From NCBI GenBank assembly GCA_015233245.1, contig JADFYB010000001.1:23386-87385 (forward strand): a DNA stretch of 64,000 nucleotides. The letters run 5' to 3'. The translations under genes and the position numbers were made by a program. The DNA is from Nitrospirota bacterium (GTDB taxonomy: Bacteria > Nitrospirota > Thermodesulfovibrionia > Thermodesulfovibrionales > Magnetobacteriaceae). The notes beneath the pieces were generated by a model that was not told the origin of the DNA, made no database searches, and saw nothing but the letters and a program-made list of their open reading frames with translations. Shown here piece after piece: positions 1 through 64,000 of the stretch; positions within the stretch are counted from its first letter, which is position 1; every line of letters starts with the position of its first letter.

Positions 1-444
1 TATTTGTTCCTTAACTGATCTTATAAGAGCCTCGACTTCTAAGGACAGAACGTCAGGCTTTTTCTCTTCTATTTTTTGTATGTGGGCAATAAAGATGTTA
101 TCCTTTTCATGTATGTCGTAACATCTGGCCTTTGTTATTCCCTGAACCAGTATTTTGACGCGCCCGTCGGGCAGCTTCAGCATCCTCATGATGAGTCCAA
201 CGGTGCCCGTGTGATAGAGTTCATCTATGGATGGGTTTTCGGTATTAAGATCCTTCTGAGTGAGCAACATTATCATCCTGTTAGTGCTTAAAGATGAATC
301 TATAGAACTTATTGATTTTTCACGCCCGACAAACAAAGGGATTATCATATAAGGAAATACAACTATGTCTCGAACAGGAAGCACTGGTAATACATCGGGA
401 ATTTCAAGTTCTTTTTCATCTATTTTTTTATCAGCTTCACCCAT
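1..444 (-). CDS. lon: ATP-dependent Lon protease, N-terminal 148 codons only (gene runs off the left window edge)
   Basis: Not in the supplied ORF track. The reverse complement from ATG at 444..442 reads MGEADKKIDEKELEIPDVLPVLPVRDIVVFPYMIIPLFVGREKSISSID...HTGTVGLIMRMLKLPDGRVKILVQGITKA. It is open and in frame to base 1. LPVLPxRDxVVFPxMxxPLxVGRxKSI and DGxxKILVQG are hallmarks of the Lon N-terminal domain. The start lies 1 nt after the hsp20 stop. Confidence 0.85.
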   Translation of the reverse strand, partial: MGEADKKIDEKELEIPDVLPVLPVRDIVVFPYMIIPLFVGREKSISSIDSSLSTNRMIMLLTQKDLNTENPSIDELYHTGTVGLIMRMLKLPDGRVKILVQGITKARCYDIHEKDNIFIAHIQKIEEKKPDVLSLEVEALIRSVKEQI

Positions 445-445
445 C

Positions 446-838
446 TTAATCTCCTATTGTCGCTCTTTCAATTGTAATTGTTATAACTCTGTCCCTGGTT
501 TTTTCAAAAGTAAGTTTTATAACCCCTTTAAAATAAACGGCCTTACCTGAGGCGACATTCACCCTGATTGGTAGCTTCACCATGCGTTTAAAGTGGTCAT
601 AACATCGTTCCATGCAAAAAAAACGGCTTCCCTCAGCATTTGTTGTCTTACATTTGTCCCCTTCGATAACCACAACATCGTCACAAACTCTTATGCTGAG
701 AGCCTCTAAAACAATCCCCGGCGCATCCACTTCAAACACGAGCAGATCATCGGTCTCATATATGTCCATAAGAGGCATTGCCCTTGCAGCATCAGTGCTA
801 TAAAACACACACTCTTTAACATTCATTGTCTGTGGCAT
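446..838 (-). CDS. Hsp20/alpha-crystallin family small heat-shock protein
   Basis: 130-aa ORF of typical sHSP size and pattern: DIYETDDLLVFEVDAPGIVLEALSIRVCDDVVVIEG, then F.R.VKLP..V and a C-terminal GVIKLTFEK strand. It sits directly upstream of lon on the same strand. Confidence 0.85.
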   Translation of the reverse strand: MPQTMNVKECVFYSTDAARAMPLMDIYETDDLLVFEVDAPGIVLEALSIRVCDDVVVIEGDKCKTTNAEGSRFFCMERCYDHFKRMVKLPIRVNVASGKAVYFKGVIKLTFEKTRDRVITITIERATIGD

Positions 839-891
839 ACTTTCTCTCTGTTTTTTTAATAATCAACTGTTAAACACATCTATCAAAAAAT

Positions 892-920
892 AGTATAACA
901 TTCACAGGTAAAAAAGTAAA
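892..920 (-). promoter_or_regulatory. Putative sigma70-type promoter for hsp20-lon
   Basis: On the minus strand, TTTACT (920..915), a 17-nt spacer and TATACT (897..892) lie about 50 nt upstream of the hsp20 ATG and just past the stop of the upstream gene. Pattern match only. Confidence 0.25.
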
Positions 921-922
921 GA

Positions 923-3040
923 CTAAATGACACCCAGGTTTGCCTTATAAAGTCTGACATTTGGGAAATCGTTGTAGATTTCCTCAAAGAGGTTTTTATC
1001 AAAAGTCCCAAGAATAAACATTTTGTTGAAGTTTGACTGATAGGTCTCTTCATCCATGAGAAGCATGTACAGGACGGTTTGGCCTGACTTTATTATTTCA
1101 AGATATTGACCGTAGGGATTATTTATGAAAGTTTGAGTGTCCTTTATTTGACCATTATCTACCGTGAGTATGGATTTAAGCGGGATGTTGCCATTGAGAA
1201 TTCCGGTTGAGCTCTCAACTGTGATCTCTTTAAGAAATTTAATTGGTTTTTTATATTCACGGGCTTTAGCATCGAAATCCCAGTTGCCTATATTGGTAAC
1301 GGCATTAAATGTGTAAATCATATCGTTTGAAAAAAGAACATACACATTGTCACCGTTTAGGCCAAAAGCGGAGCTGATTGCTTTCTGTATTTTCTCCTTA
1401 GCATTTTTGTTCTCATTGCCCTTACTTTTTGAAGCCTCATGGTCTATGTAACAGAGGATATTGTAAAGCTCCCGTTGACTTGTAACCGTTAACCCTCTTG
1501 CCGTAAAATATGTGATTTCCTGAGTCGTAGGGCCTGGGTCATGATATGTCTTAAGGCCAATACTCTGCAGGGCATACCCAGTGTCCCACCACGTAAACAT
1601 CTTAGAATCGGCTGGTACGATTTTTTTTATCTCATTAAATCCCTTATATATTTTCCCGTTAATTAACACAAATGGATTATATAAATAAGCAGGAATAAAG
1701 TCGGTAACAAAGAAAAGTGCAAATATTAAAATATAGAGAAGGATTTCTTTCTTTAATCTTATTTTCTCAATTAGATTTTTAAAAGGAGATACAGACAGTG
1801 TTAGCAGGTAGCCTAAACCAGCTCCGGCAAATGGCGGTAAATACATGGCAAGGCGAATTTCACTCTTAAAGGAAAGAAGTCCGATTAAAAACACTGGCAA
1901 AAGCATAAAAGCTGCTCTGAAGTTCTGGATTATAAAAGCAAGAAAACCTAAAATTCCAATCAATGGCAGCCATGCTCCGCTATAAAAGACAGTGGACATA
2001 ACCACTTGAGGTGTATAATGTTTTGTTTCTCTTGTAAAACTTTCCCTCCCGGGAAAACTGTCTCCTGTCTTTATTGTTTCCACTGATGATATTGTTGAAA
2101 ATCTGTGTGTAAAAATCCGGAGTTTGTCTAACTCAGGCGTCAATGCATTAAAGCACAGCGTAAATACGATAAGAAAAAGCACTGCTGAAATAAAGCGTAT
2201 TAACAGTTCCCACTTTTGAAGGTCTCTGTAGCGGTAAAGCAAAAAACCAATAAGGATTATAATAAAAAACACTACTAAAAGCAGAGTAACACTTAGGTGC
2301 AGCAATGACTTATTTAAAAAGGAAAACGAAAAACACAGCAAAAACGAAACAGCGATATGTTTATACTTTACCTTATAAAAAACAAGTGAAATAACTAGTA
2401 TAGCAAGGTAAATAAAGGTGAACCATCTGTGTCCCTGATACCACCAGTCAAAAAAAGACAAGGCAACACCGGTAAGAGCTGAGTACAGATAAATCTGCTT
2501 ATGGGTGTTAGCTGCAGCAGTTGATTTTAAAATAAAAAATGAGACGAGAAATGGGAAGAATAAATTTAACAGATCCGTATCAAATCTGCCAATAGCAGTT
2601 CTTTCAAAATATATCTTACCAAATGTGCCAAAGACAGAGGCCGAAATAGCCATACCTGGGTGTCCGGTTTTATAAAAAAACAACGATAGTGGAATTATAA
2701 AGAGTCCTGAAAGAAAAAACACCGTGTAAAAAGCAGCCCGTGTGGTGTTGTTTCCAAAAAGCCCTGAAAGCTTAACCGCTATTACGCTGATAAGAGGGGT
2801 TTCAAGTGCCGGAGTTCCTTGTTCGTACTCATGGGCATTAATAATCCAGTCGTAGGCGTCAACTGTTGACATCATGGGGGTGCTGCCGTAAAAGAACAGA
2901 TCCGGCTGCATTTTCCATTTACTCATTGCATGGTACCTGACAAATACAGAAAGAAACAGACACAACAATACAAGCGCACCAAAAATAATTTTTCCAGTTG
3001 TTATTTTTGTTGTAGCCTCAGGGCTAGTATCCTCTGTCAT
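923..3040 (-). CDS. STT3/PglB/AglB-family oligosaccharyltransferase (GT-C, polytopic membrane protein with C-terminal soluble domain)
   Basis: 705 aa with many N-terminal TM helices. Three family motifs are present. The first-loop acidic motif is STVDAYDW (aa 58-65). GRFDTDLLNLFFP (aa 151-163) resembles PglB GYYDTDML. The signature WWDxG is WWDTG at aa 484-488, nt 1577..1591, which I checked by back-translation (TGG TGG GAC ACT GGG). Confidence 0.8.
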   Translation of the reverse strand: MTEDTSPEATTKITTGKIIFGALVLLCLFLSVFVRYHAMSKWKMQPDLFFYGSTPMMSTVDAYDWIINAHEYEQGTPALETPLISVIAVKLSGLFGNNTTRAAFYTVFFLSGLFIIPLSLFFYKTGHPGMAISASVFGTFGKIYFERTAIGRFDTDLLNLFFPFLVSFFILKSTAAANTHKQIYLYSALTGVALSFFDWWYQGHRWFTFIYLAILVISLVFYKVKYKHIAVSFLLCFSFSFLNKSLLHLSVTLLLVVFFIIILIGFLLYRYRDLQKWELLIRFISAVLFLIVFTLCFNALTPELDKLRIFTHRFSTISSVETIKTGDSFPGRESFTRETKHYTPQVVMSTVFYSGAWLPLIGILGFLAFIIQNFRAAFMLLPVFLIGLLSFKSEIRLAMYLPPFAGAGLGYLLTLSVSPFKNLIEKIRLKKEILLYILIFALFFVTDFIPAYLYNPFVLINGKIYKGFNEIKKIVPADSKMFTWWDTGYALQSIGLKTYHDPGPTTQEITYFTARGLTVTSQRELYNILCYIDHEASKSKGNENKNAKEKIQKAISSAFGLNGDNVYVLFSNDMIYTFNAVTNIGNWDFDAKAREYKKPIKFLKEITVESSTGILNGNIPLKSILTVDNGQIKDTQTFINNPYGQYLEIIKSGQTVLYMLLMDEETYQSNFNKMFILGTFDKNLFEEIYNDFPNVRLYKANLGVI

Positions 3041-4611
3041 GGGCTCACCTCGTTGTATTTCATAACGTAAATACAGTACCTTTCATCGCCAACTATGCCG
3101 TTAGCAAATGCCTTTATCAATACTATATTGTTTCGTTTCATTTGTTGTCGTGTAAGTGGGCTGTTTAACACAAGCAGGATATTGCTTTTCCTCAGTCTCA
3201 TAAATTTTTCTATTTCTTTCAACACGCCATCACTGTTAGTATAGAGACGCTTATTGTTTGAAATGACGTATGTACCGTAGCGCCCAGTTATTGGATAAAA
3301 CATACTTTTACCAAGATAAACTGCAACAGAGGTGGTTTGGTAGTCGGCATCAGCTGCTATTGGTAATAAGTCAAGATTGTTGGCTTTTATGAAATCAGCA
3401 GTATCTTTGGCATCTGTAAATGGATACATAGCAGATATTGTTATTACTACTAAGGCGGCAAATATATGGATTATTATCAAAAAATTTAACCATACGTTTT
3501 TTTTCCCCTCAAAAAACAAACAAAACTTGTTTAAAAAAGGCAGTTTGAATGCAACAGGCCTGTAATAATAAGCGAGCCATAGAGAGCAGATAAAAATCAT
3601 AAAAAGGTGTCCTCTGTGTCTTATCATGCTTCCATATAAAAGATCACTAAAAGCCATAATAGCAGCATTTCCTGTTATGAAAAAAAATGCGGCAACCGGA
3701 CGTCTAATAACCATGAAAAAAGTAACAAACAAAAAAGTTATTCCTACTACAACTCTCGTAAAAAACAGCACTAAAGGGTTTTGGGATATATAGCTGATTA
3801 TATTACCACTCCAGAAGTTTTGTTTAAACATAGGTATCGGGAAATACACGTTGTAAACATTTGCAATCTGATTGAGGAGGCGCATGAAATCATACGTGGG
3901 GTCACCAGTCAAAAATTCTGGTTTTTTAAGATACAGGGAATCAGGCGGCGGCAGCATTTGATATATTGAAACAAGAAGGCCAGAGATGAAAATAAGGGCG
4001 CTTAGTGCAAAAATTAGCCATGTTTTAGTATCTTTTTGCTTGTTAATCAAAAATTCAAAACACAAAGTCAGAGCAAACACAATTGCTACAACAGATGCGT
4101 AGGCATTTATCTGGCACATTAAAAAGAGCACAACTGACAGTAATATGTAGTTTCTCCTGCCTTCAACAGGTCTTATCATATAGGCAAAAATAAAAAACAA
4201 CAATACTCCCATAGAATAATTTCTACTTATGACGGCATACTCAAAAAAAGTAAAGTATCCAAAAATAAAGAAAATGCGTTGCCATTTTTTAAAAGGAGCA
4301 AACTTTAAAAATACAAAAGCGGCAGCCGTGGCAATGCACAGGTGAGCCATCTGCATTGCAGCCATGTTGTTGGTAAGTTTGGTAAGCAGATAGACTATCA
4401 GTACCCAAAGTCTAGGATGTCCCTCATACCTGTAGTTATAAAAAAGCTCAGATAAAGAGGTGCTTTCCTTTGCTATTGCCCACGGCCCTAACTCATCTCT
4501 CCACATTACGTGGTTAAGCAGATTTATCAGGGTAACAGCGAAATAGACACAGATAGCAATGTAAAGAGCCGTATCAGGCTTTTTTAATATCCCTTTTATT
4601 TTATCCGTCAT
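3037..4611 (-). CDS. Polytopic membrane protein, probable GT-C-fold glycosyltransferase (ArnT/PMT-like)
   Basis: 524 aa with about 12 predicted TM helices. An acidic RDE motif sits in the first loop (HVMWRDELGPW), as in the GT39/GT83 families, followed by a soluble C-terminal domain. Its stop overlaps the STT3 start (ATGA at 3037..3040). Confidence 0.5.
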   Translation of the reverse strand: MTDKIKGILKKPDTALYIAICVYFAVTLINLLNHVMWRDELGPWAIAKESTSLSELFYNYRYEGHPRLWVLIVYLLTKLTNNMAAMQMAHLCIATAAAFVFLKFAPFKKWQRIFFIFGYFTFFEYAVISRNYSMGVLLFFIFAYMIRPVEGRRNYILLSVVLFLMCQINAYASVVAIVFALTLCFEFLINKQKDTKTWLIFALSALIFISGLLVSIYQMLPPPDSLYLKKPEFLTGDPTYDFMRLLNQIANVYNVYFPIPMFKQNFWSGNIISYISQNPLVLFFTRVVVGITFLFVTFFMVIRRPVAAFFFITGNAAIMAFSDLLYGSMIRHRGHLFMIFICSLWLAYYYRPVAFKLPFLNKFCLFFEGKKNVWLNFLIIIHIFAALVVITISAMYPFTDAKDTADFIKANNLDLLPIAADADYQTTSVAVYLGKSMFYPITGRYGTYVISNNKRLYTNSDGVLKEIEKFMRLRKSNILLVLNSPLTRQQMKRNNIVLIKAFANGIVGDERYCIYVMKYNEVSP

Positions 4612-4687
4612 CCGTCAGGTATCCCTAAAATATGTTCACTAAAAACATTGACATTTAGTATAATACACATGTTTTAGAATTGGAAAG

Positions 4688-6502
4688 ATGGTAAAAGAAT
4701 CGGCACCCTGGAAAGGGATAATCAAGTCTTTAGGACTCGTATTTGGAGATATTGGTACAAGTCCAATTTACACACTGACCGTAATCCTCCTGCTTATTGA
4801 GCCAACACAGGACAACATAACCGGTGTTTTGTCGCTGATTGTGTGGACGTTGATTGTGCTTGTGACGATAGAGTACGCGTGGCTTGCAATGTCTTTGGGT
4901 AAAAAGGGAGAGGGTGGAACTGTTGTGCTTAAAGAGCTGTTGACTCCTTTATTAAGAAATGTCTGGAGCGTACGACTGGTATCCACTCTTTCGATTATCG
5001 GCATATCGCTGCTAATTGGGGACGGGGTTATAACGCCCGCAATAAGTATTCTTAGTGCGGTGGAGGGAGCAAGGCTGATTCCAGGATGGGAAAATTTAAC
5101 CACTAACCAGATACTGATATCATCAGGGATAATTGCCATAGTGCTGTTTTTATTTCAAAGAAAGGGGACCGAGAAAGTGGCAAGCGCCTTTGGCCCTATT
5201 ATGGTCATATGGTTTGTGTGTCTTAGTGTTTCGGGAGTGCTTTCACTTCAGGAATTTCCACACGTATTAAAGGCTGTGAATCCGTACTATGGGATAAAGT
5301 TCATGTCTGACAAGGGATTAAGCGGTTTTTTTATTTTATCTGAGGTGACTCTTTGTGCCACAGGCGGTGAGGCTCTCTATGCCGACATGGGACACCTTGG
5401 CAGAAAGCCAATAGTGAAGGCATGGTACTTTGTTGTTGTTGCGCTTATATTAAATTACCTTGGGCAGGGAGCTTATGTAATAAAACATCCTGCGGCTAAA
5501 AATGTGCTTTTTGAGATGATTTTTCATCAAGCACAGTTTCTTTATGTACCTTTTTTAGTTCTAAGCATAATGGCAACCATCATAGCCTCTCAGGCTATGA
5601 TAAGCGGTATGTTTTCTATAGTTTATCAGGGCATCACCACACGGGTTATGCCGATGTTTAAGGTAGATTACACATCCGAGAAGCTGCGCTCTCAGATATA
5701 TATAGGGTTTGTTAACTGGTTTTTGCTGATTTCGGTGCTGTTTATAATGAACAGATTCAGGGAATCAAGTAATCTTGCCGCTGCCTACGGACTTGCTGTC
5801 ACGGGAACTATGTCACTTACAGGGTTTTTCATGACATGGATTTTCTTTTTGAAAAAACAGTATATTCGATCGTCTTTTTCTCTTGCTGTTTTCATAATAG
5901 ATCTGATATTTTTCCTTTCCAACATGTTTAAAATCCCACATGGCGGATACTGGTCTGTAATCATTGCTTCTATCCCGCTGTCAATAATATTGATATACAC
6001 GGCAGGACAAAAGAGATTATACAAGAGCTTAAAGCCAGTTCCTCTGGCCGATTTTTTGCCTAAATACACAGAAACCTACAGAACTTTGAACAAAATACGA
6101 GGTACGGTCTTATATTTTGCGAGGGATATGCAGTTGATACCTCCGTATGTGGTAAGTACAATGTTTACAGCCAACATAATTTACGAGGACAATGTCATTG
6201 TATCCATCCGTGTAACGGATGAGCCTTTTGGTGTAAAGGGCTGGCCGGAGAAGGAGGCTGCACCAGGGTTAAGAGCATTTAAAATAGAGATAGGCTACAT
6301 GGAGGTTATTGATGTGGAGGCAATATTAAATATAAACAGCATTTATGAAAAGACCATATTTTATGGTGTGGAGGATATAGTCACAAGGAATTTTATATGG
6401 CAAATCTTTTCAATAATAAAACGGCTTACGCCTGCCTTTGTTCAGTTCTATGCCCTGCCTTCTTATAAACTCCGTGGAGTTGTCACAAGAATTGATATGT
6501 AG
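4688..6502 (+). CDS. kup: KUP/HAK/KT-family potassium uptake protein
   Basis: 604 aa. The N-terminal signature GLVFGDIGTSPIYT is present, with 12-TM architecture and a C-terminal cytoplasmic domain. A GGAAAG RBS precedes the ATG. Confidence 0.95.
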   Translation: MVKESAPWKGIIKSLGLVFGDIGTSPIYTLTVILLLIEPTQDNITGVLSLIVWTLIVLVTIEYAWLAMSLGKKGEGGTVVLKELLTPLLRNVWSVRLVSTLSIIGISLLIGDGVITPAISILSAVEGARLIPGWENLTTNQILISSGIIAIVLFLFQRKGTEKVASAFGPIMVIWFVCLSVSGVLSLQEFPHVLKAVNPYYGIKFMSDKGLSGFFILSEVTLCATGGEALYADMGHLGRKPIVKAWYFVVVALILNYLGQGAYVIKHPAAKNVLFEMIFHQAQFLYVPFLVLSIMATIIASQAMISGMFSIVYQGITTRVMPMFKVDYTSEKLRSQIYIGFVNWFLLISVLFIMNRFRESSNLAAAYGLAVTGTMSLTGFFMTWIFFLKKQYIRSSFSLAVFIIDLIFFLSNMFKIPHGGYWSVIIASIPLSIILIYTAGQKRLYKSLKPVPLADFLPKYTETYRTLNKIRGTVLYFARDMQLIPPYVVSTMFTANIIYEDNVIVSIRVTDEPFGVKGWPEKEAAPGLRAFKIEIGYMEVIDVEAILNINSIYEKTIFYGVEDIVTRNFIWQIFSIIKRLTPAFVQFYALPSYKLRGVVTRIDM

Positions 6503-6517
6503 CTTTGACAGCGGTGT

Positions 6518-6545
6518 TTGACAACATCGGAACATACGTTATAAA
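6518..6545 (+). promoter_or_regulatory. Putative sigma70 promoter of the first repeat-module gene
   Basis: TTGACA (6518..6523), a 16-nt spacer and TATAAA (6540..6545) lie about 35 nt upstream of the ATG at 6580. The -35 block is conserved upstream of the next gene (7241..7262). Confidence 0.4.
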
Positions 6546-6579
6546 ATAGCTCAACATAGTATGGAACAGGTGACTTCAC

Positions 6580-7218
6580 ATGTCATATGAGGATAGAGAT
6601 TACGAGGGCTATGTAGAGAGCTTTGACGAAACCGGACTTGCAGGCTGGGCTTATAATAGAAAGTGTCCGGATACCCCCGTAGAGGTCGAAATCTACGACC
6701 TGTCATCTCAGACACACTTAACCATTACCGCTGATTTGCATAGAAAGGATCTTGAAGATACAGAAAGAGGTAATGGCTGTCATGCCTTTAAATGTGCTTT
6801 CCCTGCTATTATGGCTGATAATGAACATCACACAATATCTGTAAAAATTTCTAATTCCGATTTCTTTTTGCAAAATAGCCCTTTTGAAATTTATATACCT
6901 GCCGAGTATGAAGGCTATATTGATGGTTTTGATGAAAATGGGTTTACAGGGTGGGCATATGCTAAGAAAAGTCCCGATACATCTGTTGAGGTTGAGATAT
7001 ATGATGTAACAACTCAGACTCTTATTAGTACCATGACAGCCAATACATACCGGAGGGATCTTGAGGAGTCAGGGATAGGCAATGGCTGTCACTCATTTAA
7101 GTTTTATTATCCGGCATACATGTCTGATAATAAAAATCATACAATATCCGTTAAGATTTCTAATTCTGATTTTTTGTTGGATAATAGCCCCTTTACAGTT
7201 TGTCTGCCTGCAGTTTAA
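6580..7218 (+). CDS. Protein made of two tandem copies of a ~102-aa module (no catalytic domain); function unknown
   Basis: 212-aa ORF. Both halves align: YEGYVESFDETGLAGWAYNRKCPDTPVEVEIYD...GNGCHAFKCAFP...HTISVKISNSDFFLQNSPF versus YEGYIDGFDENGFTGWAYAKKSPDTSVEVEIYD...GNGCHSFKFYYP...HTISVKISNSDFLLDNSPF. An AGGTGA RBS is present. Confidence 0.8.
   Translation: MSYEDRDYEGYVESFDETGLAGWAYNRKCPDTPVEVEIYDLSSQTHLTITADLHRKDLEDTERGNGCHAFKCAFPAIMADNEHHTISVKISNSDFFLQNSPFEIYIPAEYEGYIDGFDENGFTGWAYAKKSPDTSVEVEIYDVTTQTLISTMTANTYRRDLEESGIGNGCHSFKFYYPAYMSDNKNHTISVKISNSDFLLDNSPFTVCLPAV
6601..7212 (+). repeat. 2 x 306-bp in-frame coding tandem repeat
   Basis: The YEGY module start recurs at aa 8 and aa 110 (period 102 aa). 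Confidence 0.8.
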
Positions 7219-7284
7219 TCTGGCTTGCATCGTTACAGCCTTGACAACATAGGTAAATACGTGGCTAAATATTAGTAGAGTTAC

Positions 7285-9162
7285 ATGATTTGGGAAAAGT
7301 TAAAAAATACGTATAAGGGGAATAGCGGTTCTGAGGGTTATGTTGAGACCGTTGATACAACCGGGTTTTCAGGATGGGCGTATAATAAGAAGACTCCGGA
7401 TTCGCCTGTTGAGCTAGAAATTTACGATTCCTCCACTCACATCAGCACAATTAAGGCTGATACTTATAGAAAGGATCTTGAGAAAGCAGGCAAAGGTAAT
7501 GGCTGCCATGCGTTTAGTTTTAAGTTTCCACTGCACCTTATAGATAATAAAAATCATGATATATCTGTAAAGATTTCCAACACGGATTACTTTTTAAATA
7601 ACACACCTTTTACTATAAACATACCTATTGATTCTGAGGGAAATTATGTTTTTGAAGGCTATGTTGAGGCCGTTGATACAACCGGGCTTTCAGGGTGGGT
7701 GTATTTTATTGGGACTCCTGACACTCATGTTGAGATAGAAATTTATGATTCATCCACTCACATCAGCACAATTAAGGCTGATACGTATAGGCAGGATCTT
7801 GAAAAGGCAGGAAAAGGTGATGGCTGCCATGCATTTAGTTTCAAATTCCCGCTTCAGCTTAAAGACGATAAAAATCATGATATATCTGTAAAGATTTCTA
7901 ACACGGATTACTTTTTAAATAACAGCCCTTTTACTATAAACATACCTATTGATTCTGAGGAAAATGATGTTTTTGAAGGATATGTAGAGGCTGTTGAAAT
8001 AAGCGAGTTTTCAGGGTGGGCGTACAATAAGAAGACTCCGGATTCTCCTGTTGAGATAGAAATCTATGATTCATCCACTCTCATCGGCACAATTAAGGCC
8101 GATGCATATAGAAGGGATCTTGAGAAGGCAGAAATTGGCAACGGCTGTCATGGTTTTAGATTTAAATTCCCACCGCATTTTGTAGATAAAAAAAATCATG
8201 AAATATCTGTAAAGATTGCTGACACGGATTACTTTTTAAAAAACAGTCCTTTTACAATATACATACCTACAGATATTGATTTTATATCTATTGACATCAC
8301 CAATAACTGTAACCTGAGGTGTCCTTTTTGTCTTGTTGATCGCAGAGGTTTAGTAAATACAGATTTTATGTTGCTTGAAACTTTTAAAAAAGCAATAATG
8401 TTTTTGCCATACCTGCCCGTGGCTTCATTTTATTTATCATGTCTTCACGAACCAACGCTTCATCCTGATTTAGCAAAATTTCTGGAAATTATACCCCTAC
8501 AGTGGCGTAACAGGGTTTTTTTTACAACAAACTTAGCAGCTAACCTCTCTGATGATATTCTTATAGCAATGAGCAAAAGCGGTATTCATCACATTAATAT
8601 TTCAGTAGATACATTAAACCCGTCATTATATCCAAAATTAAGAAAAGGTGGTATTTACAAAAGATTCATGAATAATATTGAACGCTTAACTTCTTTTTTC
8701 TATAAAGAACCCCTTGCTCCGGAACTTCACTTTATAACTGTGGCCTTAAAATCAAACATGAGTGAAATCCCGGATATTGTGGCTCAGTGTGCAAATAAAT
8801 ATCTATCCGTATCGCATGAAGTAAGGTATCCTTTTAATGTAAACAGCATAGATGATACGTGGCGGAAAGATAATTTTATAACTGAGGCAACCGATTGGGA
8901 TGTTATTGCAAATTCGCTGAAAGATATCAGCGCCAACTATGTTTTATGCCGTCCTGAGGATGGCTATTATGATACTTTTGCCTCATCTGTCGATTATTAC
9001 GAAACAGGGCAGCATCATATGAAAGCAACACCTCCTGAAAAGCCTATACAGTTGAGGATTGATCATAGGGGTGTTATCAGAGTTTTAACCAGAGAAGAAT
9101 ATTTCTATGTAAACATACATATACTTAATAATCCTATGAAGCTCTTTACTGCTTTCTTCTGA
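7285..9162 (+). CDS. Three copies of the ~107-aa module fused to a C-terminal radical SAM domain
   Basis: 625 aa. Modules start at about aa 17, 124 and 231. The radical SAM CX3CX2C is NCNLRCPFC at 8308..8331. A GGE-like CLHEPTLHP and FFTTNLA follow. No SPASM-type Cys cluster, signal peptide or TM segment. Confidence 0.85.
   Translation: MIWEKLKNTYKGNSGSEGYVETVDTTGFSGWAYNKKTPDSPVELEIYDSSTHISTIKADTYRKDLEKAGKGNGCHAFSFKFPLHLIDNKNHDISVKISNTDYFLNNTPFTINIPIDSEGNYVFEGYVEAVDTTGLSGWVYFIGTPDTHVEIEIYDSSTHISTIKADTYRQDLEKAGKGDGCHAFSFKFPLQLKDDKNHDISVKISNTDYFLNNSPFTINIPIDSEENDVFEGYVEAVEISEFSGWAYNKKTPDSPVEIEIYDSSTLIGTIKADAYRRDLEKAEIGNGCHGFRFKFPPHFVDKKNHEISVKIADTDYFLKNSPFTIYIPTDIDFISIDITNNCNLRCPFCLVDRRGLVNTDFMLLETFKKAIMFLPYLPVASFYLSCLHEPTLHPDLAKFLEIIPLQWRNRVFFTTNLAANLSDDILIAMSKSGIHHINISVDTLNPSLYPKLRKGGIYKRFMNNIERLTSFFYKEPLAPELHFITVALKSNMSEIPDIVAQCANKYLSVSHEVRYPFNVNSIDDTWRKDNFITEATDWDVIANSLKDISANYVLCRPEDGYYDTFASSVDYYETGQHHMKATPPEKPIQLRIDHRGVIRVLTREEYFYVNIHILNNPMKLFTAFF
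7333..8268 (+). repeat. 3 x 321-bp in-frame coding tandem repeat
   Basis: CCGGG of the GFSGW codons occurs at 7361 and 7682. TCCACTCACATCAGCACAATTAAGGCTGATAC recurs 321 bp apart. Boundaries are approximate. Confidence 0.85.
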
Positions 9163-9230
9163 CTCCATGATGCAGAATCAGAATAGCATGACAGGATCAT
9201 GTCGTATGAAACACAGGGCGATGTGACATT

Positions 9231-11396
9231 ATGCCGCTTAAAACACAAAAATATGAAGGGTGTATAGACCGCTTTGACAAAACCGGATTTTCCGGGTGGG
9301 CTTATTACAAAAACACTCCGGATACCCCCGTTGATATTGAAATCTATGATGCTGTAACTCAAACAAATATCGGGACAGTTACAGCAGACATATACAGGAA
9401 AGATCTGGAAGATGCTGGCATTGGCAACGGTTACCACGCGTTTAGATTTGATTTTCCCGGCCATATGGCAGACGGTAAAGATTACACGATAACTGCAAAG
9501 ATTGTTAATACTGATTTCATTCTGAGTTCCATCTCATTTCCAATCAATATACCCGTAGAAATTGAGTATGAAGGGTATATTGAGTTCTTTTACAAGACCG
9601 GATTTTCCGGGTGGGCTTATAGCAAGAAAACTCCAGATACCCCTGTTGATATTGAAATCTATGATGCAGTAACTCAAACACTTATTGATACAGTTACGGC
9701 AGACATATATAGAAATGATCTTGAAGATGCAGGCATTGGCAATGGCTATCATGCGTTTAGATTTGATTTTCCAGACCATATGGCAGATGGTAAAGAGCAC
9801 ACGATAACAGCAAAGATTGTTAGTACTGATTTCATTCTGAGTTCCAATGTTTTTATGATCAATATCCCTGTAGAAATTGAGTATGAAGGGTATATTGAAG
9901 TCTTTGACAAAACAGGATTTTCCGGGTGGGCTTATAACAAAAAAAATCCTGATACCCCTGTTGATATTGAAATATATGATGTAACGACCAAAACACATAT
10001 TGCCATTATAACAGCAGACACATACAGAAAAGACCTTGAAGAGTTGGGCATTGGCAATGGCTGCCATGCGTTTAGATTTGATTTCCCCGACCATTTGGCA
10101 GATGGTAACGATCACTCGATAACTGCAAAGATTTTTAATACTGACTTTTTTCTGAGTTCCAGTTTTTTGATAGTCAATATACCTGTAGAAATTGAGTATG
10201 AAGGGTATATTGAAGGCTTTGGCAAAACCGGGTTTTCTGGCTGGGCATATAACAAAAAAACTCCTGACACTCCTATTGATATCGAAATATATGATGTAAC
10301 AACAACTCAAACACATATCGGTACAGTTACGGCAGACACATACAGGAAAGATCTTGAAGAGTCGGGCATTGGCAATGGCTGCCATGCGTTTCATTTCTTT
10401 TTCCCTGAATATATGGCAGATAACAAAACTCATACGATATCTGTAAAAATTCGTAATACTGACTACATTTTAAAAGATAGCCCTTTTAGTATCGGCATGA
10501 ATATGGATATTGAGTTTATAACAGCTGACATTACTGATAACTGTAATCTGAGGTGTCCTTTTTGCCCAGTAACTCATAAAGGGTTAATGGATAACGGTTT
10601 TATGACAATTGAAACTTTTACAAAAGTAATATCGTTTCTACCATACCTGCCCGCTGCCTCATTTTATTTATCATCTCTTTATGAGCCTACACTTCATCCT
10701 GAGCTGGCAAAGCTCCTGGAACTTATCCCTCTGCAATTGCGCAAGAGAGTGTTGTTTACAACAAACTTAGCTGCTAATCTATCGGATAACATTCTTATCG
10801 CTATGAGTAAAAGCGGCATTCACCATATTAACATTTTGGCAGATACGCTTAATCCGTCCTTGTATCCTAAATTAAGAAAAGGCGGTATCTTTGACAGATT
10901 CATCAATAACCTTAAGCGTTTGGCATCGTTATTTTCTCAGCAGCCTCGTGCTCCACAACTCCACTACATAACCGTAGCTTTAAAATCCAACATAGGCGAA
11001 ATTCCGGACATTGTAACTCAATGTGCTACTAAGTACGCAAGCGTATTTCATGAAATAAGGTATCCTTTTAACGTAACCGGCATAGATTCTCAGTGGAAAA
11101 AAGACAATTTCATAACAGATGAGGCAGATTGGGATACTCTTGAAAAATCTTTGAAAGACACCGGTATCAGTTATGTTTTACATCGCCCGCCTGAAAACTA
11201 TTACAGCAAAGTTGTTTCACCAGCAGATTGCTGTGAAACAAGACAGCATCAGACGCTGGCGTTACCGCCTGGAAAGCCTATACAGTTGAGGATTGACTAT
11301 AAAGGAACTATCAGAATTCTAAACAGAGAAGATGATTTTCTTGTGAATGTTAATTTGCTGGATAATCCGGTAACGCTGATCAGTACTTTTTTTTAA
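9231..11396 (+). CDS. Four copies of the ~105-aa module fused to a C-terminal radical SAM domain (paralog of 7285..9162)
   Basis: 721 aa. Modules start at about aa 8, 113, 218 and 323. CX3CX2C (NCNLRCPFC) lies at 10542..10565. The C-terminal ~300 aa is about 70% identical by eye to the previous gene, for example LAANLSD.ILIAMSKSGIHHINI and TLNPSLYPKLRKGGI. Confidence 0.85.
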   Translation: MPLKTQKYEGCIDRFDKTGFSGWAYYKNTPDTPVDIEIYDAVTQTNIGTVTADIYRKDLEDAGIGNGYHAFRFDFPGHMADGKDYTITAKIVNTDFILSSISFPINIPVEIEYEGYIEFFYKTGFSGWAYSKKTPDTPVDIEIYDAVTQTLIDTVTADIYRNDLEDAGIGNGYHAFRFDFPDHMADGKEHTITAKIVSTDFILSSNVFMINIPVEIEYEGYIEVFDKTGFSGWAYNKKNPDTPVDIEIYDVTTKTHIAIITADTYRKDLEELGIGNGCHAFRFDFPDHLADGNDHSITAKIFNTDFFLSSSFLIVNIPVEIEYEGYIEGFGKTGFSGWAYNKKTPDTPIDIEIYDVTTTQTHIGTVTADTYRKDLEESGIGNGCHAFHFFFPEYMADNKTHTISVKIRNTDYILKDSPFSIGMNMDIEFITADITDNCNLRCPFCPVTHKGLMDNGFMTIETFTKVISFLPYLPAASFYLSSLYEPTLHPELAKLLELIPLQLRKRVLFTTNLAANLSDNILIAMSKSGIHHINILADTLNPSLYPKLRKGGIFDRFINNLKRLASLFSQQPRAPQLHYITVALKSNIGEIPDIVTQCATKYASVFHEIRYPFNVTGIDSQWKKDNFITDEADWDTLEKSLKDTGISYVLHRPPENYYSKVVSPADCCETRQHQTLALPPGKPIQLRIDYKGTIRILNREDDFLVNVNLLDNPVTLISTFF
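9252..10496 (+). repeat. 4 x 315-bp in-frame coding tandem repeat
   Basis: TCCGGGTGGG occurs at 9291, 9606 and 9921, and the variant TCTGGCTGGG at 10236, an exact 315-bp period. The fourth copy carries one extra codon. Confidence 0.9.
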
Positions 11397-11436
11397 TGCC
11401 AGCCATCTATACACTTCTGAGTTAGTATAATACAAA

Positions 11437-11512
<76 letters not shown>

Positions 11513-11734
11513 ATTAACACGCTTAAAATCTTAAGCATATAGAGTTTAACTATTTTGCCGGGTTATTGTCAACTTAATAAATTTACGACAATCAAAAAAA
11601 AAATTACTCAACTTTTTTATTATATAATACAAAGCATTATTACCACGAAATACACGAAATTTACATTTTTTTTAATTCATCTTATATAGTTAATTGTAAA
11701 AAACACTCAGAAAATAGTATCTTACAATCACTGT

Positions 11735-13237
11735 ATGAACACACCTGAGCACGGGAATGACCTTTTACGTGATGAGCAAGACTCTGTCAGTCTGATTGCA
11801 AGGAATTATTTTTTTATTTTTATAGCACGTATCCTTAGAATCGGCACCGGTATTTTATTGCTGTTTGGCCTTGCACGGGTTCTTACGGTAGTGGATTTCG
11901 GTAACTTTGTCTTTGTGGTAAGCCTTACGGCAAGTGTAATGAGCATAGCTTTCTATGGGGTTGGACAGGCTCTTGTGCGCGAGGTGTCACAAAACAGGGA
12001 TAAAGCCTCTCTTTATATTGGAATAGCGCTTAAAGTCAGGGTCTGGCTGGCTGTTGCTTCATTTGCAGCCGTAATCGCTATTGCCATTATTATGAAGGTA
12101 GAGAAACTTATTCTTATCGCTATTATCATCTCCGCTGTTGCTGAAATATTCAGGGCTTTTTCAGATCTCTCTAAAGACGTATTCAGAGCATACGAGAAAA
12201 TGCAATACGAAATGGTTCTTACAACCGTTTACTCTGCCGTATTGCTTGTTATCGTAATCGCTATTGTTTATTTCAAGAGCGGATTTATGCCTGTTGTTAT
12301 CGCAATTTTAGTGGCTCAGGTTGTACAGTTTATATTAAGCATCCGGATTATGTTAAAGAAATTTGTAGTTCCAGCTAAAGTGTTTCCAATGGCCGACCTC
12401 GGGATATTTCTCAGAGATGCTTTCAGTCTGGGCCTTGGCGTACTGTTTGTACAAATTATTGGCCGGCTGCCAGCTTTGCTTCTGAAATACTTAAAGGGGG
12501 CTGAGGAGGTTGCTTTTTTTGAAACTGCCCACGGCATTATCATTCAGACGCTGGTTCTTAGCGAGGTGCTGATGACTGTGTTTTTACCGCGATTTTCTTT
12601 TTTAGCTGCTTTACAAGACAGAGACAGAATTAAAGATATTGGTAGCAAATTTTTTAAGATACTCCTTGTGTTTTCATTGAATGTTTCAATCCTGTTTTTT
12701 GTCTTTTCAAGGGAAACCATGGGGATACTCTATGGGCACAAGTATGATTCATCGTGGATGATTTTAAGGGTCATCTCTTATTCTGTAGTGTTTTTATTTT
12801 TAGCTAATTTTGCCCATCTGTTTTTTATTTCCTTAAAGATGCAAAAGCAGTTTATACTTTGTAATTTAATTTCTCTCGTACTGATAGCCATTTTGCTTGT
12901 CGCTTTGGTTCCTGTATATGGGTACAGGGGGGCTGCTCTTGCCTCTTTAACGGCATATTTTTCAAATTTTCTTGTTTCACTTTTTGTATTAAACAGGTCA
13001 GTGTTAAAGCTTCCCGTCTTTACTGTAGTGAAAGCCATGGCGTACTCTGCCGTGTCGGTTTGTACCGGGATTTTGATAAAGGATTATAATGTTTACATTG
13101 CAGTCATAACAACTGAGGTGATGTTTTTAGGATTAGCAGTTTGTGGAGGCATTTTTGATATAAATGAGAAAATTTACATTATGGATATACTGAGACGATT
13201 AAAAGTACGCGAAAGGGGGGTTTTTCAACAGCCATGA
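11735..13237 (+). CDS. Polysaccharide/oligosaccharide flippase (Wzx-like, MOP superfamily)
   Basis: 500 aa with 12-14 predicted TM helices throughout. The layout is typical of polysaccharide biosynthesis protein family members. It is the first gene of a tight glycan operon. Family assignment rests on topology and context. Confidence 0.6.
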   Translation: MNTPEHGNDLLRDEQDSVSLIARNYFFIFIARILRIGTGILLLFGLARVLTVVDFGNFVFVVSLTASVMSIAFYGVGQALVREVSQNRDKASLYIGIALKVRVWLAVASFAAVIAIAIIMKVEKLILIAIIISAVAEIFRAFSDLSKDVFRAYEKMQYEMVLTTVYSAVLLVIVIAIVYFKSGFMPVVIAILVAQVVQFILSIRIMLKKFVVPAKVFPMADLGIFLRDAFSLGLGVLFVQIIGRLPALLLKYLKGAEEVAFFETAHGIIIQTLVLSEVLMTVFLPRFSFLAALQDRDRIKDIGSKFFKILLVFSLNVSILFFVFSRETMGILYGHKYDSSWMILRVISYSVVFLFLANFAHLFFISLKMQKQFILCNLISLVLIAILLVALVPVYGYRGAALASLTAYFSNFLVSLFVLNRSVLKLPVFTVVKAMAYSAVSVCTGILIKDYNVYIAVITTEVMFLGLAVCGGIFDINEKIYIMDILRRLKVRERGVFQQP

Positions 13238-14211
13238 GACTTAAAGTTGAGCTGATAAAAGATATTTTCAGGTTTATTTACTATTATCCGTTTAGGTACC
13301 TTGTCGGGCTTCTTCCATTTACGTTTTCATACAGCCTGATTAAAGCCCTTGGGAGTATCGGCTTTAATATTGATAAAAAGAAGGAGTTTGCCTATTCTAA
13401 AGAACTTCAAAGGCTTTTTCCGAATAAGAAAGCAGAGGAAATCCGTTACCTTGCAAAGGAGACTTTACTGAATTTTCTGCAAAATGAGATAGAAACCCTG
13501 ATGTTTCCTAAGATTAACAAAGACAACATAGACTGGTTTATAAAGTATGACGGACTTGATAATCTGGATGAGGCGCTAAAGCAGCAAAGAGGAGTTATTT
13601 TGCTTTTTGCGCACTTTGGGGCAAACCAGATGGTGATGCCTGCAATCGGATATAAAGGATACAAGATGAGCCAGTTGGGAGCGCCTGCAACTGTCTGGAC
13701 TGAAAAGGAAAATGTATCTTACATAAAAAAGAAGAACATGGAAATCAAATGGCGGCACGAACAAACCCTTCCTGTAACCCATATTAATGTGTTTGGTTCT
13801 CTTAAGGAGGCATTCCTGTGTTTAAAGAGAAACGAGATACTTGGAGTGGCAATTGATGGCGGGGGCGGCAAGGAATGGGTGGAGGTAGAGTTTTTTGGCA
13901 AGAAGGCGCTTTATTCTACTGGTGCCATAGATATTGCTCACAGGACAGGAGCAGTAATACTGCCTGTCTTTATGGTCAGAGGGCAGGACAGCCGCCACAA
14001 GATGATTATAGAAAGTCCTCTTGTATGCCCTGAAGGAGCTGATAAAACAGAAACCATAACAAATTACACAGCCGCTTTTGTCAGTCGGCTGCAGTCTTAC
14101 GTGGCAAGATACCCGTGGCATTACATATACTATCTTGCGTGGCGCAGCAAGATAGCACTAAACGGTGACGATGTGCCGTATTTTAAAGATGACACTTTAA
14201 GCGTGTGTTAG
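13234..14211 (+). CDS. LpxL/HtrB-family (lipid A biosynthesis-type) acyltransferase
   Basis: 325 aa with one N-terminal TM helix. VILLFAHFGANQM resembles the H.GnWE active-site block of lauroyl/myristoyl acyltransferases, and a downstream DGGG block is present. ATGA overlap with the flippase stop. Confidence 0.55.
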   Translation: MRLKVELIKDIFRFIYYYPFRYLVGLLPFTFSYSLIKALGSIGFNIDKKKEFAYSKELQRLFPNKKAEEIRYLAKETLLNFLQNEIETLMFPKINKDNIDWFIKYDGLDNLDEALKQQRGVILLFAHFGANQMVMPAIGYKGYKMSQLGAPATVWTEKENVSYIKKKNMEIKWRHEQTLPVTHINVFGSLKEAFLCLKRNEILGVAIDGGGGKEWVEVEFFGKKALYSTGAIDIAHRTGAVILPVFMVRGQDSRHKMIIESPLVCPEGADKTETITNYTAAFVSRLQSYVARYPWHYIYYLAWRSKIALNGDDVPYFKDDTLSVC

Positions 14212-14237
14212 CTAGTAAGGCAAAAGGGGTAACACAA

Positions 14238-15758
14238 ATGAGAATATTACTGATTAGACCGCCGTACACAAGATTAAAAGGGGTGGGGCAATCGCCGTAT
14301 TTTCCGCTGGGACTCGGCTACATAGCGGCAGTGCTAAGGGAAAACGGTTACGAGGCGGTTATATATCATGCCGAAAATCCAAAAAGTAAAGCTGAGTGCG
14401 TATTTCCGGATGCTGATATGACTTTTAATTTTCGCTCTAAGAGTTACCACCGTTACATGGAAATCTTAAAAGATGACACTCACTTTGTTTGGACTGAGGT
14501 CAGACAGACTCTCAAAGATTACAGGCCTGACATGGTTGGTATATCAATTTTGTCAGTAGAGGTCGGTTCAGCACTAAAGATAAGTCAGCTTGTTAAAGAG
14601 TACAATCCTAGTTGTTATGTCCTTTGGGGGGGGTTGCATCCGAGCTTTTTAACCGATGAGAGTTTAATGCTGCCTGAGGTTGATTTTGTAATAAGGGGTG
14701 AGGGTGAATATCCCACTCTTGAGCTTTGCAGAGCGCTTGAGGGACGTATGCCCTTAAACTCTGTTGAGAGTCTTTCGTTTAAGGAAAATGGAAATATTAT
14801 CCATAACCCTGTGCGCATGGCAGTGGAAAATGTGGACGATATCCCGTTTCCTGCCCGTGATTCGGTACTGTATCCTGAGACATTTGATTTCAAATCACTG
14901 GGCAGTATGATTGTTTCACGGGGGTGTCCTTTTAGGTGCACATTCTGTTCGTCAAGAAATTTCTGGGATAAAAAGGTGCGAATGAGAAGCCCAGGCAATG
15001 TTATTAAGGAAATACAACTGCTTAAGGAGACCTATGGCACTAACTTTATAATGTTTTGGGATGACTCATTTACTATCAACAGAACTGTCATAGAAAAGTA
15101 CTGCAAATCACTCATAGAGTCTAAGGTAAACGTAAGCTGGAAAACTGCTACGCGGGCGGATTTGATAGATGAGCCACTTCTTGAGCTGATGACAAAGTCA
15201 GGGTGTGTGAAACTTGAAATAGGGGTGGAAAGCGGAAGCGACCGAATAAAAAAAATAATCTCTAAGGATGTTTCAAACGAACAGATTAAAAAAGCTTTTT
15301 CACTTATCTCTAAAAAAGGAATCGGGGTTGGCGGTTTTTTCATGGCCGGATTCCCGGATGAAACACTGGAGGACCTTGCAGAAACCTTTAAGCTTATGCA
15401 GGAACTTAAGGCCGGGGAGCTTGCCTTTAATATTTTTGACCCTATGCCGGGAAGCAATGAGTACGAAAAGTGTATAGCTGAGGGACTCGTTCCAAAAAAT
15501 CCGGATTGGACAAATTTCCCCTTTTGGCCTGATGCCTATTATGTTAAAAATATTAAAAGAGAGGATTTTGACAACTACGTAAACATGATAGCCAGATGGC
15601 TTTACGATTACAATAACAAATTTACTACAAAGCTTAAACGAAGCAAACACCTTATCCGTTACTTGCTGAAAAATGACCCGGTGTTTTTAATCAAAAAAGT
15701 TTTCAAGTATCTTACAAGGCGTAAAAAGGTTCATTCGGCATCTGTTACGGGTAACTGA
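14238..15758 (+). CDS. B12-binding-domain radical SAM protein (class B)
   Basis: The N-terminal MRILLIRPPY...GLGYIAAVL...DMVGIS pattern fits a cobalamin-binding domain. It is followed by SRGCPFRCTFCSS (CX3CX2C). I prefer the ATG at 14238 (AAGGGG RBS) over the track start at 14205. Confidence 0.85.
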   Translation: MRILLIRPPYTRLKGVGQSPYFPLGLGYIAAVLRENGYEAVIYHAENPKSKAECVFPDADMTFNFRSKSYHRYMEILKDDTHFVWTEVRQTLKDYRPDMVGISILSVEVGSALKISQLVKEYNPSCYVLWGGLHPSFLTDESLMLPEVDFVIRGEGEYPTLELCRALEGRMPLNSVESLSFKENGNIIHNPVRMAVENVDDIPFPARDSVLYPETFDFKSLGSMIVSRGCPFRCTFCSSRNFWDKKVRMRSPGNVIKEIQLLKETYGTNFIMFWDDSFTINRTVIEKYCKSLIESKVNVSWKTATRADLIDEPLLELMTKSGCVKLEIGVESGSDRIKKIISKDVSNEQIKKAFSLISKKGIGVGGFFMAGFPDETLEDLAETFKLMQELKAGELAFNIFDPMPGSNEYEKCIAEGLVPKNPDWTNFPFWPDAYYVKNIKREDFDNYVNMIARWLYDYNNKFTTKLKRSKHLIRYLLKNDPVFLIKKVFKYLTRRKKVHSASVTGN

Positions 15759-15771
15759 CAGTGGCTGATAA

Positions 15772-17673
15772 ATGACAGCGGCCATTTTTATTTGTCTTTC
15801 AACTCTGCTGGGATTGGCAATTGAGAGATCCTTTGGTTTTTCCAAAAACTCATGGATTAAGCTCTCATTTGCCTTAATCATCGGTAATTTACTTTCTACC
15901 TGGGGCGTGTACATTTTATCGGCATTTGTTGGTTTCAATATGATATCCGTGCTGAGTGTTGGCGTTATTCTGTTGTTCCTTGCAGTGCGTTTTATGAGTG
16001 TTTCCTCATTTAAAAGTCCGGACTTTAGTATGTCACACGTGCAGGCATACCTGTGTATGGTCATTATGCCGTTTTTCATTTTTGGCATGTGGGAAAGAGC
16101 TGATGGCAGTGTCATGTTTATAGGAAATTATAACGATATGGCTTATCACATGTCTATGATTTCCTCATTTATCGAAAAAATGGATTTCCCGCCTGCAAAT
16201 CTGCAATCAGCCGGAGATGCGTTAAGGTATCACTATCTGGTTAACTTTAACTCGGCAATACTGATGCGTTGCGGGATGCCTTTGTTATACTCTGTGATTA
16301 TTCCTCAGATTCTGTATAGTTTTGCTCTTGTTAACATTCTGTATCATTTCTGTAAAACCATGCTCAAGACGGAAACAGCGGTTTTCTTTTCTTCAACGTT
16401 AATAATTATGGGGCACACGGGGTTTTTTAATATTTTGTTTGCTCTTGTTGGGTTTCCTGTCACCCATACCCCGCTTAAGCTTTCCTCGTGGCTTAGTGTC
16501 AGAGAGGAGATGTTGAGGCCGTTTTATAATTTTCTGGATGTAATTATAAACCTGTTTCACCCCCAGAGACCGTTTTTATTTGGGTTTCCTCTGGCACTCA
16601 TAATACTGTCTGCTGCCAGCAAGGAACTGATTAAAGAAGATGATGCCGATTATGATAATCTCTTTATGATTTCACTGTTTACAGGGCTTATGCCTCTTTT
16701 TCATATTCATAGTTTCTTTATAGTCTGTCCTATTATCGTGATAATGTTTTTGTATATGTGTAGTGATAAAAAAAGAGCATTCATAGCGTTATCCCCGCTT
16801 TTATTAGGGGTGTTTCAGATAGTTTTTTTGTTTTCAGGTTTAAAACCTTCATATTATGCCGGATTTGACGTGCATAAACTTGGAGGCGGGCTGAATGAGA
16901 TAAAGCCGCTTAATTCAGAAATTATCGCAAGAGTAATATTTTGGATAAGAGCTGGTGGTGCTGTCCTTACCACAGGGCTTTTATCGGTATTTTTATATTT
17001 CAGAAGGTATAAGGAATCCTCAATTGCAATGGGCAGAAAAAATGTCTTTCTCATTGTTTCTCTGGCAGTTACGTTTTCATTTTTTTTATTGATAAATTTT
17101 TATCGTTTTAGTCCGGCATGGGGAGACAGTAATAAGTTTTTCTTTTATTTCGATTTAATCTTATCGCTTTTTGTAGGAATACAACTGAGCAATATGTTTA
17201 AGAATGGAAACATTGTTAAAAAAACAGCGGCAGTTTTAATCATAACACTTGTGGCTGTGCTGCCATTTTCAACTGAGTTCCACATTATTTTTACAAAACC
17301 AAAGAGTGTGTTATTTAGTGCCGGGGATAGAATTACGGCAAGGTGGATAAAATCAAACACAGCTAAGGATTCAATTTTTCTAACAAGCAACAGTGTAATA
17401 CATTTTGTCCCCTCCATAGGGGCTCGTGCTGTAGTGGACGGAGCATATAACTGGGAGGTGGGGTATGACAAACCTGGCAAGAGGGACGATGTAGGAAAGA
17501 TTTATTTAACCGGAGACCCTGAACTTATAAAAAAATACAATATAACATACATTTTGGTAAGCCAGTATGAACTAGACTCACTCAGTGTAAAGTATGACAA
17601 ACTTGCACGATATAGGTTAGTGTATGATGCAAGTATTGATGGGCATAGCTTTAAAATATATGATGTCAAATAA
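15772..17673 (+). CDS. Hypothetical polytopic membrane protein, possible GT-C-type glycosyltransferase
   Basis: 633 aa with more than 12 TM helices. An acidic loop motif YNDMAYH follows early helices, and a ~100-aa soluble C-terminus is present. It is the last gene of the 11735..17673 operon. No family recognised with certainty. Confidence 0.5.
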   Translation: MTAAIFICLSTLLGLAIERSFGFSKNSWIKLSFALIIGNLLSTWGVYILSAFVGFNMISVLSVGVILLFLAVRFMSVSSFKSPDFSMSHVQAYLCMVIMPFFIFGMWERADGSVMFIGNYNDMAYHMSMISSFIEKMDFPPANLQSAGDALRYHYLVNFNSAILMRCGMPLLYSVIIPQILYSFALVNILYHFCKTMLKTETAVFFSSTLIIMGHTGFFNILFALVGFPVTHTPLKLSSWLSVREEMLRPFYNFLDVIINLFHPQRPFLFGFPLALIILSAASKELIKEDDADYDNLFMISLFTGLMPLFHIHSFFIVCPIIVIMFLYMCSDKKRAFIALSPLLLGVFQIVFLFSGLKPSYYAGFDVHKLGGGLNEIKPLNSEIIARVIFWIRAGGAVLTTGLLSVFLYFRRYKESSIAMGRKNVFLIVSLAVTFSFFLLINFYRFSPAWGDSNKFFFYFDLILSLFVGIQLSNMFKNGNIVKKTAAVLIITLVAVLPFSTEFHIIFTKPKSVLFSAGDRITARWIKSNTAKDSIFLTSNSVIHFVPSIGARAVVDGAYNWEVGYDKPGKRDDVGKIYLTGDPELIKKYNITYILVSQYELDSLSVKYDKLARYRLVYDASIDGHSFKIYDVK

Positions 17674-17685
17674 AAAACCTGGGGT

Positions 17686-17710
17686 TAAGGGAGGGCAGCG
17701 CCCTCTCTTA
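17686..17710. terminator. GC-rich hairpin between convergent genes (putative bidirectional terminator)
   Basis: TAAGGGAGGGC-AGC-GCCCTCTCTTA forms about 10-11 bp, including one G-T pair. It sits between the stop at 17671..17673 (+) and the stop at 17716..17718 (-). An A-run lies upstream and a T-run downstream, neither immediately adjacent. Confidence 0.45.
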
Positions 17711-17715
17711 TTCAA

Positions 17716-19359
17716 TTACTTTTTTCCCCTGAGCATTTCATTAACAATATCCAGATTAATCCGGGCAGGCTCCATCCCCGGGTCATATTTAAGTGCATTT
17801 TCAAACGCGGTACGTGCCTCATCTGTTTTTCCAACCCTTAACAGGGCAATCCCAAGACCATTAAAACCAATGGAAATATTGGGGCCGGCTATTGGTATTG
17901 ATTTCTTGAAATACCAGATGGCATCTGTCACTCTGTTAAGAGCCAAAAGTTCAAATCCTGCATTTATGTAAGGTTTACCAAATCCTGGTTTCAGGGAAAT
18001 TGCTTTCTTATAGCTTATAAAAGCATCAACATGGTTTCCTTCTGAGGCTTTTATGTACCCAAGGTTATAGTATGCCATGTAGTTTTTAGCGTTTACCTCA
18101 ATGGCGCGATTTGTGAGCGTTAAGCTGTCTCTCCAGTATGAGGCTTCAACCCTTGCAAAATGAGACAGAAGGAGTACAAGAATTGCTCCAAAGACTGTTA
18201 TAGGAGGTTTTAATTTTGGAAACCTCTCAATCAGTTTGAAAACGCAAACCACTGCCAAAACAAAAATCCCTGTGTATGGGATATACGTGTATCTGTCGGC
18301 CATGGACTGAAGCTCCACCTGAATGAGACCTATTACAGGAAGCAGCGAGATAAAAAACCAACCCCATCCAACTATAAGCCACGGCATAGTTTTTATCTTT
18401 ATCAAAGACACGGTAGTTATAGTAATTATTAAAACCGCTGAAATGATGACAAGCAAAGCTGGAATGCTTTCAGGCATAGGGTAAAAATTAGACAGTTCGG
18501 ATGGATACACGGCAAGATACAGGTACTTAATGTATGACACCAGAGCGTTACCAGCTCTTAGAGAAAGCGGAAAGCGTTGAAGGGGCATCAGGTGCCCGCC
18601 ACTTTTTTGGACATAAACCGTTATGACACAGGAGACGGCAGATAGGGCAAAAAAAGGGATTTTTTCTAGTACAATTGCAGCAGCTTTTTTTATAATCCTC
18701 AAATCTGTTCTGTTTGAGAATCTGTTAAGAGGCCAAAAATCCAGCAGCAAAAGCAGAACAGGAAGCGTAACTGCCATAGGTTTAGACATAAGTGAAAGGA
18801 TAAAAAGAGTCAGCGTCAGCATATACCGGAGGATGTTTCCTTTACGCACATAGGAGACATAGCTAAACATGGTGAGAAAAAACCAGAAAGCGCTCAGCAC
18901 ATCTTTTCTTTCCGATACCCACGCTACCGACTCAACGTGCATAGGGTGTATTGCAAAAAGTGATCCGACTATTGCTCCTTGCAGCATATTCCCATGTAAA
19001 AGTTTAACAAAAAGGATAAACACCAGCAGAGAGTTTACCGTGTGTATTATAACGCTTGTGATATGATGTCCCATTGGGCGCATTCCGTAGAGTTGAAAAT
19101 CCGCAAGATGTGTTAACCATGTAAGAGGGAACCAGTTGCCGTCGTTATCAGTGGTAAATGCCCACTTGATGCTCTCTTTGGTAAAACCCATTTGAACAAA
19201 AGGGTTGGCGGTTATGTAGCGGTTGTCATCGTAAATAAGAAACTGGAAATTCCTTGTATCCTGATACACATAGAGGGTTAACACTATAATCAAAACTGAG
19301 TAAATGACCCCATGTATCCACAGAGACCTGGGGCTATAAGAAAAACTATTTTCAGCCAT
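17716..19359 (-). CDS. TMTC-like GT-C membrane protein with C-terminal TPR repeats (DUF1736-type)
   Basis: 547 aa. The first loop carries a DD motif (FLIYDDNRYITANPFV). The block HPMHVESVAWVSERKDVLSAF is conserved. TPR repeats fill the last ~170 aa. It is about 50% identical by eye to 53569..55194. Confidence 0.75.
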   Translation of the reverse strand: MAENSFSYSPRSLWIHGVIYSVLIIVLTLYVYQDTRNFQFLIYDDNRYITANPFVQMGFTKESIKWAFTTDNDGNWFPLTWLTHLADFQLYGMRPMGHHITSVIIHTVNSLLVFILFVKLLHGNMLQGAIVGSLFAIHPMHVESVAWVSERKDVLSAFWFFLTMFSYVSYVRKGNILRYMLTLTLFILSLMSKPMAVTLPVLLLLLDFWPLNRFSNRTDLRIIKKAAAIVLEKIPFFALSAVSCVITVYVQKSGGHLMPLQRFPLSLRAGNALVSYIKYLYLAVYPSELSNFYPMPESIPALLVIISAVLIITITTVSLIKIKTMPWLIVGWGWFFISLLPVIGLIQVELQSMADRYTYIPYTGIFVLAVVCVFKLIERFPKLKPPITVFGAILVLLLSHFARVEASYWRDSLTLTNRAIEVNAKNYMAYYNLGYIKASEGNHVDAFISYKKAISLKPGFGKPYINAGFELLALNRVTDAIWYFKKSIPIAGPNISIGFNGLGIALLRVGKTDEARTAFENALKYDPGMEPARINLDIVNEMLRGKK

Positions 19360-19516
19360 TTACCAGATATTATAACTTAAAGGGAATATTAATGGGTTAT
19401 TGTAAAATGGTTAAAGTTGACGGATAGAATTTGCTGGTGGTTTAATTTCAACAATAGGTGAAGTACAGTACCAGTGAAACGGTTATTAAGTAGTGTAACT
19501 TGATATATGGCAATTG

Positions 19517-19545
19517 TTGCAAATATTTCTATTGTTCATTATAAT
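19517..19545 (+). promoter_or_regulatory. Near-consensus sigma70 promoter upstream of the MBOAT operon
   Basis: TTGCAA (19517..19522), a 17-nt spacer and TATAAT (19540..19545). The ATG of the small ORF at 19554 is only 8 nt past the -10 element. Confidence 0.4.
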
Positions 19546-19553
19546 GATATAAC

Positions 19554-19814
19554 ATGAGAAATAAGAAGATTTTCATAATCCTGTCGAGTATCGTCGCATG
19601 TCTTTCAATAATGGAGTATATAGCCGGTCTTATTTCCTTCGAAAGATATAACTGTCCACTTGACAGAGTAAATTGGGATTCTGAAAATCCTACGGTTAAG
19701 GATAAAGAAGCAGTAGCTTGTTTTATGAAACTCCTCAGTATCGAGAGCAATGCACTATGGGCAAAAGCACAGGTGGATTTCATAGTTAAAAACAATATTA
19801 TAACTGGCACATAA
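19554..19814 (+). CDS. Small hypothetical protein with N-terminal hydrophobic/signal-like segment
   Basis: 86-aa ORF (MRNKKIFIILSSIVACLSIMEYIAGL...). It has no RBS and would be leaderless from the promoter above. An equally long antisense ORF exists, so coding status is uncertain. Confidence 0.35.
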   Translation: MRNKKIFIILSSIVACLSIMEYIAGLISFERYNCPLDRVNWDSENPTVKDKEAVACFMKLLSIESNALWAKAQVDFIVKNNIITGT

Positions 19815-19828
19815 GATATAATTATTTC

Positions 19829-21316
19829 ATGCTTTTTAACTCATATGTCTATTTGTTTGCCTTTTTGCCAGCAACAATCTGCGTCTATTTTTTTCTCAAT
19901 AAGTTAAAAAAAACCTTCGCTGCAAGAGTCTCTCTTATTTTAGCCTCTTTTATATTCTATTCATGGTGGAATATCTGGGATTTACCTGTGATAATTATAA
20001 GTATAATATTTAATTACACTATTGGACTAAGACTCGGAAAAACAGATATTTCCAGCGACAGGAAACGATTGTTTATAACCGGTGTATCACTTAATATATT
20101 GCTGCTGATATTTTATAAATATACCGATTTTTTAATTTTAAACATAAATACTGTTTTCAACACCAGCATTAACACACTTAAACTGACCCTGCCTCTTGGC
20201 ATCAGTTTTTTCACCATAACTCAGATTGCCTACCTGTCTGACGCATACAAACAGACTGTTAAAGAGTATAAGGGTACGAATTATTCGCTTTTTGTGACTT
20301 TTTTCCCTCACCTGCTTGCTGGCCCAATACTGCACCACAGAGAGATGATGCCGCAGTTTGACAGAATGAGAAATAAAGTGTTTAGTTCAAAAAACACCGT
20401 AAGAGCTCTCGTCCTTATTGTAATAGGTCTGATAAAAAAAATTGCTATAGCCGATTATCTCTCTGCGTGGGCTGATTTTGGGTTTGACACTGCAGGAAAT
20501 CTCACAATGCTTCAGGCATGGATATCCAGTTTGTCCTATACGCTTCAGATTTATTTTGATTTTTCCGGCTACACCGATATGGCGTTGGGCTCTGCACTGT
20601 TGCTAAATATTCACCTTCCACTTAATTTTAATTCACCCTATAAGTCGTTAAATATCCGCGAGTTCTGGAGAGCATGGCATATGACGCTGAGCAGATTTCT
20701 GCGTGATTATCTCTATATCCCTTTGGGCGGAAACAGGTGCGGCACGACACGGATTAATCTCAACATAATGCTCACTTTTATTATAGGAGGTATATGGCAC
20801 GGAGCCGGATGGGGATTTCTTATCTGGGGAGCCCTGCATGGTTTTGCATACGCTTTGTATCGCTTCTGGCAAAGTACCGGTCTTAGGTTAACAAGACCAA
20901 TAGCGTGGTTTTTGACTTTCAACTTTATAAACATAACATGGATTTTCTTCAGAGCAAAATCATTAGCCGATGCTGTTAAGGTTATCAAGGGGATGGTTAA
21001 TTTTGGCAGCATAGAGGTTAAAACATTTCTTAATACGGCACTTTTATTTACTATGGATTTTATAAATTTGTTTCAGGACGAAGAAAAATTCCAGGCACTC
21101 GGCACTTTATTCAACTATTTTGCTGCAGATGCCGCTAAAATTCTGTGTTTAGCCATACTTATAACAGTGTGTGTCTCCTGTGGCAATTCAAATGATATTT
21201 CAAAGGACTTTTCCCCCAACTCAAGAAACGCTCTGCTGTTTGGTTTTTTAGGGGCAGTTGCCATTATGTTGCTCCATACAGAAAAACTCTCAAAATTTCT
21301 GTATTTCAATTTTTAA
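19829..21316 (+). CDS. MBOAT-family membrane O-acyltransferase (AlgI/DltB/WssH-like)
   Basis: 495 aa. The family-typical N-terminus MLFNSYVYLFAFLP is present. FWRAWHMTLSRFLRDYLYIPLGGNR contains the conserved MBOAT His region, and IWHGAGW is also present. Confidence 0.9.
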   Translation: MLFNSYVYLFAFLPATICVYFFLNKLKKTFAARVSLILASFIFYSWWNIWDLPVIIISIIFNYTIGLRLGKTDISSDRKRLFITGVSLNILLLIFYKYTDFLILNINTVFNTSINTLKLTLPLGISFFTITQIAYLSDAYKQTVKEYKGTNYSLFVTFFPHLLAGPILHHREMMPQFDRMRNKVFSSKNTVRALVLIVIGLIKKIAIADYLSAWADFGFDTAGNLTMLQAWISSLSYTLQIYFDFSGYTDMALGSALLLNIHLPLNFNSPYKSLNIREFWRAWHMTLSRFLRDYLYIPLGGNRCGTTRINLNIMLTFIIGGIWHGAGWGFLIWGALHGFAYALYRFWQSTGLRLTRPIAWFLTFNFINITWIFFRAKSLADAVKVIKGMVNFGSIEVKTFLNTALLFTMDFINLFQDEEKFQALGTLFNYFAADAAKILCLAILITVCVSCGNSNDISKDFSPNSRNALLFGFLGAVAIMLLHTEKLSKFLYFNF

Positions 21317-21330
21317 ACAATGAGAGCCCT

Positions 21331-22455
21331 ATGAAGATCAATATTTATAAAAAATGGATAATCATTTTCTTTTTTATATTATTTTCTCCTGTTTTTTTCA
21401 ATTTAATTATTGATTCAAACGGGTATTTGCAAACTATAAAAGTTAACAGGCTAAATGCAAACAAGTACGAAATCATATCAGAGTATGCAACAAAACTGTA
21501 TTATGCAAGGCGGGCACAACCGGAGGCTTTAATGCTTGGCACATCAAGGATGATGGTTTTTAAACCCTCTGGTGTACAACACCATATAAATATGAAAACT
21601 TACAACCTGTCCCTTTCCGGTTCAAATGTTTACGAACAGTTCAGCTATTTTTACTATATGGTTAAAAACTACAACATAAGGTATGTGATTTTAAGTTTGG
21701 ATTTTTTTTCATATAATCCTGAAAATAAAAACAAGATTGGTTTTACTGAAAGGCGGTTTAAGCATGGATTTTTGCTCAGTGATTTTGAAGCGGAGCTTTT
21801 GGGGCTACAGAGTCTGAAATCAAGTATCGACACTGTAAGGAACAACATTACCAGGAAATGTGAACCCATAAACTTGTCAGAGGGTTACAGCACGTGGTGT
21901 GAGAAGGAAAAAGCGTTGCAGGAATACGGCGATATAATCATCCAGCGAGACATGAAAAACTCCCTGCGGGTGTTTTCCACAGACCCGCTTGGTTACAATT
22001 CTGAGGCATTTAGAAATCCTGATTCAATTAACGATAATCTCCGGCTTCTTAAACGCATTGTTGACACTTGTAAGGAGCGGAGAATTACCCTGAAACTCTA
22101 TATCAGCCCGGTGTATAAGAATCAGTTTGATTTAATATACGCAATGGGACTAAGTAAGACTTATGAAAAGTGGAAATATGAAATAGCGCAACTATCTGAT
22201 TACTACGATTTTACAGGACGAAACACTGTCACATCAAATCAAAACCTGTGGTGGGACACCTCGCACCTTAAGAGTCAATACGGTAAGTACATCTTCGCAC
22301 GTATCTTTAGCGATAACCAAACATCAGTTCCAGAGGATTTCGGCATACTTATGACAAAAGAAAATGTCACACAAAACATTGCAAAACTCCACACCCAGGT
22401 TAGATCTAAAGACATAAAACAAATCCTACAATTAAGCGGCGATGGCGACGATTAA
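21331..22455 (+). CDS. Hypothetical membrane-anchored protein, candidate DltD/AlgJ-type partner of the MBOAT
   Basis: 374 aa with one N-terminal TM helix. A GTSR block (LMLGTSRMM) is reminiscent of SGNH/DltD block I. It lies 15 nt after the MBOAT gene. Function is inferred mainly from position. Confidence 0.4.
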   Translation: MKINIYKKWIIIFFFILFSPVFFNLIIDSNGYLQTIKVNRLNANKYEIISEYATKLYYARRAQPEALMLGTSRMMVFKPSGVQHHINMKTYNLSLSGSNVYEQFSYFYYMVKNYNIRYVILSLDFFSYNPENKNKIGFTERRFKHGFLLSDFEAELLGLQSLKSSIDTVRNNITRKCEPINLSEGYSTWCEKEKALQEYGDIIIQRDMKNSLRVFSTDPLGYNSEAFRNPDSINDNLRLLKRIVDTCKERRITLKLYISPVYKNQFDLIYAMGLSKTYEKWKYEIAQLSDYYDFTGRNTVTSNQNLWWDTSHLKSQYGKYIFARIFSDNQTSVPEDFGILMTKENVTQNIAKLHTQVRSKDIKQILQLSGDGDD

Positions 22456-22478
22456 ACAGTGAAATTTTACCCAAACTC

Positions 22479-25025
22479 CTATTTTTCAATTAGTTTAGAT
22501 CGTGGCGAGAAATATAAACGCAAGTTCAAACCAGCTATCCACTCAGTGTAATCAGGGGACTTATTCATTTCAAAAGTGCCGCCAGCTGCCAAATATTTTG
22601 TAATCAGTTTGAGTCCATGAACGTTTATATAGTATCCTATTCCCTTTACGGTTGAACCCTCGTAAGTGTTGCCTCCTACATGAAAATCCTCAGGATAGGG
22701 AAACATAGGTGCATCATCGCTCTGGGAATTAAAATATCCGGCTGAAAACTGGGCGTCAATAAAGTAATCCCTGCATTGGTTTACTTGAAAGTGTGCAAAT
22801 GGTCCAACCGAATAATAAATGTTTGGGCTATAGTAACCGCCATATCCGTGAGTATAAAATCCCGAGTTGCTATTAAAATGTGAATCTGTAAGAGCAATTC
22901 CCGTTGAAAAACTGGTTGCGTCAGTCATAAATGTGGCACCAAGAGAGACATTGGCGTGATACGCAGAGTTTTCAATCACACCTATTCCGTTGTAGGAGTC
23001 AAACCCACCCTTTATTGATATCCAAAACGGTTTAAACGGTGTAATAACAAGCTCTCCTTCAGCTCCGGTCTTTACCACCCGTCCCCACTTGTCAGTGCCG
23101 TAGGGGTCTTTTAATCCAATATAGGACAGGATAGACTCTGCAATTGGCATCCTGTGAAGGTTAATATTCCAGTGTGCTGTCCCTATGCCAGCATCAAGAG
23201 TGATTGTTGGATCGATGGGGCCATTAAATGGTGTTGTACCCAGCTTTATGGCATAGTGAAGCTCTCCTTCTTTTTCCAGTTTTACCTCCGGTGTATAGAC
23301 ATAGGCTGAGGTAATAAGAGATACGGGGTTTAATACGTTTCTGTAGGTGCCGGTAAATGGCAGTGGGGGAGCAGTACCTGAGAATAAGTGTTGATCTGTA
23401 AATGATGCTGTTATTTTCTTATCGGGAGCTATTGTAAATGAGTAGCTGACAGGAATTGAATATTCCCAAAGTCTTGAAAGCCCGCTGTCACCGCTTTTAA
23501 CCCTTATTGAAGACGACAACGAAAGCACTGGTTTTTCGTAATTATAGTAGCAGGAATCTGCACCGCAATATGAGTAAGCAGCACGCATAGTTTCACCCTT
23601 GTCAAAAAAATAATCTCCGGTTAGTTTTTTAAGTTTTTCGTCATTCAGTGTCAACAGTGTGTTGGCAAATGATTCTGCTTTTTTTATATCACCACTGTCG
23701 TTATAGGCAGATAAGATTACCTGAGCAGTGGCAGGGTCCTTTTTAGTCTCAAAAACAGATAGAAACACAGGCAGTGCGTCACTAACCCTTCCCTGTTTAT
23801 ATATGCTCCAGGCTAAAAGCGTTGTATCATTATCATCACCGCCGCTTATCTCTATTGATTTCAAAGTATATTGTTCTGCCTCTTTATAGTTTTGTGCATC
23901 AAAGGCCTGTGAGGCGTTCTCTTTATATATGCCGGCTTTTATGTCTTTAAAATCCGCCGCCGCTTCATACTTCTCAATTAAAGCCAAAGCCTCGTCAGTC
24001 CATTTTAATTTGACAAGGGTGTATATCAGCCCTGAGACATAATCTGTATCATTAGGCTCAATAGCGTGAAGTTTGGAAAATCCCTCATAGGCTTTATCGT
24101 ACTTTTCAGTGTGGTAAGCGTGCCATGCAAGTGCCGAAATTGCTGCAACATCATCAGGGTTAATTGAGAGTATTTTTTTTGCGATAGATTCGGTGTTTTC
24201 CTTATCATCATTAAGCTCATCGTGAAGCAGTGTAAGTTTTATTTCAACAAGTGTTTTAGCATAGTCCTCAGGCAGTCTGTCCCGCTTTTCCTCTGCTTCA
24301 ATCGTTGCTAACTCATCTGTCAAAGACATCAGGGGTTTAAGCGAATAGAACACTCCCTTGCGAATTCCCCATTCCTTAGGGCAGGATTTAAGCAGCCTCT
24401 GAAAAATTTCCAACGACTCTGTTTTTTTACTGCTTTTGCTTAAAAACTCACCTGCATCAAAAAAAGTGCCTGGAAGTTCACACTTCATTAAGTAGTGTCT
24501 ATGTGTCTGTGTAAGATTAAGGAGCTCTGTAACGTTACCGGCTTTTACGGCTTCTTTAACCTGTTCAGGAAAAAATTCCTTATCTATTATCTCTTGCACC
24601 TTCTGACGGTCTTTACCTTCAAGCATATTTAGATATAATTCAGCCTTAACAAAATCTTTTTGGGCAATCATCACCCATACAATGTCCGATACAACATCTT
24701 GCAGCTTATAACGTTTATCAAGAAGTATATCATAATTAGAAAGTGCAAGCTCAGCCTTTCCAAGTTTTACATAACAACGTGCCAATCCTAATGTTGCCTC
24801 TAAAACACTTTTTTTGAAGGTTTGAGCATATTTAAAGAGATCGACGGCTTGTTTGTAGTTGCCTATTTGATAATACTGCCAGCCCTTATAGGCAAAGTAA
24901 GAACCGTCATTTTTTTCATCCCCTGCCGTCACATTATCTGCTGTCACATCCTCTGCAATAGCTTGATTGTGACATGACAAAACAACAACCGCAATAAAGA
25001 CAAGCAGTGTTTTTATGGATTTCAC
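22479..25025 (-). CDS. bcsC: Cellulose synthase operon protein C (TPR region plus C-terminal outer-membrane beta-barrel)
   Basis: 848 aa with a signal peptide. The N-terminal two thirds are TPR-rich. The C-terminus is Gly/aromatic-rich beta-barrel-like and ends in an aromatic-rich strand. It is the last gene of bcsABZC, and its GTG start overlaps the bcsZ stop (GTGA). Confidence 0.85.
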   Translation of the reverse strand: MKSIKTLLVFIAVVVLSCHNQAIAEDVTADNVTAGDEKNDGSYFAYKGWQYYQIGNYKQAVDLFKYAQTFKKSVLEATLGLARCYVKLGKAELALSNYDILLDKRYKLQDVVSDIVWVMIAQKDFVKAELYLNMLEGKDRQKVQEIIDKEFFPEQVKEAVKAGNVTELLNLTQTHRHYLMKCELPGTFFDAGEFLSKSSKKTESLEIFQRLLKSCPKEWGIRKGVFYSLKPLMSLTDELATIEAEEKRDRLPEDYAKTLVEIKLTLLHDELNDDKENTESIAKKILSINPDDVAAISALAWHAYHTEKYDKAYEGFSKLHAIEPNDTDYVSGLIYTLVKLKWTDEALALIEKYEAAADFKDIKAGIYKENASQAFDAQNYKEAEQYTLKSIEISGGDDNDTTLLAWSIYKQGRVSDALPVFLSVFETKKDPATAQVILSAYNDSGDIKKAESFANTLLTLNDEKLKKLTGDYFFDKGETMRAAYSYCGADSCYYNYEKPVLSLSSSIRVKSGDSGLSRLWEYSIPVSYSFTIAPDKKITASFTDQHLFSGTAPPLPFTGTYRNVLNPVSLITSAYVYTPEVKLEKEGELHYAIKLGTTPFNGPIDPTITLDAGIGTAHWNINLHRMPIAESILSYIGLKDPYGTDKWGRVVKTGAEGELVITPFKPFWISIKGGFDSYNGIGVIENSAYHANVSLGATFMTDATSFSTGIALTDSHFNSNSGFYTHGYGGYYSPNIYYSVGPFAHFQVNQCRDYFIDAQFSAGYFNSQSDDAPMFPYPEDFHVGGNTYEGSTVKGIGYYINVHGLKLITKYLAAGGTFEMNKSPDYTEWIAGLNLRLYFSPRSKLIEK

Positions 25026-26074
25026 AAATCGTTGCCCTTTTTAACGAGAAGATAGAGGGTGTAGGAGTAATAATTTTCCTTTTCGTTTGCAAGCTTATCT
25101 TGTGCTTCTTTAGATAGTTTGGCACTTAACTCCCCGTCTCCCGACTTTGAAAAGGCAAGAGAATATATGGCATAAAACCCTGACGGGGCTGTGTCAGCGG
25201 AGGCTGATGCTTTAGTTGCATTGTCAGAAAGATCAATCTGAGCCGGAATAGCACCGGTTTGCTTATATATTTTTGAAATCTCTTTCAGACCCTCCTGATA
25301 CGGAACAACTTTGTCCAGTGAAAGATAAAGAAAAGTTCTTATCGCATCATAACCAAACACCTGGAGGTTTTCACTGCTAAGTTGAAGTCCCTTACTGGTC
25401 AGGGCAATCCAATCGCCTGGCAGCTTATACTTACTGAACGTACACTGCCCCAAAATGGTAATGGAGTCTTTATATGTTTTTTCCCAAAATGCTTTGTCAT
25501 CAACACTTGCAAACAGCTTGTATGCCGGAGGGATTATATAAGAGGGGTTTAACGCTATTGAATCATTTTTTGTAAATCCATAGTAACCTGGAAGTAGAAC
25601 GTTCATTCCCTGCCATTTGATTGAAAGATTTGACCTTACAGCTCCAACTATTTTTGCACCTTCTGTCTTGTAAGCGTTATTTTGCCACTTGTTTGCTGCC
25701 TTAATCAGGGCAAACGCTATTAGAACGTCGCCATCTGTGGCATTGTTATAGTCAATCACATCCCATTTATCGTTTGCTCTTTTACCCCAGCTCCACACAG
25801 ACAGATTGTCTTTTCTGACCATGAGGTTGTTTTTTGTCCATTTATAGAGCTTGTCAAAGGTACCTCTGTCATTATATAAAACACTAAGCAGCATCCCATA
25901 GCCCTGTCCTTCGGAGTGGCTTATCTGCCCCTGATAGAAGTCAACCACGCGACCGTCGGCCTGGATAAACGTGGATTTGTATTTTTCCCAAAGCGCATTA
26001 TCATCTGCGCCGGATGATGTGCAGAAGAGCATTGAGAGTATTACACTAACCACTATGGTCCGTATTTTTACCAA
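25022..26074 (-). CDS. bcsZ: Endo-1,4-beta-glucanase, glycoside hydrolase family 8
   Basis: 350 aa with a signal peptide. The GH8 motifs SEGQGYGML and ATDGDVLIAFAL are present. Confidence 0.9.
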   Translation of the reverse strand: MVKIRTIVVSVILSMLFCTSSGADDNALWEKYKSTFIQADGRVVDFYQGQISHSEGQGYGMLLSVLYNDRGTFDKLYKWTKNNLMVRKDNLSVWSWGKRANDKWDVIDYNNATDGDVLIAFALIKAANKWQNNAYKTEGAKIVGAVRSNLSIKWQGMNVLLPGYYGFTKNDSIALNPSYIIPPAYKLFASVDDKAFWEKTYKDSITILGQCTFSKYKLPGDWIALTSKGLQLSSENLQVFGYDAIRTFLYLSLDKVVPYQEGLKEISKIYKQTGAIPAQIDLSDNATKASASADTAPSGFYAIYSLAFSKSGDGELSAKLSKEAQDKLANEKENYYSYTLYLLVKKGNDL

Positions 26075-28214
26075 CGTTCAACCTCCTTTTTCTATATGCT
26101 TTCAATATAATATACAAAGTAGAGCCTATGACTGTCACGGCTAATCCAATGGCTACATAGTATAGCCACGGATAAACGTACAAGTACATATCCAATTTTG
26201 ATGTTGCACCGGATTTACCGGCAAAATATCTTCCCCCGACATTTAAAGAATTTACTTTAAAGTTTGGCGGAGTAAGGTCTATCAGACTCAAATCTCCTTT
26301 GCAATCTCCCTGAACATTAGGATCTAAAAGGGCATCAGAGAGAGCAAAAACATCTTTTGTCGTTGCGGCAGTCAACAGTATTGCTGTCCTGCCCTCGGCA
26401 TATGGCGATTGAAATTCCATGAGAGCGCCTTTGCCCTCACTTATGCTAACTGTTTGCTTACTGAGGGCAATAGTTATCTCATCACTCCAACTCTTTACAA
26501 CAGGATATGGAATCACAGACTTGGCAGTGAGTTTAAGTGGCGTTAACTTTTTAATATTATCAGGCAGAGTGCCGGTGTCTCCAATTATGATAACCTCCCC
26601 TTTCCAGTTTATTGGATTAGTGTAGGTAAACTTTGTCTCAAACAGAGGGTAGCCGTTTTTTTGAGTAATAAGTCCAATTAAGTTAAAAGCTGCGGCTATG
26701 TTGTCTAAATTAGCGTTTGTCAGATATAACAGTGATTCAAAGCCATCCGGCCATCGTGTGACAGGAAAACCGCTGCTCATAAAAAGTTCCAGCTTTGGTA
26801 AATCCACGATATGAGGCATTGCCGGAAATTTCATCGAGGATTTCCCGAATATGGTCAAAAACAGACTCCTGTCCTGAGGCAACTCACAATTCTTACTGAC
26901 CGAGGGCACCATAATGGGTTCAAAAGTAAGCAAATTGGAACCCACTTTAAACATATGCGTAGGTATGTTTATCTTGTAATCCTCAATGATTGCGCCATTT
27001 TGGTTATCAAGACGTATTGCAGAGACATGTACGTTGTTTATTAAAATATTCAAAACAGAATCGGATCTCATTCCGGCACCATATGCGGTTGTCAGAATAA
27101 TCTCTGCGTATTGATTTGGTTTTATGAAAAAATCCGGCGACAGACGGAAAGAAATATCCTTAGACATTGAGTTAAATCCCTTAAAAGTATAATCGTTGAA
27201 ATCCATGGTCTTAAAGCTGTACTTTTTGTTTGGAACGATTGTTTGTCTGCCTCCGTAGAGGGTGATGTCTGGGAGAGTCAACTCAGAAATAGTCGTTTCG
27301 CTGGTGTCAGGATATGGAAGGGAAATAACAGACATTGTTTCTGCTGCCAGTTTCACCTCATCTACGTTTTTACCGGAGATTACAAGAAGCATATGCTGCG
27401 TGTCAGTTTTTTCCCCGGCTGGTAAACTCATAACTTTAAGAAACGGCCCCTTAATTTCACTTAAGGCGACACCTTTTTGCTTAAGATAATCAGTTATAAA
27501 GCTGCTTTCTCCCACGATAACATTGTCAACCCCTGGTTTAATATCTTTAGAGACAGTAAAGATCACCTTTTTATAGTCGAATTTTTTAGCAATGCTTGAT
27601 GCCACTATGCCGACATTTGTGATCATGTCCTCTTTAGTGTTTGACACAACGACATTGATCTCGCCATATGGCAGAATTTTGGGGTCAAACAGAAATTTAT
27701 CAAGGGATGATAATTTCTGAGGCACGGGACGCAGGGAGTACTGAAGTTCTAAAAAAGCCTGGTCAAGCTTTAGCGTGGTCCAGAGCTCTTTGGCACACGT
27801 ATCTTCACACTCATTGGTATAGTGCTGGGCCACCTCAAAAGTCAGGCGATTATAACCCGAATCAAACAAAAGTTCCGGTAAAACTATTTTAGCGCTTTTA
27901 TCAGGAAACTGGGGATTGAGACTAAACTGCTCCACAGGAAAGCCGTTTAACCTGACAACCATGCGGGATCTGTTGGGTAAGAGTGCTGTTGAGTTGGTGT
28001 AACTGAATTCAAGTACTGCTTTTTCCACTTTCCATCTCTCAGGAATTGCTATAGATATTTCAGCCGCAGCGCTTGAGCATTTAAGATCCATTGCTTTAAC
28101 GGGAGATAGCTTATATAAGGGAAGTTTGATTACCTCTGCCTCAGCAACTTGTAAAAATAAAAATAGCCATAAGAAGTACATTGCTATCAGAGCAAATACG
28201 CTCTTTGCTTTCAT
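26046..28214 (-). CDS. bcsB: Cellulose synthase subunit B (periplasmic, C-terminal TM anchor)
   Basis: The signal peptide begins at MKAKSVFALIAMYF, and I prefer the ATG at 28214 over the track start at 28265. A ~700-aa periplasmic region ends in one TM helix (YVAIGLAVTVIGSTLYIIL). The gene lies between bcsA and bcsZ. Confidence 0.85.
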   Translation of the reverse strand: MKAKSVFALIAMYFLWLFLFLQVAEAEVIKLPLYKLSPVKAMDLKCSSAAAEISIAIPERWKVEKAVLEFSYTNSTALLPNRSRMVVRLNGFPVEQFSLNPQFPDKSAKIVLPELLFDSGYNRLTFEVAQHYTNECEDTCAKELWTTLKLDQAFLELQYSLRPVPQKLSSLDKFLFDPKILPYGEINVVVSNTKEDMITNVGIVASSIAKKFDYKKVIFTVSKDIKPGVDNVIVGESSFITDYLKQKGVALSEIKGPFLKVMSLPAGEKTDTQHMLLVISGKNVDEVKLAAETMSVISLPYPDTSETTISELTLPDITLYGGRQTIVPNKKYSFKTMDFNDYTFKGFNSMSKDISFRLSPDFFIKPNQYAEIILTTAYGAGMRSDSVLNILINNVHVSAIRLDNQNGAIIEDYKINIPTHMFKVGSNLLTFEPIMVPSVSKNCELPQDRSLFLTIFGKSSMKFPAMPHIVDLPKLELFMSSGFPVTRWPDGFESLLYLTNANLDNIAAAFNLIGLITQKNGYPLFETKFTYTNPINWKGEVIIIGDTGTLPDNIKKLTPLKLTAKSVIPYPVVKSWSDEITIALSKQTVSISEGKGALMEFQSPYAEGRTAILLTAATTKDVFALSDALLDPNVQGDCKGDLSLIDLTPPNFKVNSLNVGGRYFAGKSGATSKLDMYLYVYPWLYYVAIGLAVTVIGSTLYIILKAYRKRRLNVGKNTDHSG

Positions 28215-28281
28215 GTTAGTTAAACATCTCTTTTTATTGTATAATTCCAGCGACAAATGTATCAAATTTCCGGCATATAAG

Positions 28282-30438
28282 TCAAGCAGTGCTCCGGTTT
28301 GGCCTTAAATATTTCCACTGTCGTTTGATTAACTGAAAAATCATCTGAAAAATTACCGCAAAGCTCTTTTTAGTGCCTGTGATTCCCAGGGTTAAGAGGA
28401 CAAAAATTATTCTTAAGGTATTTGGAGTCTTTCTTCTTTTATTCCAGAAATCCACCCACCTCTGGCTGTCACCGTAAACCAACCCTACGATTGTTTTAAA
28501 TGTTTCCTCATTTAAAACAATAAACTCACAACCGCAAAGAATATAGGTTCCCTTTTGGAAAATTCTCTGAACTCTTGCCTGAACAGAATATAGGTTTCCG
28601 TAACTATCACTAAAGGAGATGGTAACTTCATCAAGTTGTTTTAAAGAAGCTGAAAGACCAAGCTCAACACTTGCGCCAGAGAGGGAGAGGTCAGTAATTA
28701 ATCCTGCAACAGGTTCATTTGATTGCGGCAAGTAAACGCTTGTCTTATAATTTGCCCACAAACGATGATGGCGGCGCACTTGCCTGCGTTCAAAGAAAGC
28801 TCCAAGCGAGGCCATTGCCAAAATTAAGTTAAAGACGCTCCATGCTGACGTAACAGCTATAACATCTCTGTACAAAGGAAACTCAAACCACCTTATAATG
28901 GCAACCGGCACAGCTATGAACATTATTAAGGTCATAATTAAGAAAGGAATCGCCATTTTACTTAACGATTCACTCTCGGATGTTTGACCCTTAGGCGTTA
29001 CCTTAAATGAGGGGGAACGAGGATTAAGCACCACGCCAAGCACTGCCGGAAAAAGATATATTGACTGTACGCTCTCAAACAGGTCTGAAAAGAACGGCCA
29101 TCTGTACTTTCCTGAAATATACTCCGTAAGAATTAACGAACTCAACAAGTGAGGTAACGCATAAATAAGCACCTGTGATGTGGAGGCAAAAAATATCTTA
29201 AGGTTAAGCAGCAAGAAAGCTGCCGGTGCCACATAGAAAATAACCCTTGATATTCCAAAAAACCAAAAACCGCAGTCATTGATATAACAAATTAGCTGAT
29301 AGAACTTAAGTCCCTTAATAAAAAGCGGGTTTTTTAAAATAAAAATCTGTACCATACCCTGTGCCCACCTGCTTCTTTGCAGGATAAAATCATCAAATGT
29401 CTCAGGGGAAAGACCACAAACCATGGGGCGGCCATAGTATATGCTGTTATAACCCATGCCATGCAAAGACAGTGCGGTCTCAGCATCCTCAGTAATTGTC
29501 TCTCCGCTAATTCCGCCAACCTCTACAAGGTATTTTCTTCTCATAATGGCGGCAGAACCGCAAAAAAACGAAGCATTCCAGAAATCAAGCCCCGGCTGCC
29601 CTCCGCGGTAAAACATCTCGTTTTCAGCGGGCGCATCCGCAAATACGGCAAGGTTTTTCTCCACTGTGCTTGAATTGATGAAAAAGTGGGGAGTCTGAAC
29701 AAAGGCAAGTTTTTCATCTCTTATGAAATATCCAACGGTGTTTTTCAATATGTCTTTTGCGGGAACATGATCGCAGTCCAGAATCAGTATGAGGTCAGAA
29801 TTAGTATATCCAAAAGCATGATTAAGATTACCAGCCTTTGCATGGATGTTTCGTTCTCTTGTGATGTAGCCTGCGCCAAACTCTCTGGCCATTCTTCTGA
29901 ATTCATAATGACGCTCCCATGCCGCTGTAGAAAGTTTAGGATTGCTTCTTCTTGCCATAGTACCGCCATCATCAAGCACATAGACGTGGAGCTTGTCTTT
30001 AGGATAATCTACCTGAAGCGCCGCAATTACCGTTACTTTGACTAATTCAAGGGGCTCGTTATACGTCGGAATGAATATGTCCACTGAGGGATATAACGCG
30101 GTGTCAGCAGGCAAAGGCACTGGTTCATTTTCCGTGGGCCAGAGGCTTACAAAAAGCGACAGAAAATGTAGAGTAATCCCATAAAGTTCAGCCAGATATA
30201 GCAGACTCATCCCTATAAAGTCCGAGACGTCAGTATATATAAGCGTTTCAAAAGTCCGCCAGTACAGATACCGCAGTGTTATGAGAGAAGCAATAAGCAT
30301 AAAATGAATACGCCACGGTGGATATTTAAACTTTTTTATGCGGTTAAAAACTATCAGTATTGCTATCAATCCCCAACTAACTATCGCTTGTGCATAAATG
30401 GGCAGGAGTAAGCCAATGATGTGAAAATACAGCAACAC
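28282..30438 (-). CDS. bcsA: Cellulose synthase catalytic subunit (UDP-forming) with C-terminal PilZ domain
   Basis: GT2 motifs are present: VLDDGG, DCDH, TEDAETA and QRSRWAQG (QxxRW). PilZ motifs are RRHHR (RxxxR) and DLSLSG (DxSxxG). The track start is a GTG, so the exact start is uncertain. Confidence 0.95.
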   Translation of the reverse strand: MLLYFHIIGLLLPIYAQAIVSWGLIAILIVFNRIKKFKYPPWRIHFMLIASLITLRYLYWRTFETLIYTDVSDFIGMSLLYLAELYGITLHFLSLFVSLWPTENEPVPLPADTALYPSVDIFIPTYNEPLELVKVTVIAALQVDYPKDKLHVYVLDDGGTMARRSNPKLSTAAWERHYEFRRMAREFGAGYITRERNIHAKAGNLNHAFGYTNSDLILILDCDHVPAKDILKNTVGYFIRDEKLAFVQTPHFFINSSTVEKNLAVFADAPAENEMFYRGGQPGLDFWNASFFCGSAAIMRRKYLVEVGGISGETITEDAETALSLHGMGYNSIYYGRPMVCGLSPETFDDFILQRSRWAQGMVQIFILKNPLFIKGLKFYQLICYINDCGFWFFGISRVIFYVAPAAFLLLNLKIFFASTSQVLIYALPHLLSSLILTEYISGKYRWPFFSDLFESVQSIYLFPAVLGVVLNPRSPSFKVTPKGQTSESESLSKMAIPFLIMTLIMFIAVPVAIIRWFEFPLYRDVIAVTSAWSVFNLILAMASLGAFFERRQVRRHHRLWANYKTSVYLPQSNEPVAGLITDLSLSGASVELGLSASLKQLDEVTISFSDSYGNLYSVQARVQRIFQKGTYILCGCEFIVLNEETFKTIVGLVYGDSQRWVDFWNKRRKTPNTLRIIFVLLTLGITGTKKSFAVIFQMIFQLIKRQWKYLRPNRSTA

Positions 30439-30514
30439 AGCTGCGCCTAACGCTATGTATATGCCAACTGTATAGCCCTTCCTTGTTAGTACGAAGTGTC
30501 TGTGTATGAAGTGC

Positions 30515-31387
30515 CTAATTGGTATCCTTATCTACTCCATGATGTAAAGTGCGCTTTTGGGGAGCATCAGGAGCTGTTAGTACATTGATACCCCTTACAA
30601 TCAAAAAGACCACAAGAAACGTCAATACAAGATAAATTATCATTTTGACATACTGGGAACTTTTTTTCTTTTCCGGGTGCACAGCAACAGTTTCAGCAGC
30701 CTCATCTTTTTCTATTTCATTAGGATTCCAGTAGGCTTTGTATATCTTAAACTCGCCGGATTTTCCTTTAAGAGACGTTGTCTTAACAAACCTGCAGAAT
30801 ATTTCATCCTTAGCCTCTCCGGCTGCGATCTTTGCATTCACACGCTCTTTCATAGCATGGTATGTTTCCTCGGAGATATAAATCTCACTGGGATTGGCCT
30901 GACTTTCAAATCTTGATGCAACATTAACGACATCGCCAAATATGTCGGTTTTTTCCACAATGCCCTGTCCGGTATGTATGCCGATTCGAATAAGAATAGG
31001 GACTACTGATATTTTTGCAAGATTAAACTCATCAATTGCTCTTTGTATTGCTGCTGCTGCCTCCACTGCATCAGAGGCATCCTCAAAATATGACATCGTG
31101 CCGTCTCCCATAGTTTTTACGAGTGTCCCATTGTTTAGGGATATAATTGGAAACACGATTTCATTGTGCTGCTTAAGTATTGTTCTGTGAAACATATCGC
31201 CATGTTGCTCGGCAAGGGCAGTTGAACCTTTAAGGTCGGTAAACATGACCGTTATGATTTTTACGAATTTATTCTTAAATAACTCATCAAGCTTCTCACG
31301 CTGCGAAATAATATCTTCTACGCCTAATTGCTCTGCTGAACCCTTCTCTTGTGCGCCCTCTCCTACAATGCCGTCTTTCTCGCCCAT
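30515..31387 (-). CDS. Class III adenylate/guanylate cyclase with a single C-terminal TM helix
   Basis: VTVMFTDLKGSTALAEQHGD...VKTMGDGTMSYF...IRIGIHTGQGIVEKTDIFGDVVNVASRFES is a canonical CYCc domain. The C-terminal MIIYLVLTFLVVFLIV is a TM anchor. Confidence 0.9.
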   Translation of the reverse strand: MGEKDGIVGEGAQEKGSAEQLGVEDIISQREKLDELFKNKFVKIITVMFTDLKGSTALAEQHGDMFHRTILKQHNEIVFPIISLNNGTLVKTMGDGTMSYFEDASDAVEAAAAIQRAIDEFNLAKISVVPILIRIGIHTGQGIVEKTDIFGDVVNVASRFESQANPSEIYISEETYHAMKERVNAKIAAGEAKDEIFCRFVKTTSLKGKSGEFKIYKAYWNPNEIEKDEAAETVAVHPEKKKSSQYVKMIIYLVLTFLVVFLIVRGINVLTAPDAPQKRTLHHGVDKDTN

Positions 31388-31591
31388 TGTAACTGTACCT
31401 CCATACTACATTTTCTGATATGCAGCAAATGTTATGATAAAAACCCAAACTAAAAAATTAACTGCATTATAAAACAACGATAAGATAACACAAATACGGA
31501 AATACGTCAAGTTTTTTCAGGTGTTATTGACAGAGGTTTTCATTCTAAATTGCGTAAAAGGTAAAATGACATGAATTCATGTTATAGGTTT

Positions 31592-31620
31592 TTGACATTT
31601 ATCTCAGTCACCATTATAAT
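31592..31620 (+). promoter_or_regulatory. Consensus sigma70 promoter for the hybrid histidine kinase gene
   Basis: TTGACA (31592..31597), a 17-nt spacer and TATAAT (31615..31620) lie 48 nt upstream of the ATG at 31669. Confidence 0.5.
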
Positions 31621-31668
31621 AGAATTTGCATAGAAAAGCTTAACAGCAGCAAAGGCATAGGTTATTAA

Positions 31669-34269
31669 ATGGAGGAAAATATCACAGCAACAGGTAATTA
31701 CAGTCTAATCCGCAGTTTGCCGCTTTGGGGGTTAATTATCTCTGTGCTGTATCTAAGCACTTTTGGGGGATATTTGGTTTTTCATACCCTTGCTGAGTTG
31801 TTTTGTGTGATTATAGCATTTTGTATTTTTATTCTTTCCTGGAACACACGCCGGTATATGCAAAATAACTATCTTTTCTTTATTGGCATTTCGTACCTTT
31901 TTATTGGCAGTCTTGATATATTGCACACACTTACCTATGAGGGTATGAATTTAATACACACTCACAGTATTGGCGAGACAATCGAAATATGGATTTCTAC
32001 GAGATACATTGAGAGTATGTCCCTGCTTATTGCTCCACTGCTCTTATACAAGAAAAGACTCAGCAGTTTTTATATATTTAGTGCTTATGTGATTGTAACC
32101 ATGCTGGTGTTTGTCTCAGTTTTCATATTAAATAACTTCCCAGAGTGTTATACAGAAAGAATCGGGCTTACCCCATTTAAAAAATGCAGTGAATACCTCA
32201 TTTGCTGCATTTTAGCAGTTTCGTTGCTGCTACTGTTTAGAAAAAGGAGTTTTTTCGATAAAGATGTTTTAAGACTATCTGCCGCCTCCATATCTTTTGC
32301 AATACTGACAGAGCTATGCTTTACAACTTATATCGGTTTATATGACTCGATTAACATGATAGGTCATTTTTTTAAGGTGTTTTCCTACTATTTCATTTAT
32401 AGAGCCATAGTTGTGACGGGCATTAATAAACCCTTTGACCTGTTGTTCAGAACTCTGAAAATAAGTGAGGATTCACTTCAAAAAATTAATACCGAACTCG
32501 AACAAAGGGTTGAAAACCGTACTATGTTGCTTTTGGAGGAGATTCATCAGCGGAAAAATATCGAAAGTAACCTTGCCCGTTTAAACCGTGTGTATGCCGT
32601 TGTAAGTGAGACAACTCATCTGATTGTGCACGTTTCCAATAAAGGAGAGCTACTGGATAAAATATGCAAGGTGGGGGTTGAGCAGGGATCTTTTATGTTT
32701 GTAGCAATAATCAGATACAACGAGTATAACTATACTCTTGAACCTCTGACTTTTAGCGGACTTGCAGAGAGTTATCCGGACTCAGTGACCCTCGTTTCAG
32801 AGTGTGATGACAAGAACTCTGATCCGATTCAAAGAACCATTCAGACTGGTACCTTCTACATATGTAATGACATCAGTTCTAACGAACCATGCTCTAAGAG
32901 GAAAGAAGAGGCGTTAAGGCAAGGGTATCAGTCTTATGCTGTGTTTCCCTTAAAAGTTTTTGAAAAAAATGAAGAAGCCATTATGTTTTACTCCGGAGAG
33001 CCGGATTTTTTTAGCGAAGAGGAAATCCATCTGCTTGATGAGTTATCCGGAGATGTTTCGTACGCTCTTGAAAATATGGAAAAGGAAAAGATAAAAAACC
33101 AGATAGAGCAGCAGAACAAAACGCTTGAGGAGCAGCTTGTCCGTTCTCAGAAAATGGAGGTCATAGGGCAACTTTCCGGTGGCATTGCCCATGATTTCAA
33201 TAACATCTTATTTTCAATAACAAATTACATTTATCTACTGCTTAAGAACATGGATGAGATTCATCCACTAAGAAAATATGCCGAGGGCATACGATTAGCC
33301 TCGGAAAAGGCGTCTAATCTTACAAGATCACTTCTTGATTTCAGCAGAAAACAGGTAACTCAACCCAGAGTAGTTCATTTAAACGATGTTATATCGCACA
33401 TGGAGCCGATACTGAGGCGTCTTATTCCTGAGGAAACAGAGCTCAGAGTGGAACTAACAGATGATAACCCCAGCATAATGGCAGACCCCTCTCAATTTGA
33501 GCAGGTGCTTTTAAACCTTGTGGCCAATGCACGTGATTCCATGCCTGAGGGAGGATTTCTAATTATAAAAACTGTGCTTGTTCAGCTTAACAGGCCCTAC
33601 ATTGGTAAAAGCCGCCGTGATGTCAAAGGCCCGTATGCGCTCTTAGTTGTGACAGATACCGGCTGCGGGATGGATGCTGAGGTTATGAGCAGGATTTATG
33701 AGCCATTTTATACGACTAAAGAGATTGGCAAAGGGACAGGTTTGGGACTTTCCACCGTGTATGGAATAGTGAAACAGCATAATGGCCTGATTAACGTCTA
33801 TAGTGAGCCAGAATTAGGCACATCTTTTAAGGTGTATTTTCCGTTAGCAAATATCAGGGCAGAGCAGTTGAAGGTAGTGGAAAAGGTAGAGGTAAGGGGC
33901 GGAGATGAGACAATCCTGGTAGTTGAGGATGACCCTGAGGTTAGAAAGATTGTGGTAGAGCTCTTGCACGATGCTGGCTATAAAACCATAGAGACAAAAG
34001 ACGGGAATGAGGCTGTGGAAACTTACAGAAAACACAGCGGAGAGATTCATATGGTAATACTGGACGTTATAATGCCAAAGATGAACGGAGAACAGGCCTA
34101 CGATGAGATGAAAGCTGTAAAACCGGGTGTAAAAGCATTGTTTATGAGCGGCTACACCTTTGATTTTTTGTCAAACAGGGAGTTCACAACAGAGAAATTT
34201 GATTTTATATCAAAACCATTATTGGCAGAGGAGTTCTTGTCAAAAGTTAGGGAGATTCTTGATAAGTAG
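31669..34269 (+). CDS. Hybrid sensor histidine kinase: MASE3-like membrane domain, GAF, HisKA, HATPase_c, receiver
   Basis: 866 aa. The N-terminus has 7-8 TM helices and FHTLAELFCVIIAF. The H-box is GGIAHDFNNIL. ATPase boxes are NLVANARDS, DTGCGM and GTGLGLS. The C-terminal receiver has ILVVEDDPEVR...VILDVIMPKMNG. Confidence 0.9.
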   Translation: MEENITATGNYSLIRSLPLWGLIISVLYLSTFGGYLVFHTLAELFCVIIAFCIFILSWNTRRYMQNNYLFFIGISYLFIGSLDILHTLTYEGMNLIHTHSIGETIEIWISTRYIESMSLLIAPLLLYKKRLSSFYIFSAYVIVTMLVFVSVFILNNFPECYTERIGLTPFKKCSEYLICCILAVSLLLLFRKRSFFDKDVLRLSAASISFAILTELCFTTYIGLYDSINMIGHFFKVFSYYFIYRAIVVTGINKPFDLLFRTLKISEDSLQKINTELEQRVENRTMLLLEEIHQRKNIESNLARLNRVYAVVSETTHLIVHVSNKGELLDKICKVGVEQGSFMFVAIIRYNEYNYTLEPLTFSGLAESYPDSVTLVSECDDKNSDPIQRTIQTGTFYICNDISSNEPCSKRKEEALRQGYQSYAVFPLKVFEKNEEAIMFYSGEPDFFSEEEIHLLDELSGDVSYALENMEKEKIKNQIEQQNKTLEEQLVRSQKMEVIGQLSGGIAHDFNNILFSITNYIYLLLKNMDEIHPLRKYAEGIRLASEKASNLTRSLLDFSRKQVTQPRVVHLNDVISHMEPILRRLIPEETELRVELTDDNPSIMADPSQFEQVLLNLVANARDSMPEGGFLIIKTVLVQLNRPYIGKSRRDVKGPYALLVVTDTGCGMDAEVMSRIYEPFYTTKEIGKGTGLGLSTVYGIVKQHNGLINVYSEPELGTSFKVYFPLANIRAEQLKVVEKVEVRGGDETILVVEDDPEVRKIVVELLHDAGYKTIETKDGNEAVETYRKHSGEIHMVILDVIMPKMNGEQAYDEMKAVKPGVKALFMSGYTFDFLSNREFTTEKFDFISKPLLAEEFLSKVREILDK

Positions 34270-35253
34270 GGGCAGGCGTACATAAGCAATATAGTGTTGT
34301 CCCTTTTGCCGGAATACTAATTTGCCGTTGCAGCGCTTTAGAATGTTCTTTGTTATTTCAAGGCCAAGTCCTGTCCCCCTAAGTGAATTAACTGCAAGCT
34401 CATTTCTGATAAACACGTAAACAAAACGGGCATCTGACGACACTCTTATATTAATGAGGCCGTTTGAGTATTTAACTGCATTGTCAATGAGATTATATAG
34501 GATGTCTCCGATGTCGTTGGAATTTGCCGATATAACAAGAGGTTTAACATTTAAATGAAAGACGGTGTTGGTGTCAGAGAGTGCAAAGAACTCTGTTGCT
34601 TCTAAGATACAATCCATCAGATTGACATTCTCCTTTACCGTTTTCCCCTTTTCTCTGAGCATTTTAAAGGTGCGTTTTAAATCACCCTCTATTTTTTCGG
34701 TAGTTGTAAACAGCCTTTGAACTGCTTCTTTTTCGCAGGGATTCTCCTTTAGAATCTCAATATTTATTTTCAGAATTGAGAGAAAATTCCCTATCTTGTG
34801 ATTAAAAGAAAGAAGGAGCATGTTAAGAAATCTCCCGCTGTTTTCAATGTCCCGTACAAATCTGGCAATAATCAAATACGTTATAAGAATCAGGGAAAGA
34901 AACAGCGAGGACTCTATCCCCAGAACTATAATGGCAAAATCCCTTATTTTATCTTCAAAGTATGCTCTTTTGACGTAAAAATATATCAGAGTTCCGTTTA
35001 TGCTTTCCTCTGTCAACAGTGTCAAAGACTTCTTCTCAGTAAGTGTTTTATGGGTTGCCACAATATATTCCGGCAGCCCGCAAGATGTATTTTGCTTGTA
35101 CTGGCGTATTGTTACAGAGAGTTTGTCTAATAAGAGTTCCTCCAGAGTTTTTCTGAAATACGTTACGCTTACAAAATTCAAAATAGCAAACCAAACCACA
35201 CTGGTAAGCATAAATACAATCAGAATCTTGGTACCGGTGTGAAGTTGCTTCAT
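34240..35253 (-). CDS. Membrane sensor histidine kinase
   Basis: 337 aa with two TM helices flanking a periplasmic loop. The H-box-like string is SFNHKIGNFLS, the N-box is NLIDNAVKYS and the G-box is GTGLGLEI. Its 3' end overlaps the convergent hybrid kinase gene by 30 nt. Confidence 0.7.
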   Translation of the reverse strand: MKQLHTGTKILIVFMLTSVVWFAILNFVSVTYFRKTLEELLLDKLSVTIRQYKQNTSCGLPEYIVATHKTLTEKKSLTLLTEESINGTLIYFYVKRAYFEDKIRDFAIIVLGIESSLFLSLILITYLIIARFVRDIENSGRFLNMLLLSFNHKIGNFLSILKINIEILKENPCEKEAVQRLFTTTEKIEGDLKRTFKMLREKGKTVKENVNLMDCILEATEFFALSDTNTVFHLNVKPLVISANSNDIGDILYNLIDNAVKYSNGLINIRVSSDARFVYVFIRNELAVNSLRGTGLGLEITKNILKRCNGKLVFRQKGQHYIAYVRLPLLIKNLPNF

Positions 35254-35301
35254 AATCGGCGCAAACTCAGCACAAGTGGCTGCTAAGCCTGCCTGAAGCC
35301 G

Positions 35302-36045
35302 CTATATTGTGTCAATGACAGCAAATTCAGGCTCATGAAGGGGTAAAAGAATATCAGCCATAGCTTTAATCTTAAGCATTATGTCGTAGGAGTCATAGAC
35401 ATTAACGTGGGTTCCTGGTGGAATAACATCCATGTCCATTCCTCTTATAGCAGGGGGCGGATTGAAATTTTCCATTATACAGCAAAACCCCGTGATAACG
35501 GCCTTACCTGCCGGGGTTTCAACCATAACGCTCATACCGCCCTCGGTGTGAGCCGGAGTGTGAATCATGGTTATCCCGGGCAGTATTTCAGTGTCTTTGG
35601 TAAGCGGTTTAATCTGCCCGCTTTCCTCCACCTCAACAATATAGTCCTCCATGTAGCGGAAATCGAGAGGGTGGGGTTCATGGACTCTCACAAGCTCTTT
35701 TTCATGGACGTAGATGTTAGCGTTTACACATTTATCATCGTTTTCGCAGTGGTCGTTATGTAAGTGTGTATGCAGGATAATGTTTATATCGGAGGGGGCA
35801 AGGTTCCATTTAGCAAGCCCATCTTCAAAAGTATAAATCTTTGCGCCGAGAGCTTTCTGGCGCGCTTCGGAACGCCCTGGAGCAGCCTCACCAGTATCAA
35901 CGACAATTCTCACACCCTCGCCCTCTATCAGCCAGCAGTATATTGGAATGTTATACATTTGTCCGTAGCCGTACTGATAGGTCATCATAGTTTTATCAAA
36001 CAACTTTGAACCCATCACGATGGGATGAATCTTATACTGTGCCAT
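35302..36045 (-). CDS. MBL-fold metallo-hydrolase
   Basis: 247 aa with the HxHxDH motif as HTHLHNDHC, plus downstream His and Asp ligands (HTPAHTEGG). Confidence 0.85.
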   Translation of the reverse strand: MAQYKIHPIVMGSKLFDKTMMTYQYGYGQMYNIPIYCWLIEGEGVRIVVDTGEAAPGRSEARQKALGAKIYTFEDGLAKWNLAPSDINIILHTHLHNDHCENDDKCVNANIYVHEKELVRVHEPHPLDFRYMEDYIVEVEESGQIKPLTKDTEILPGITMIHTPAHTEGGMSVMVETPAGKAVITGFCCIMENFNPPPAIRGMDMDVIPPGTHVNVYDSYDIMLKIKAMADILLPLHEPEFAVIDTI

Positions 36046-36126
36046 AGCTGAGCCTCCTTGTTGTATTCTATTTTTGATTATACCAATTTGGCTTTAAAAA
36101 AGTAATTTTAACAGCCTCAGATTTAA

Positions 36127-37602
36127 CTAAGACTGTGAGCTTATGAAAATCTTGATAATTTCGCTATGCTCAGTTGAAAGCTCTATAAATTCCATACCGA
36201 TAAGAGAGTGGTCGTATTTGCGCTGAATGGTTCTTGAAAGGGCGTGTATGTTTTCGAGAGTTCTGTTTAGGAGCCGGAAAGTTACATAGAAATCCTTATT
36301 GAATTGGAATTCCTTGTCCGGTGAAGTTTGAATTCTGATAAAGCACCCTTTAAGGCTTATATTTAAAATTACGGCCTCATAAGTTGAAATAGTGGCAAGC
36401 TCCAGCACCTTTGCAGGAATTGTGACCTGCACTCTTAGTTGCTTGCGCTTTGCGACCTTTGGGCGTTTAAACGCACCGTATCCCCATAGCTGGAATCGGT
36501 TTATCACAACTTTTACCCTTGAGGGGGGAACTATGGTTTTTACGGCATATTCGTCCAGCGATGTATCTCTCTTAATTGCTACTGTTGGCACTGTGTTATT
36601 TTGCCTGAGGACTGTGTAGGCAATGGGAGCGTTTATCCGCTCTCCTCTTTGTGTGACAATTGCCGTTTCATTATTTGCCAGCTGCACATAGGTGCCGGGA
36701 GGATAAATGCCGAGGTTTTTTATAAAAACAGCGGAAATATCGGAATCAAGGCTGTCGTTTTTATTTAGGAACAACTCTTTTAGCGCAACCGTGGGAAGCA
36801 TTGGCTGTCGGTAATACCTGCCGGAAACTCTGGCACAGTAGATGTCAGCCAGCGCCACTATTCTTGATACCTCAGCTATCGCCTTGTCTTTAAGCTTTGA
36901 GGGATAGCCGGTACCGTCAAGCATCTCATGGTGCTGAAGCACGGCTGTAAGCCACATGTCATCTGTAACGCCATGCCGTTTCAAGAGCTTAACGCCATCT
37001 AACGGGTGTTTGTTTATCTCCTCTTTCTGAAAGGGTGACAGCGCCTCCTCCTGAAAGTGGAGTCTTTCCTGAAGTTCTACCATCGCAATATTCATAGTTA
37101 AAGCAGCACATATCAGAGATGTACGACTCTCCTGACTCCAACCCATTTTCTTGGCCACTATTTCGCACACTATGGCTGTGTGGATGGGATGCTTGACCGT
37201 GTATCGGGACTCATGTTCAAGCATAATGGTACCAAGGGCTAAGTCCTCATCAATAGAGCAGACATCCTGTACAATTTGGGCTGAATTGCGGATTTTCTTC
37301 TGAAGCTCTCTTTCTCTTTTTAGGTTTTCAAATAATCCATCTATTTTTATGTTAAGAAGGTCAAGGTTTTCAAATGGTAAGTCAGAGTCAACTATCTTCT
37401 CTATGTCTATATCTTCGTCTTCTTCAAGTACAGCGTCATCTCCCTCTGGATCTATCACAAGTGCGCGGGAGATTTTGGCAACATCCTTTTCGGTCATGAC
37501 ATAACCACGCCCAAGCATTAATTGGCCGTTTTCATCGTAAATCGGCTTCTCAAGGGGTTTACCTACCATAGCCCCTGATATCCTGAGTACTCGCATCTTC
37601 AT
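36127..37602 (-). CDS. HD-GYP domain c-di-GMP phosphodiesterase fused to a C-terminal PilZ domain
   Basis: The central HD domain carries HHEMLDGTGYP (the HD-GYP signature). The C-terminus carries RKQLR (RxxxR) and NISLKG (D/NxSxxG). Confidence 0.9.
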   Translation of the reverse strand: MKMRVLRISGAMVGKPLEKPIYDENGQLMLGRGYVMTEKDVAKISRALVIDPEGDDAVLEEDEDIDIEKIVDSDLPFENLDLLNIKIDGLFENLKRERELQKKIRNSAQIVQDVCSIDEDLALGTIMLEHESRYTVKHPIHTAIVCEIVAKKMGWSQESRTSLICAALTMNIAMVELQERLHFQEEALSPFQKEEINKHPLDGVKLLKRHGVTDDMWLTAVLQHHEMLDGTGYPSKLKDKAIAEVSRIVALADIYCARVSGRYYRQPMLPTVALKELFLNKNDSLDSDISAVFIKNLGIYPPGTYVQLANNETAIVTQRGERINAPIAYTVLRQNNTVPTVAIKRDTSLDEYAVKTIVPPSRVKVVINRFQLWGYGAFKRPKVAKRKQLRVQVTIPAKVLELATISTYEAVILNISLKGCFIRIQTSPDKEFQFNKDFYVTFRLLNRTLENIHALSRTIQRKYDHSLIGMEFIELSTEHSEIIKIFISSQS

Positions 37603-37747
37603 CGCTTCAATACCACCACCATGAAATATATCATTGATTATGTGTTTTTATCAACAGTTATAGTTTAGACAAAATTTGTTGCCGGCTGGCGTGAAAAATT
37701 GTATCTTTGCAACTTCAAAGCATCCTGTGTTACCATACTGCAAGAAT

Positions 37748-38683
37748 ATGCCGGAAATTAAAAATGAAGCCGTAGCGGGGATTTTGAGAGAACTTTCAAA
37801 GTATCTTCAGGGTAAGGAAAGTGCTTTAAAATTGTCTCTGATATCTTTTTTTTCACGCGGACATCTTCTCATTGAGGATATGCCTGGGCTTGGTAAAACC
37901 ACGCTGGCTATCGGCATAGCGCGGGCGCTAGGGCTTACATTTGGCAGAATTCAGTGCACAAGCGATCTTCTGCCAACTGACATAACGGGCCTTTCTGTTT
38001 TTAACAAGTCCAAAGGGGAATTTGAATTTCGTAAGGGGCCGATTTTCAGCAACATTGTCCTCGTTGATGAGATAAACAGGGCTACCCCTAAGACCCAAAG
38101 CGCCCTCCTTGAGGCTATGGGGGAAAAACAGGTGACTATTGAAGAGACCACGTTCAAACTTGCCAGACCCTTTTTTGTCGTAGCCACTCAGAATCCGGTT
38201 GAACACTACGGAACTTTTCCCTTGCCTGAATCTCAACTGGACAGGTTTATGATGAAAATTGGTATCGGTTATCCGCACAGGACTGCCGAGATGGATATTA
38301 TTAGGGGAGGCAGCAGACGTGAGGAATTGTACTCATTAGAGCCATTTTTAACCAGTGAAGAGTGTGTCAATATTCAGGACAGCATACGTAAGAACGTTTA
38401 TATATCGGAAAAAATTCTTGATTATTCATTAAATATAATAGAAGCAACACGAACCAGCAAATATCTTACAGCCGGAGTATCCACCCGCGGTGCACTGGCC
38501 TTAGCCAACACAGCCAGGGCACATGCCTTCTTTAACAGCAGAGACTACGTTATCCCTGAGGATATAAAAGCACTGGCGGAGTTTACCATCCCACACAGGG
38601 TGCTCTTTAAGGAGGAGCTTGATACAGATAGCAAAAGGGAGATAATAAGATCGCTCTTAGAAAAAATCCCCACCCCTCTATAA
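37748..38683 (+). CDS. MoxR-family AAA+ ATPase
   Basis: Walker A is GLGKTTLA, and Walker B plus sensor is LVDEINRATPKTQSALLEAM. I prefer the ATG at 37748 because the track start at 37676 is a TTG. Confidence 0.9.
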   Translation: MPEIKNEAVAGILRELSKYLQGKESALKLSLISFFSRGHLLIEDMPGLGKTTLAIGIARALGLTFGRIQCTSDLLPTDITGLSVFNKSKGEFEFRKGPIFSNIVLVDEINRATPKTQSALLEAMGEKQVTIEETTFKLARPFFVVATQNPVEHYGTFPLPESQLDRFMMKIGIGYPHRTAEMDIIRGGSRREELYSLEPFLTSEECVNIQDSIRKNVYISEKILDYSLNIIEATRTSKYLTAGVSTRGALALANTARAHAFFNSRDYVIPEDIKALAEFTIPHRVLFKEELDTDSKREIIRSLLEKIPTPL

Positions 38684-38792
38684 TAATACCAAGTGGCAGT
38701 CAGAGTATAACAAGGCGGCAAGGAGAAAGCGACGGAGGCGTACTTTTACAGGGGATTCCCCTTCAGGGGAGACGTTGAGGAGCTTTTGACGC

Positions 38793-39701
38793 ATGCCAAC
38801 AAAGTTAGACGATAGAATGCAGCATGGTATAAAGGTTAATAAAGCCGGTACCATATACATTGTACTGTCAATACTTATCGGCGTTTCAGCCACCAACACG
38901 GGTAACAATCTCATATACCTTATAACTGCTGCGATTTTAAGTTTTATGGCCATCTCCGGAGCGTTTGGTAGAAAAAATATCTCTACGCTTCAGGTCATGA
39001 TTGAGTTTCCTGATGATTTGTATGCTAACAGGGAGTTTCCGCTGCGTGTAACGCTGATTAATCAAAAAACATATCAGCCAGCTTCTCTTGTAAGGGTAAG
39101 AGTCAGCGGTAACGAAATTCTGTTTCCATACGTTGCGCCAAACGCTAAAGAACAAAAAACAGTGCAGATGCAGTCTCCACAAAGAGGGCTTATAACCATT
39201 GACTCCGTAGAGGTTTCCTCGGTTTACCCCTTTAACCTGTTTACCAGATACCGTCAATTAAACACTAAAACCGATATAGTAGTCTATCCTGAACCCCTCA
39301 AGTGCAGCATCTCCGTGGCAGGTGAAAAAACAAGACTTTCCAAGGGCGAGAGTTCCTCAGACAGAACAGGGTATGATTCAGACCTAATCTCTGTGCGGGA
39401 TTACGTGCCAGGTGATCCACTTAAATACGTTCACTGGAAAGCAACGGCACGCACAGGCAAACTTAAGACTAAGGAACTGTCCTCATTGACGTTTCAACCG
39501 GTTGTAATTGATTTTGAAAATTTTCCGTCCGAATCGTTAGAAACCAAGATTTCCGGTATAACTTACTTAATAGTTGAATTATCCAAAAATAAAACACCCG
39601 TTGGACTTAAAACTAAAGGTAAGTTTTTTAAGCCGGACACCTCAACTGTCTCAAGGCGCACCATACTCAAACACCTTGCCCTGATGCCCAAAACAGATTA
39701 A
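38793..39701 (+). CDS. DUF58 domain protein (MoxR-associated)
   Basis: 302 aa with two N-terminal TM helices. The DUF58 signature is RDYVPGDPLKYVHWKATAR. It lies immediately downstream of moxR. Confidence 0.85.
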   Translation: MPTKLDDRMQHGIKVNKAGTIYIVLSILIGVSATNTGNNLIYLITAAILSFMAISGAFGRKNISTLQVMIEFPDDLYANREFPLRVTLINQKTYQPASLVRVRVSGNEILFPYVAPNAKEQKTVQMQSPQRGLITIDSVEVSSVYPFNLFTRYRQLNTKTDIVVYPEPLKCSISVAGEKTRLSKGESSSDRTGYDSDLISVRDYVPGDPLKYVHWKATARTGKLKTKELSSLTFQPVVIDFENFPSESLETKISGITYLIVELSKNKTPVGLKTKGKFFKPDTSTVSRRTILKHLALMPKTD

Positions 39702-40393
39702 TGTCTGATAGCGTAAAAGTACCATTTTAAATACTTAGGAAGCCATTGTATTATCTTAAAACGTGACTGTCCCTTTTCTCTGTCTTTCCAAGTGGTTGGA
39801 ACCTCGGTGATTTTATATCCCGATGTATAAGCCTTTGCTATTATTTCAAGCCCAATCTCAAACCCTCCGTCGCTTTGTATTTCAAATGTCTCAAGCATTG
39901 TGCTCCGGTAGAGTTTAAAACTGTTTGTAGCATCGTAGGTTGGAACTCCGGCAAGCAGTTTAAGCGTAAGCCCTGCCGTGCGTGACATTGTCTTTTTTAT
40001 TATGCCGCCACCTAGTTGCTTACCCCCCTTGCAATACCTGCTGCCGCAGACAAGATCAAACCCCTCATCCATCAGGCTGCACATTTTATCAACATCACCG
40101 TAGTCGTCAGACATGTCTGCCATTGTAACAAGTTTATAATCACCAATGGCAGTTTTTAATCCCCATTTGATTGCCTCACAGGCCCCTTTTTTTGGGTTTT
40201 TCAAGAGCTCTACAGATGCCCCGTTTTCCTTTAGCGCTTTTACCAATGGCACCGTGTTATCATCGTCATTGTCATACACAATGTATATGACATGAGGGGT
40301 TTTAACCGTATTTTCTATCACCGAAATTGTAGCAGATATGTTTTCCGCCTCATTAAAGACAGGTATGATTATGGCAAGTTTATTTTTTGTCAT
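39698..40393 (-). CDS. GT2-family glycosyltransferase, polyprenyl-phosphate sugar synthase-like (DPM1/ArnC/GtrB type)
   Basis: 231 aa with AIIIPVFNEAENI, YDNDDDNT and an ADMSDD acidic motif. Confidence 0.8.
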   Translation of the reverse strand: MTKNKLAIIIPVFNEAENISATISVIENTVKTPHVIYIVYDNDDDNTVPLVKALKENGASVELLKNPKKGACEAIKWGLKTAIGDYKLVTMADMSDDYGDVDKMCSLMDEGFDLVCGSRYCKGGKQLGGGIIKKTMSRTAGLTLKLLAGVPTYDATNSFKLYRSTMLETFEIQSDGGFEIGLEIIAKAYTSGYKITEVPTTWKDREKGQSRFKIIQWLPKYLKWYFYAIRH

Positions 40394-40416
40394 TTTGATA
40401 ATTAATGTAACTTAAA

Positions 40417-41436
40417 CTAAATTCCACCTATCTTTATCTGTTCGGCTATCCACGGGATTACCTCATCAAGCGATTCACTGAGAGTTGTTGTTGCCTCAAA
40501 CCCTAAGATCCGCTTTGCCTTTTCAACATTTGGTACGCGCTTTTGTACGTCGTACTGAAAGGGTTTATCTGATACGTATCGAAATGGTTTTCCAGCGTTT
40601 ATTTTATTCCAGATCATTTCAGCCAATTCAATTACTGTGGTTGACTGAGCTGTGGATATGTTAAAGTCATCGTTTATGGATTTTTCACTTTCTATACACA
40701 TGCGGATTCCTCTTGTAAGATCTCCGGCATAGGTGTAGTGGCGGATTTGATTGCCGCCTCCCAATATATGAAGTGGGTCTTGTCCTTTCAGCACCTTTTG
40801 CACAATGTCCGGGACAACGTGGCTCATGGCAAGTTTCACGTTACCGGAGAGAATCTCCCTCTCCACTTTTGCTCTCTTTTCTCCAATACCAACGGCATTG
40901 AACGGCCTTATTATCGTATAGGGCAACCCGTATTGTTCGTGCGCTCCCTTAGCGAAGTACTCACAGGCAAGTTTCTGAAACCCGTATGTGGAAAGAGGCG
41001 GAGGACATTTTAGCTGCTCTCCCTCAGGGGTTGGGTATGTGCTTGTGCTTTCAAAAACCATAGAGGAGGAAAGAACATTTATCTTTTTCAACTTCTTGTT
41101 TTTAAATGCCCAGAGAGCCGCATCAAAGGATGCCGCTGTGATTCTTTCGTTTTCAGCTATCAGATCATACGCAAGCTCGTGAAACATTGATATGCCGCCA
41201 ATGATTGCAGCAATTGCTGCCATTTGGTCACAATCCGATATTAACTCCTTAAGCAAATCCACATTTTTAACATCGCCCTCAACAAAGCTGTACGATGGGT
41301 TAGTGTCATAACTTTTTTCCACTTTGCCGTATTTAGAGTAGTTGTCAATTCCAACAACCTCATGTCCGCAATTAAGCAGCTCTTCTACCAGATAGCCTCC
41401 GACAAATCCGGCTGACCCTGTTACTAGTATCTTCAT
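40417..41436 (-). CDS. NAD-dependent nucleotide-sugar epimerase/dehydratase (SDR family)
   Basis: KILVTGSAGFVGGYL is the Rossmann GxxGxxG. The catalytic YxxxK is YGFQK. Confidence 0.85.
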   Translation of the reverse strand: MKILVTGSAGFVGGYLVEELLNCGHEVVGIDNYSKYGKVEKSYDTNPSYSFVEGDVKNVDLLKELISDCDQMAAIAAIIGGISMFHELAYDLIAENERITAASFDAALWAFKNKKLKKINVLSSSMVFESTSTYPTPEGEQLKCPPPLSTYGFQKLACEYFAKGAHEQYGLPYTIIRPFNAVGIGEKRAKVEREILSGNVKLAMSHVVPDIVQKVLKGQDPLHILGGGNQIRHYTYAGDLTRGIRMCIESEKSINDDFNISTAQSTTVIELAEMIWNKINAGKPFRYVSDKPFQYDVQKRVPNVEKAKRILGFEATTTLSESLDEVIPWIAEQIKIGGI

Positions 41437-41438
41437 AA

Positions 41439-42635
41439 TTAGAAATATCCCCCTTCACCAAAAAAATTCCAGATGTCCACCAGCACCTTTGATGTTTTGT
41501 CAATTTTGAGCCCCTTGTAGTTGCTGTGAGGAGCGCCCAGTATCAGAATATCAGAAGCCTCAATACATTCGCTTAACGGTACAAGTCTGTCATCTATGAC
41601 ATATGGGTCAGTGCAGAGCACTTCTTTTGCCTCAAACTCAAGGATTTTTTTAAGTTTATATGAAAGTGACTCCCTCTCATCGTCTATATCGCCCTTAAAG
41701 GCCATTCCGATGATTCCCACCCGCTTTTCCTTAAGATTATACTTGTCTTTCAGGCGGCCAATGATGAAATTAGGCAGTCCCTCGTTAATGAGCATAGCGG
41801 CATGGCCAAGGAAAAAATTATTGTTACTGAAGGCGGCAAGCTGCATGGTGTCTTTAAAAAGACACGGGCCTGCAGCAAATCCAGCCTTGGCAAATCCTGC
41901 CATCCTTGGGTAATGGTGTACTGCCGCATTATATACCTTATAGAAATCAACATCGTTTTGTGTAGCCACCTGGTAAAACTGGTTTGAAATAGAAAAAAGA
42001 ATGTAACGCCACACGTTTGTAAAGAGCTTAGTTAACTCCGCTTCAAGAGGACTCAGCCGTATGATGTCTGTGGTGAGGGCGTTAAAAAATTCGCTTGCCT
42101 CATTAAATGATTTATCATCAAAGGCTCCTATTATCTGTGGCAGACTGCTTAGCTCCTCCATGGCTTTACCCTCTGCGATTCTTTCCGGACAGAAGGTCAG
42201 TGAGATGTGCTTGCCGTGTGACTGTAAAAAATCCCGGATTCTCTCCGTAGTTCCAGGATACACGGTGCTTCTTAGTATAATGTGGTGAGTGTCTGAGATA
42301 TTATCCATAAGAGATAAAAACAGCTTTTTGAAAATTGTAAATTGCGGGTTCAAATGCTCATCCACCGGAGTGCCTATAACAATAACGACAAACTTACACA
42401 GACGGATATCGGTGTTATTATTTGAAATGAACAGAGTCTTGTTCAGCACCTCTTTGAGGGCACTCTCAGCGCCTGATTCCATAAACGGTACCTTGCCGCT
42501 TGAGACAGTTTTAATTGCCTCAGGGTTTATATCTATGAGTAGGACACGTTTGCCAGCCTTTGCCATAGTTATACCCATAGGCAGCCCAATGTGCCCTAAT
42601 CCGCCAACTATGCAGAGATCGTACAACACTTCCAT
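41439..42635 (-). CDS. Nucleotide-sugar dehydrogenase (UDP-glucose/GDP-mannose dehydrogenase family)
   Basis: The N-terminal CIVGGLGHIGLP is a Rossmann motif, and the catalytic Cys block is GFAAGPCLFKDT. I prefer the ATG at 42635, which has an AAGGAGG RBS 7 nt upstream, over the track start at 42707. Confidence 0.85.
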   Translation of the reverse strand: MEVLYDLCIVGGLGHIGLPMGITMAKAGKRVLLIDINPEAIKTVSSGKVPFMESGAESALKEVLNKTLFISNNNTDIRLCKFVVIVIGTPVDEHLNPQFTIFKKLFLSLMDNISDTHHIILRSTVYPGTTERIRDFLQSHGKHISLTFCPERIAEGKAMEELSSLPQIIGAFDDKSFNEASEFFNALTTDIIRLSPLEAELTKLFTNVWRYILFSISNQFYQVATQNDVDFYKVYNAAVHHYPRMAGFAKAGFAAGPCLFKDTMQLAAFSNNNFFLGHAAMLINEGLPNFIIGRLKDKYNLKEKRVGIIGMAFKGDIDDERESLSYKLKKILEFEAKEVLCTDPYVIDDRLVPLSECIEASDILILGAPHSNYKGLKIDKTSKVLVDIWNFFGEGGYF

Positions 42636-42756
42636 GTCAACGCCTCCTTGTTTATAATTTATGCTGTAACTCCGGACGTTGTAACTGTGCAACACGTATG
42701 TTAACAAAACAACTCATCGCTGTCAATAACAAATCACATCCCAAAATCCGCAGCAC

Positions 42757-44394
42757 TTATAACTTAAACTTGTCCCGTAACACGTCAAAAACTATAATCA
42801 TACTGTCTTCGTAAACCGGTTTACCAAACAAGTCGGTGTAAGTTTTAATCCACGGCGTAACATCTACGTACTCTACGGGATATCCTATCTCGTTTTTAAG
42901 ATCTTTATGAAACACTACATATTTTACTTTTGAGGGTAATGATTTATACATGCTTACATGATAAAAATGCCTGAAGGCAATTAGTTTTTTTAGTACAGGG
43001 AGCTCACCCGATCGTGTCCACTTAAAGAGAGCGCCCACAAACCCTATCATAACGTATTGGCCGTGTATGCGCTGATAATTGGTATATTTAGTGTTATAGC
43101 TCCATTCATAGTACCATGGAACCTCTAAGATAGTTATGCTGCCTTTAGGAAAGCTTGCCAAATCATAATAAAATTTGGAGACTTTTTCGGGATGTAAACT
43201 GTACTCCGGGTTCGTACCATCATAATAAGCCTGAAATTTAGGATGATTTGTCCAGTTATTAGGAAAATAGTAAATGTTTTTTAATGGATTAAAAAAAACA
43301 AACAAAGCAAAAACCGCAAAGGAAAGCATATATGGCCCCCCCCTGGATTTTGTAATATTTTCGATAAAACCGTAAAAAGCGACAAGCCCTGCAGAAAGTA
43401 ATAAGATAAAAAAAGGCTGCAAAGATAAGCAGTATCTTGCAAGCACCATTGGTATCGAAATACAGCTGGAATTGGAAAAAACACTGAAAACTACCTGTAG
43501 AACAAACAGAATAGACAGATATAGCAGGAACTTTTTGGGAATTTTAAAAATTGACAATATTCCTGCAATTATTAACATTAGAGCAATATAGAGCATTCGG
43601 TAATTATAGACCCCTATGAATAACTTAAATGTTTCGTAAATAGTATTAAGCGATACCCTGTCATGCCCTAATTTCCCACTAAGATCACTCATTCCTACTA
43701 CTACAGGCAATGATAACAATATGCCCTGGCCTGCTAAAACAATAAAAAACAATTTAATTATTTCTTTAACTGGAATGTCATTTCTATATATCAATTTATC
43801 TCCCACCAAAATACACAATGGAGCAAGCAAAACAGGCAAAACCGTAAGGTGAAAATATGGGCCAATAATGGCGCAAACAATGTACGTCCATAACCATCGT
43901 TTGTCCCTGCCGCCGTGCAGCCACTTATAGAAAGCGATAAGACCTAAAAAAGAAAAAAACACGACAATAACATAAGGCCTTGCATATCGGCTGTAGAAGA
44001 TATGTATAGGAGATATTGCTAAAAAAAGGGCAAAAATATTTCCAACCCTGCGGTTTATAAGATTGCGTACAACAAGAGGAAAAACAACAAGTGAGATAAT
44101 GCCAAAAAACAACACCGGAGTGCGCACAACCATTTCAGAAAGAAAAAAGTTTTCAGCCATAAATTTATAATACGCAGTTAGAGGGATGCAGTAGTCACAG
44201 AATCCGAAATGAGAGAATATATGCCTGTAACTAAACGTAAAGATGGCATGAATTCCGTGCCATTCGTCATCGGCAATGATTTGGTCAGTTATCGTGTATA
44301 AACGAAGGAAACATCCTGCAACAACAGCAAGTATCAAAAGGTATTCCCGTTTTAAGAAAGAAACAATTCCGCTATTGAGCTTATCTATAGACAT
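42757..44394 (-). CDS. GT-C-fold membrane glycosyltransferase (ArnT/PMT-like)
   Basis: 545 aa with about 12 TM helices. The first-loop acidic motif is IADDEWHG, and a soluble C-terminal domain follows. It heads the GT-C / dehydrogenase / epimerase / GT2 cassette. Confidence 0.6.
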   Translation of the reverse strand: MSIDKLNSGIVSFLKREYLLILAVVAGCFLRLYTITDQIIADDEWHGIHAIFTFSYRHIFSHFGFCDYCIPLTAYYKFMAENFFLSEMVVRTPVLFFGIISLVVFPLVVRNLINRRVGNIFALFLAISPIHIFYSRYARPYVIVVFFSFLGLIAFYKWLHGGRDKRWLWTYIVCAIIGPYFHLTVLPVLLAPLCILVGDKLIYRNDIPVKEIIKLFFIVLAGQGILLSLPVVVGMSDLSGKLGHDRVSLNTIYETFKLFIGVYNYRMLYIALMLIIAGILSIFKIPKKFLLYLSILFVLQVVFSVFSNSSCISIPMVLARYCLSLQPFFILLLSAGLVAFYGFIENITKSRGGPYMLSFAVFALFVFFNPLKNIYYFPNNWTNHPKFQAYYDGTNPEYSLHPEKVSKFYYDLASFPKGSITILEVPWYYEWSYNTKYTNYQRIHGQYVMIGFVGALFKWTRSGELPVLKKLIAFRHFYHVSMYKSLPSKVKYVVFHKDLKNEIGYPVEYVDVTPWIKTYTDLFGKPVYEDSMIIVFDVLRDKFKL

Positions 44395-44431
44395 ATTGAG
44401 ACAATCTTAAAAGCCTCCGGAAAAACTATCA

Positions 44432-45964
44432 TCAATGCACAGACCTGTCAAGGGCTCTGTACTGAATAGCCTCCGAGACGTGGTGGGCTTTTATTTCCGA
44501 TGAGGCGTCAAGGTCGGCAATTGTCCGTGAGAGCTTTATGATTCTTGAGTATGCTCTGGCGGAAAGTGCAAGGCGTTGCATGGCCATGTCAAGAAGCTCT
44601 GTGGCAGAGTCGTTAAGGGAGCAGTATCTTTTTATGTGGCGGGTTTTCATTTGGGCATTAGAAAATATCTTGTCGTGCGCAAACCGCTCTAACTGAATCT
44701 TTCTGGCCTCAGTTATGCGTTTTCTGATTTGCTCAGATTTCTCACCCGAATAGTTAGATGATAAGTCTTTATACGGCACAGCCGGTACCTCAATGTGTAT
44801 ATCAAATCTGTCCAGAAGGGGCCCTGATATTCTTGCTCTGTACTTATGAATTTGAGGTGGTGAGCACGAACAGGCATGGCGGGAGTCTCCGAATCTGCCG
44901 CAAGGACATGGGTTCATAGAGGCCACAAGCATAAATCGGGCAGGCAGATTAATTGTGGAGGCTACGCGGGAGACGGTTATCTCGCCATCCTCCATGGGCT
45001 GGCGCAGGGCCTCAATAACGTTTCTTTTAAACTCCGGCAGCTCATCCAGAAACAACACGCCGTGATGAGACAGTGAGACCTCACCGGGGCGGGGAATATG
45101 GCCGCCTCCAATCAGTGCGGCATCAGATATTGTGTGATGCGGGGAGCGAAACGGCCTGGTTGCTATTAGGGGATGTTTATCTCTCAGAAGCCCGGCCACA
45201 CTGTAGATTTGTGTTGCCTCAATTACCTCGGTAACTGTCATTGGCGGCAAAATCGAGGGAATTCTTCGAGCGAGCATGGTTTTACCAGAGCCGGGAGGCC
45301 CCATCATTATGATGTTATGGCCGCCTGAGGCCGCCACCTCAAGCGCACGCTTAGCGTGTTCCTGACCCTTTACGTCCTGAAAGTCCTCTTCATACAAAAA
45401 GCCACTATTGTCCATTTCCGCTAAATCCACAGCCGGATGGCTTGAAAGTTCCTGACCGTTTAAGAAATCCATAACTCCGCTAAGACTCTTCATCCCATAA
45501 ACCGACACACCATCAACAATTGCCGCCTCATGTGCATTTTCCGCAGGCAGAATCACACCCTTATAGTGTAACTCCTTAGCCTTTATTGAAACCGACAAAC
45601 TCCCCTTTACGGGTTTTATGCTGCCATCAAGTGAAAGCTCTCCGGTCAGGATATAATCATTGAGTTTTTCTGCGGGGATTGCACCCTCGGCTGCCATAAT
45701 ACCAATAGCAATAGCAAGATCGAACGAGGCGCCCTCTTTTTTTAAATCGGCAGGAGCTAGGTTAACCGTGATTCTCTTAAGTGGAAACGAAAACCCAATA
45801 TTTTTAAGAGCTGCCCTGACGCGTTCCTTACTTTCTTTAACTGCCATATCGGGAAGCCCTACAATAGAAAAAGCAGGCATACCTTTTGGTACTATATCAA
45901 CCTCAACCTCTACAATAAAGGCATCTATCCCTATAACTGTACTGCTGATTATCTTTGACAACAT
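44432..45964 (-). CDS. comM: YifB/ComM-family Mg-chelatase-like AAA+ ATPase
   Basis: The N-terminal Lon-protease-like fold reads SSTVIGIDAFIVEVEVDI...ITVNLAPADLKKEGASFDLAIAIGI. Walker A is GPPGSGKT, followed by LFLDELPEF. I prefer the ATG at 45964. Confidence 0.9.
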   Translation of the reverse strand: MLSKIISSTVIGIDAFIVEVEVDIVPKGMPAFSIVGLPDMAVKESKERVRAALKNIGFSFPLKRITVNLAPADLKKEGASFDLAIAIGIMAAEGAIPAEKLNDYILTGELSLDGSIKPVKGSLSVSIKAKELHYKGVILPAENAHEAAIVDGVSVYGMKSLSGVMDFLNGQELSSHPAVDLAEMDNSGFLYEEDFQDVKGQEHAKRALEVAASGGHNIIMMGPPGSGKTMLARRIPSILPPMTVTEVIEATQIYSVAGLLRDKHPLIATRPFRSPHHTISDAALIGGGHIPRPGEVSLSHHGVLFLDELPEFKRNVIEALRQPMEDGEITVSRVASTINLPARFMLVASMNPCPCGRFGDSRHACSCSPPQIHKYRARISGPLLDRFDIHIEVPAVPYKDLSSNYSGEKSEQIRKRITEARKIQLERFAHDKIFSNAQMKTRHIKRYCSLNDSATELLDMAMQRLALSARAYSRIIKLSRTIADLDASSEIKAHHVSEAIQYRALDRSVH

Positions 45965-46096
45965 TGTGGCATAATTATATAGATAGTATGGTATAAAATT
46001 CAAGGGGTCGGTGACCCAAGGCAACAAAACATGGCTGTATTGCTTTACTCTTCTCTATGTTACATTAACCTTTACAGATTCACCTTCGCTTACCTA

Positions 46097-46876
46097 TTAA
46101 GTGTGTTCTCCCCTTAATCTTTTTTCAGCGATCCTCACATATTGCGGTTCTTTTTCGATTCCAATCCAGTTCCGGCCATATTTTTGAGCTACAACAGCAG
46201 TTGTTCCACTTCCCAAAAATGGGTCCAAGACAATATCATTCTCATTTGAGCTTGCTAAAATGATCCTTTTTAACATCTCTTCTGGTTTTTGAGTTGGATG
46301 CAAGGCTTTTCCGTCTTCGCCTCTTGCTCGTTCTTTGCCCTGAACCAACGGCATTTCCCATAAATCACGCATTTGCTTCTCTTCCCCATTTTTTTGTTTT
46401 TCCGGATTAATTGCCTTTATTTTTTCATAATTAAAAGTCCACCCGGAGCCTTTAACTGCCCAAACAACAAATTCCGTTGAATGGGTAAAAACACGTTTTG
46501 TCATATTTGGCATTGCGTTTGTCTTATACCATGTGATGATATTGTTTATCTTAAAATCGAGTTGTTTTAAAACAATTATTAATTCAGCTATATTGTGGTA
46601 ACTACACGCAATATACATTGATCCCGTTTCTTTTAAGACACTATGACAGCCAGCAATCCATTTTCTGGTAAACTGCAAATAGTCGGGTGCTGTCATCTTG
46701 TCCCAGTGTTCATTGACCATGTACCAATCTCCTCCGGTTTTATTCCCTTTCCATTTCAAACCGTTACCGGAAAGGTTATAAGGCGGATCGGCAAAAATAA
46801 GATCAATTGAGTTTTCATCAATTTCATGGTTTAAACATTCTATACAATCGTCGTTGTAAATTATATTTTTTTTCAT
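46097..46876 (-). CDS. Beta-class N6-adenine/N4-cytosine DNA methyltransferase (second MTase of the R-M system)
   Basis: Motif IV is IFADPPYN. Near the C-terminus, HPTQKPEEML and the AdoMet motif VLDPFLGSGTT follow in beta-class order. I prefer the ATG at 46876, 2 nt after the endonuclease stop. Confidence 0.9.
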   Translation of the reverse strand: MKKNIIYNDDCIECLNHEIDENSIDLIFADPPYNLSGNGLKWKGNKTGGDWYMVNEHWDKMTAPDYLQFTRKWIAGCHSVLKETGSMYIACSYHNIAELIIVLKQLDFKINNIITWYKTNAMPNMTKRVFTHSTEFVVWAVKGSGWTFNYEKIKAINPEKQKNGEEKQMRDLWEMPLVQGKERARGEDGKALHPTQKPEEMLKRIILASSNENDIVLDPFLGSGTTAVVAQKYGRNWIGIEKEPQYVRIAEKRLRGEHT

Positions 46877-46878
46877 AA

Positions 46879-48696
46879 CTAAAAAGTAAGGCTTTCCTGC
46901 CAGGATGTAATAGTCTTTTGTACACTTTTTACCCATTCATTTGAATCTGATAAGACCTCCGACTTTTCTAAAATCTTATCATAGAGACGAAAAAGGTCAT
47001 TATGTTTTAAAAGCTTTCCGTGTTTTTTTATCTCAACAAGTATTTTTAAAAGCTCAATGAAATTATTAATTGATAACGGAACAATTTTTTGTTTACGCCC
47101 CTCATATTCATATTTAATTGCAGTCCAAAAAGTATTTATTGTGTCTCTGTGCAGTTTTGGAGCAACGAATAAGCAATAAGAACTTTTATCAATATGTTTG
47201 TTCTCGAAATCTCTTAAATGACGCATTACCGGCTGTCCTTCATTGTACCACTGATTACGTCCTGTAAGCATTGTAACCTCACAAATAGCATTGTAGTTTT
47301 CATAAAAACATTCAATGTCCGGAATATTTGCAGGGGCAGTAAAGGTTGGCTCATTATCATCGCCCACGGGATAATTCGGTTTGATTTTCAATGCATCATT
47401 TAGCGCATTAAGTCCAAGCGATAAAAGTTTTTCTAATAAAATTGGCCTATCATCAGCCTTAAAGATATTTTCTAAATCGTTAATGCATATTTTTATTTGC
47501 TCAATTTCTTGTGTTTTTTGTTGGTTTTGTTTATCTTGCAGTTCCCTTCGATAGTTTCGTAAATCACTAATAAATCTTTTTAAACCATCCTCCTCTAAAT
47601 CATTGTAATTCAAAAACGACTTTGGTGTTATTCCTGTTTCCTTTTCGTACAACCTTATGTCGTCTATTAGCGTTACAGCAATTTCAATAAGTTTTTCAAT
47701 AGTTTCCCATGGCAGTTCGGGTTTGGAAATGTTGGAAATATACTCTATATAATCCTTTTTTGAGATAAAAACTTTTGATTGTGCATTATCAAAATTAAGC
47801 AGGTTTTTAATTTCTATTGACCGTCGTGGCTCTAAATCAATATAAACACCTCCTCCTCGGATGTAAATATAACGTGTCAAACGAAAATATCTAATTGCAT
47901 TATCTCCATAATCTTTTAGGTTTTTTAAGAGTTTTTGAATTTTTGTAGTATCTGTTGTCTGTAAAAATTCTTCTGCAAAAACATATCTATATTTACTAAA
48001 AATAGTTTTTTGTTCCTGCCTGGTTTTACCTTTTAGTTTTTCTCTCAACGAAATAATTTTTTCGGAATACGAGTCTATGTCTTTATAATTAACAAGTGTT
48101 GGACAAAATAAAGAAAATTCCTCCTTACTAATTCCCTTTTCTTTTTCTCTTAAAATCCCTGATTTTTTATTTACTTTTTGAATAAGGTGAAGGATACCGA
48201 TAAACGGTTTTATGTCGTATCCGTCTTTAAGGTTATAATCATCGCTATCAGGATTTGGTATTTGCCACTTTATAAAACTTCTAAAAAAAATCTCTCCAAG
48301 ATCAAAGTCATCATTTAAAAATAGTTTGCCTAAACTTGTAATAGAAATTTTTTTATCTTTTAGTACAACAAATCCAAATTTCTTAAGCGGATTTATAGAC
48401 TGCCTGCCTCTCATTGCAGGATCTTCATAGTTTTTAGCAATAAAAATCTTTTCAGCCTCTTCAAAAGAAATTTTTCTAGTTGGATCATCAATCAAATCAA
48501 TGTATGTTTGCGATAATCCATTATAAAATTGATTATTTCCAAAGCCGTATATTCTTTCTTTAATCAAAAGAATCTGGTATTTTCTTTGGTTTTCTAAATC
48601 CCATTTGCAATTTCCAAGTTGATTTAAAACGATCAAGAAATCTCTTAATCGCTCAGGATTTCTCAGAGTTGTTGTTATTGACCATGTTTTTTTCAT
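46879..48696 (-). CDS. AlwI/BstNBI/PleI/MlyI-family type IIS restriction endonuclease (or nicking enzyme)
   Basis: 605 aa. Several blocks match my recollection of N.BstNBI. INPLKKFGFVVL...ISITSLGKLFL...FIKWQIPNP matches VAPMKTYGFVFV...LRITEAGKML...LVKWQYPS. AIRYFRLTRYIYIRG matches TTRYFRYTGLFVARG. PDIECFYENYNAICEVTMLTG matches PDMEIIYEDFIVLGEVTTSKG. YCLFVAPKL matches YCLFIAPEI. The comparison is from memory, not a search. Confidence 0.75.
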   Translation of the reverse strand: MKKTWSITTTLRNPERLRDFLIVLNQLGNCKWDLENQRKYQILLIKERIYGFGNNQFYNGLSQTYIDLIDDPTRKISFEEAEKIFIAKNYEDPAMRGRQSINPLKKFGFVVLKDKKISITSLGKLFLNDDFDLGEIFFRSFIKWQIPNPDSDDYNLKDGYDIKPFIGILHLIQKVNKKSGILREKEKGISKEEFSLFCPTLVNYKDIDSYSEKIISLREKLKGKTRQEQKTIFSKYRYVFAEEFLQTTDTTKIQKLLKNLKDYGDNAIRYFRLTRYIYIRGGGVYIDLEPRRSIEIKNLLNFDNAQSKVFISKKDYIEYISNISKPELPWETIEKLIEIAVTLIDDIRLYEKETGITPKSFLNYNDLEEDGLKRFISDLRNYRRELQDKQNQQKTQEIEQIKICINDLENIFKADDRPILLEKLLSLGLNALNDALKIKPNYPVGDDNEPTFTAPANIPDIECFYENYNAICEVTMLTGRNQWYNEGQPVMRHLRDFENKHIDKSSYCLFVAPKLHRDTINTFWTAIKYEYEGRKQKIVPLSINNFIELLKILVEIKKHGKLLKHNDLFRLYDKILEKSEVLSDSNEWVKSVQKTITSWQESLTF

Positions 48697-48700
48697 AGTA

Positions 48701-50503
48701 TTAGTTTACTTTACAATAAAAAATACGCTCTGCGTTACCATCGCCATTGCTCTTTCCAGTACTGAAGGCCTTGTAATCTCTTTCAAAAATTTCAACCTCT
48801 CCTTTATTTAACAATATTTGCAAAATATCATTATCACTCATTCTGGCATTTGAACGTCCATCTTTAGAATCGCCCGTATTATTATAAGACAATAGAATAT
48901 GTTTACAATTTGCATTTTTAATTAAGTCATCAAATGCTTGAATGGCATTTTTTAGACAATATAAACTTTTGATGTGTGAACGATCCATTTTTTTAGCTAC
49001 ACCCTCAACTGTTGGTTTTTTCCATTGCGCTACATTTTCTAATAAATGATACGCATCAGAATATTGACGAGAATTGTATGGCGGATCAATATAAAGAACA
49101 TCGCAAGTAATTTGTCTAATCAAAATGTTTGCATTCTCTTTATAAACCTCATTATTTCCATTATTTAGATAATCAATATCGGGGACTAATAACTTTATGG
49201 GTTGCAACATATCCAAATCTTTACGAAAAGCGTCATAATGTCCAACTGTATTTGCAACTTTATCTATAGCGTAAATTAAGGAACAGATAAGAATATTTTT
49301 TACTTCTTCTATTTTCTCTATTTTCTCTATCTCTTCGCGAATAGCCCCAATTTTTCTGGCATTTTCCAAAGAAAAATAAGTATTTCCAAAGTGCTCTGAA
49401 AAATAATTGTCTTGTTCAACTTGTAAGTTGTTAAGATAATGTATCTTTTCTGCAATATCTCTGACATTTATACTTGTGCCAAGGAATGCTCTTAGACATA
49501 CGTAATTGCTATATAGAAAATCATTAGAAATAACTCTTATTTCTGGTTTATTAAATCTTTCGCCAACAACACCGGTGCCAGCAAAAATATCGCAAAATGA
49601 TTTAATACTATTGCATTTTTCTATAACAATATCTTCAATAAAACCGAGTAATTTATATTTATTGCCTAAGTATCTTCGGTTGTGTAATTGAAAAGTATCT
49701 GCCCTAGCTTTAAGAAAGAGAGGATACGGTCTGTTAATTTTTTGTATGTTTGCATTATAAAGAGGCTTATCTATTTCCAATAGGTCAAACAAGGTAGTTT
49801 GAATCCCATCTGAAACATAATCAAGGCCGTTGTCTGAATCTTTTAAGTTTAAGTAAAAACTATAATGCTTGTTTTCAGAAATAATAATAAAATCAATTAC
49901 AGGGACACCCATTATTTCTCCTGCTTGCACAATCCTTGCAACAATTCGCTGATCTTTTTCACTTGGTATGGAATTACCGGATGGGTGGTTATGGACTAAA
50001 ATTATACTTGACGCATTTAATTTAGTTGCCGGATAAAAAATTTCTCTCGGATGGATTAGTGTTTTATCAAGTAAACCCACACTGACAATATCTTTTTTTA
50101 TTAAAACATTTCTTGCATTGAGATAGAGACAAATCAAATATTCCTTTTTTTTATCTCCTAAATCATAAGTCAAAGCAAAAGCATCATTTGAGTTTCTGAT
50201 AACAACGTCTCTGTCTTTATTCTCCTCATAGAATCTTTTCACCAAAGAAATTGCTGAAATAATTTGTAATGCTTTCGCTTGCCCAATTCCTGAAATCTCT
50301 AATAAGTCATCAACAGTAATAGTTAGAAAATTCTTGCTAAATCTCCTAATAATATGTTCTGAAAGTTGCCTGACATTTTTACCTTTTATTCCACTGCCTA
50401 ATATAATTGCTAAAAGATCGCTTTTAGAAAGTGCATCTGCTCCTTTTTGTATAAATAGCTCTCTTGGGCGGTCAACCTTTGGAATATCTTTAATTTTCTG
50501 CAT
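48701..50503 (-). CDS. Fusion protein: full RadC (HhH + JAB/MPN domain) plus D12-class (Dam-like) N6-adenine DNA methyltransferase
   Basis: Residues 1-220 are RadC-like: DRPRE, LLAIILGSG, ISGIGQAKAL and the JAB motif ILVHNHPSGNSIPSEKD. Residues ~260-600 are D12 MTase: RRYLGNKYKLL, the AdoMet motif FCDIFAGTGVVG and the catalytic LYIDPPYN. It is one uninterrupted 600-aa ORF, and no Met lies near the domain junction. Confidence 0.85.
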   Translation of the reverse strand: MQKIKDIPKVDRPRELFIQKGADALSKSDLLAIILGSGIKGKNVRQLSEHIIRRFSKNFLTITVDDLLEISGIGQAKALQIISAISLVKRFYEENKDRDVVIRNSNDAFALTYDLGDKKKEYLICLYLNARNVLIKKDIVSVGLLDKTLIHPREIFYPATKLNASSIILVHNHPSGNSIPSEKDQRIVARIVQAGEIMGVPVIDFIIISENKHYSFYLNLKDSDNGLDYVSDGIQTTLFDLLEIDKPLYNANIQKINRPYPLFLKARADTFQLHNRRYLGNKYKLLGFIEDIVIEKCNSIKSFCDIFAGTGVVGERFNKPEIRVISNDFLYSNYVCLRAFLGTSINVRDIAEKIHYLNNLQVEQDNYFSEHFGNTYFSLENARKIGAIREEIEKIEKIEEVKNILICSLIYAIDKVANTVGHYDAFRKDLDMLQPIKLLVPDIDYLNNGNNEVYKENANILIRQITCDVLYIDPPYNSRQYSDAYHLLENVAQWKKPTVEGVAKKMDRSHIKSLYCLKNAIQAFDDLIKNANCKHILLSYNNTGDSKDGRSNARMSDNDILQILLNKGEVEIFERDYKAFSTGKSNGDGNAERIFYCKVN

Positions 50504-50706
50504 TTTTACTATCCTGTTTAAACTGTATTTTTATATTACAAATCCCCATCTCCATTATAACATAACTATTATGACCCGTCCATTGAGCCGTTCACTTCAA
50601 CAAGCGCTTCAGATAGTCAAGTGCACGATTTCAGGTGCCGGCTACATTGTTTTACAGAGCAGGTGATTTTATCAACTATCTAATTTTAAACTTATCAACT
50701 GCACAC

Positions 50707-50735
50707 TTTAAGTTTAAAAAATTTTATGTTATAAT
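50707..50735 (+). promoter_or_regulatory. Putative extended -10 promoter for the TPR gene
   Basis: TTTAAG (50707..50712), a 17-nt spacer and TGtTATAAT (50727..50735). This implies a ~137-nt leader before the ATG at 50879. Confidence 0.4.
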
Positions 50736-50878
50736 ATATCGTTGATGGAGATGTTGTATAAGAAGTACGGTTGGTGGGAAAGGCTCCGGGGCAGGTTGCC
50801 AGAGGAGACGGGAGAGAACCTCGTACATGGGTGCTTTACTCGGTTTTAGATGTGTACTAACAAACATTATGGAGTAAA

Positions 50879-52600
50879 ATGAAAATAAGAAAAACCTTCC
50901 TTTTTTTACAAATGATTTTTCTGATCACCTTTGTCTGTGTTACAGGCGCATTTGCTGCAAATTCAGCTACTAGTCCTAATTCAAGCACTTCTCAAAGCAG
51001 CGAGGAGTTAGCCTATTACCACTACATGCTGGGAGCTATAGCTGAAGAACAAAACGATTGGGTTAAGGCGCTAAAGGAATTTAGAGCAGCTCTAAAAGAT
51101 GACCCTGAGTCGTCATATCTGAAGGTTCAAATCGCATATGTACTGCTGAGGGAGGACAGGCCAGCTGATTCGCAAAAAGTGGTTGAGGATGTGTTAAAGA
51201 AAAATCCAAACTATATCCCTGCAATGAAGCTCTTAGGGGAATTATATAATGCAAACCATGGGTTGGATGAATCTATTAAACTGTATGAAAAAATTATAAG
51301 CTTAGACCCTGACGACACAGGAGCAATAGTTTTCTTAGGTGCCCTGTACTTATCGAAAAAGGATTATGAAAATGCCGGCAGAGTGCTAAGAGTGTTTGTT
51401 GACAAGGATCCCTCTAATGTTATGGGGAATTACTATCTGGGTATAATATTTCTGGAAACTAATGACCTTGATAACGCAACCAAATACTTAAAAACCGCCC
51501 TCATCCTCAATCCCTCCTTTGACCCGGCACTCGTCTATATGGGCATGATAAGCGAAATGAAGGGCAATAAAGATGAGGCTGCAAAGTACTATAAGGGTGC
51601 ACTTGAGATAAATTCCCAAAATCTGAAAGCCAGAGAATTGCTCTCACGGCTCTATGTGACAAACAAGGAAATCCCAAAGGCGATTGAGGAGCTGGAGACA
51701 TTAAGCAAAGAACTGCCGGAAAACATAGATATACATTTAAGAATTGGGCTTCTGTATCTTGAGGAGGAGGCCTTTGACAAAGCAGTAGATGAGTTTATGC
51801 TTGTCAAAACGGCTGCTCCCAATAACGTCCTTGTCAAATACTACCTGTCTTTAGCGTACGAGGCTATGAAAAAAATTGATTTGGCTATAGATGAGTTAAA
51901 ACAGGCTATCAACATAGCGCCTAAAAATGTTAAAGCATTTCTCAGATTGGCCTATCTTTACAAGGAAACCAAAAACTACGAAGAGGCTGCACATTATTAC
52001 GAGGAGCTTCTTTCTTTTGATACATCAAAGCCGGAGTATTTCCTCTACGCTGCACTTGTTTACACTAATATGAAAAATTATAACAGGGCAATTGAGTTGC
52101 TGACAAACGCTCTTAAAATCTACCCTGATAACGAGGAAATCTACCTGAATATTGCAAATGTTTATGAGAAAATGAATGACTTTGAAACTATGGAGCGCTA
52201 TATAAGAAAGGTACTGGAAATAGATCCTGATAACTCAGATGCCTTAAATTATCTTGCCTACTCGTATGCAGACAGAGGGGAGCGGCTGGATGAGGCACTT
52301 GAACTTGTTAATAAAGCTCTTAAACTTAAACCCGATAACGGTTACATTATAGATAGCCGTGCATGGATTTATTATCAAAAGGGAAAATACAAGGATGCAC
52401 TGAAAGAGCAGGAAAAGGCCATAAGTCTTGTTAACGATGATGCAACTATATTTGAACACCTTGGGGATATATATTTCAAACTGGAAAATTACGATAAGGC
52501 TGTGGCAGCATGGGAAAATTCCCTTAAACACTATAAAGACGAGTCAGGTCTTAAGGACAGAGTTGAAGAGAAATTAAAAAATTTACCCAAGCATGAGTAA
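50879..52600 (+). CDS. Secreted tetratricopeptide-repeat protein
   Basis: 573 aa. The signal peptide ends in GAFA-AN, and about 14 TPR units with the recurring A..Y......P pattern follow. A GGAG RBS is present. Confidence 0.85.
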   Translation: MKIRKTFLFLQMIFLITFVCVTGAFAANSATSPNSSTSQSSEELAYYHYMLGAIAEEQNDWVKALKEFRAALKDDPESSYLKVQIAYVLLREDRPADSQKVVEDVLKKNPNYIPAMKLLGELYNANHGLDESIKLYEKIISLDPDDTGAIVFLGALYLSKKDYENAGRVLRVFVDKDPSNVMGNYYLGIIFLETNDLDNATKYLKTALILNPSFDPALVYMGMISEMKGNKDEAAKYYKGALEINSQNLKARELLSRLYVTNKEIPKAIEELETLSKELPENIDIHLRIGLLYLEEEAFDKAVDEFMLVKTAAPNNVLVKYYLSLAYEAMKKIDLAIDELKQAINIAPKNVKAFLRLAYLYKETKNYEEAAHYYEELLSFDTSKPEYFLYAALVYTNMKNYNRAIELLTNALKIYPDNEEIYLNIANVYEKMNDFETMERYIRKVLEIDPDNSDALNYLAYSYADRGERLDEALELVNKALKLKPDNGYIIDSRAWIYYQKGKYKDALKEQEKAISLVNDDATIFEHLGDIYFKLENYDKAVAAWENSLKHYKDESGLKDRVEEKLKNLPKHE

Positions 52601-52618
52601 CTAAACAAATCACAATAC

Positions 52619-53545
52619 ATGCTTAAACTCTTAGCCCCGGCAAAGATCAACTGGTTTTTGTTTGTCACCGGAGTACGGGCAGACGGTTATCATGACATAG
52701 CCTCGCTGTTTCAATCCATCAGTGTTTATGACTCTCTGGAGTTTAAAACTACCTCGGATGCCTCTGTGTTTTCACCCCTTATGCTGGAAAGCGATTTAAA
52801 TATCCCCGCTAAGGATAATCTTGTATCAAAGGCTCTAAATATTTTAGCCTCCCATATGAAATTGTACAAACTGAGTGAAGAAATCACAGGTGAAATCACG
52901 ATAAAGTTAACAAAAGAAATACCGGCAGAGGCAGGGCTTGGCGGAGGCAGCTCCGATTGTGCTGCAGCGTTGATGGGTCTAAACAGGCTTTTAGACCTCG
53001 GACTTAGCATTGATGAGCTTGCAGAATTGGCGGCAAAGGCTGGCTCGGATGTACCTTTTTTTATCAAAGGCTCTGTTGCAATGGTTACGGGCAGAGGGGA
53101 TATTGTTACTCCTCTTATTTCAGATGCCTCTGTTGCTTTACTGCTTGTAAAACCGCCTGTTTCTATTTCCACCCCGTGGGCATATAAAATGGTTGACAAG
53201 AGGCTGGATAGAAAACTCATGGCTGAAAACAGACTATTAAATATTCCCGCACTTGCCACTCAATTTATTAAGGCACTAAGCATCCGTGATTTTAAGACAA
53301 TGGGAAAATTAATGAAAAACGACATCGAGGACGCAATAAGCGCTGATTTCCCGTGGATTAATGAAATCAAAGGACAGCTGAGTGATACCGGCGCCCGTGC
53401 GTCGCTTCTAAGCGGCAGCGGTTCCACGATTTTTGGCGCTTTCGATAGCAAACACAAAAGAGAGCAGGCTCAGGAGTTACTGTGCAAAAAATATCCGGAT
53501 TATTGGATTAAGACTGCTGACAGTCTTACTACCAATCCTCTATAA
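52619..53545 (+). CDS. ispE: 4-diphosphocytidyl-2-C-methyl-D-erythritol kinase
   Basis: The N-terminus is LAPAKINWFLFVTGVRADGYHDIASLFQSISVYD. The GHMP kinase motif is PAEAGLGGGSSDCAAAL. Confidence 0.9.
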   Translation: MLKLLAPAKINWFLFVTGVRADGYHDIASLFQSISVYDSLEFKTTSDASVFSPLMLESDLNIPAKDNLVSKALNILASHMKLYKLSEEITGEITIKLTKEIPAEAGLGGGSSDCAAALMGLNRLLDLGLSIDELAELAAKAGSDVPFFIKGSVAMVTGRGDIVTPLISDASVALLLVKPPVSISTPWAYKMVDKRLDRKLMAENRLLNIPALATQFIKALSIRDFKTMGKLMKNDIEDAISADFPWINEIKGQLSDTGARASLLSGSGSTIFGAFDSKHKREQAQELLCKKYPDYWIKTADSLTTNPL

Positions 53546-53568
53546 AAAGATTAAAACAATGTGGAGCT

Positions 53569-55194
53569 TTATTTTTTAATACCTTTTTCAATAAGCCTCA
53601 GATTAAACAGAGCATCTTCATATCCTGGGCGTAGTTGGATGGCCTTTTTGAAGTATCCAGAGGCCTCCTCTTTGTTTCCTTTAACAATCATAGCAGTGCC
53701 AAGGCCGTTATACGCCTCAGGTAAATTAGGTTTTAGTTTGAGAGCTATATTATAGTATAAAATACTCTTGTCAGCCTGTCTGAGCCGTACCAGTGCATTT
53801 GCATAGTTTACGTTGGCTTCTACATAGATGGGATTAATTTCCACCGCTTGTTTAAAATATCCGACAGCCTCATCTGACTTACCCATCGAGATAAGACTAG
53901 CTCCGAGGTTATTTAAAATCACAACGTTATCTTTTGTTACTGCTAAGGTATGTTTAAATAGCGTAACAGAGTTTTGCCAGTAGTAAACCTGTGTTTTGGA
54001 AAGCACTACGCAAAACAAAAGCACTATAAACGCTAAGACAGAGGTCAGAGCTTTTTTAGCGTTGGTTTTTGGCTCAGGTATTGACGTTACCACAATGGCA
54101 AACAGCCCTATATAGGGGATGTATGTAAATCTGTCAGCCATTGACTGATTTCCAACTTGTATAAGCCCGATTACCGGTAGCATTGTAATAACAAACCAAA
54201 ACCATCCGGTAAAAATGTATGGCGCCTTCTTAATAGTTAAAACGGCAATGGCTGACACCACCACAAGTGCCAATAAAGCCAACACCGGTTGTAATAGGGG
54301 TATCGTGCGGGGAAGGGGATACAGGCAAGCCAGATCAACCGGATAGAATATCTTATAAACATACTTAACATACGACACCAGCGCGTTTTCAAGTCTTAAA
54401 GAAATTGGGAGATTTTCCAAAGTGGCAACAGCTCCGACCTCCTTTTGGGCAAAAAATGTGACAATTGCAGTAATCATCGATATTGCAAAAAATGGAATTT
54501 TTTCATAAAACAGACTTTTATTAACTTTTAAAAAAGTTGTGATGACCCCTTCAAACTTAAACCTGCCACATGGCCATACGTCAAGCAAAAGGAGAGAAAC
54601 AGGGAGAGTAACGGCCATTGGTTTTGACATTATGCTTAAAATAAAGGCAATTGTAACGTATATATATTTTTTCAGTGACGGTTTTTTAGCATAACTAAAA
54701 TACAGAGCAACTGCAGCAATATAAAAAAATGCCGTGAGCACATCCTTTCGTTCAGCTATCCATGCAACCGATTCCACGTGCATGGGGTGGAGAGCAAACA
54801 AGGCAGCAAGCGCTCCGCTTCTTAGCATATCAGTGTTTATCAGGTAGAAGGCGTAAAACAGCAGGATTGAGTTAAGAATGTGAATAATGAGATTTGTTAT
54901 ATGATGGCCGCCAGCGTTAAGCCCGTACATTTCTATATCCAGCATATGTGTAAGCCACGTAAGTGGCTGCCAGTAAAAAGAATAAGTCGTTTTAAATGCC
55001 CAGAGCACATTATCAAGTGTTAAACCGTGAATTACCCGTTGATTCTCGAATATGTACTTGGTATCGTCTAAATTAACAAAATCAAAACCCCTGACTTCTA
55101 TGAAAACAAACACAGTTAAAACAATTATAAAAATGGCTGCTGTGATAATATCTCCGGAGCTGCCGGTTGATATTTTTTTTAAAAAATCTTTCAT
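53569..55194 (-). CDS. TMTC-like GT-C membrane protein with C-terminal TPR repeats (paralog of 17716..19359)
   Basis: 541 aa with FVNLDDTKYIFENQRV, HPMHVESVAWIAERKDVLTAF and a C-terminal TPR region. Confidence 0.75.
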   Translation of the reverse strand: MKDFLKKISTGSSGDIITAAIFIIVLTVFVFIEVRGFDFVNLDDTKYIFENQRVIHGLTLDNVLWAFKTTYSFYWQPLTWLTHMLDIEMYGLNAGGHHITNLIIHILNSILLFYAFYLINTDMLRSGALAALFALHPMHVESVAWIAERKDVLTAFFYIAAVALYFSYAKKPSLKKYIYVTIAFILSIMSKPMAVTLPVSLLLLDVWPCGRFKFEGVITTFLKVNKSLFYEKIPFFAISMITAIVTFFAQKEVGAVATLENLPISLRLENALVSYVKYVYKIFYPVDLACLYPLPRTIPLLQPVLALLALVVVSAIAVLTIKKAPYIFTGWFWFVITMLPVIGLIQVGNQSMADRFTYIPYIGLFAIVVTSIPEPKTNAKKALTSVLAFIVLLFCVVLSKTQVYYWQNSVTLFKHTLAVTKDNVVILNNLGASLISMGKSDEAVGYFKQAVEINPIYVEANVNYANALVRLRQADKSILYYNIALKLKPNLPEAYNGLGTAMIVKGNKEEASGYFKKAIQLRPGYEDALFNLRLIEKGIKK

Positions 55195-55215
55195 TTTTAT
55201 TTAACCATATTGAGT

Positions 55216-56268
55216 TTAATTAAAGCACTGCGGGTCTTCTGACAGATAATCACCCGTCTTAGCATACGCTATGGCTCTGCATCCGCCGCACTGCCACCTA
55301 AGTTTACACCCTCTGCATTTACCTTTTAATAAGTCCCTGTTTCTGAGTTCCTGCAAAATCTCAGATTTCCATATCTCAGTTAAATCCGTATCGTGCACAT
55401 TTCCAAGAGAGACCGGAAGCCGTCTGCATGGATACACTGTGCCATCGGTGTCAACGCATATTCCATTGTAGCCAATTGAACAGCCGCCTAAAAGGAGCGG
55501 GTTTAGTTTTCCAAAAAAACATTGCCACAAAGGGTCCCGATACGTCTTTGATACCTCTCCATCTTTTTGATTTTCAGTATGTAAGTTTAATTTATAAAAT
55601 TCCCTGAACAGGCTTTTTACCTGTTTTGTTGTCAACATAGAATCAGTCAGCGTCAAAGCCCTCCCCCACGGCACAAGCCGTGAAAAGGCAAAACGCCGTA
55701 TATACGGAGTGGTAAGCTTAATTGTTTCTGTTAATGCCTTATAATTAATGTCTGATACGGTCATCATGGCAGTCACACTAATATTTTCCTCATTGAGTAT
55801 TTTTGCGCCATCAAGGGCCTTTTTAAATGAACCAACCCCTCTGATTTTATCATGAGTTTCCTCAGAGCCCTCAAAAGACACCTGTACAATGCGGCACCCT
55901 GACTCGTTCAGATGTTTTGCTAAATCTTTAGACATTACAGTCCCGTTTGAAAGCACTCTGACCGGATAGGCGCTCCTTTTAGCCTCCGCAAGTATTGAAA
56001 ATAAATGCTCTGACAGGAAAGGTTCTCCGCCGCTTATCTGAATTCTGCCTCTTTTGCGGATTGACTTTAAAAACCGGTTAAAGTTCTTTAATACATCCAT
56101 CAAATCGGATATCTCTGGTTCAGCAGCGTTTCCCTCCCTGTAGCAGTGTATGCAGTTAAGGTTACAGTCCTCAGTGATGTGCCACTGCAGGTAAAAAGGC
56201 CCGTCAAATCCCCACACTTTAAGCACAGAGTAATCTAATCTCCACCGCCACCACCACAGCCGCTGCAT
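55216..56268 (-). CDS. Radical SAM enzyme with C-terminal SPASM domain
   Basis: CX3CX2C is DCNLNCIHC. The GGE motif is ISGGEPF. The SPASM cysteines are GGCSIGYNGICVDTDGTVYPC and CRGCKLRWQCGGC...DPQC. The ATG at 56268 lies inside the 3' end of the upstream gene. A GTG 42 nt downstream is an alternative start. Confidence 0.85.
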   Translation of the reverse strand: MQRLWWWRWRLDYSVLKVWGFDGPFYLQWHITEDCNLNCIHCYREGNAAEPEISDLMDVLKNFNRFLKSIRKRGRIQISGGEPFLSEHLFSILAEAKRSAYPVRVLSNGTVMSKDLAKHLNESGCRIVQVSFEGSEETHDKIRGVGSFKKALDGAKILNEENISVTAMMTVSDINYKALTETIKLTTPYIRRFAFSRLVPWGRALTLTDSMLTTKQVKSLFREFYKLNLHTENQKDGEVSKTYRDPLWQCFFGKLNPLLLGGCSIGYNGICVDTDGTVYPCRRLPVSLGNVHDTDLTEIWKSEILQELRNRDLLKGKCRGCKLRWQCGGCRAIAYAKTGDYLSEDPQCFN

Positions 56269-57161
56269 CCGCCACTGTCTCCACCGCTATCGCCAGAGGA
56301 GCAGCCACTACAGCTGCTACCAGAGCCAATGTCGCTTGAAGAACAGCCACTGCATCCGCCGCTGCTGCCCTGTAAAGCCCCTCCGGGATAATAAATTGCA
56401 TCCGATATGCCGCTAAATATCGTACCAGCTAACACTGCCATCCCCAGCACCGCAACCGCATAACTTAAAGCCGGGTCATAATGCCCATCTGAACCTGATA
56501 CGTGGTTAAAATCTGCTATTTTATTCTCCAGATGGGTTAAATATGCCTTGCCTCTATTTGTTTTTACTGTTGTCCTTTGCATTACATATGAAGATATAAA
56601 AGCAATTGCTGGTACTAAGAGTGAAAACAGCATCATCCCTTCGCCGGCAGGAAACTCCAGATATAAATTAGCCGCTGTAAGGGCAATAATTGAAGAGACG
56701 GCAAGTTTACGCAGGGTTTTGCAAAAGCTGTCTGTTTCTTTTAAGTCCTTTACCAAACCCTTTACTGTAAGAGAGCGGAGTGTATCATATTCAAAGCGAT
56801 TTAGCTCATCACGCTGAGCAAATATTCCGCCAATTGAGGACTTTACCCGCACTGTATCTATTAACGCATTTTCAGCTCTGTCTAAGCCCTCAGTGTTTCC
56901 CGTAGCTGTCAAATCTTTTGCCTCATCAACAACAATATAGCCTCTTTGTATTAAATCAAACAAACAAACCGTGACGGCATGATTTCTGCCTTTTTTCATA
57001 TAAGCCGCTTCATACGGAACGGGTTGAGATTTGTCAGCCGGATAGTCAGAGGAGATTTTCCTGTACTTAAATATCCAATAGGCTGCTAAAAATATCCAAA
57101 TCAGTGATGTGAGTATAAATATGTTGTGTGCTCCTGAGTTTTGTACAGGCGTTAAGAGCAT
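56235..57161 (-). CDS. TIGR04222-like membrane protein with a C-terminal Cys/Gly/Ser-rich tail
   Basis: It has about 4 TM helices. PYEAAYMKKGRNHAVTVCLFDLIQRGYI resembles the L.pyElAyLaGG block I associate with TIGR04222 proteins. The last 49 aa are GGALQGSSGGCSGCSSSDIGSGSSCSGCSSGDSGGDSGGCSGCGGGGGD. I prefer the second Met (57161), which removes the overlap with the upstream gene. Confidence 0.6.
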   Translation of the reverse strand: MLLTPVQNSGAHNIFILTSLIWIFLAAYWIFKYRKISSDYPADKSQPVPYEAAYMKKGRNHAVTVCLFDLIQRGYIVVDEAKDLTATGNTEGLDRAENALIDTVRVKSSIGGIFAQRDELNRFEYDTLRSLTVKGLVKDLKETDSFCKTLRKLAVSSIIALTAANLYLEFPAGEGMMLFSLLVPAIAFISSYVMQRTTVKTNRGKAYLTHLENKIADFNHVSGSDGHYDPALSYAVAVLGMAVLAGTIFSGISDAIYYPGGALQGSSGGCSGCSSSDIGSGSSCSGCSSGDSGGDSGGCSGCGGGGGD

Positions 57162-57162
57162 T

Positions 57163-58269
57163 CTATCTGGCACACCATGGAATGATAATATTAGCAGCAA
57201 CACAACATATGCCCACCACCTGAAACATTATTCTGTCCAGAGCTAATGAAAGCTCTTTATCCTCCATGCGGGCGTAGTAGCTGGAAAGCAGAGCGGCAGC
57301 TATGGATATAAAAATAGTGAAGAGACCGACTCCTGCCACATGGTCCACCAGTCCGAATGAACCAGAGGTGGGCAAAAGTGAATTAGCAAGGTATGTGTTA
57401 GCCACAGCGCCAAAGTATGCGCCCGTAGGTAAAGCAAAGCGAGGCCCTACATCGGAGGGTTTGATAAAGAAGCTGGAAAGTGTAAGCAACAGTGCGGCAA
57501 ACAAAGAGAGAAAGATTTTGAGATAAAATCCGAAATCTATCCGCTTAATCCTGACTGCAGCGATATACTGTGAGAATACCTTTTTGCTGTCAGGGGAAAC
57601 TCTCGGATCACCATAACTTGATTTATAAGTATGCGTTTTAACTACATTGCTGTAGCCTGTGATTTTAAAGCCGGGAATATTCAACCTTGAACTGATATTT
57701 GAAGTTTCATCGGCAACATATCTGAGCTTTGTACCATCTCTTGAGCCATCCTCCACGTAGATATTGAGCATGTGGTCTTCAATCGGCACACGGGCTGTAT
57801 CGAAAAACTTGATTATCTTTGCAGAGATACGGTATCTCTGGTAATTGCTGCCGTCTTTGCCATGATAATCCTCCAAAAGCTCTTTTTTGTTTACCACGCC
57901 ATCAACGACTACAAGTTTTCCTCCGGGGTCAAGCTTAGCATCGCCTTGCCATGTGAACCATATATAGAAATTAACGCTCCACATGCTGTCTTTAATTGAC
58001 AGGTTGTCAACGTCTTCAACGTAGGTACCTATTTTAACCGTGGCATAGTTGCCTGTTGCAGGCAGTGGATCCGGTGGTGTTCGTCCCGGTTCAGCTCCGG
58101 TGGGGCTCATCCTCATTTTATGTTTTGCATCTGAAAGCGCCCGGTTGTGATACATCATTGATGCTGAAAAAACTATGATTAACGTATAAAGAGCAGCAAT
58201 TATCAGCGAATATGTGAGAACTCGCTGCTTTTTTTCATGGCTCAGATTTCGCAGTGGTGATAAAAACAT
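57163..58269 (-). CDS. Pentameric ligand-gated ion channel (Cys-loop superfamily)-like membrane protein
   Basis: 368 aa. After an N-terminal anchor, a beta-rich domain reads VKIGTYVEDVDNLSIKDSMWSVNFYIWFTWQGD, the pLGIC beta1-beta2 pattern (V.v...i..i......f....y....W.D). ARVPIEDHMLNIYVED is like the FP.D.Q.l.i loop. A pre-M1 R...F.FY is followed by four TM helices in M1-M2-M3 / loop / M4 arrangement. Recognised by eye only. Confidence 0.55.
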   Translation of the reverse strand: MFLSPLRNLSHEKKQRVLTYSLIIAALYTLIIVFSASMMYHNRALSDAKHKMRMSPTGAEPGRTPPDPLPATGNYATVKIGTYVEDVDNLSIKDSMWSVNFYIWFTWQGDAKLDPGGKLVVVDGVVNKKELLEDYHGKDGSNYQRYRISAKIIKFFDTARVPIEDHMLNIYVEDGSRDGTKLRYVADETSNISSRLNIPGFKITGYSNVVKTHTYKSSYGDPRVSPDSKKVFSQYIAAVRIKRIDFGFYLKIFLSLFAALLLTLSSFFIKPSDVGPRFALPTGAYFGAVANTYLANSLLPTSGSFGLVDHVAGVGLFTIFISIAAALLSSYYARMEDKELSLALDRIMFQVVGICCVAANIIIPWCAR

Positions 58270-58492
58270 GTCTCCCTCCTTGTGCTATTAATTTTGATTT
58301 ATCTAAATTATTAAATAAACACTTTGAGCCACGGATTCATTTCCCCTCCGTTGTCTAAAAGTGGCTTATACTAATTTAACAGCACAATGAATGTCAACAT
58401 ACACGGTATCTTTTTGTTTTGTAGTCTGCCTCCGCAGAAATTTAAAATTTCATTAGCCTTTATTGGCAGATTAGCTGTATAATAGCACTGCT

Positions 58493-60460
58493 GTGAAGGG
58501 TTTAAAGTACGTTTTATACTCGTTAGGGCTTTTTGTCCTTGGGATGACAGTCTCTTCTGTTGTCTATTATTTAAAATATAAGGAATCGTTTATAGCAAAG
58601 TATCAGAAACTTCGGCAAAACAGGTTGTATGTTCCATGGGTTGAGGGTCAGATTGATTTTTCATGGCACATAAACAAATTCATAATGCCTGGGGCCGGTT
58701 TTTTAAATGATATAATAATTTTTAATACCGCCGTGTTTGCGCTTTTAATTCCGCTTTCTTACATGGTAATGGATAGGGCTGATAACAAATACGGTACGTC
58801 TAAGGTGTCAGAGTTATTTTTCAGTATATGGGAGGCAAAACTGTTGCCTTTTTTACTTGCCTTCAGTTTGCTGTACAGTGTTGTATTGAAGTTTTTCATT
58901 CGTGAGTTGCCTGATAGTTATCTGTGGGCAGTGTCGGCGTGGACTGCACTGATAATATTTTCATTTATACTGTGGACATCCCTTAGTTTTCTTATCAAGA
59001 TGAGGCTTTTTGTTTCAGACGCAGGTTTTGCACTTGACAGGCTGCTCAGCAAGGCATGGGATTGTGTGTTAAAAAAGAGAGTGAACAACAGATTTGCTCT
59101 GTTTGCCGAATCTCTCCAAAGCATTGGTGAAATGTTATCAAAAGAGGTAAAAGTCCATAACAGTAAAAACCTCGCAAAAACTCTCTCTGAGCTGCATCAC
59201 CTTGCCTCTTACTTATTAAAGTTAAGCACTGACGATGTCTCTGCTGCCTTTACAGCGGAGGACACTGTAACCTCAGAGGTTAATAAGTCTCCTGCAAATT
59301 TTCAGATAAACCTCCTTTTACCCTTGGAGCAAATTGCAAAAATACACTCTGAAGCTGCCATTTGCAACAACCCTGCAGTGTCTGCAATTATTGAGCGGTC
59401 AGCGGTCGGAATATTTTCTGACGTTTCATGTTGTAGCAATAACCCGGATCTGATAAAACGCTGTATAGAGATATTTTTTGAAATGTCTCAAAAATCACAA
59501 ACTCCTGAAACAGTTTTTTTATGGTTTACCGACTCTGTGTTCAGGAAAGAGGACTTCTCTTATGAATATCTTGATATTTTAAATGAATCCCTCGCTAAAT
59601 CTTTAAAAAATGCCGCATTAAAGGGTTCTCAGGAAACTATCGCTGCTTTTTTCAATGAACTTCGGCTGATGCCTGCCCCAGCCCCTTTTTCTGTTGAGAT
59701 TTATAATCAGACTCTAATTGAACTTAATCGTAAAAAGTATATAGAAATGAGCGACGGACTCTCTGTTTACTCATCACTTGAAGATCTCCAAAGAAAAGCC
59801 ACAGAGGTTACAACTATTAACATGCTCGAACAATGGTCTGAGTCTTTCACTGCTTTTCACCAAAAAGTATCCTCTTACTATAAAAAAGACAAATTCAGAC
59901 GGATTGATGAAATAAAAACGGATATATTGGAAAATGTACGGGCAAGGCTAAAAGGTATTTATGTTTCAAGAATAATTTTTAGCCTTTTAGCATACTCAGT
60001 ATTCACTGAAAACCAGACATTACTTAAAATAATATGGAAAGTACTGGATGATAAAAGCGCCAGCCTCTCTGGTTCTATAATTGCAGGGTCTGAGCCGGAA
60101 ATTTTTGTCAAAATGTATATTGACGGCGATTTCCACATAGATGGGGTTGTTTTTATAGACGATTCTGACCTGTGGCACAAAGCCGCACGAATATCCTTAT
60201 TGTTGATTTTGGTTAAAATGGCAGACAACCGTCATCTGATGAAAACTGATGCTGCTAACTTTAAGCCGGCATATCATCAAGAGAGCTGTAACGAAATAGA
60301 TGCCATAATAGAGGCCGGCAAGGTGCTGATGTCAGTCAATCTACCGGTGTTGAGTGTTGTAGAAAACTCAGACTTAATTCCGGATATTTTACAAAGTGAG
60401 GCCATTCCATTTCTTATTTCAATAAAACATTCGATAAAGGAAAGGTCAGTTAGCAGATAG
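58493..60460 (+). CDS. Hypothetical protein: four N-terminal TM helices plus a ~450-aa helical soluble domain
   Basis: 655-aa ORF starting at a GTG. No motif recognised. It stands alone between a divergent and a convergent neighbour. Confidence 0.5.
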   Translation: MKGLKYVLYSLGLFVLGMTVSSVVYYLKYKESFIAKYQKLRQNRLYVPWVEGQIDFSWHINKFIMPGAGFLNDIIIFNTAVFALLIPLSYMVMDRADNKYGTSKVSELFFSIWEAKLLPFLLAFSLLYSVVLKFFIRELPDSYLWAVSAWTALIIFSFILWTSLSFLIKMRLFVSDAGFALDRLLSKAWDCVLKKRVNNRFALFAESLQSIGEMLSKEVKVHNSKNLAKTLSELHHLASYLLKLSTDDVSAAFTAEDTVTSEVNKSPANFQINLLLPLEQIAKIHSEAAICNNPAVSAIIERSAVGIFSDVSCCSNNPDLIKRCIEIFFEMSQKSQTPETVFLWFTDSVFRKEDFSYEYLDILNESLAKSLKNAALKGSQETIAAFFNELRLMPAPAPFSVEIYNQTLIELNRKKYIEMSDGLSVYSSLEDLQRKATEVTTINMLEQWSESFTAFHQKVSSYYKKDKFRRIDEIKTDILENVRARLKGIYVSRIIFSLLAYSVFTENQTLLKIIWKVLDDKSASLSGSIIAGSEPEIFVKMYIDGDFHIDGVVFIDDSDLWHKAARISLLLILVKMADNRHLMKTDAANFKPAYHQESCNEIDAIIEAGKVLMSVNLPVLSVVENSDLIPDILQSEAIPFLISIKHSIKERSVSR

Positions 60461-60474
60461 CTTAGCTTTGGTAT

Positions 60475-61017
60475 TTAACTGATTTTTTTCAAATCACCTA
60501 TGATTTTATCCCAGAGATTTTTCGTTTTAAGTATTAACTCACACACTTCACGAACTGCTCCGTTACCGCCATAGTTTTCGGTAACATAAGCGGAAACTGC
60601 CTTAGCATCAGGGTGCCCGTCCCCAACTGTTATGCCAAATCCTACGCGCAGAAGCAGCGGAATATCCACAATGTCATCCCCAACGTAGGCACACTCTGTG
60701 TTACTCAGATTATATCTGGCTTTTAGTTCCTCATACGCTTTTACCTTATCCCAGCACTTTTGATATACGTCAGTGATTCCAAGCTCAGTGGCACGTCTTG
60801 TAACTGCCTCAGAGGCTCTTCCGGTTATTATTGCCACATGAAAGCCCTGATCTTTAAAAACCACTATCCCGTGGCCATCTCTTACATTAAAACTTTTCAT
60901 TTCGCTGCCGCCGCTGCCAAACACAATCTTGCCGTCTGTCAGCACCCCGTCAACATCTAAAATAAGAAGTTTTACTGGTTTTGCTTTATCTAAAATCCTC
61001 TGCAGTTTCTCATTCAT
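60475..61017 (-). CDS. kdsC: 3-deoxy-D-manno-octulosonate 8-phosphate phosphatase (HAD superfamily)
   Basis: 180 aa. LLILDVDGVLTDGKI is HAD motif I. The KdsC-typical FNVRDGHGI, ITGR and YVGDDIVD are all present. Confidence 0.85.
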   Translation of the reverse strand: MNEKLQRILDKAKPVKLLILDVDGVLTDGKIVFGSGGSEMKSFNVRDGHGIVVFKDQGFHVAIITGRASEAVTRRATELGITDVYQKCWDKVKAYEELKARYNLSNTECAYVGDDIVDIPLLLRVGFGITVGDGHPDAKAVSAYVTENYGGNGAVREVCELILKTKNLWDKIIGDLKKIS

Positions 61018-61039
61018 TATTTTTTCCCGTAATCACTAT

Positions 61040-63286
61040 TTATGTAAGCCCTAAAGTTATCACAACCTCAGCACCTCCATCAACATTTCCCACTGTAAGG
61101 CTACCGCCCATATTTGTCTCAATTATGGTTTTTGACATGTAAAGACCGATCCCTGTGCCTTCAGTTCCTTTAGTTGTAAAAAATGGTTCAAATATTTTCT
61201 CTAATACACCATCAGGAATTCCACCACCATTGTCTCTGACTGAAACGATAACTTGAGATTTATCCTCAGTATAGGTAATATTAATTTCTATAATGCCTTG
61301 TATTTCATGAGCATTTTCCCTTCTTGTGATTATCGCATCTTTTGAGTTATTCAAAATATTAAGCAGCACCTGCTTAAATTCATTGGGATAGCCTAATGTG
61401 GAAATTAACACATCCTGTCCAGCTTTAACAGAAATATCTATCGTACTCTTTATAAAAATATGCATAAATATTGATAGCAGTTCATCTACAGCAGCTTTTA
61501 CATCAAACAAAACTTTTTCCTTTGACGGTATAAAGAAGTTTCGGAAATCATCTATTGTTTTTGACATAAAATCAATTTGCCGCATCGTGGACACAACAAT
61601 ATTCTCAATATACTTATCATCAACCTCCCCATAGGTATAAGCATCTTTTAAATCCTGTATAGTTATTCCGACAGAGTTTATTGGTTGTTTCCACTGGTGG
61701 GCAATAAGCCCAATCATCTCACCCATGGACGCCATCTTGGATTGTTGAATTAACAAATGCTCTTGCGTTAAACGTCTGTTTGTCTCCAAAGCTACACGCT
61801 CCTCAAGAGTCCTGTTTAACTCCTTTAACTCCTCCTCCATTCGTTTACGCTCAGTGATGTCGTGGGCGATTCCTACTGTGCCGATGACCTCACCATTTTC
61901 ATCCTTAACAGGTGTCTTGATGGTCTCAATAAAATGCAATCGTCCATTTGCATCCACATATGACTCTTCTATATGCTTTCTCACACCAGCTGCCATTACG
62001 GCTTGATCGTCAGCAGTATGTCTCTCAGCTAAATCCCAGGGCCAGATATCGAAATCGGTTTTTCCGGTAATTGCATTGGCAGGCATATTAGCAGCCACAC
62101 GGTGCGCTTCATTGTCTATAATAAATCTGCCTTCCCTGTCCTTGATCCAGGCAAGATCCGGCACATTGTCTATAAGGGTGGACAGCATGGTATAGCTGCG
62201 GTATTGTTCCTTTTTTTCTTTAAGCTTGCGCTCGGTAATATCATAGTTTGTTCCAAGCATGCGGACAGGGGTTCCCTCAGAGTTCCGTATAACCATGCCG
62301 TTGGCTTTTATGTGTTTTACTGTCCCGTTTGGATGCAGTACTCTGAATTCCGTATCCCACTCTTTTTCGCCCTTTAAAGCCGCATTGCACTCTTCAACGA
62401 TCGTATCGCGGTCATCAGGATGCAGGCCATTCATCCATGCCTCAACGCCTCCCGGAAACGTTTCCCACGTAAGACCGTAAAGTGTAAGCATCTGGTCATC
62501 CCAGGTCATTATGTTATTAGTAACGTCCCAGTCCCATATACCAAGGTTAGCAGAGCGGGTTGCTAACTCAAGGCGCTGCTTAACAGAAAGGAGTTCTTGT
62601 TCCGCCTGCTTACGCTCGGTAATGTCGGTACAGGAGCCGATCCACTCCAGAATGCTTCCGTCTTTTCTAAAGACAGGAAATCCACGTGCCAGGAAATCTC
62701 GATAAACTCCGTCATGTCTGCGCATGCGGTATTCTATCTCGTAGAAGTTTTTTTCAGTCACAGCCTTTTTCCATACCTGCATTGTGTGTTCAACATCATC
62801 AGGATGCAGGGCTTTCACCCATCCTGAACCTTTAACCTCTTCATAGTCCTGACCGCTAAATTTCTTGAATGACGGCATGTCCTCTACAACTTCTCCCTCA
62901 GCATTAGTCACCCATATAATTTGGCCTGTTATGTTGATATAAGACTTCAGGCGCATTTCGCTTGCAATCAATGCCTCCTCAGCAAGCCTGCGCTTAGCAT
63001 CGGCAGCATTAATAGAAAAGAAATATTCCCTTATAAAATGAACACCCAGCAGCATTAGGCAGGAGATAGTAAAGGCAATTAGTTCCGATACATCCATGCT
63101 CATTTGTCTGCCAGCGGAAAGTATATAAAAAAACAATACTATACGGCGAAAAGCCATCAAAAGCATTGCGGCAGAGATTAATATCCATGCTGTTTTTCGT
63201 CCCGTTAAGCGAATCAAAGACAGAGCATATAATCCGACTGATAGCTGCAACCCGATAGATAACAGATATATAATACTGGTAATCAT
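61040..63286 (-). CDS. Multi-PAS sensor histidine kinase
   Basis: The N-terminus has TM helices, followed by three PAS/PAC units (repeated W..G.HPDD and DIT/DITERK blocks). The H-box is [10 protein letters not shown], the N-box is NILNNSKDA and the G-box is [10 protein letters not shown] prefer the ATG at 63286 (AAGAGAGG RBS), because the track start at 63352 would overlap tRNA-Leu. Confidence 0.9.
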
Positions 63287-63325
63287 AGTGCCTCTCTTAA
63301 ATAATAAAGCGGATGGGTATATATA

Positions 63326-63407
63326 TGCCGACGGGGGGACTCGAACCCCCATAGGTTACCCTACACGCCCCTCAAACGTGCGTGTCTACCAGTTCCACCA
63401 CATCGGC
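63326..63407 (-). tRNA. tRNA-Leu (anticodon GAG), class II with long variable arm, no encoded CCA
   Basis: The reverse complement is GCCGATGTGGTGGAACTGGTAGACACGCACGTTTGAGGGGCGTGTAGGGTAACCTATGGGGGTTCGAGTCCCCCCGTCGGCA. The acceptor stem is 7 bp, the anticodon stem is CACGT/GCGTG, the loop is TTGAGGG, the variable arm is 13 nt and the T-loop is GGTTCGAGTCC. Length is 82 nt. Confidence 0.9.
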
Positions 63408-63484
63408 TTGATAAAAAGATATTTTACTACAATAAAACTACTTTTTTCAAGTTCAATTTATAACCGCCACAATTATGCAGCTAA

Positions 63485-64000
63485 TCACTCCTCTTCTGCT
63501 TTTTTCTTTACAGCGGTTGTCTTTTTCTTTGTTTTTTGCTTATTGGCGGCCACTTTTTTCTTATCAGTTTTTTGTCCGGTTTTTGCCGGCGATTTTTTCA
63601 CCTCAGTTTTTTTTTTACCGGCATCTGTGCCGCCTATTTTTTCAAGTAATTGTTTGGCCTGCTCAGCCTCCTTTGACTGGGGATGTTCCTCAATTAACTG
63701 ATGAAGAATAGTCTTAGCCGTTTTTGCGTCCTTAAGTTCGTTAAACGCCATTGCCTGTTTCAACTTTGCTGCGGGAACCTTAGTGCTGCTGGAGTATTTT
63801 TTTATCACCACATCAAACCCCAATATAGCATCCTCATAGTTTCCCTCTTTGAAATAGGAATCAGCTATCCAAAAGTGGCAATTTGGAACAAACGGGCTTG
63901 CCGGAAACTCCTTTATGACTTTGTTAAATTTCTCTCTTGCATCTTTTGGTTTACCGGAGAGGAGATCTTTATAAGCATCTTCATAGAGAGTCTTGGTATC
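63485..64000 (-). CDS. cpoB: Tol-Pal system protein CpoB/YbgF, C-terminal TPR part with a lysine-rich tail (gene runs off the right window edge)
   Basis: The frame is open from base 64000: DTKTLYEDAYKDLLSGKPKDAREKFNKVIKEFPASPFVPNCHFWIADSYFKEGNYEDAILGFDVVIKKYSSSTKVPAAKLKQAMAFNELKD...IEEHPQSKEAEQA. This is the YbgF pattern of three (F/YP.S....A.yw) units. The track ORF start at 63823 is an internal TTG. Confidence 0.7.
   Translation of the reverse strand, partial: DTKTLYEDAYKDLLSGKPKDAREKFNKVIKEFPASPFVPNCHFWIADSYFKEGNYEDAILGFDVVIKKYSSSTKVPAAKLKQAMAFNELKDAKTAKTILHQLIEEHPQSKEAEQAKQLLEKIGGTDAGKKKTEVKKSPAKTGQKTDKKKVAANKQKTKKKTTAVKKKAEEE

Follow-up and report, generated by a model that had tools for sequence, protein, structure and literature searches.

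The 64-kb window, i.e. the whole stretch of DNA that was analyzed, contains three neighboring genes on the + strand that together hold nine in-frame copies (two, three and four) of a single module of ~102–107 aa. Genes 2 and 3 continue into radical SAM (rSAM) domains. The genes and their associated features are as follows.

6518..6547, + strand: promoter-like site 5′ of gene 1 (TTGACA, 18-nt spacer, TAAAAT), starting with the 22-nt element TTGACAACATNGGNANATACGT
6580..7218, + strand: gene 1, 212 aa; two Ig-like modules only (6598–6903, 6904–7209), without a catalytic domain
7241..7262, + strand: second copy of the 22-nt element (TTGACAAC...ATACGT), 5′ of gene 2
7285..9162, + strand: gene 2, 625 aa; three modules, then an rSAM domain
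7327..8289, + strand: gene 2 module array (7327–7647, 7648–7968, 7969–8289; period 321 bp)
8290..9159, + strand: gene 2 rSAM domain; CX3CX2C at 8308–8331, then an SCLHEPTLHP block and a TTN block
9231..11396, + strand: gene 3, 721 aa; four modules, then a diverged rSAM domain
9249..10508, + strand: gene 3 module array (9249–9563, 9564–9878, 9879–10193, 10194–10508; period 315 bp)
10509..11393, + strand: gene 3 rSAM domain; CX3CX2C at 10542–10565, family-invariant residues replaced
11437..11512, − strand: tRNA-Ala(GGC) (ARAGORN; Rfam, 64.6 bits), the conserved downstream boundary of the cassette

The putative promoter-like site of gene 1 matches 11 of 12 consensus positions, and the 22-nt element, present at exactly two sites of the window (0 expected), is also kept 5′ of the orthologues in L007 and in L052 (GCA_015232995.1), an independently assembled relative. 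Because both carry this same conserved promoter-like element, genes 1 and 2 may be transcribed separately. The three proteins had been described as lacking a signal peptide and TM segments; consistent with this, the maximum Kyte–Doolittle value over 19-residue windows was 1.42 and no N-terminus was hydrophobic. Among recorded proteins, one of a Nitrospirota metagenome-assembled genome (P0001) is 100% identical to that of gene 3.

Structure and divergence of the repeats

A profile of the module detected exactly nine copies in the window, all in genes 1–3 and each with an i-Evalue of 1e-30 to 1e-36, and together with the open reading frames this confirmed the 2/3/4 distribution over three same-strand genes proposed in an earlier note on this DNA. 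Tandem Repeats Finder (TRF) resolved 2.9 copies of a 321-bp period in gene 2 (7332–8269) and 3.9 copies of a 315-bp period in gene 3 (9252–10469), both with 83% matches and 0% indels, and the landmark strings lay at the claimed sites (CCGGG at 7361 and 7682; TCCGGGTGGG at 9291, 9606 and 9921, with a variant at 10236). The claim that the DNA periods are exact therefore holds for genes 2 and 3, whereas the 306-bp period of gene 1 applies to anchor motifs only, because the two copies there are of low identity (61% aa, 69% nt), contain a compensated 1-residue indel and fall under the TRF threshold.

Protein identity between modules was 65–84% within genes (61% for the gene 1 repeat) versus 51–67% between genes, as expected from the earlier claim that copies within a gene are more alike. 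The dS between copies of the same gene was 0.42–0.56 for distal copies and 0.73–1.03 against the proximal copy of gene 3, and these values exceed the dS of whole genes against the sister genome (0.23–0.43 per gene). The identities and the dS pattern support the proposed in-situ expansion within genes, but a dS of about 0.4–0.6 is at odds with a very recent one. In every module comparison dN/dS was 0.09–0.42, indicating purifying selection on all nine copies, and the signature A[DN]..[YH]R.DL.....G.G.H.F was kept in 9 of 9; against L052, dN/dS was 0.19 for gene 1 and 0.19 for the rSAM domain of gene 3.

The source of the sequence is a metagenome-assembled genome, and the repeat structure might in principle be an artefact of its assembly. 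The probability of this is practically negligible, because no two copies share an exact match longer than 34 bp and because L052 has the same 2/3/4 architecture; moreover, the copies differ by 14–35% in DNA, their reading frames are intact, and a complete genome has the same cassette with 2/1/3 modules. The repeats are thus confirmed as real.

Fold and distribution of the module

AlphaFold modeled the module alone with a pLDDT of 96.2 as an eight-strand beta-sandwich, and the module together with the rSAM domain with a pLDDT of 91.5 and a pTM of 0.80. Comparison with the PDB placed generic FN3 domains and nanobodies on top (probability 0.75–0.99, TM 0.32–0.54) and revealed no close solved structure. 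The module is therefore confidently predicted to be an Ig/FN3-like beta-sandwich. Searches of Pfam gave sub-threshold matches only (Lectin_like, 18–20 bits versus 27; PhiKZ_gp244, 24 bits versus 27) and NCBIfam gave none, in keeping with the view that the module belongs to no named domain of known function. It resembles bacterial Ig-like/FN3 arrays and CBM-type beta-sandwiches in its eight predicted strands, its tandem arrays (up to 15 copies) and its glycan-enzyme partners, but differs from them in having its own signature, no Pfam or NCBIfam model and a best PDB E of 7.6e-3. Unlike the CBM-type domains, it is found here in cytoplasmic proteins, and carbohydrate binding is suggested by its partners only.

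The module is present in at least 14,523 representative proteins (protein clusters), with the family signature G..D...GWA...A..FR.DL...G.G.G.HGF; secreted proteins carry as many as 15 copies in an array, and proteins made solely of 3–5 modules are common. Among the 108 top-scoring, multi-copy proteins of the 14,523, the partner domains were GT1/GT4, GT2, WbsX, Sulfotransfer_3 and methyltransferase domains, as well as DltD, GDSL/SASA esterases, rhamnosidase and BACON domains. The earlier note had likened the module to one at the N-terminus of glycosyltransferase- or sulfotransferase-type proteins, and this likeness is thereby substantiated. Equally common among the same 108 were secreted type-9-secretion (T9SS) and Ig-rich surface proteins. 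The module is a general-purpose beta-sandwich that is not specific to cytoplasmic glycan enzymes, and because many secreted T9SS and Ig-rich proteins have it, it may be a neutral structural domain.

The radical SAM domain and its relatives

Generic PF04055 was the one Pfam model to pass its threshold in the rSAM domains (60.8 bits in gene 2 and 47.8 bits in gene 3; cut-off, 29.5). The two domains (~290 aa) are 67% identical, close to an estimate of ~70% made by eye. The motif CNLRCPFC (residues 342–349 in gene 2 and 438–445 in gene 3) is invariant in 82 family members and is, as reported previously, the single CX3CX2C of each protein. Beyond it there is one family-conserved cysteine, C161, which is missing in gene 3; because the remaining cysteines differ between genes 2 and 3, we agree with the earlier reading that there is no SPASM or twitch auxiliary cluster. 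Neither gene 2 nor gene 3 matched PF02310 (cobalamin-binding) in Pfam, so they are not B12-dependent radical SAM enzymes; a neighboring gene at 14205–15758 does match PF02310. In this family an Ig-like module is followed by an rSAM domain with a single predicted [4Fe-4S]/SAM site and no auxiliary cluster.

Every NCBIfam match of the rSAM domains scored 14–62 bits against cut-offs of 170–855, and the assertion that no characterized rSAM family claims these proteins was upheld. The MoaA, tungsten-cofactor maturase and PqqE equivalogs were rejected, all being below their curated cut-offs (at best 62 bits versus 380 for TIGR04317; 48 versus 284–325 for MoaA). The best of these matches, to SPASM/twitch enzymes (MoaA, PqqE, anSME, SkfB, SuiB and the tungsten-cofactor maturase TIGR04317), lay in the N-terminal half of the core, where they cover the CNLRCPFC block, the EP block, the TTN block and the ribose motif NIS.D. 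By contrast, the C-terminal cysteine-rich auxiliary-cluster domain and its cysteines are absent from the present family, as is an RRE domain, and membership of this group was rejected.

The closest characterized rSAM enzyme is DesII, a TDP-4-amino-4,6-dideoxy-D-glucose deaminase (PDB 8HZV/8HZY) acting on a TDP-sugar, although the link is remote. DesII was the best solved relative by profile (E 1.3e-4, ~210 residues, 24 bits, about 15% identity) and ranked with the best structures by fold (E 2.2e-10, TM 0.52); its one cluster is likewise of the CX3CX2C type, and an auxiliary cluster is absent. DesII carries a small C-terminal beta-hairpin-plus-helix domain (PMC11434129), which is also seen in the AlphaFold model of module plus rSAM domain. 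However, the N-terminal domain of DesII consists of six helices (PMC11434129), whereas a beta-sandwich is predicted here, and the profile match spans the rSAM core only; its G-G-L-E motif is C-L-H-E in the present family, which lies outside any deoxysugar gene cluster. Assignment as a DesII-type sugar-modifying rSAM enzyme was rejected, considering that full-length similarity and the N-terminal helical domain are both absent.

The changes in gene 3 were placed on the SAM-binding motifs that PMC11434129 describes for DesII. The family has C-L-H-E-P where G-G-x-E stands, and the invariant Ser of its NIS.D motif aligns with S240 of DesII. Both are intact in gene 2, along with nearly all family residues that are 90–100% conserved; among the exceptions are Y128→R and four changes common to the whole Nitrospirota clade. 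Gene 3 has S-L-Y-E-P and NIL.D, the replacements being Cys482→Ser and His484→Tyr (SSLYEPTLHP), Ser536→Leu (NILAD) and Asp448→Thr. Gene 2 would be read as the catalytically canonical copy, and gene 3 may be a functionally shifted or non-catalytic partner, because the Cys and His at the GGE position and the Ser of the ribose motif are lost.

Near-equal fold matches were obtained with the lipid enzyme GDGT-MAS, the peptide enzymes SuiB and SkfB, and viperin, which acts on a nucleotide. Like the present family, viperin and pVip have a compact rSAM core with one cluster, extended only briefly at the C-terminus (TM 0.65–0.72 normalized to viperin), and the substrate might, as for viperin, be a small soluble molecule (a nucleotide or metabolite, for instance), with a module that is structural or regulatory and unrelated to glycans. 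Homologues in stand-alone, housekeeping settings would fit this idea, as would a weak pVip match in PADLOC. We nevertheless consider it unlikely: identity to viperins is just 13–15%, the module is consistently retained and conserved like the catalytic domain, and many glycan enzymes carry the same module. Membership of the pVip defense family was rejected, since the PADLOC scores are marginal (22 and 14 bits), viperins have no Ig-like N-terminal domain and the neighbors of the locus are not defense genes in a defense island.

The matches to SuiB and SkfB, the weak NCBIfam matches to peptide maturases and the module-only protein encoded directly upstream would instead suit an enzyme modifying a protein or peptide (a RiPP maturase or protein-modifying rSAM enzyme), in which the module provides recognition and gene 1 the substrate or a decoy. 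This is very unlikely, given that no small ORF was conserved within 700 bp of the homologues at 16 loci, that Pfam detected no RRE domain in the cassette proteins, that a SPASM or twitch cluster is lacking, and that gene 1 orthologues, in contrast to the widespread enzyme family, are confined to the Nitrospirota clade. A RiPP maturase system was rejected on the first two of these grounds.

Evolution, genomic context and possible function of the cassette

Each of the 119 rSAM homologues listed, which span several phyla, bears at least one N-terminal module; most have exactly one, about nine have two, three modules occur once outside the clade, and four are reached in the Nitrospirota clade only. 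The architecture is therefore not peculiar to this locus and belongs to a widespread family. The module counts are 2/3/4 in L052, as here, and 2/1/3 in Ca. Magnetomonas plexicatena, where the orthologues of genes 1–3 are proteins of 218, 411 and 615 aa and that of gene 2 has a single module ahead of an rSAM domain with 85% identity. Between orthologues, identity was 94% for proximal modules, 75–86% for distal modules and 92–94% for rSAM domains, and the last (proximal) module of gene 3 was the best conserved. These comparisons show that the ancestral unit was one module plus an rSAM domain, that the module adjoining the catalytic domain matches this domain in its degree of conservation, that the gene was duplicated in this clade to give genes 2 and 3, with extra N-terminal modules arising by within-gene tandem duplication, and that gene 1 is an upstream, module-only paralogue. 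Gene 1 orthologues are known in close Nitrospirota relatives only, and the three-gene cassette, built from one widespread enzyme family, is limited to a clade of magnetotactic-type Nitrospirota.

Tandem Ig-like domains mostly act as stalks, and the modules could be rigid spacers or self-associating scaffold units without substrate binding, so that an array of 1 to 4 modules (roughly 4 nm each) governs how far from a partner complex, or in what stoichiometry with it, the rSAM domain is placed, with gene 1 as a scaffold or adaptor made of the same module. Copy number is what changes fastest (2/1/3 versus 2/3/4), distal copies evolve faster than proximal ones, secreted arrays and module-only proteins exist, and one module-less homologue has a C-terminal coiled coil in place of the module. 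On the other hand, all copies, distal ones included, retain GW / R.DL / G.G.H.F under purifying selection, and the N-termini have no visible membrane anchor or partner-binding element. A mere spacer would have no need of the conserved signature, and we assign this reading a low probability.

The surrounding glycan genes had been said to fit a glycan-related function. In each of the three related genomes (L007 and L052 among them) gene 3 is followed by the opposite-strand tRNA-Ala, the DNA past it differs, and Magnetomonas lacks the downstream glycan genes. Module–rSAM fusions do recur, as the proposed neighborhood survey was meant to ask, but at ~24 homologue loci no neighbor family recurs outside close relatives and most homologues stand alone amid housekeeping genes. 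A link between the cassette and the glycan genes next to it is thus not borne out. Sugar-related genes nearby are an STT3 oligosaccharyltransferase gene 3.5 kb away in 3 of 3 Nitrospirota genomes, a GT2 gene that overlaps a module-less homologue at its stop codon (Ca. Magnetominusculus), and a GT2-GT4 gene directly upstream of a homologue in one alphaproteobacterial genome.

We favor, tentatively, a glycan-directed enzyme, in which an Ig-like module is joined to a sugar-acting rSAM domain and has been expanded in this clade. The rSAM domain would reductively cleave SAM and abstract an H atom from a sugar-containing cytoplasmic substrate, candidates being a nucleotide-sugar and an envelope glycan that is lipid-linked or still growing; the modules would bind or tether the substrate or the machinery making it, and further copies would add avidity or reach. 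In favor of this reading we count the module partners, DesII as a relative, the GT2 and GT2-GT4 adjacencies and the STT3 gene. Against it count the stand-alone homologues with no recurring neighbor, the tRNA parting the cassette from glycan genes that Magnetomonas lacks, the T9SS and Ig-rich proteins that also carry the module, and the remoteness of DesII, with lipid, peptide and nucleotide enzymes fitting the fold almost as well. We would describe these proteins, with similar reserve, as an uncharacterized rSAM family that may be glycan-directed and shows a lineage-specific expansion of binding or spacer domains.

In ABC-transporter O-antigen pathways, WbdD-type molecular rulers position a cytoplasmic glycan-tailoring enzyme by an extended spacer, and the carbohydrate-binding domain of Wzt is a cytoplasmic beta-sandwich that recognizes the glycan end. 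The analogy is functional only: we found no sequence or fold relationship, and the present cassette, unlike these systems, has no ABC transporter or polymerase partner. The family might represent a new class of radical enzymes that tailor glycans or glycoconjugates, and the Ig-like domain, common to glycosyltransferases, sulfotransferases and methyltransferases, a docking or ruler unit gathering cytoplasmic tailoring enzymes on a growing envelope polymer. The Nitrospirota clade would then possess a three-part machine, comprising gene 1 as a module-only scaffold, gene 2 as the active three-module enzyme and gene 3 as a four-module paralogue that, with its SAM-binding motif positions altered, sets reach or specificity and does not perform standard chemistry. 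We regard this wider proposal as quite unlikely.

To our knowledge, very few radical SAM enzymes act on polysaccharides or glycoconjugates. Cultured carriers of the family exist (Acetobacter persici, Acidocella facilis and Commensalibacter communis), and the question is therefore open to genetics; the gene 2 and gene 3 pair is a natural experiment in which the Cys and His that are invariant in the family at the GGE-motif position are kept in one protein and lost in the other. Naming and characterizing the module would better annotate thousands of glycosyltransferases, tailoring enzymes and surface proteins. If the glycan-directed reading is true, the combination of a single-cluster rSAM core with a domain of glycan-building enzymes would indicate an unexplored kind of envelope chemistry.

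The three genes and the history of their repeats

Three open reading frames on one strand matched the coordinates described in an earlier, sequence-only note, which had counted nine copies of one module across them (2, 3 and 4) and radical SAM (rSAM) domains at the ends of the second and third:

6580-7218, + strand: gene 1, 212 aa
7285-9162, + strand: gene 2, 625 aa
9231-11396, + strand: gene 3, 721 aa

The short strings used as landmarks in that note also sat at the positions given for them. Tandem Repeats Finder (TRF) detected a 321-bp period in gene 2 (2.9 copies) and a 315-bp period in gene 3 (3.9 copies); in each array 83% of positions matched and indels were absent. The exact period claimed for gene 1 holds for its anchor motifs only, because the repeat there, with 69% nucleotide matches and a compensated one-residue indel, is too diverged for TRF. 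Slicing at the GW anchor yielded nine modules of 102-107 aa, which were 65-84% identical in protein sequence within a gene (61% in gene 1) and 51-67% identical between genes. When a profile of diverse modules was searched against all 64 kb of the window, translated in six frames, the same nine copies were recovered and none was found outside genes 1-3, upholding the original count. A 299-aa antisense ORF (9534-10433, - strand), itself repetitive, lies inside the module array of gene 3 and is most likely a by-product of repeat codon usage rather than a gene. None of the three proteins contained a hydrophobic segment, the maximum 19-residue Kyte-Doolittle value being 1.42.

Repeats of this kind could in principle be an assembly artefact. 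However, no two modules share an exact match of more than 34 bp, and an independently assembled Nitrospirota relative (L052, GCA_015232995.1) encodes orthologues of 218, 626 and 720 aa, again with 2, 3 and 4 modules. We therefore consider an artefact very unlikely and reject it. The gene 3 protein was 100% identical to one from a 'Nitrospirae bacterium' metagenome-assembled genome, and its identity to a 615-aa protein from Candidatus Magnetomonas plexicatena was 78%. Orthology with the latter organism was one-to-one for all three genes. Gene 1 corresponds to a two-module protein of 218 aa (80% and 76% identity for the two module pairs), gene 2 to a 411-aa one-module enzyme (rSAM domain 85% identical, with the proximal module, the copy next to the rSAM domain, as best match at 75%) and gene 3 to a 615-aa three-module enzyme (rSAM domain and proximal module both 81%). 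The module counts of genes 1, 2 and 3 are thus 2/1/3 in Ca. Magnetomonas and 2/3/4 in the window and L052.

Within genes, synonymous divergence was 0.42-0.56 when distal copies were compared with one another, and comparisons with the proximal copy of gene 3 gave 0.73-1.03; the value exceeded 2 between modules of different genes and was 0.23-0.43 for whole genes between the window and L052. Given this ordering, the extra copies arose within each gene, later than the duplication of the genes themselves but earlier than the separation from L052. Of the recent in-situ expansion proposed earlier, the origin within genes thus stands; the expansion was not very recent, as the within-gene values lie largely above the divergence from L052. 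Orthologue identity was 94% for proximal modules, on a par with the 92-94% of the catalytic domains, and 75-86% for distal modules. All module comparisons gave dN/dS values of 0.09-0.42, and the signature A[DN]..[YH]R.DL.....G.G.H.F was kept in all nine modules.

The module and the family that carries it

No Pfam or NCBIfam model matched the module above threshold, and a module profile search of PDB sequences returned nothing significant. AlphaFold2, run on a 28-sequence alignment, predicted an eight-strand beta-sandwich (pLDDT 96.2), for which Foldseek retrieved from the PDB generic FN3 domains, nanobodies and glycosidase Ig-like domains alone (best E 7.6e-3, TM at most 0.54). A viral structure library contained one uncharacterised siphovirus protein with a true module (E 4.5e-8, 27% identity), the other matches being generic. 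Across the family the module signature is G..D...GWA.D..P..V...A..FR.DL...G.G.G.HGF..LP, in which Gly4, Gly16 and Trp17 are invariant.

Several weaker resemblances were discarded. In two libraries, module residues ~45-65 (in gene 3, for instance, residues 45-69) resembled the C-terminal domain of fluorinases and SAM hydrolases over a brief local stretch, DLEKAGIGxG (E 0.1 with the module profile and 2e-4 in NCBIfam). No fluorinase was listed among the top 50 fold matches of the module and no Pfam match to the SAM_HAT (SAM-hydrolase) family was obtained; we treat the likeness as a chance motif. Matches to TcdA and cell-wall-binding repeats were weak (E 0.02-0.2) and were rejected, and those to the Pfam families PhiKZ gp244 and Lectin_like fell below threshold.

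Word-index protein searches with the module alignment or with gene 1 returned 4 proteins each, and an exhaustive HMMER search was required. Among 1.84 billion representative proteins, it found 14,523 module proteins at E <= 1e-3 and 939 at E <= 1e-30, with up to 15 copies per protein and numerous module-only proteins of 3-5 copies. We surveyed partner domains by comparing the 108 top matches, a sample skewed to multi-copy proteins, with Pfam. Two settings emerged: secreted or surface proteins, with Por_Secre_tail (15/108), He_PIG, Big_9, PKD, CARDB, SBBP, BACON, Peptidase_M23 and Amidase_2, and cytoplasmic enzymes that build or tailor glycans, with GT2, GT1/GT4, WbsX, Sulfotransfer_3, class I methyltransferases and DltD. 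GDSL and SASA esterases and one rhamnosidase were also among the partners in this sample. The likeness to N-terminal modules of glycosyltransferases and sulfotransferases that the earlier note pointed out is therefore real, although incomplete in that it missed the secreted and surface proteins.

With gene 3 as query, 204 proteins were retrieved, and composition was judged from the best 120. All of these were rSAM proteins except one of glycosyltransferase type (P0117), and in each rSAM protein a module HMM detected one or more modules ahead of the rSAM domain. Within the same 120, one module in a protein of 400-450 aa was the commonest form; about nine proteins had two modules, a single one (P0045) had three, and four were confined to the clade of the window. 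Module plus rSAM domain is thus a trait of the family and is not specific to the window. Named sources in the gene 3 search included Bacteroidales, Vicinamibacteraceae, Luteitalea and Rhodospirillales, and a genome scan added Acetobacter persici, Acidocella facilis, Commensalibacter communis, Rhodovastum, Anaerolineae and Thermoanaerobaculia. Ca. Magnetominusculus dajiuhuensis (locus L016, 7962-10012) encodes a 423-aa module-less rSAM homologue with a C-terminal coiled coil; its stop codon and the start of a GT2 glycosyltransferase gene overlap, and 3.5 kb upstream lies a gene that, read by eye from the ORF translation, is of GT9 type (heptosyltransferase-like). Literature searches on this architecture, on WbsX N-terminal domains and on Ca. 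Magnetomonas found nothing about the family.

The rSAM domain and the divergence of gene 3

As the earlier note had observed, each rSAM protein has one CX3CX2C motif (nt 8308-8331 in gene 2 and 10542-10565 in gene 3) and neither has a SPASM or twitch cluster, because the remaining cysteines are not common to the two paralogues, whose rSAM domains are 67% identical. In Pfam, the generic PF04055 alone passed for this domain. NCBIfam matches (tungsten-cofactor maturase, MoaA, SPASM maturases) scored 14-62 bits against cut-offs of 170-855 and spanned only the first half of the rSAM core. In the predicted structure of proximal module plus rSAM domain (pLDDT 91.5, pTM 0.80), a partial TIM barrel leads into a small C-terminal part made of a beta-hairpin and a helix. 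Its best fold matches were GDGT-MAS, DesII, SuiB, viperins and SkfB (E about 1e-10 to 1e-8, 13-15% identity), and the best solved relative by sequence profile was DesII (E 1.3e-4 across about 210 residues). DesII is a single-cluster rSAM enzyme acting on a TDP-sugar; its N-terminal domain consists of six helices and its C-terminal domain combines a beta-hairpin with two helices (PMC11434129). The family likewise has a single CX3CX2C motif, but its N-terminal domain is a predicted beta-sandwich. DesII is the closest characterised relative, yet a remote one, and the likeness does not amount to membership.

In a family alignment of 82 sequences, with conservation counted over 81 homologues and the window sequence left out, 61 columns were at least 90% conserved. 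Aligned with DesII, whose GGE and ribose motifs have been assigned (PMC11434129), the invariant S-C-L-H-E-P block of the family occupies the position of the GGE motif (Cys161 to G187, His163 to L189 and Glu164 to E190), and S240 in the ribose motif is matched by the family's invariant HHINIS.D serine. None of these residues has changed in gene 2 or its orthologues. Gene 3 and its L052 orthologue carry Cys to Ser, His to Tyr, Ser to Leu and Asp127 to Thr changes, of which Ser to Leu is already present in the Magnetomonas orthologue. The dN/dS of the gene 3 rSAM domain, 0.19, indicates purifying selection. Taken together, the altered motif residues and this selection suggest that gene 3 may encode a functional but chemically shifted, or a non-catalytic, paralogue.

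Genomic context and candidate substrates

The features around the three genes are as follows:

923-3040 and 3037-4611, - strand: STT3-type oligosaccharyltransferase and 524-aa protein, first in the conserved block
6518-6539 and 7241-7262, + strand: 22-nt element TTGACAACATNGGNANATACGT, upstream of genes 1 and 2
11437-11512, - strand: tRNA-Ala(GGC), directly after gene 3 in three genomes (11862-11937 in the Magnetomonas locus L007; 12204-12279 in L052)
11735-17673, + strand: four-gene run past the tRNA, encoding a Wzx-like flippase, an LpxL-like lipid A acyltransferase, a B12-binding rSAM protein and a 633-aa protein

The order STT3 and 524-aa genes (-), Kup potassium transporter, genes 1-3 and tRNA-Ala(GGC) (-) was conserved in 3/3 Nitrospirota genomes. 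The STT3/PglB-like gene matched PF02516 (and NF050801 with 93 bits, far under the cut-off) and overlaps the 524-aa gene, which had no Pfam or NCBIfam match, by 4 nt; this pair, likewise kept in 3/3 genomes, may mark N-linked protein glycosylation in the clade. TTGACAACATNGGNANATACGT occurred exactly twice in the 64-kb window, with none expected by chance, and was kept in both relatives, L052 and L007. Its gene 1 copy forms a sigma-70-like promoter match (11/12). The element is probably a duplicated promoter or operator, suggesting that genes 1 and 2 may have separate promoters. A search of 6000-12000 for riboswitches and other RNA elements found the tRNA alone.

The earlier note had linked the cassette to surrounding glycan genes. 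The run past the tRNA is present in L052 but absent from this position in Ca. Magnetomonas, where unrelated FmdE, carbonic anhydrase and CbiC genes take its place; these downstream glycan genes therefore lie outside the cassette, and what adjoins tRNA-Ala(GGC) looks like a variable region. Within the run, the best NCBIfam matches of the B12-binding rSAM protein (BchE, ApyD, HpnJ) were all under cut-off and the 633-aa protein had no family match. Farther along lie a complete cellulose synthase operon (22479-30438, - strand; BcsA with a PilZ domain, BcsB, the GH8 enzyme BcsZ and BcsC) and, beside it, genes for an MBOAT acyltransferase and a 374-aa protein of unknown family (19829-22455, + strand), which may serve polysaccharide acylation.

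In other phyla, homologues had no recurrent neighbour family in eight annotated contexts and 16 further loci, and clustering the neighbours of the 24 loci revealed none beyond close relatives. Typical neighbours were housekeeping genes such as TruB, ArgRS, RecA and UvrC. Class I SAM-dependent methyltransferase genes lay within about 5 kb of the homologue, and at several loci within 4 kb, at L005, L008, L012 and other homologue loci, in unrelated genomes, and were not orthologous. Glycan genes adjoined the homologue in few lineages only: GT2 in Ca. Magnetominusculus and one related genome, a GT2-GT4 protein in an alphaproteobacterium and STT3 in the window.

We tentatively favour a substrate that contains a sugar and a binding or tethering role for the modules, because many glycan enzymes carry the same module, because DesII acts on a sugar and because several lineages place a glycosyltransferase beside the rSAM gene. 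Since most genomes show a stand-alone context, the DesII likeness is remote and the module also occurs in secreted proteins, three alternatives stay in contention: that the modules are a spacer or scaffold, that the substrate is a small molecule, or that it is a protein or peptide. Against the last, a search for a RiPP precursor at 16 loci found no conserved small ORF flanking the rSAM gene. The observation with which this analysis began holds, and the interpretation given with it is supported in part.

On the best-supported reading, the locus is this clade's own elaboration of an rSAM family that is widespread but uncharacterised, with an Ig-like module and a single-cluster rSAM domain as its basic unit. 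The finding is not categorically new; it is an uncharacterised rSAM subfamily bearing an Ig-like domain that is very widespread yet unnamed, and since carriers exist in culture, experimental follow-up is worthwhile.

What the first reader, a model, noticed from the sequence alone, without database searches (positions are those of the whole stretch)
55216..58269. Operon linking a pLGIC-like channel, a Cys/Gly/Ser-tailed membrane protein and a radical SAM/SPASM enzyme
Four minus-strand genes sit back to back. They are a pentameric ligand-gated-channel-like protein (57163..58269), a TIGR04222-like membrane protein with a Cys-rich tail (56235..57161), a radical SAM/SPASM enzyme (55216..56268) whose start lies inside the tail-coding region, and, 21 nt later, a TMTC-like GT-C/TPR protein (53569..55194).

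SPASM-domain radical SAM enzymes are known for modifying Cys-containing peptides or proteins. Examples are sactipeptide and ranthipeptide thioethers, SCIFF, and anaerobic sulfatase formylglycine. None of the usual partners is present here: no sulfatase, PqqA, mycofactocin precursor or short precursor peptide.

The nearest Cys-rich candidate substrate is the 49-aa tail of the preceding membrane protein. A post-translationally cross-linked or metal-binding tail attached to a membrane protein, and genetically tied to an ion-channel homolog, would be a new kind of system. I am not aware of any described function for TIGR04222-type proteins.
Basis: partly seen in the sequence, partly recalled or inferred. 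Interest (0 to 1): 0.75.

Follow-up and report, generated by a model that had tools for sequence, protein, structure and literature searches.

The report
Radical-SAM partner of Cys-tailed membrane proteins
A membrane protein ending in a cysteine-repeat tail sits next to a dedicated radical-SAM enzyme, a pairing found in twelve bacterial phyla, so the tail is very probably chemically modified; the ion-channel and glycosyltransferase neighbours are local additions.

Summary
The four minus-strand genes exist. They encode a GLIC-fold channel homolog, a TIGR04222 membrane protein with a Cys/Gly/Ser tail, a radical SAM/SPASM enzyme and a TPR membrane protein.

The conserved unit is only two genes: the tail protein and the rSAM. 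In all 35 informative loci carrying an ortholog of this rSAM (at least 41% identity, 12 phyla), a gene ending in a C-x-x-C repeat tail (…CGGCGG) lies upstream on the same strand, abutting the rSAM in 33. None of 49 loci of the nearest paralog clade has one.

The partner's architecture varies widely, down to a 53-aa TM-plus-tail peptide. Only the tail is constant, so the tail is the likely substrate.

In aerobes, the same tails sit next to MNIO (DUF692) enzymes. A 2025 paper already proposed TIGR04222 tails as MNIO substrates. I found no description of the rSAM pairing.

The rSAM's closest named peptide-maturase models are the ACGX-system rSAM (uncharacterised) and SbtM. The MNIO's closest is BufB. 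SbtM and BufB both make thiooxazoles from Cys, which suggests a chemistry but does not show it.

The rSAM start inside the tail is probably an ORF-calling artefact; the likely start is GTG 56226. The pLGIC and TPR genes are lineage-specific, although unrelated channel genes recur in that upstream slot.

The parts
58368..58397 (-). Sigma-70-like promoter (TTGACA-18-TAGTAT, 10/12), about 100 nt upstream of the first gene. Candidate operon promoter.
   Evidence: This is a consensus match only. The number of such sites in the region is not above the shuffled expectation.
57163..58269 (-). pLGIC-fold membrane protein (368 aa) with an extra N-terminal TM helix. A lineage-specific neighbour, not part of the conserved module.
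   Evidence: AF2 pLDDT 86.9. Foldseek top hits are GLIC at E 2e-19, TMt 0.75. Weak sequence similarity to GLIC. Found next to the module only in the window and L003. Stand-alone gene in Methylospira.
56235..57161 (-). TIGR04222-type membrane protein (308 aa): TM1, a soluble helical/beta-hairpin domain, TM2-TM3, a short broken hydrophobic segment and a disordered Cys tail. Proposed substrate protein.
   Evidence: TIGR04222 56.1 bits against cutoff 43. AF2 secondary structure. Homologs across phyla carry the same tail.
56238..56384 (-). Tail-coding segment (residues 260-308): …GGCSGCSSSDIGSGSSCSGCSSGDSGGDSGGCSGCGGGGGD. It has three CSGC pairs. Proposed site of modification.
   Evidence: Sequence. 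pLDDT below 50, i.e. disordered. A C-x-x-C repeat tail is the only element common to all partner architectures.
55216..56226 (-). Radical SAM/SPASM enzyme (336 aa from the revised GTG start). It has CX3CX2C plus a 7-Cys SPASM domain and no N-terminal RRE domain. Proposed tail maturase.
   Evidence: Pfam. Invariant cysteines and ortholog starts. NCBIfam best hits are ACGX 182, SbtM 177.5 and AhbD 175 bits, all below cutoff. Nearest solved relatives are SkfB, CteB and PqqE.
53569..55194 (-). Polytopic membrane protein with C-terminal TPR repeats (possible GT-C/PMT-like). A lineage-specific neighbour.
   Evidence: TPR strong; PMT_2 E 0.004, below threshold. Present downstream only in the window, L001 and L003.

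Best explanation
The functional unit is a two-gene module. The first gene encodes a membrane-anchored protein of the DUF2207/TIGR04222 superfamily whose C-terminus is a disordered 'Cys-every-third' tail: C-x-x-C repeats with x = Ser or Gly, ending …CGGCGG or …CGGCGGGGD. The second gene is translationally coupled to it and encodes a dedicated radical SAM/SPASM enzyme.

Proposed mechanism:
1. The enzyme cleaves SAM at its CX3CX2C cluster.
2. The 5'-deoxyadenosyl radical abstracts a hydrogen from a tail residue.
3. The two auxiliary SPASM clusters take up the electrons.
4. The tail cysteines are converted post-translationally.

My first choice for the product is 5-thiooxazole heterocycles (-4 Da per Cys). 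My second choice is S-C thioether cross-links (-2 Da each). Either would give a membrane-tethered, probably cytoplasm-facing, thiophilic-metal-binding or redox-active appendage.

The module appears to be the anaerobic counterpart of the TIGR04222-MNIO (DUF692) pairs of aerobes.

What is shown: the gene pair, its conservation, and the tail as the only common denominator. What is inferred: that the tail is modified, the chemistry, the topology and the physiological role.
For: 1. Conservation. All 35 informative loci with an rSAM at least 41% identical to the window's have a Cys-repeat-tailed ORF upstream on the same strand. They come from Nitrospirota, Chloroflexota, Omnitrophota, Planctomycetota, Auribacterota, Spirochaetota, Lentisphaerota, Elusimicrobiota, Muiribacteriota, Bacillota, Actinomycetota and Verrucomicrobiota. 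In nearly all loci measured, the tail stop lies 31-51 nt before the conserved Q28 codon of the rSAM; the exceptions are 80 nt in L006 and 365 nt in L030, and L038 has one intervening gene.

2. Control. None of 49 loci of the nearest paralog clade (about 40% identity) has such an ORF or any conserved neighbour.

3. Variable partner architecture, constant tail:
- signal peptide + DUF2207-N domain + TIGR04222 body + tail (about 490 aa);
- TIGR04222 body + tail (the window, and L028 and L038);
- signal peptide or zinc-ribbon anchor + DUF2207-N + one TM + tail (about 280-360 aa);
- a 53-aa TM + tail peptide (L036).

4. Recurrence with other enzymes. Two further rSAM/SPASM clades sit next to the same tails: L089/L112/L205, about 31% identical to the window enzyme, and L157, 39% identical. 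Elsewhere an MNIO gene takes the same position: L088, L211 and six distinct metagenome loci. MNIOs are Cys-modifying enzymes, and TIGR04222 tails were proposed as their substrates (PMC12452194).

5. Chemistry lead. The top-scoring named models for the tail-adjacent rSAMs are the uncharacterised ACGX-system rSAM, SbtM and the heme synthase AhbD, within a few bits of each other. SbtM ranks first for L089 and second for the window enzyme and P0137. The best model for the L088 MNIO is BufB (254 bits). SbtM and BufB are the two enzymes known to convert Cys to thiooxazole (PMC11002830; PMC11626156).

6. Solved relatives. The nearest solved structures by sequence are the Cys-thioether-forming peptide maturases SkfB and CteB.

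7. Topology. Single-TM partners have an exported N-domain, or a cytoplasmic zinc ribbon followed by an anchor, with basic residues after the last TM. That places the tail in the cytoplasm, where rSAM enzymes work. In the AF2 model of the window protein, the fourth hydrophobic segment is broken into helices of 10, 4 and 7 residues, which suggests three TMs.
Against: There is no biochemical evidence; everything rests on gene neighbourhood.

- All NCBIfam scores are far below the family cutoffs (177.5 against 350 for SbtM). AhbD, a heme synthase, scores equally well, so the thiooxazole chemistry is only a lead.
- The enzyme has no RRE or leader-binding domain, and the partners share no leader. 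Substrate recognition is therefore unexplained.
- Many Cys-tailed proteins have no adjacent maturase (PMC12452194). The tail may therefore function unmodified, for example as a plain metal-binding CxxC array.
- The published AF2-based view places TIGR04222 tails in the periplasm. That conflicts with my topology inference, and in the window protein the fourth hydrophobic segment is fairly hydrophobic.
Confidence: 0.7

Rival explanations
1. One reading: all four genes form one system, in which a modified or metal-binding tail protein works with the pLGIC-like channel and perhaps the GT-C/TPR protein.
For: - Spacers of 1, 8 and 21 nt, one promoter-like site and no internal terminator.
- The upstream slot holds an ion channel of three unrelated families. 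It is pLGIC-fold in the window and L003. It is an RCK K+ channel in L001, L008, L009 and L019. It is an Ion_trans_2 K+ channel 185 nt upstream in a cyanobacterium.
- YQR-1 keeps the same tail-rSAM-TPR synteny but carries a K+ channel where the window has the pLGIC.
Against: - The pLGIC gene is absent from 33 of the 35 rSAM-tail loci, and the TPR gene from 32.
- In Magnetominusculus LBB02 the pLGIC homolog lies on a different contig from the module.
- The pLGIC family is widespread in genomes and is a stand-alone gene in Methylospira.
- No channel gene was detected in any metagenomic tail locus, although many of those contigs are short.
- The K+-channel cases within Magnetobacteriaceae may be a single inherited event.
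Confidence: 0.15
2. The rSAM acts on a small molecule (for example a tetrapyrrole, like AhbD or NirJ) or on a protein encoded elsewhere. The Cys tail would then be an unmodified CxxC metal- or Fe-S-binding scaffold that merely cooperates with it.
For: - AhbD and NirJ2 score as high as the peptide maturases (175-194 bits).
- The enzyme has no RRE domain.
- Many Cys tails occur without any maturase gene nearby (PMC12452194).
Against: - The scores are far below the AhbD cutoff of 500.
- The paralog clade that scores best to AhbD has no tail partner.
- Strict stop-to-start coupling with the tail gene holds in 12 phyla.
- The rSAM is replaced by MNIO, an unrelated class that modifies peptide cysteines, at the same position.
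- The nearest solved relatives, SkfB and CteB, modify peptide cysteines.
Confidence: 0.12
3. The adjacency in the window is a chance juxtaposition or an annotation artefact, with a low-complexity ORF end next to an unrelated rSAM.
For: The reported start overlap is probably an artefact of taking the longest ORF. Gly/Ser/Cys low-complexity sequence can arise from simple DNA repeats.
Against: 35 of 35 loci against 0 of 49 controls. The tail is conserved at the protein level across phyla. The tail protein matches TIGR04222 above its cutoff.
Confidence: 0.02

Closest known systems
TIGR04222-MNIO (DUF692, MbnB/TglH/ChrH family) gene pairs, proposed in PMC12452194 (Microb Genom 2025)
   Same: Same substrate class: TIGR04222 membrane proteins with C-terminal Ser/Gly tails interspersed with Cys. 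The maturase gene sits in the same place, directly after the tail gene (L088 has overlapping stop and start). The status is also the same: inferred from neighbourhood, with no chemistry shown.
   Different: Here the enzyme is an oxygen-sensitive radical SAM/SPASM protein, unrelated in fold and cofactor to MNIO. There is no PME-type 2/SCO6045_C partner gene. The hosts are mostly lineages usually regarded as anaerobic. The rSAM pairing extends to partners that are not TIGR04222 at all (DUF2207-N + 1 TM + tail, and a 53-aa peptide). The paper does not mention radical SAM partners.
SbtM (TIGR04082), the thio(seleno)oxazole-forming rSAM/SPASM maturase
   Same: rSAM/SPASM architecture, action on Cys in a ribosomal product, and one of the top-scoring named models for the tail-adjacent rSAMs.
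   Different: The score is 177.5 against a cutoff of 350. Only model positions 199-516 are matched, so the N-terminal ~200-residue region of SbtM is absent. The substrate is a membrane-protein tail rather than a short Sec/Cys peptide, and no SECIS context is present.
ACGX-repeat system rSAM (TIGR04340) and other periodic-Cys rSAM systems (SCIFF/CteB, Cys-every-fifth CefB, PapB ranthipeptides)
   Same: An rSAM/SPASM enzyme next to a product with regularly spaced cysteines. ACGX is the top NCBIfam hit for the window enzyme (182 bits). CteB is among the nearest solved relatives.
   Different: All scores are below cutoff. Those substrates are short soluble leader-core peptides, and the enzymes usually have an RRE domain. 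Here the period is three (C-x-x-C), the repeats lie at the extreme C-terminus of a membrane-anchored protein, and there is no RRE.
Bufferins (BufA/BufB/BufC)
   Same: Cys-derived modification made on a protein rather than a small peptide, with metal (Cu) chelation as the function. The MNIO next to TIGR04222 tails is closest to BufB (PMC11626156).
   Different: Bufferins are Sec-exported soluble periplasmic proteins with DUF2063 partners. Here the product stays membrane-tethered, is probably cytoplasm-facing, and is made by an rSAM. Metal binding is untested.
GLIC/ELIC-type prokaryotic pentameric ligand-gated ion channels (for the first gene)
   Same: Beta-sandwich extracellular domain plus a four-helix TM domain. 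Foldseek E 2e-19 to GLIC.
   Different: No match to the Pfam Neur_chan models. About 17% identity. An extra N-terminal TM helix. The ligand and pentameric state are unknown.

Membership tests
TIGR04222 domain-containing membrane protein | Score above the curated NCBIfam cutoff for TIGR04222 | tested here: met
   56.1 bits against cutoff 43, covering model positions 2-229 of 229.
TIGR04222 domain-containing membrane protein | Low-complexity Ser/Gly C-terminal region interspersed with Cys | tested here: met
   The tail has 6 Cys and ends CSGCGGGGGD. The same feature is seen in homologs from cyanobacteria, Armatimonadota, Bacillota and Verrucomicrobiota.
Radical SAM / SPASM subfamily | CX3CX2C SAM-cluster motif and Radical_SAM Pfam score above the gathering threshold | tested here: met
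   C35, C39 and C42 are invariant. PF04055 scores 75.3 bits against 29.5.
Radical SAM / SPASM subfamily | SPASM domain with seven Cys (CX9-15GX4C … CX2CX5CX2-3C … C) for two auxiliary clusters | tested here: met
   PF13186 scores 49.1 bits against 21.5. C263, G276, C281, C318, C321, C327, C330 and C348 are invariant in 17 sequences.
SbtM thio(seleno)oxazole maturase (TIGR04082) | Equivalog score of at least 350 bits over the full-length model | tested here: not met
   177.5 bits, and only model positions 199-516 are matched.
ACGX-system rSAM (TIGR04340) | Score of at least 400 bits, with an ACGX-repeat peptide partner | tested here: not met
   182.3 bits. The neighbouring product carries CSGC/CGGC repeats on a 308-aa membrane protein, not an ACGX peptide.
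AhbD / NirJ heme-pathway rSAMs | Equivalog score of at least 500 bits | tested here: not met
   AhbD 175, NirJ2 151 bits.
Anaerobic sulfatase-maturating enzyme | Family score above cutoff, with a sulfatase substrate gene nearby | tested here: not met
   The family is not among the top 25 hits for the window enzyme. For P0137 it scores 74 bits against 349. No sulfatase gene is seen among the genes flanking the rSAM in the window region examined.
Classical RiPP system (leader peptide plus RRE-containing maturase) | Short precursor with a leader, and an RRE/PqqD-like domain in or beside the maturase | tested here: not met
   The rSAM core starts about 20 residues from the N-terminus, with no extra domain. 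The intergenic spacers of 1, 8 and 21 nt leave no room for a peptide ORF. The substrate candidate is a 308-aa membrane protein.
TIGR04222-MNIO module (PMC12452194) | MbnB_TglH_ChrH (PF05114) gene adjacent to the TIGR04222 gene | tested here: not met
   In the window the adjacent gene is an rSAM/SPASM. MNIO adjacency is seen in L088, L211 and metagenome loci.
Pentameric ligand-gated ion channel (first gene) | Cys-loop-receptor fold: beta-sandwich extracellular domain plus M1-M4 helices | tested here: met
   AF2 gives strands 76-243 and then four helices at 247-367, pLDDT 86.9. Foldseek to GLIC gives E 2e-19, TMt 0.75.
Pentameric ligand-gated ion channel (first gene) | Match to the curated sequence models (Neur_chan_LBD/memb, NCBIfam LGIC) | tested here: not met
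   No Pfam hit. LIC 17.8 bits against 280, LGIC_1 16.8 against 500.
Pentameric ligand-gated ion channel (first gene) | Pentameric assembly and ligand-gated conductance | not testable with these tools
   Only a monomer could be modelled.
GT-C glycosyltransferase (PMT/TMTC-like; fourth gene) | PMT_2 or another GT-C model above threshold | tested here: inconclusive
   PMT_2 17.8 bits against 26.1, E 0.004. PDB sequence hits cover only the TPR region.

The most novel reading that the evidence does not exclude
The radical-SAM-modified Cys tail protein is a membrane-tethered metal or redox sensor that works with an ion channel as an auxiliary or gating subunit. This would explain why three unrelated channel families occupy the gene slot directly upstream of TIGR04222-type tail genes in different lineages: pLGIC-fold, RCK-type K+ channel and Ion_trans_2 K+ channel. 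It would be a post-translationally heterocyclised protein appendage controlling ion flux.
Probability: 0.12. Interest if true: 0.85.

Novelty: new variant of a known kind. Interest (0 to 1): 0.68.

Why it matters
TIGR04222/DUF2207 proteins are thousands of uncharacterised bacterial membrane proteins. Their Cys tails have only recently been suggested, without chemistry, to be modified by the O2-dependent MNIO enzymes.

A separate, oxygen-sensitive enzyme class (radical SAM/SPASM) is locked to the same tails in twelve phyla, most of them represented here by uncultured lineages usually regarded as anaerobic. This has three consequences:

1. It independently strengthens the case that the tails are modified.
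2. It points to convergent recruitment of two unrelated maturase families onto one substrate. This parallels SbtM and BufB, which both make thiooxazoles.
3. It extends RiPP-type chemistry from diffusible peptides to the C-termini of integral membrane proteins.

It also gives a simple, testable pair for discovering the chemistry: one tail, one enzyme, and no leader or accessory gene in the window. It defines an rSAM clade that matches no curated NCBIfam model.

Tried and rejected
- The search for related loci with a 16-sequence TIGR04222 alignment on metagenome contigs failed because no stretch was conserved enough. I replaced it with a DNA pattern for CGGCGGCGG followed by a stop codon. My 'TRR' stop also matched TGG, so much of the output was unrelated Cys/Gly-rich or out-of-frame sequence. 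After filtering, 29 tail ORFs remained.\n- Foldseek of the TIGR04222 model against the PDB gave nothing (best E 0.9).\n- The PDB sequence search for the fourth gene matched only TPR proteins.\n- Look-up of P0016 (cyanobacterium) found no record.\n- Literature searches for 'DUF2207 + radical SAM' and 'ACGX + radical SAM' returned nothing.\n- Considered and rejected: a sactipeptide/ranthipeptide or SCIFF system in the strict sense (no short precursor, no RRE); anSME (no sulfatase, low score); AhbD (score below cutoff, and the paralog clade that scores best to AhbD lacks the tail partner); a C-terminal sorting signal of the PEP-CTERM type (the tail extends 25-45 residues beyond the TM and basic cluster).\n- I did not use the search of protein representatives, because sequences taken from loci cannot be submitted to it.

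Full report

- Gene 1 (57163..58269) has no Pfam hit and only marginal NCBIfam hits to LIC/LGIC models. Its AlphaFold2 model (35-sequence alignment, pLDDT 86.9) shows a beta-sandwich followed by four helices. It matches GLIC at Foldseek E 2e-19 with target-normalised TM-score 0.75. So it has the pLGIC fold, plus an extra N-terminal TM helix.
- Gene 2 (56235..57161) passes the TIGR04222 cutoff (56.1 bits against 43). It ends in …GGCSGCSSSDIGSGSSCSGCSSGDSGGDSGGCSGCGGGGGD.
- Gene 3 is a radical SAM/SPASM enzyme. CX3CX2C and seven SPASM cysteines are invariant among 17 relatives.
- Gene 4 has strong TPR repeats but only a sub-threshold PMT_2 match.

Spacing is tight. A 10/12 promoter-like site precedes gene 1, and there is no terminator-like site between the genes.

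One detail is probably wrong. Orthologs of the rSAM begin at MLKVWGFDG, which aligns to residue 15 of the long ORF. The likely start is therefore GTG at 56226, 8 nt after the stop of the tail gene, not inside the tail. The closest relatives, L001 and L003, show the same 8-9 nt spacer.

**Source.** Identical or near-identical proteins are annotated from Nitrospirae MAGs related to magnetotactic Magnetobacteriaceae.

**What is conserved.** I fetched the contigs of rSAM homologs and scanned one genome per species with an rSAM alignment (80 loci).

The loci fall into two groups. In every informative locus whose rSAM is at least 41% identical to the window's (35 loci; two more are cut by a contig end), an ORF ending in a Cys-repeat tail lies upstream on the same strand. 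In nearly all loci measured, the tail's stop codon is 31-51 nt before the conserved Q28 codon of the rSAM, which implies a stop-to-start distance of about -8 to +12 nt. The exceptions are 80 nt in L006 and a 326-nt gap in L030, and L038 has one intervening gene.

These loci come from Nitrospirota, Chloroflexota, Omnitrophota, Planctomycetota, Auribacterota, Spirochaetota, Lentisphaerota, Elusimicrobiota, Muiribacteriota, Bacillota, Actinomycetota and Verrucomicrobiota.

The 49 loci of the next clade (36-40% identity; best NCBIfam hit AhbD for its representative P0204, below cutoff) have no such ORF and no conserved neighbour at all. This clade serves as a built-in negative control.

**The tail is the common denominator.** The partner proteins differ greatly:

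- Magnetobacteriaceae mostly have signal peptide + DUF2207-N-like domain + TIGR04222 body + tail (about 490 aa).
- The window protein, its 89% identical relative (P0002), a spirochaete (L028) and a verrucomicrobial locus (L038) have TIGR04222 body + tail.
- Anaerolineae, Omnitrophota, Elusimicrobia and others have signal peptide (or zinc ribbon + anchor) + DUF2207-N domain + one TM + tail (about 270-360 aa).
- A Muiribacteriota locus (L036) has just a 53-aa TM + tail peptide.

Nothing but a TM segment followed by [C-S/G-S/G]n ending in CGGCGG(GGD) is shared.

The pLGIC-like gene accompanies the pair only in the window and in Ca. Magnetomonas plexicatena. The TPR gene does so only in those two and in YQR-1.

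**A second enzyme class at the same position.** I looked at TIGR04222 homologs that were not chosen through the rSAM.

- A Bacillota locus has a distinct rSAM/SPASM, about 32% identical to the window enzyme, with overlapping stop and start (L089).
- An Armatimonadota locus has instead an MbnB/TglH/ChrH-family MNIO with overlapping stop and start, plus an SCO6045_C protein (L088).
- A cyanobacterial locus likewise has MNIO + SCO6045_C nearby (L211).
- A verrucomicrobial locus has neither (L212).

A maturase-blind DNA pattern scan of metagenomes for CGGCGGCGG followed by a stop gave 29 tail ORFs. Three had an rSAM and eight (six distinct) had an MNIO immediately downstream. The rest had none, or sat on contigs too short to tell.

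**Literature.** PMC12452194 (2025) reports that 40% of more than 1,000 signal-peptide-less Cys proteins preceding MNIO genes are TIGR04222 proteins. It proposes their C-terminal Cys-rich segments as MNIO substrates. It notes that a third of genomes with TIGR04222 lack any MNIO. It does not mention radical SAM partners. Full-text searches for DUF2207 or ACGX together with radical SAM found nothing.

No NCBIfam model (release of June 2026) reaches its cutoff on the window enzyme or on the other two tail-adjacent rSAMs scanned, P0137 and L089. In the sources I could search, the rSAM pairing appears to be undescribed.

**Mechanism.** The proposal is that the rSAM/SPASM enzyme modifies the tail cysteines. 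It rests on:

1. strict and ancient gene coupling;
2. the tail being the only shared element of the partners;
3. replacement of the rSAM by a different enzyme class that modifies peptide cysteines;
4. the nearest solved relatives being the Cys-thioether maturases SkfB and CteB.

For the chemistry, the top named models for the tail-adjacent rSAMs are the uncharacterised ACGX-system rSAM, SbtM and the heme synthase AhbD, within a few bits of each other. SbtM ranks first for L089 and second for the window enzyme and P0137. The adjacent MNIO is closest to BufB. SbtM and BufB are the two enzymes reported to convert Cys into thiooxazole, and bufferin thiooxazoles chelate copper. I therefore rank thiooxazole formation first and thioether cross-linking second. 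This ranking is inference: all family scores are well below their cutoffs.

**Topology.** The single-TM partners have an exported N-domain and basic residues after the last TM. Two have a cytoplasmic N-terminal zinc ribbon followed by an anchor. Both arrangements place the tail in the cytoplasm.

In the window protein, AF2 predicts three long TM helices. The fourth hydrophobic stretch is broken into helices of 10, 4 and 7 residues, and the tail is disordered. This suggests a cytoplasmic tail, in contrast to the periplasmic placement suggested in PMC12452194. The point is unresolved.

**The ion-channel question.** The pLGIC link as stated is not conserved. The pLGIC-fold family is widespread (48-88% identity across several phyla, with no Pfam model) and is a stand-alone gene in Methylospira.

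However, the slot directly upstream of TIGR04222-type tail genes holds an RCK/Ion_trans_2 K+ channel in four other Magnetobacteriaceae MAGs (L001, L008, L009, L019). One of these, YQR-1, shares the window's tail-rSAM-TPR synteny. The slot also holds an unrelated Ion_trans_2 channel in a cyanobacterium.

Three channel families in one slot is more than I would expect by chance, given how rare channel genes are. But the independent events are few, the other Magnetobacteriaceae loci examined (L004, L010-L018) lack a channel, and no metagenomic tail locus showed one. I could not test this further because the look-ups were exhausted. I keep it as the low-probability, high-interest reading.

The system is a new variant of known kinds: rSAM/SPASM Cys maturases, and the proposed MNIO-TIGR04222 pairs. 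It is an apparently anaerobic, radical-SAM version that also reaches beyond TIGR04222 to other Cys-tailed membrane proteins.

Noticed in passing
window 57163..58269; L001:182-1687; L008:2447-4012; L009:1904-3514; L019:153-1796; L211:3037-3816: The gene directly upstream of TIGR04222-type tail genes is an ion channel from three unrelated families. It is pLGIC-fold in the window and Magnetomonas. It is an RCK/TrkA_N + Ion_trans_2 K+ channel in four Magnetobacteriaceae MAGs. It is an Ion_trans_2 K+ channel in the cyanobacterium Aulosira. This looks like non-orthologous replacement within the same synteny.
   Followed up: partly
window 57163..58269: This pLGIC-fold protein belongs to a family with no Pfam match. 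The family is nevertheless 48-88% identical across Nitrospirota, Negativicutes, Desulfovibrionaceae, Magnetococcales, Magnetospirillum, Herbaspirillum and Methylospira. All listed members are about 370 aa; the window protein's model has an extra N-terminal TM helix. The high cross-phylum conservation is unexplained.
   Followed up: partly
window 56235..57161, compared with L001:1666-3135 and L003:6496-7992: The window's tail protein (308 aa) lacks the signal peptide and DUF2207-N-like domain that its closest relatives carry (489 and 498 aa). The gene now starts 1 nt after the pLGIC stop. The truncated form is kept in two genomes (P0001, P0002).
   Followed up: partly
L020:3320-4108, L022:2364-3119, L023:3377-4150, L025:3351-4163, L026:305-1153, L028:3238-3993, L038:4156-4971: A nucleotidyltransferase-fold protein of about 250-280 aa (weak NTP_transf_2 match) lies directly upstream of the tail gene, or between tail gene and rSAM in L038. 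It occurs in seven rSAM-tail loci from several phyla and may be a third component in those lineages.
   Followed up: partly
L029:2212-4095, L034:158-2065, L035:2264-4156, L037:2372-4114: In Elusimicrobia and Lentisphaerae loci, a full-length DUF2207-type paralog (about 580-635 aa, DUF2207_C hit, no Cys tail) sits immediately upstream of the short Cys-tailed DUF2207-N protein.
   Followed up: no
L090, L129, L142, L161, L203 (metagenome); P0011; L212:3465-4004: There is another Cys-tail architecture, with an N-terminal 'LWxRIxxF…D.PFS' domain. In L212 a separate gene immediately upstream of the TIGR04222 gene carries PF27765 (UCP032817-like), and the same family is precomputed on the ~480-530-aa TIGR04222 homologs. 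These loci have no adjacent rSAM or MNIO. In some, the TIGR04222-like part is a separate downstream gene.
   Followed up: no
window 46097..50503: A low-GC island (0.31-0.34) encodes an AlwI-type restriction endonuclease, an N6/N4 DNA methylase, and a RadC-JAB domain fused to a D12-class adenine methylase. It is probably a horizontally acquired restriction-modification cassette.
   Followed up: partly
window 63326..63407 and 61040..63352: tRNA-Leu(gag) on the minus strand overlaps the 5' end of the longest ORF of the PAS/histidine-kinase-like gene. That gene probably starts at an internal Met.
   Followed up: no
window 58493..60460 (+): A 655-aa predicted membrane protein is transcribed divergently from the operon. 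It matches nothing in Pfam or NCBIfam and is not found next to the module in other loci.
   Followed up: partly
L039-L087: The sister rSAM/SPASM clade (Nitrospirota, Syntrophorhabdaceae, Thermodesulfobacteriota) is 54-60% identical within the clade. The best NCBIfam hit for its representative P0204 is AhbD at 190 bits against a cutoff of 500. It has no conserved neighbour except a small downstream gene of unidentified family (~180-190 aa) in 13 loci. Its function is unassigned.
   Followed up: partly
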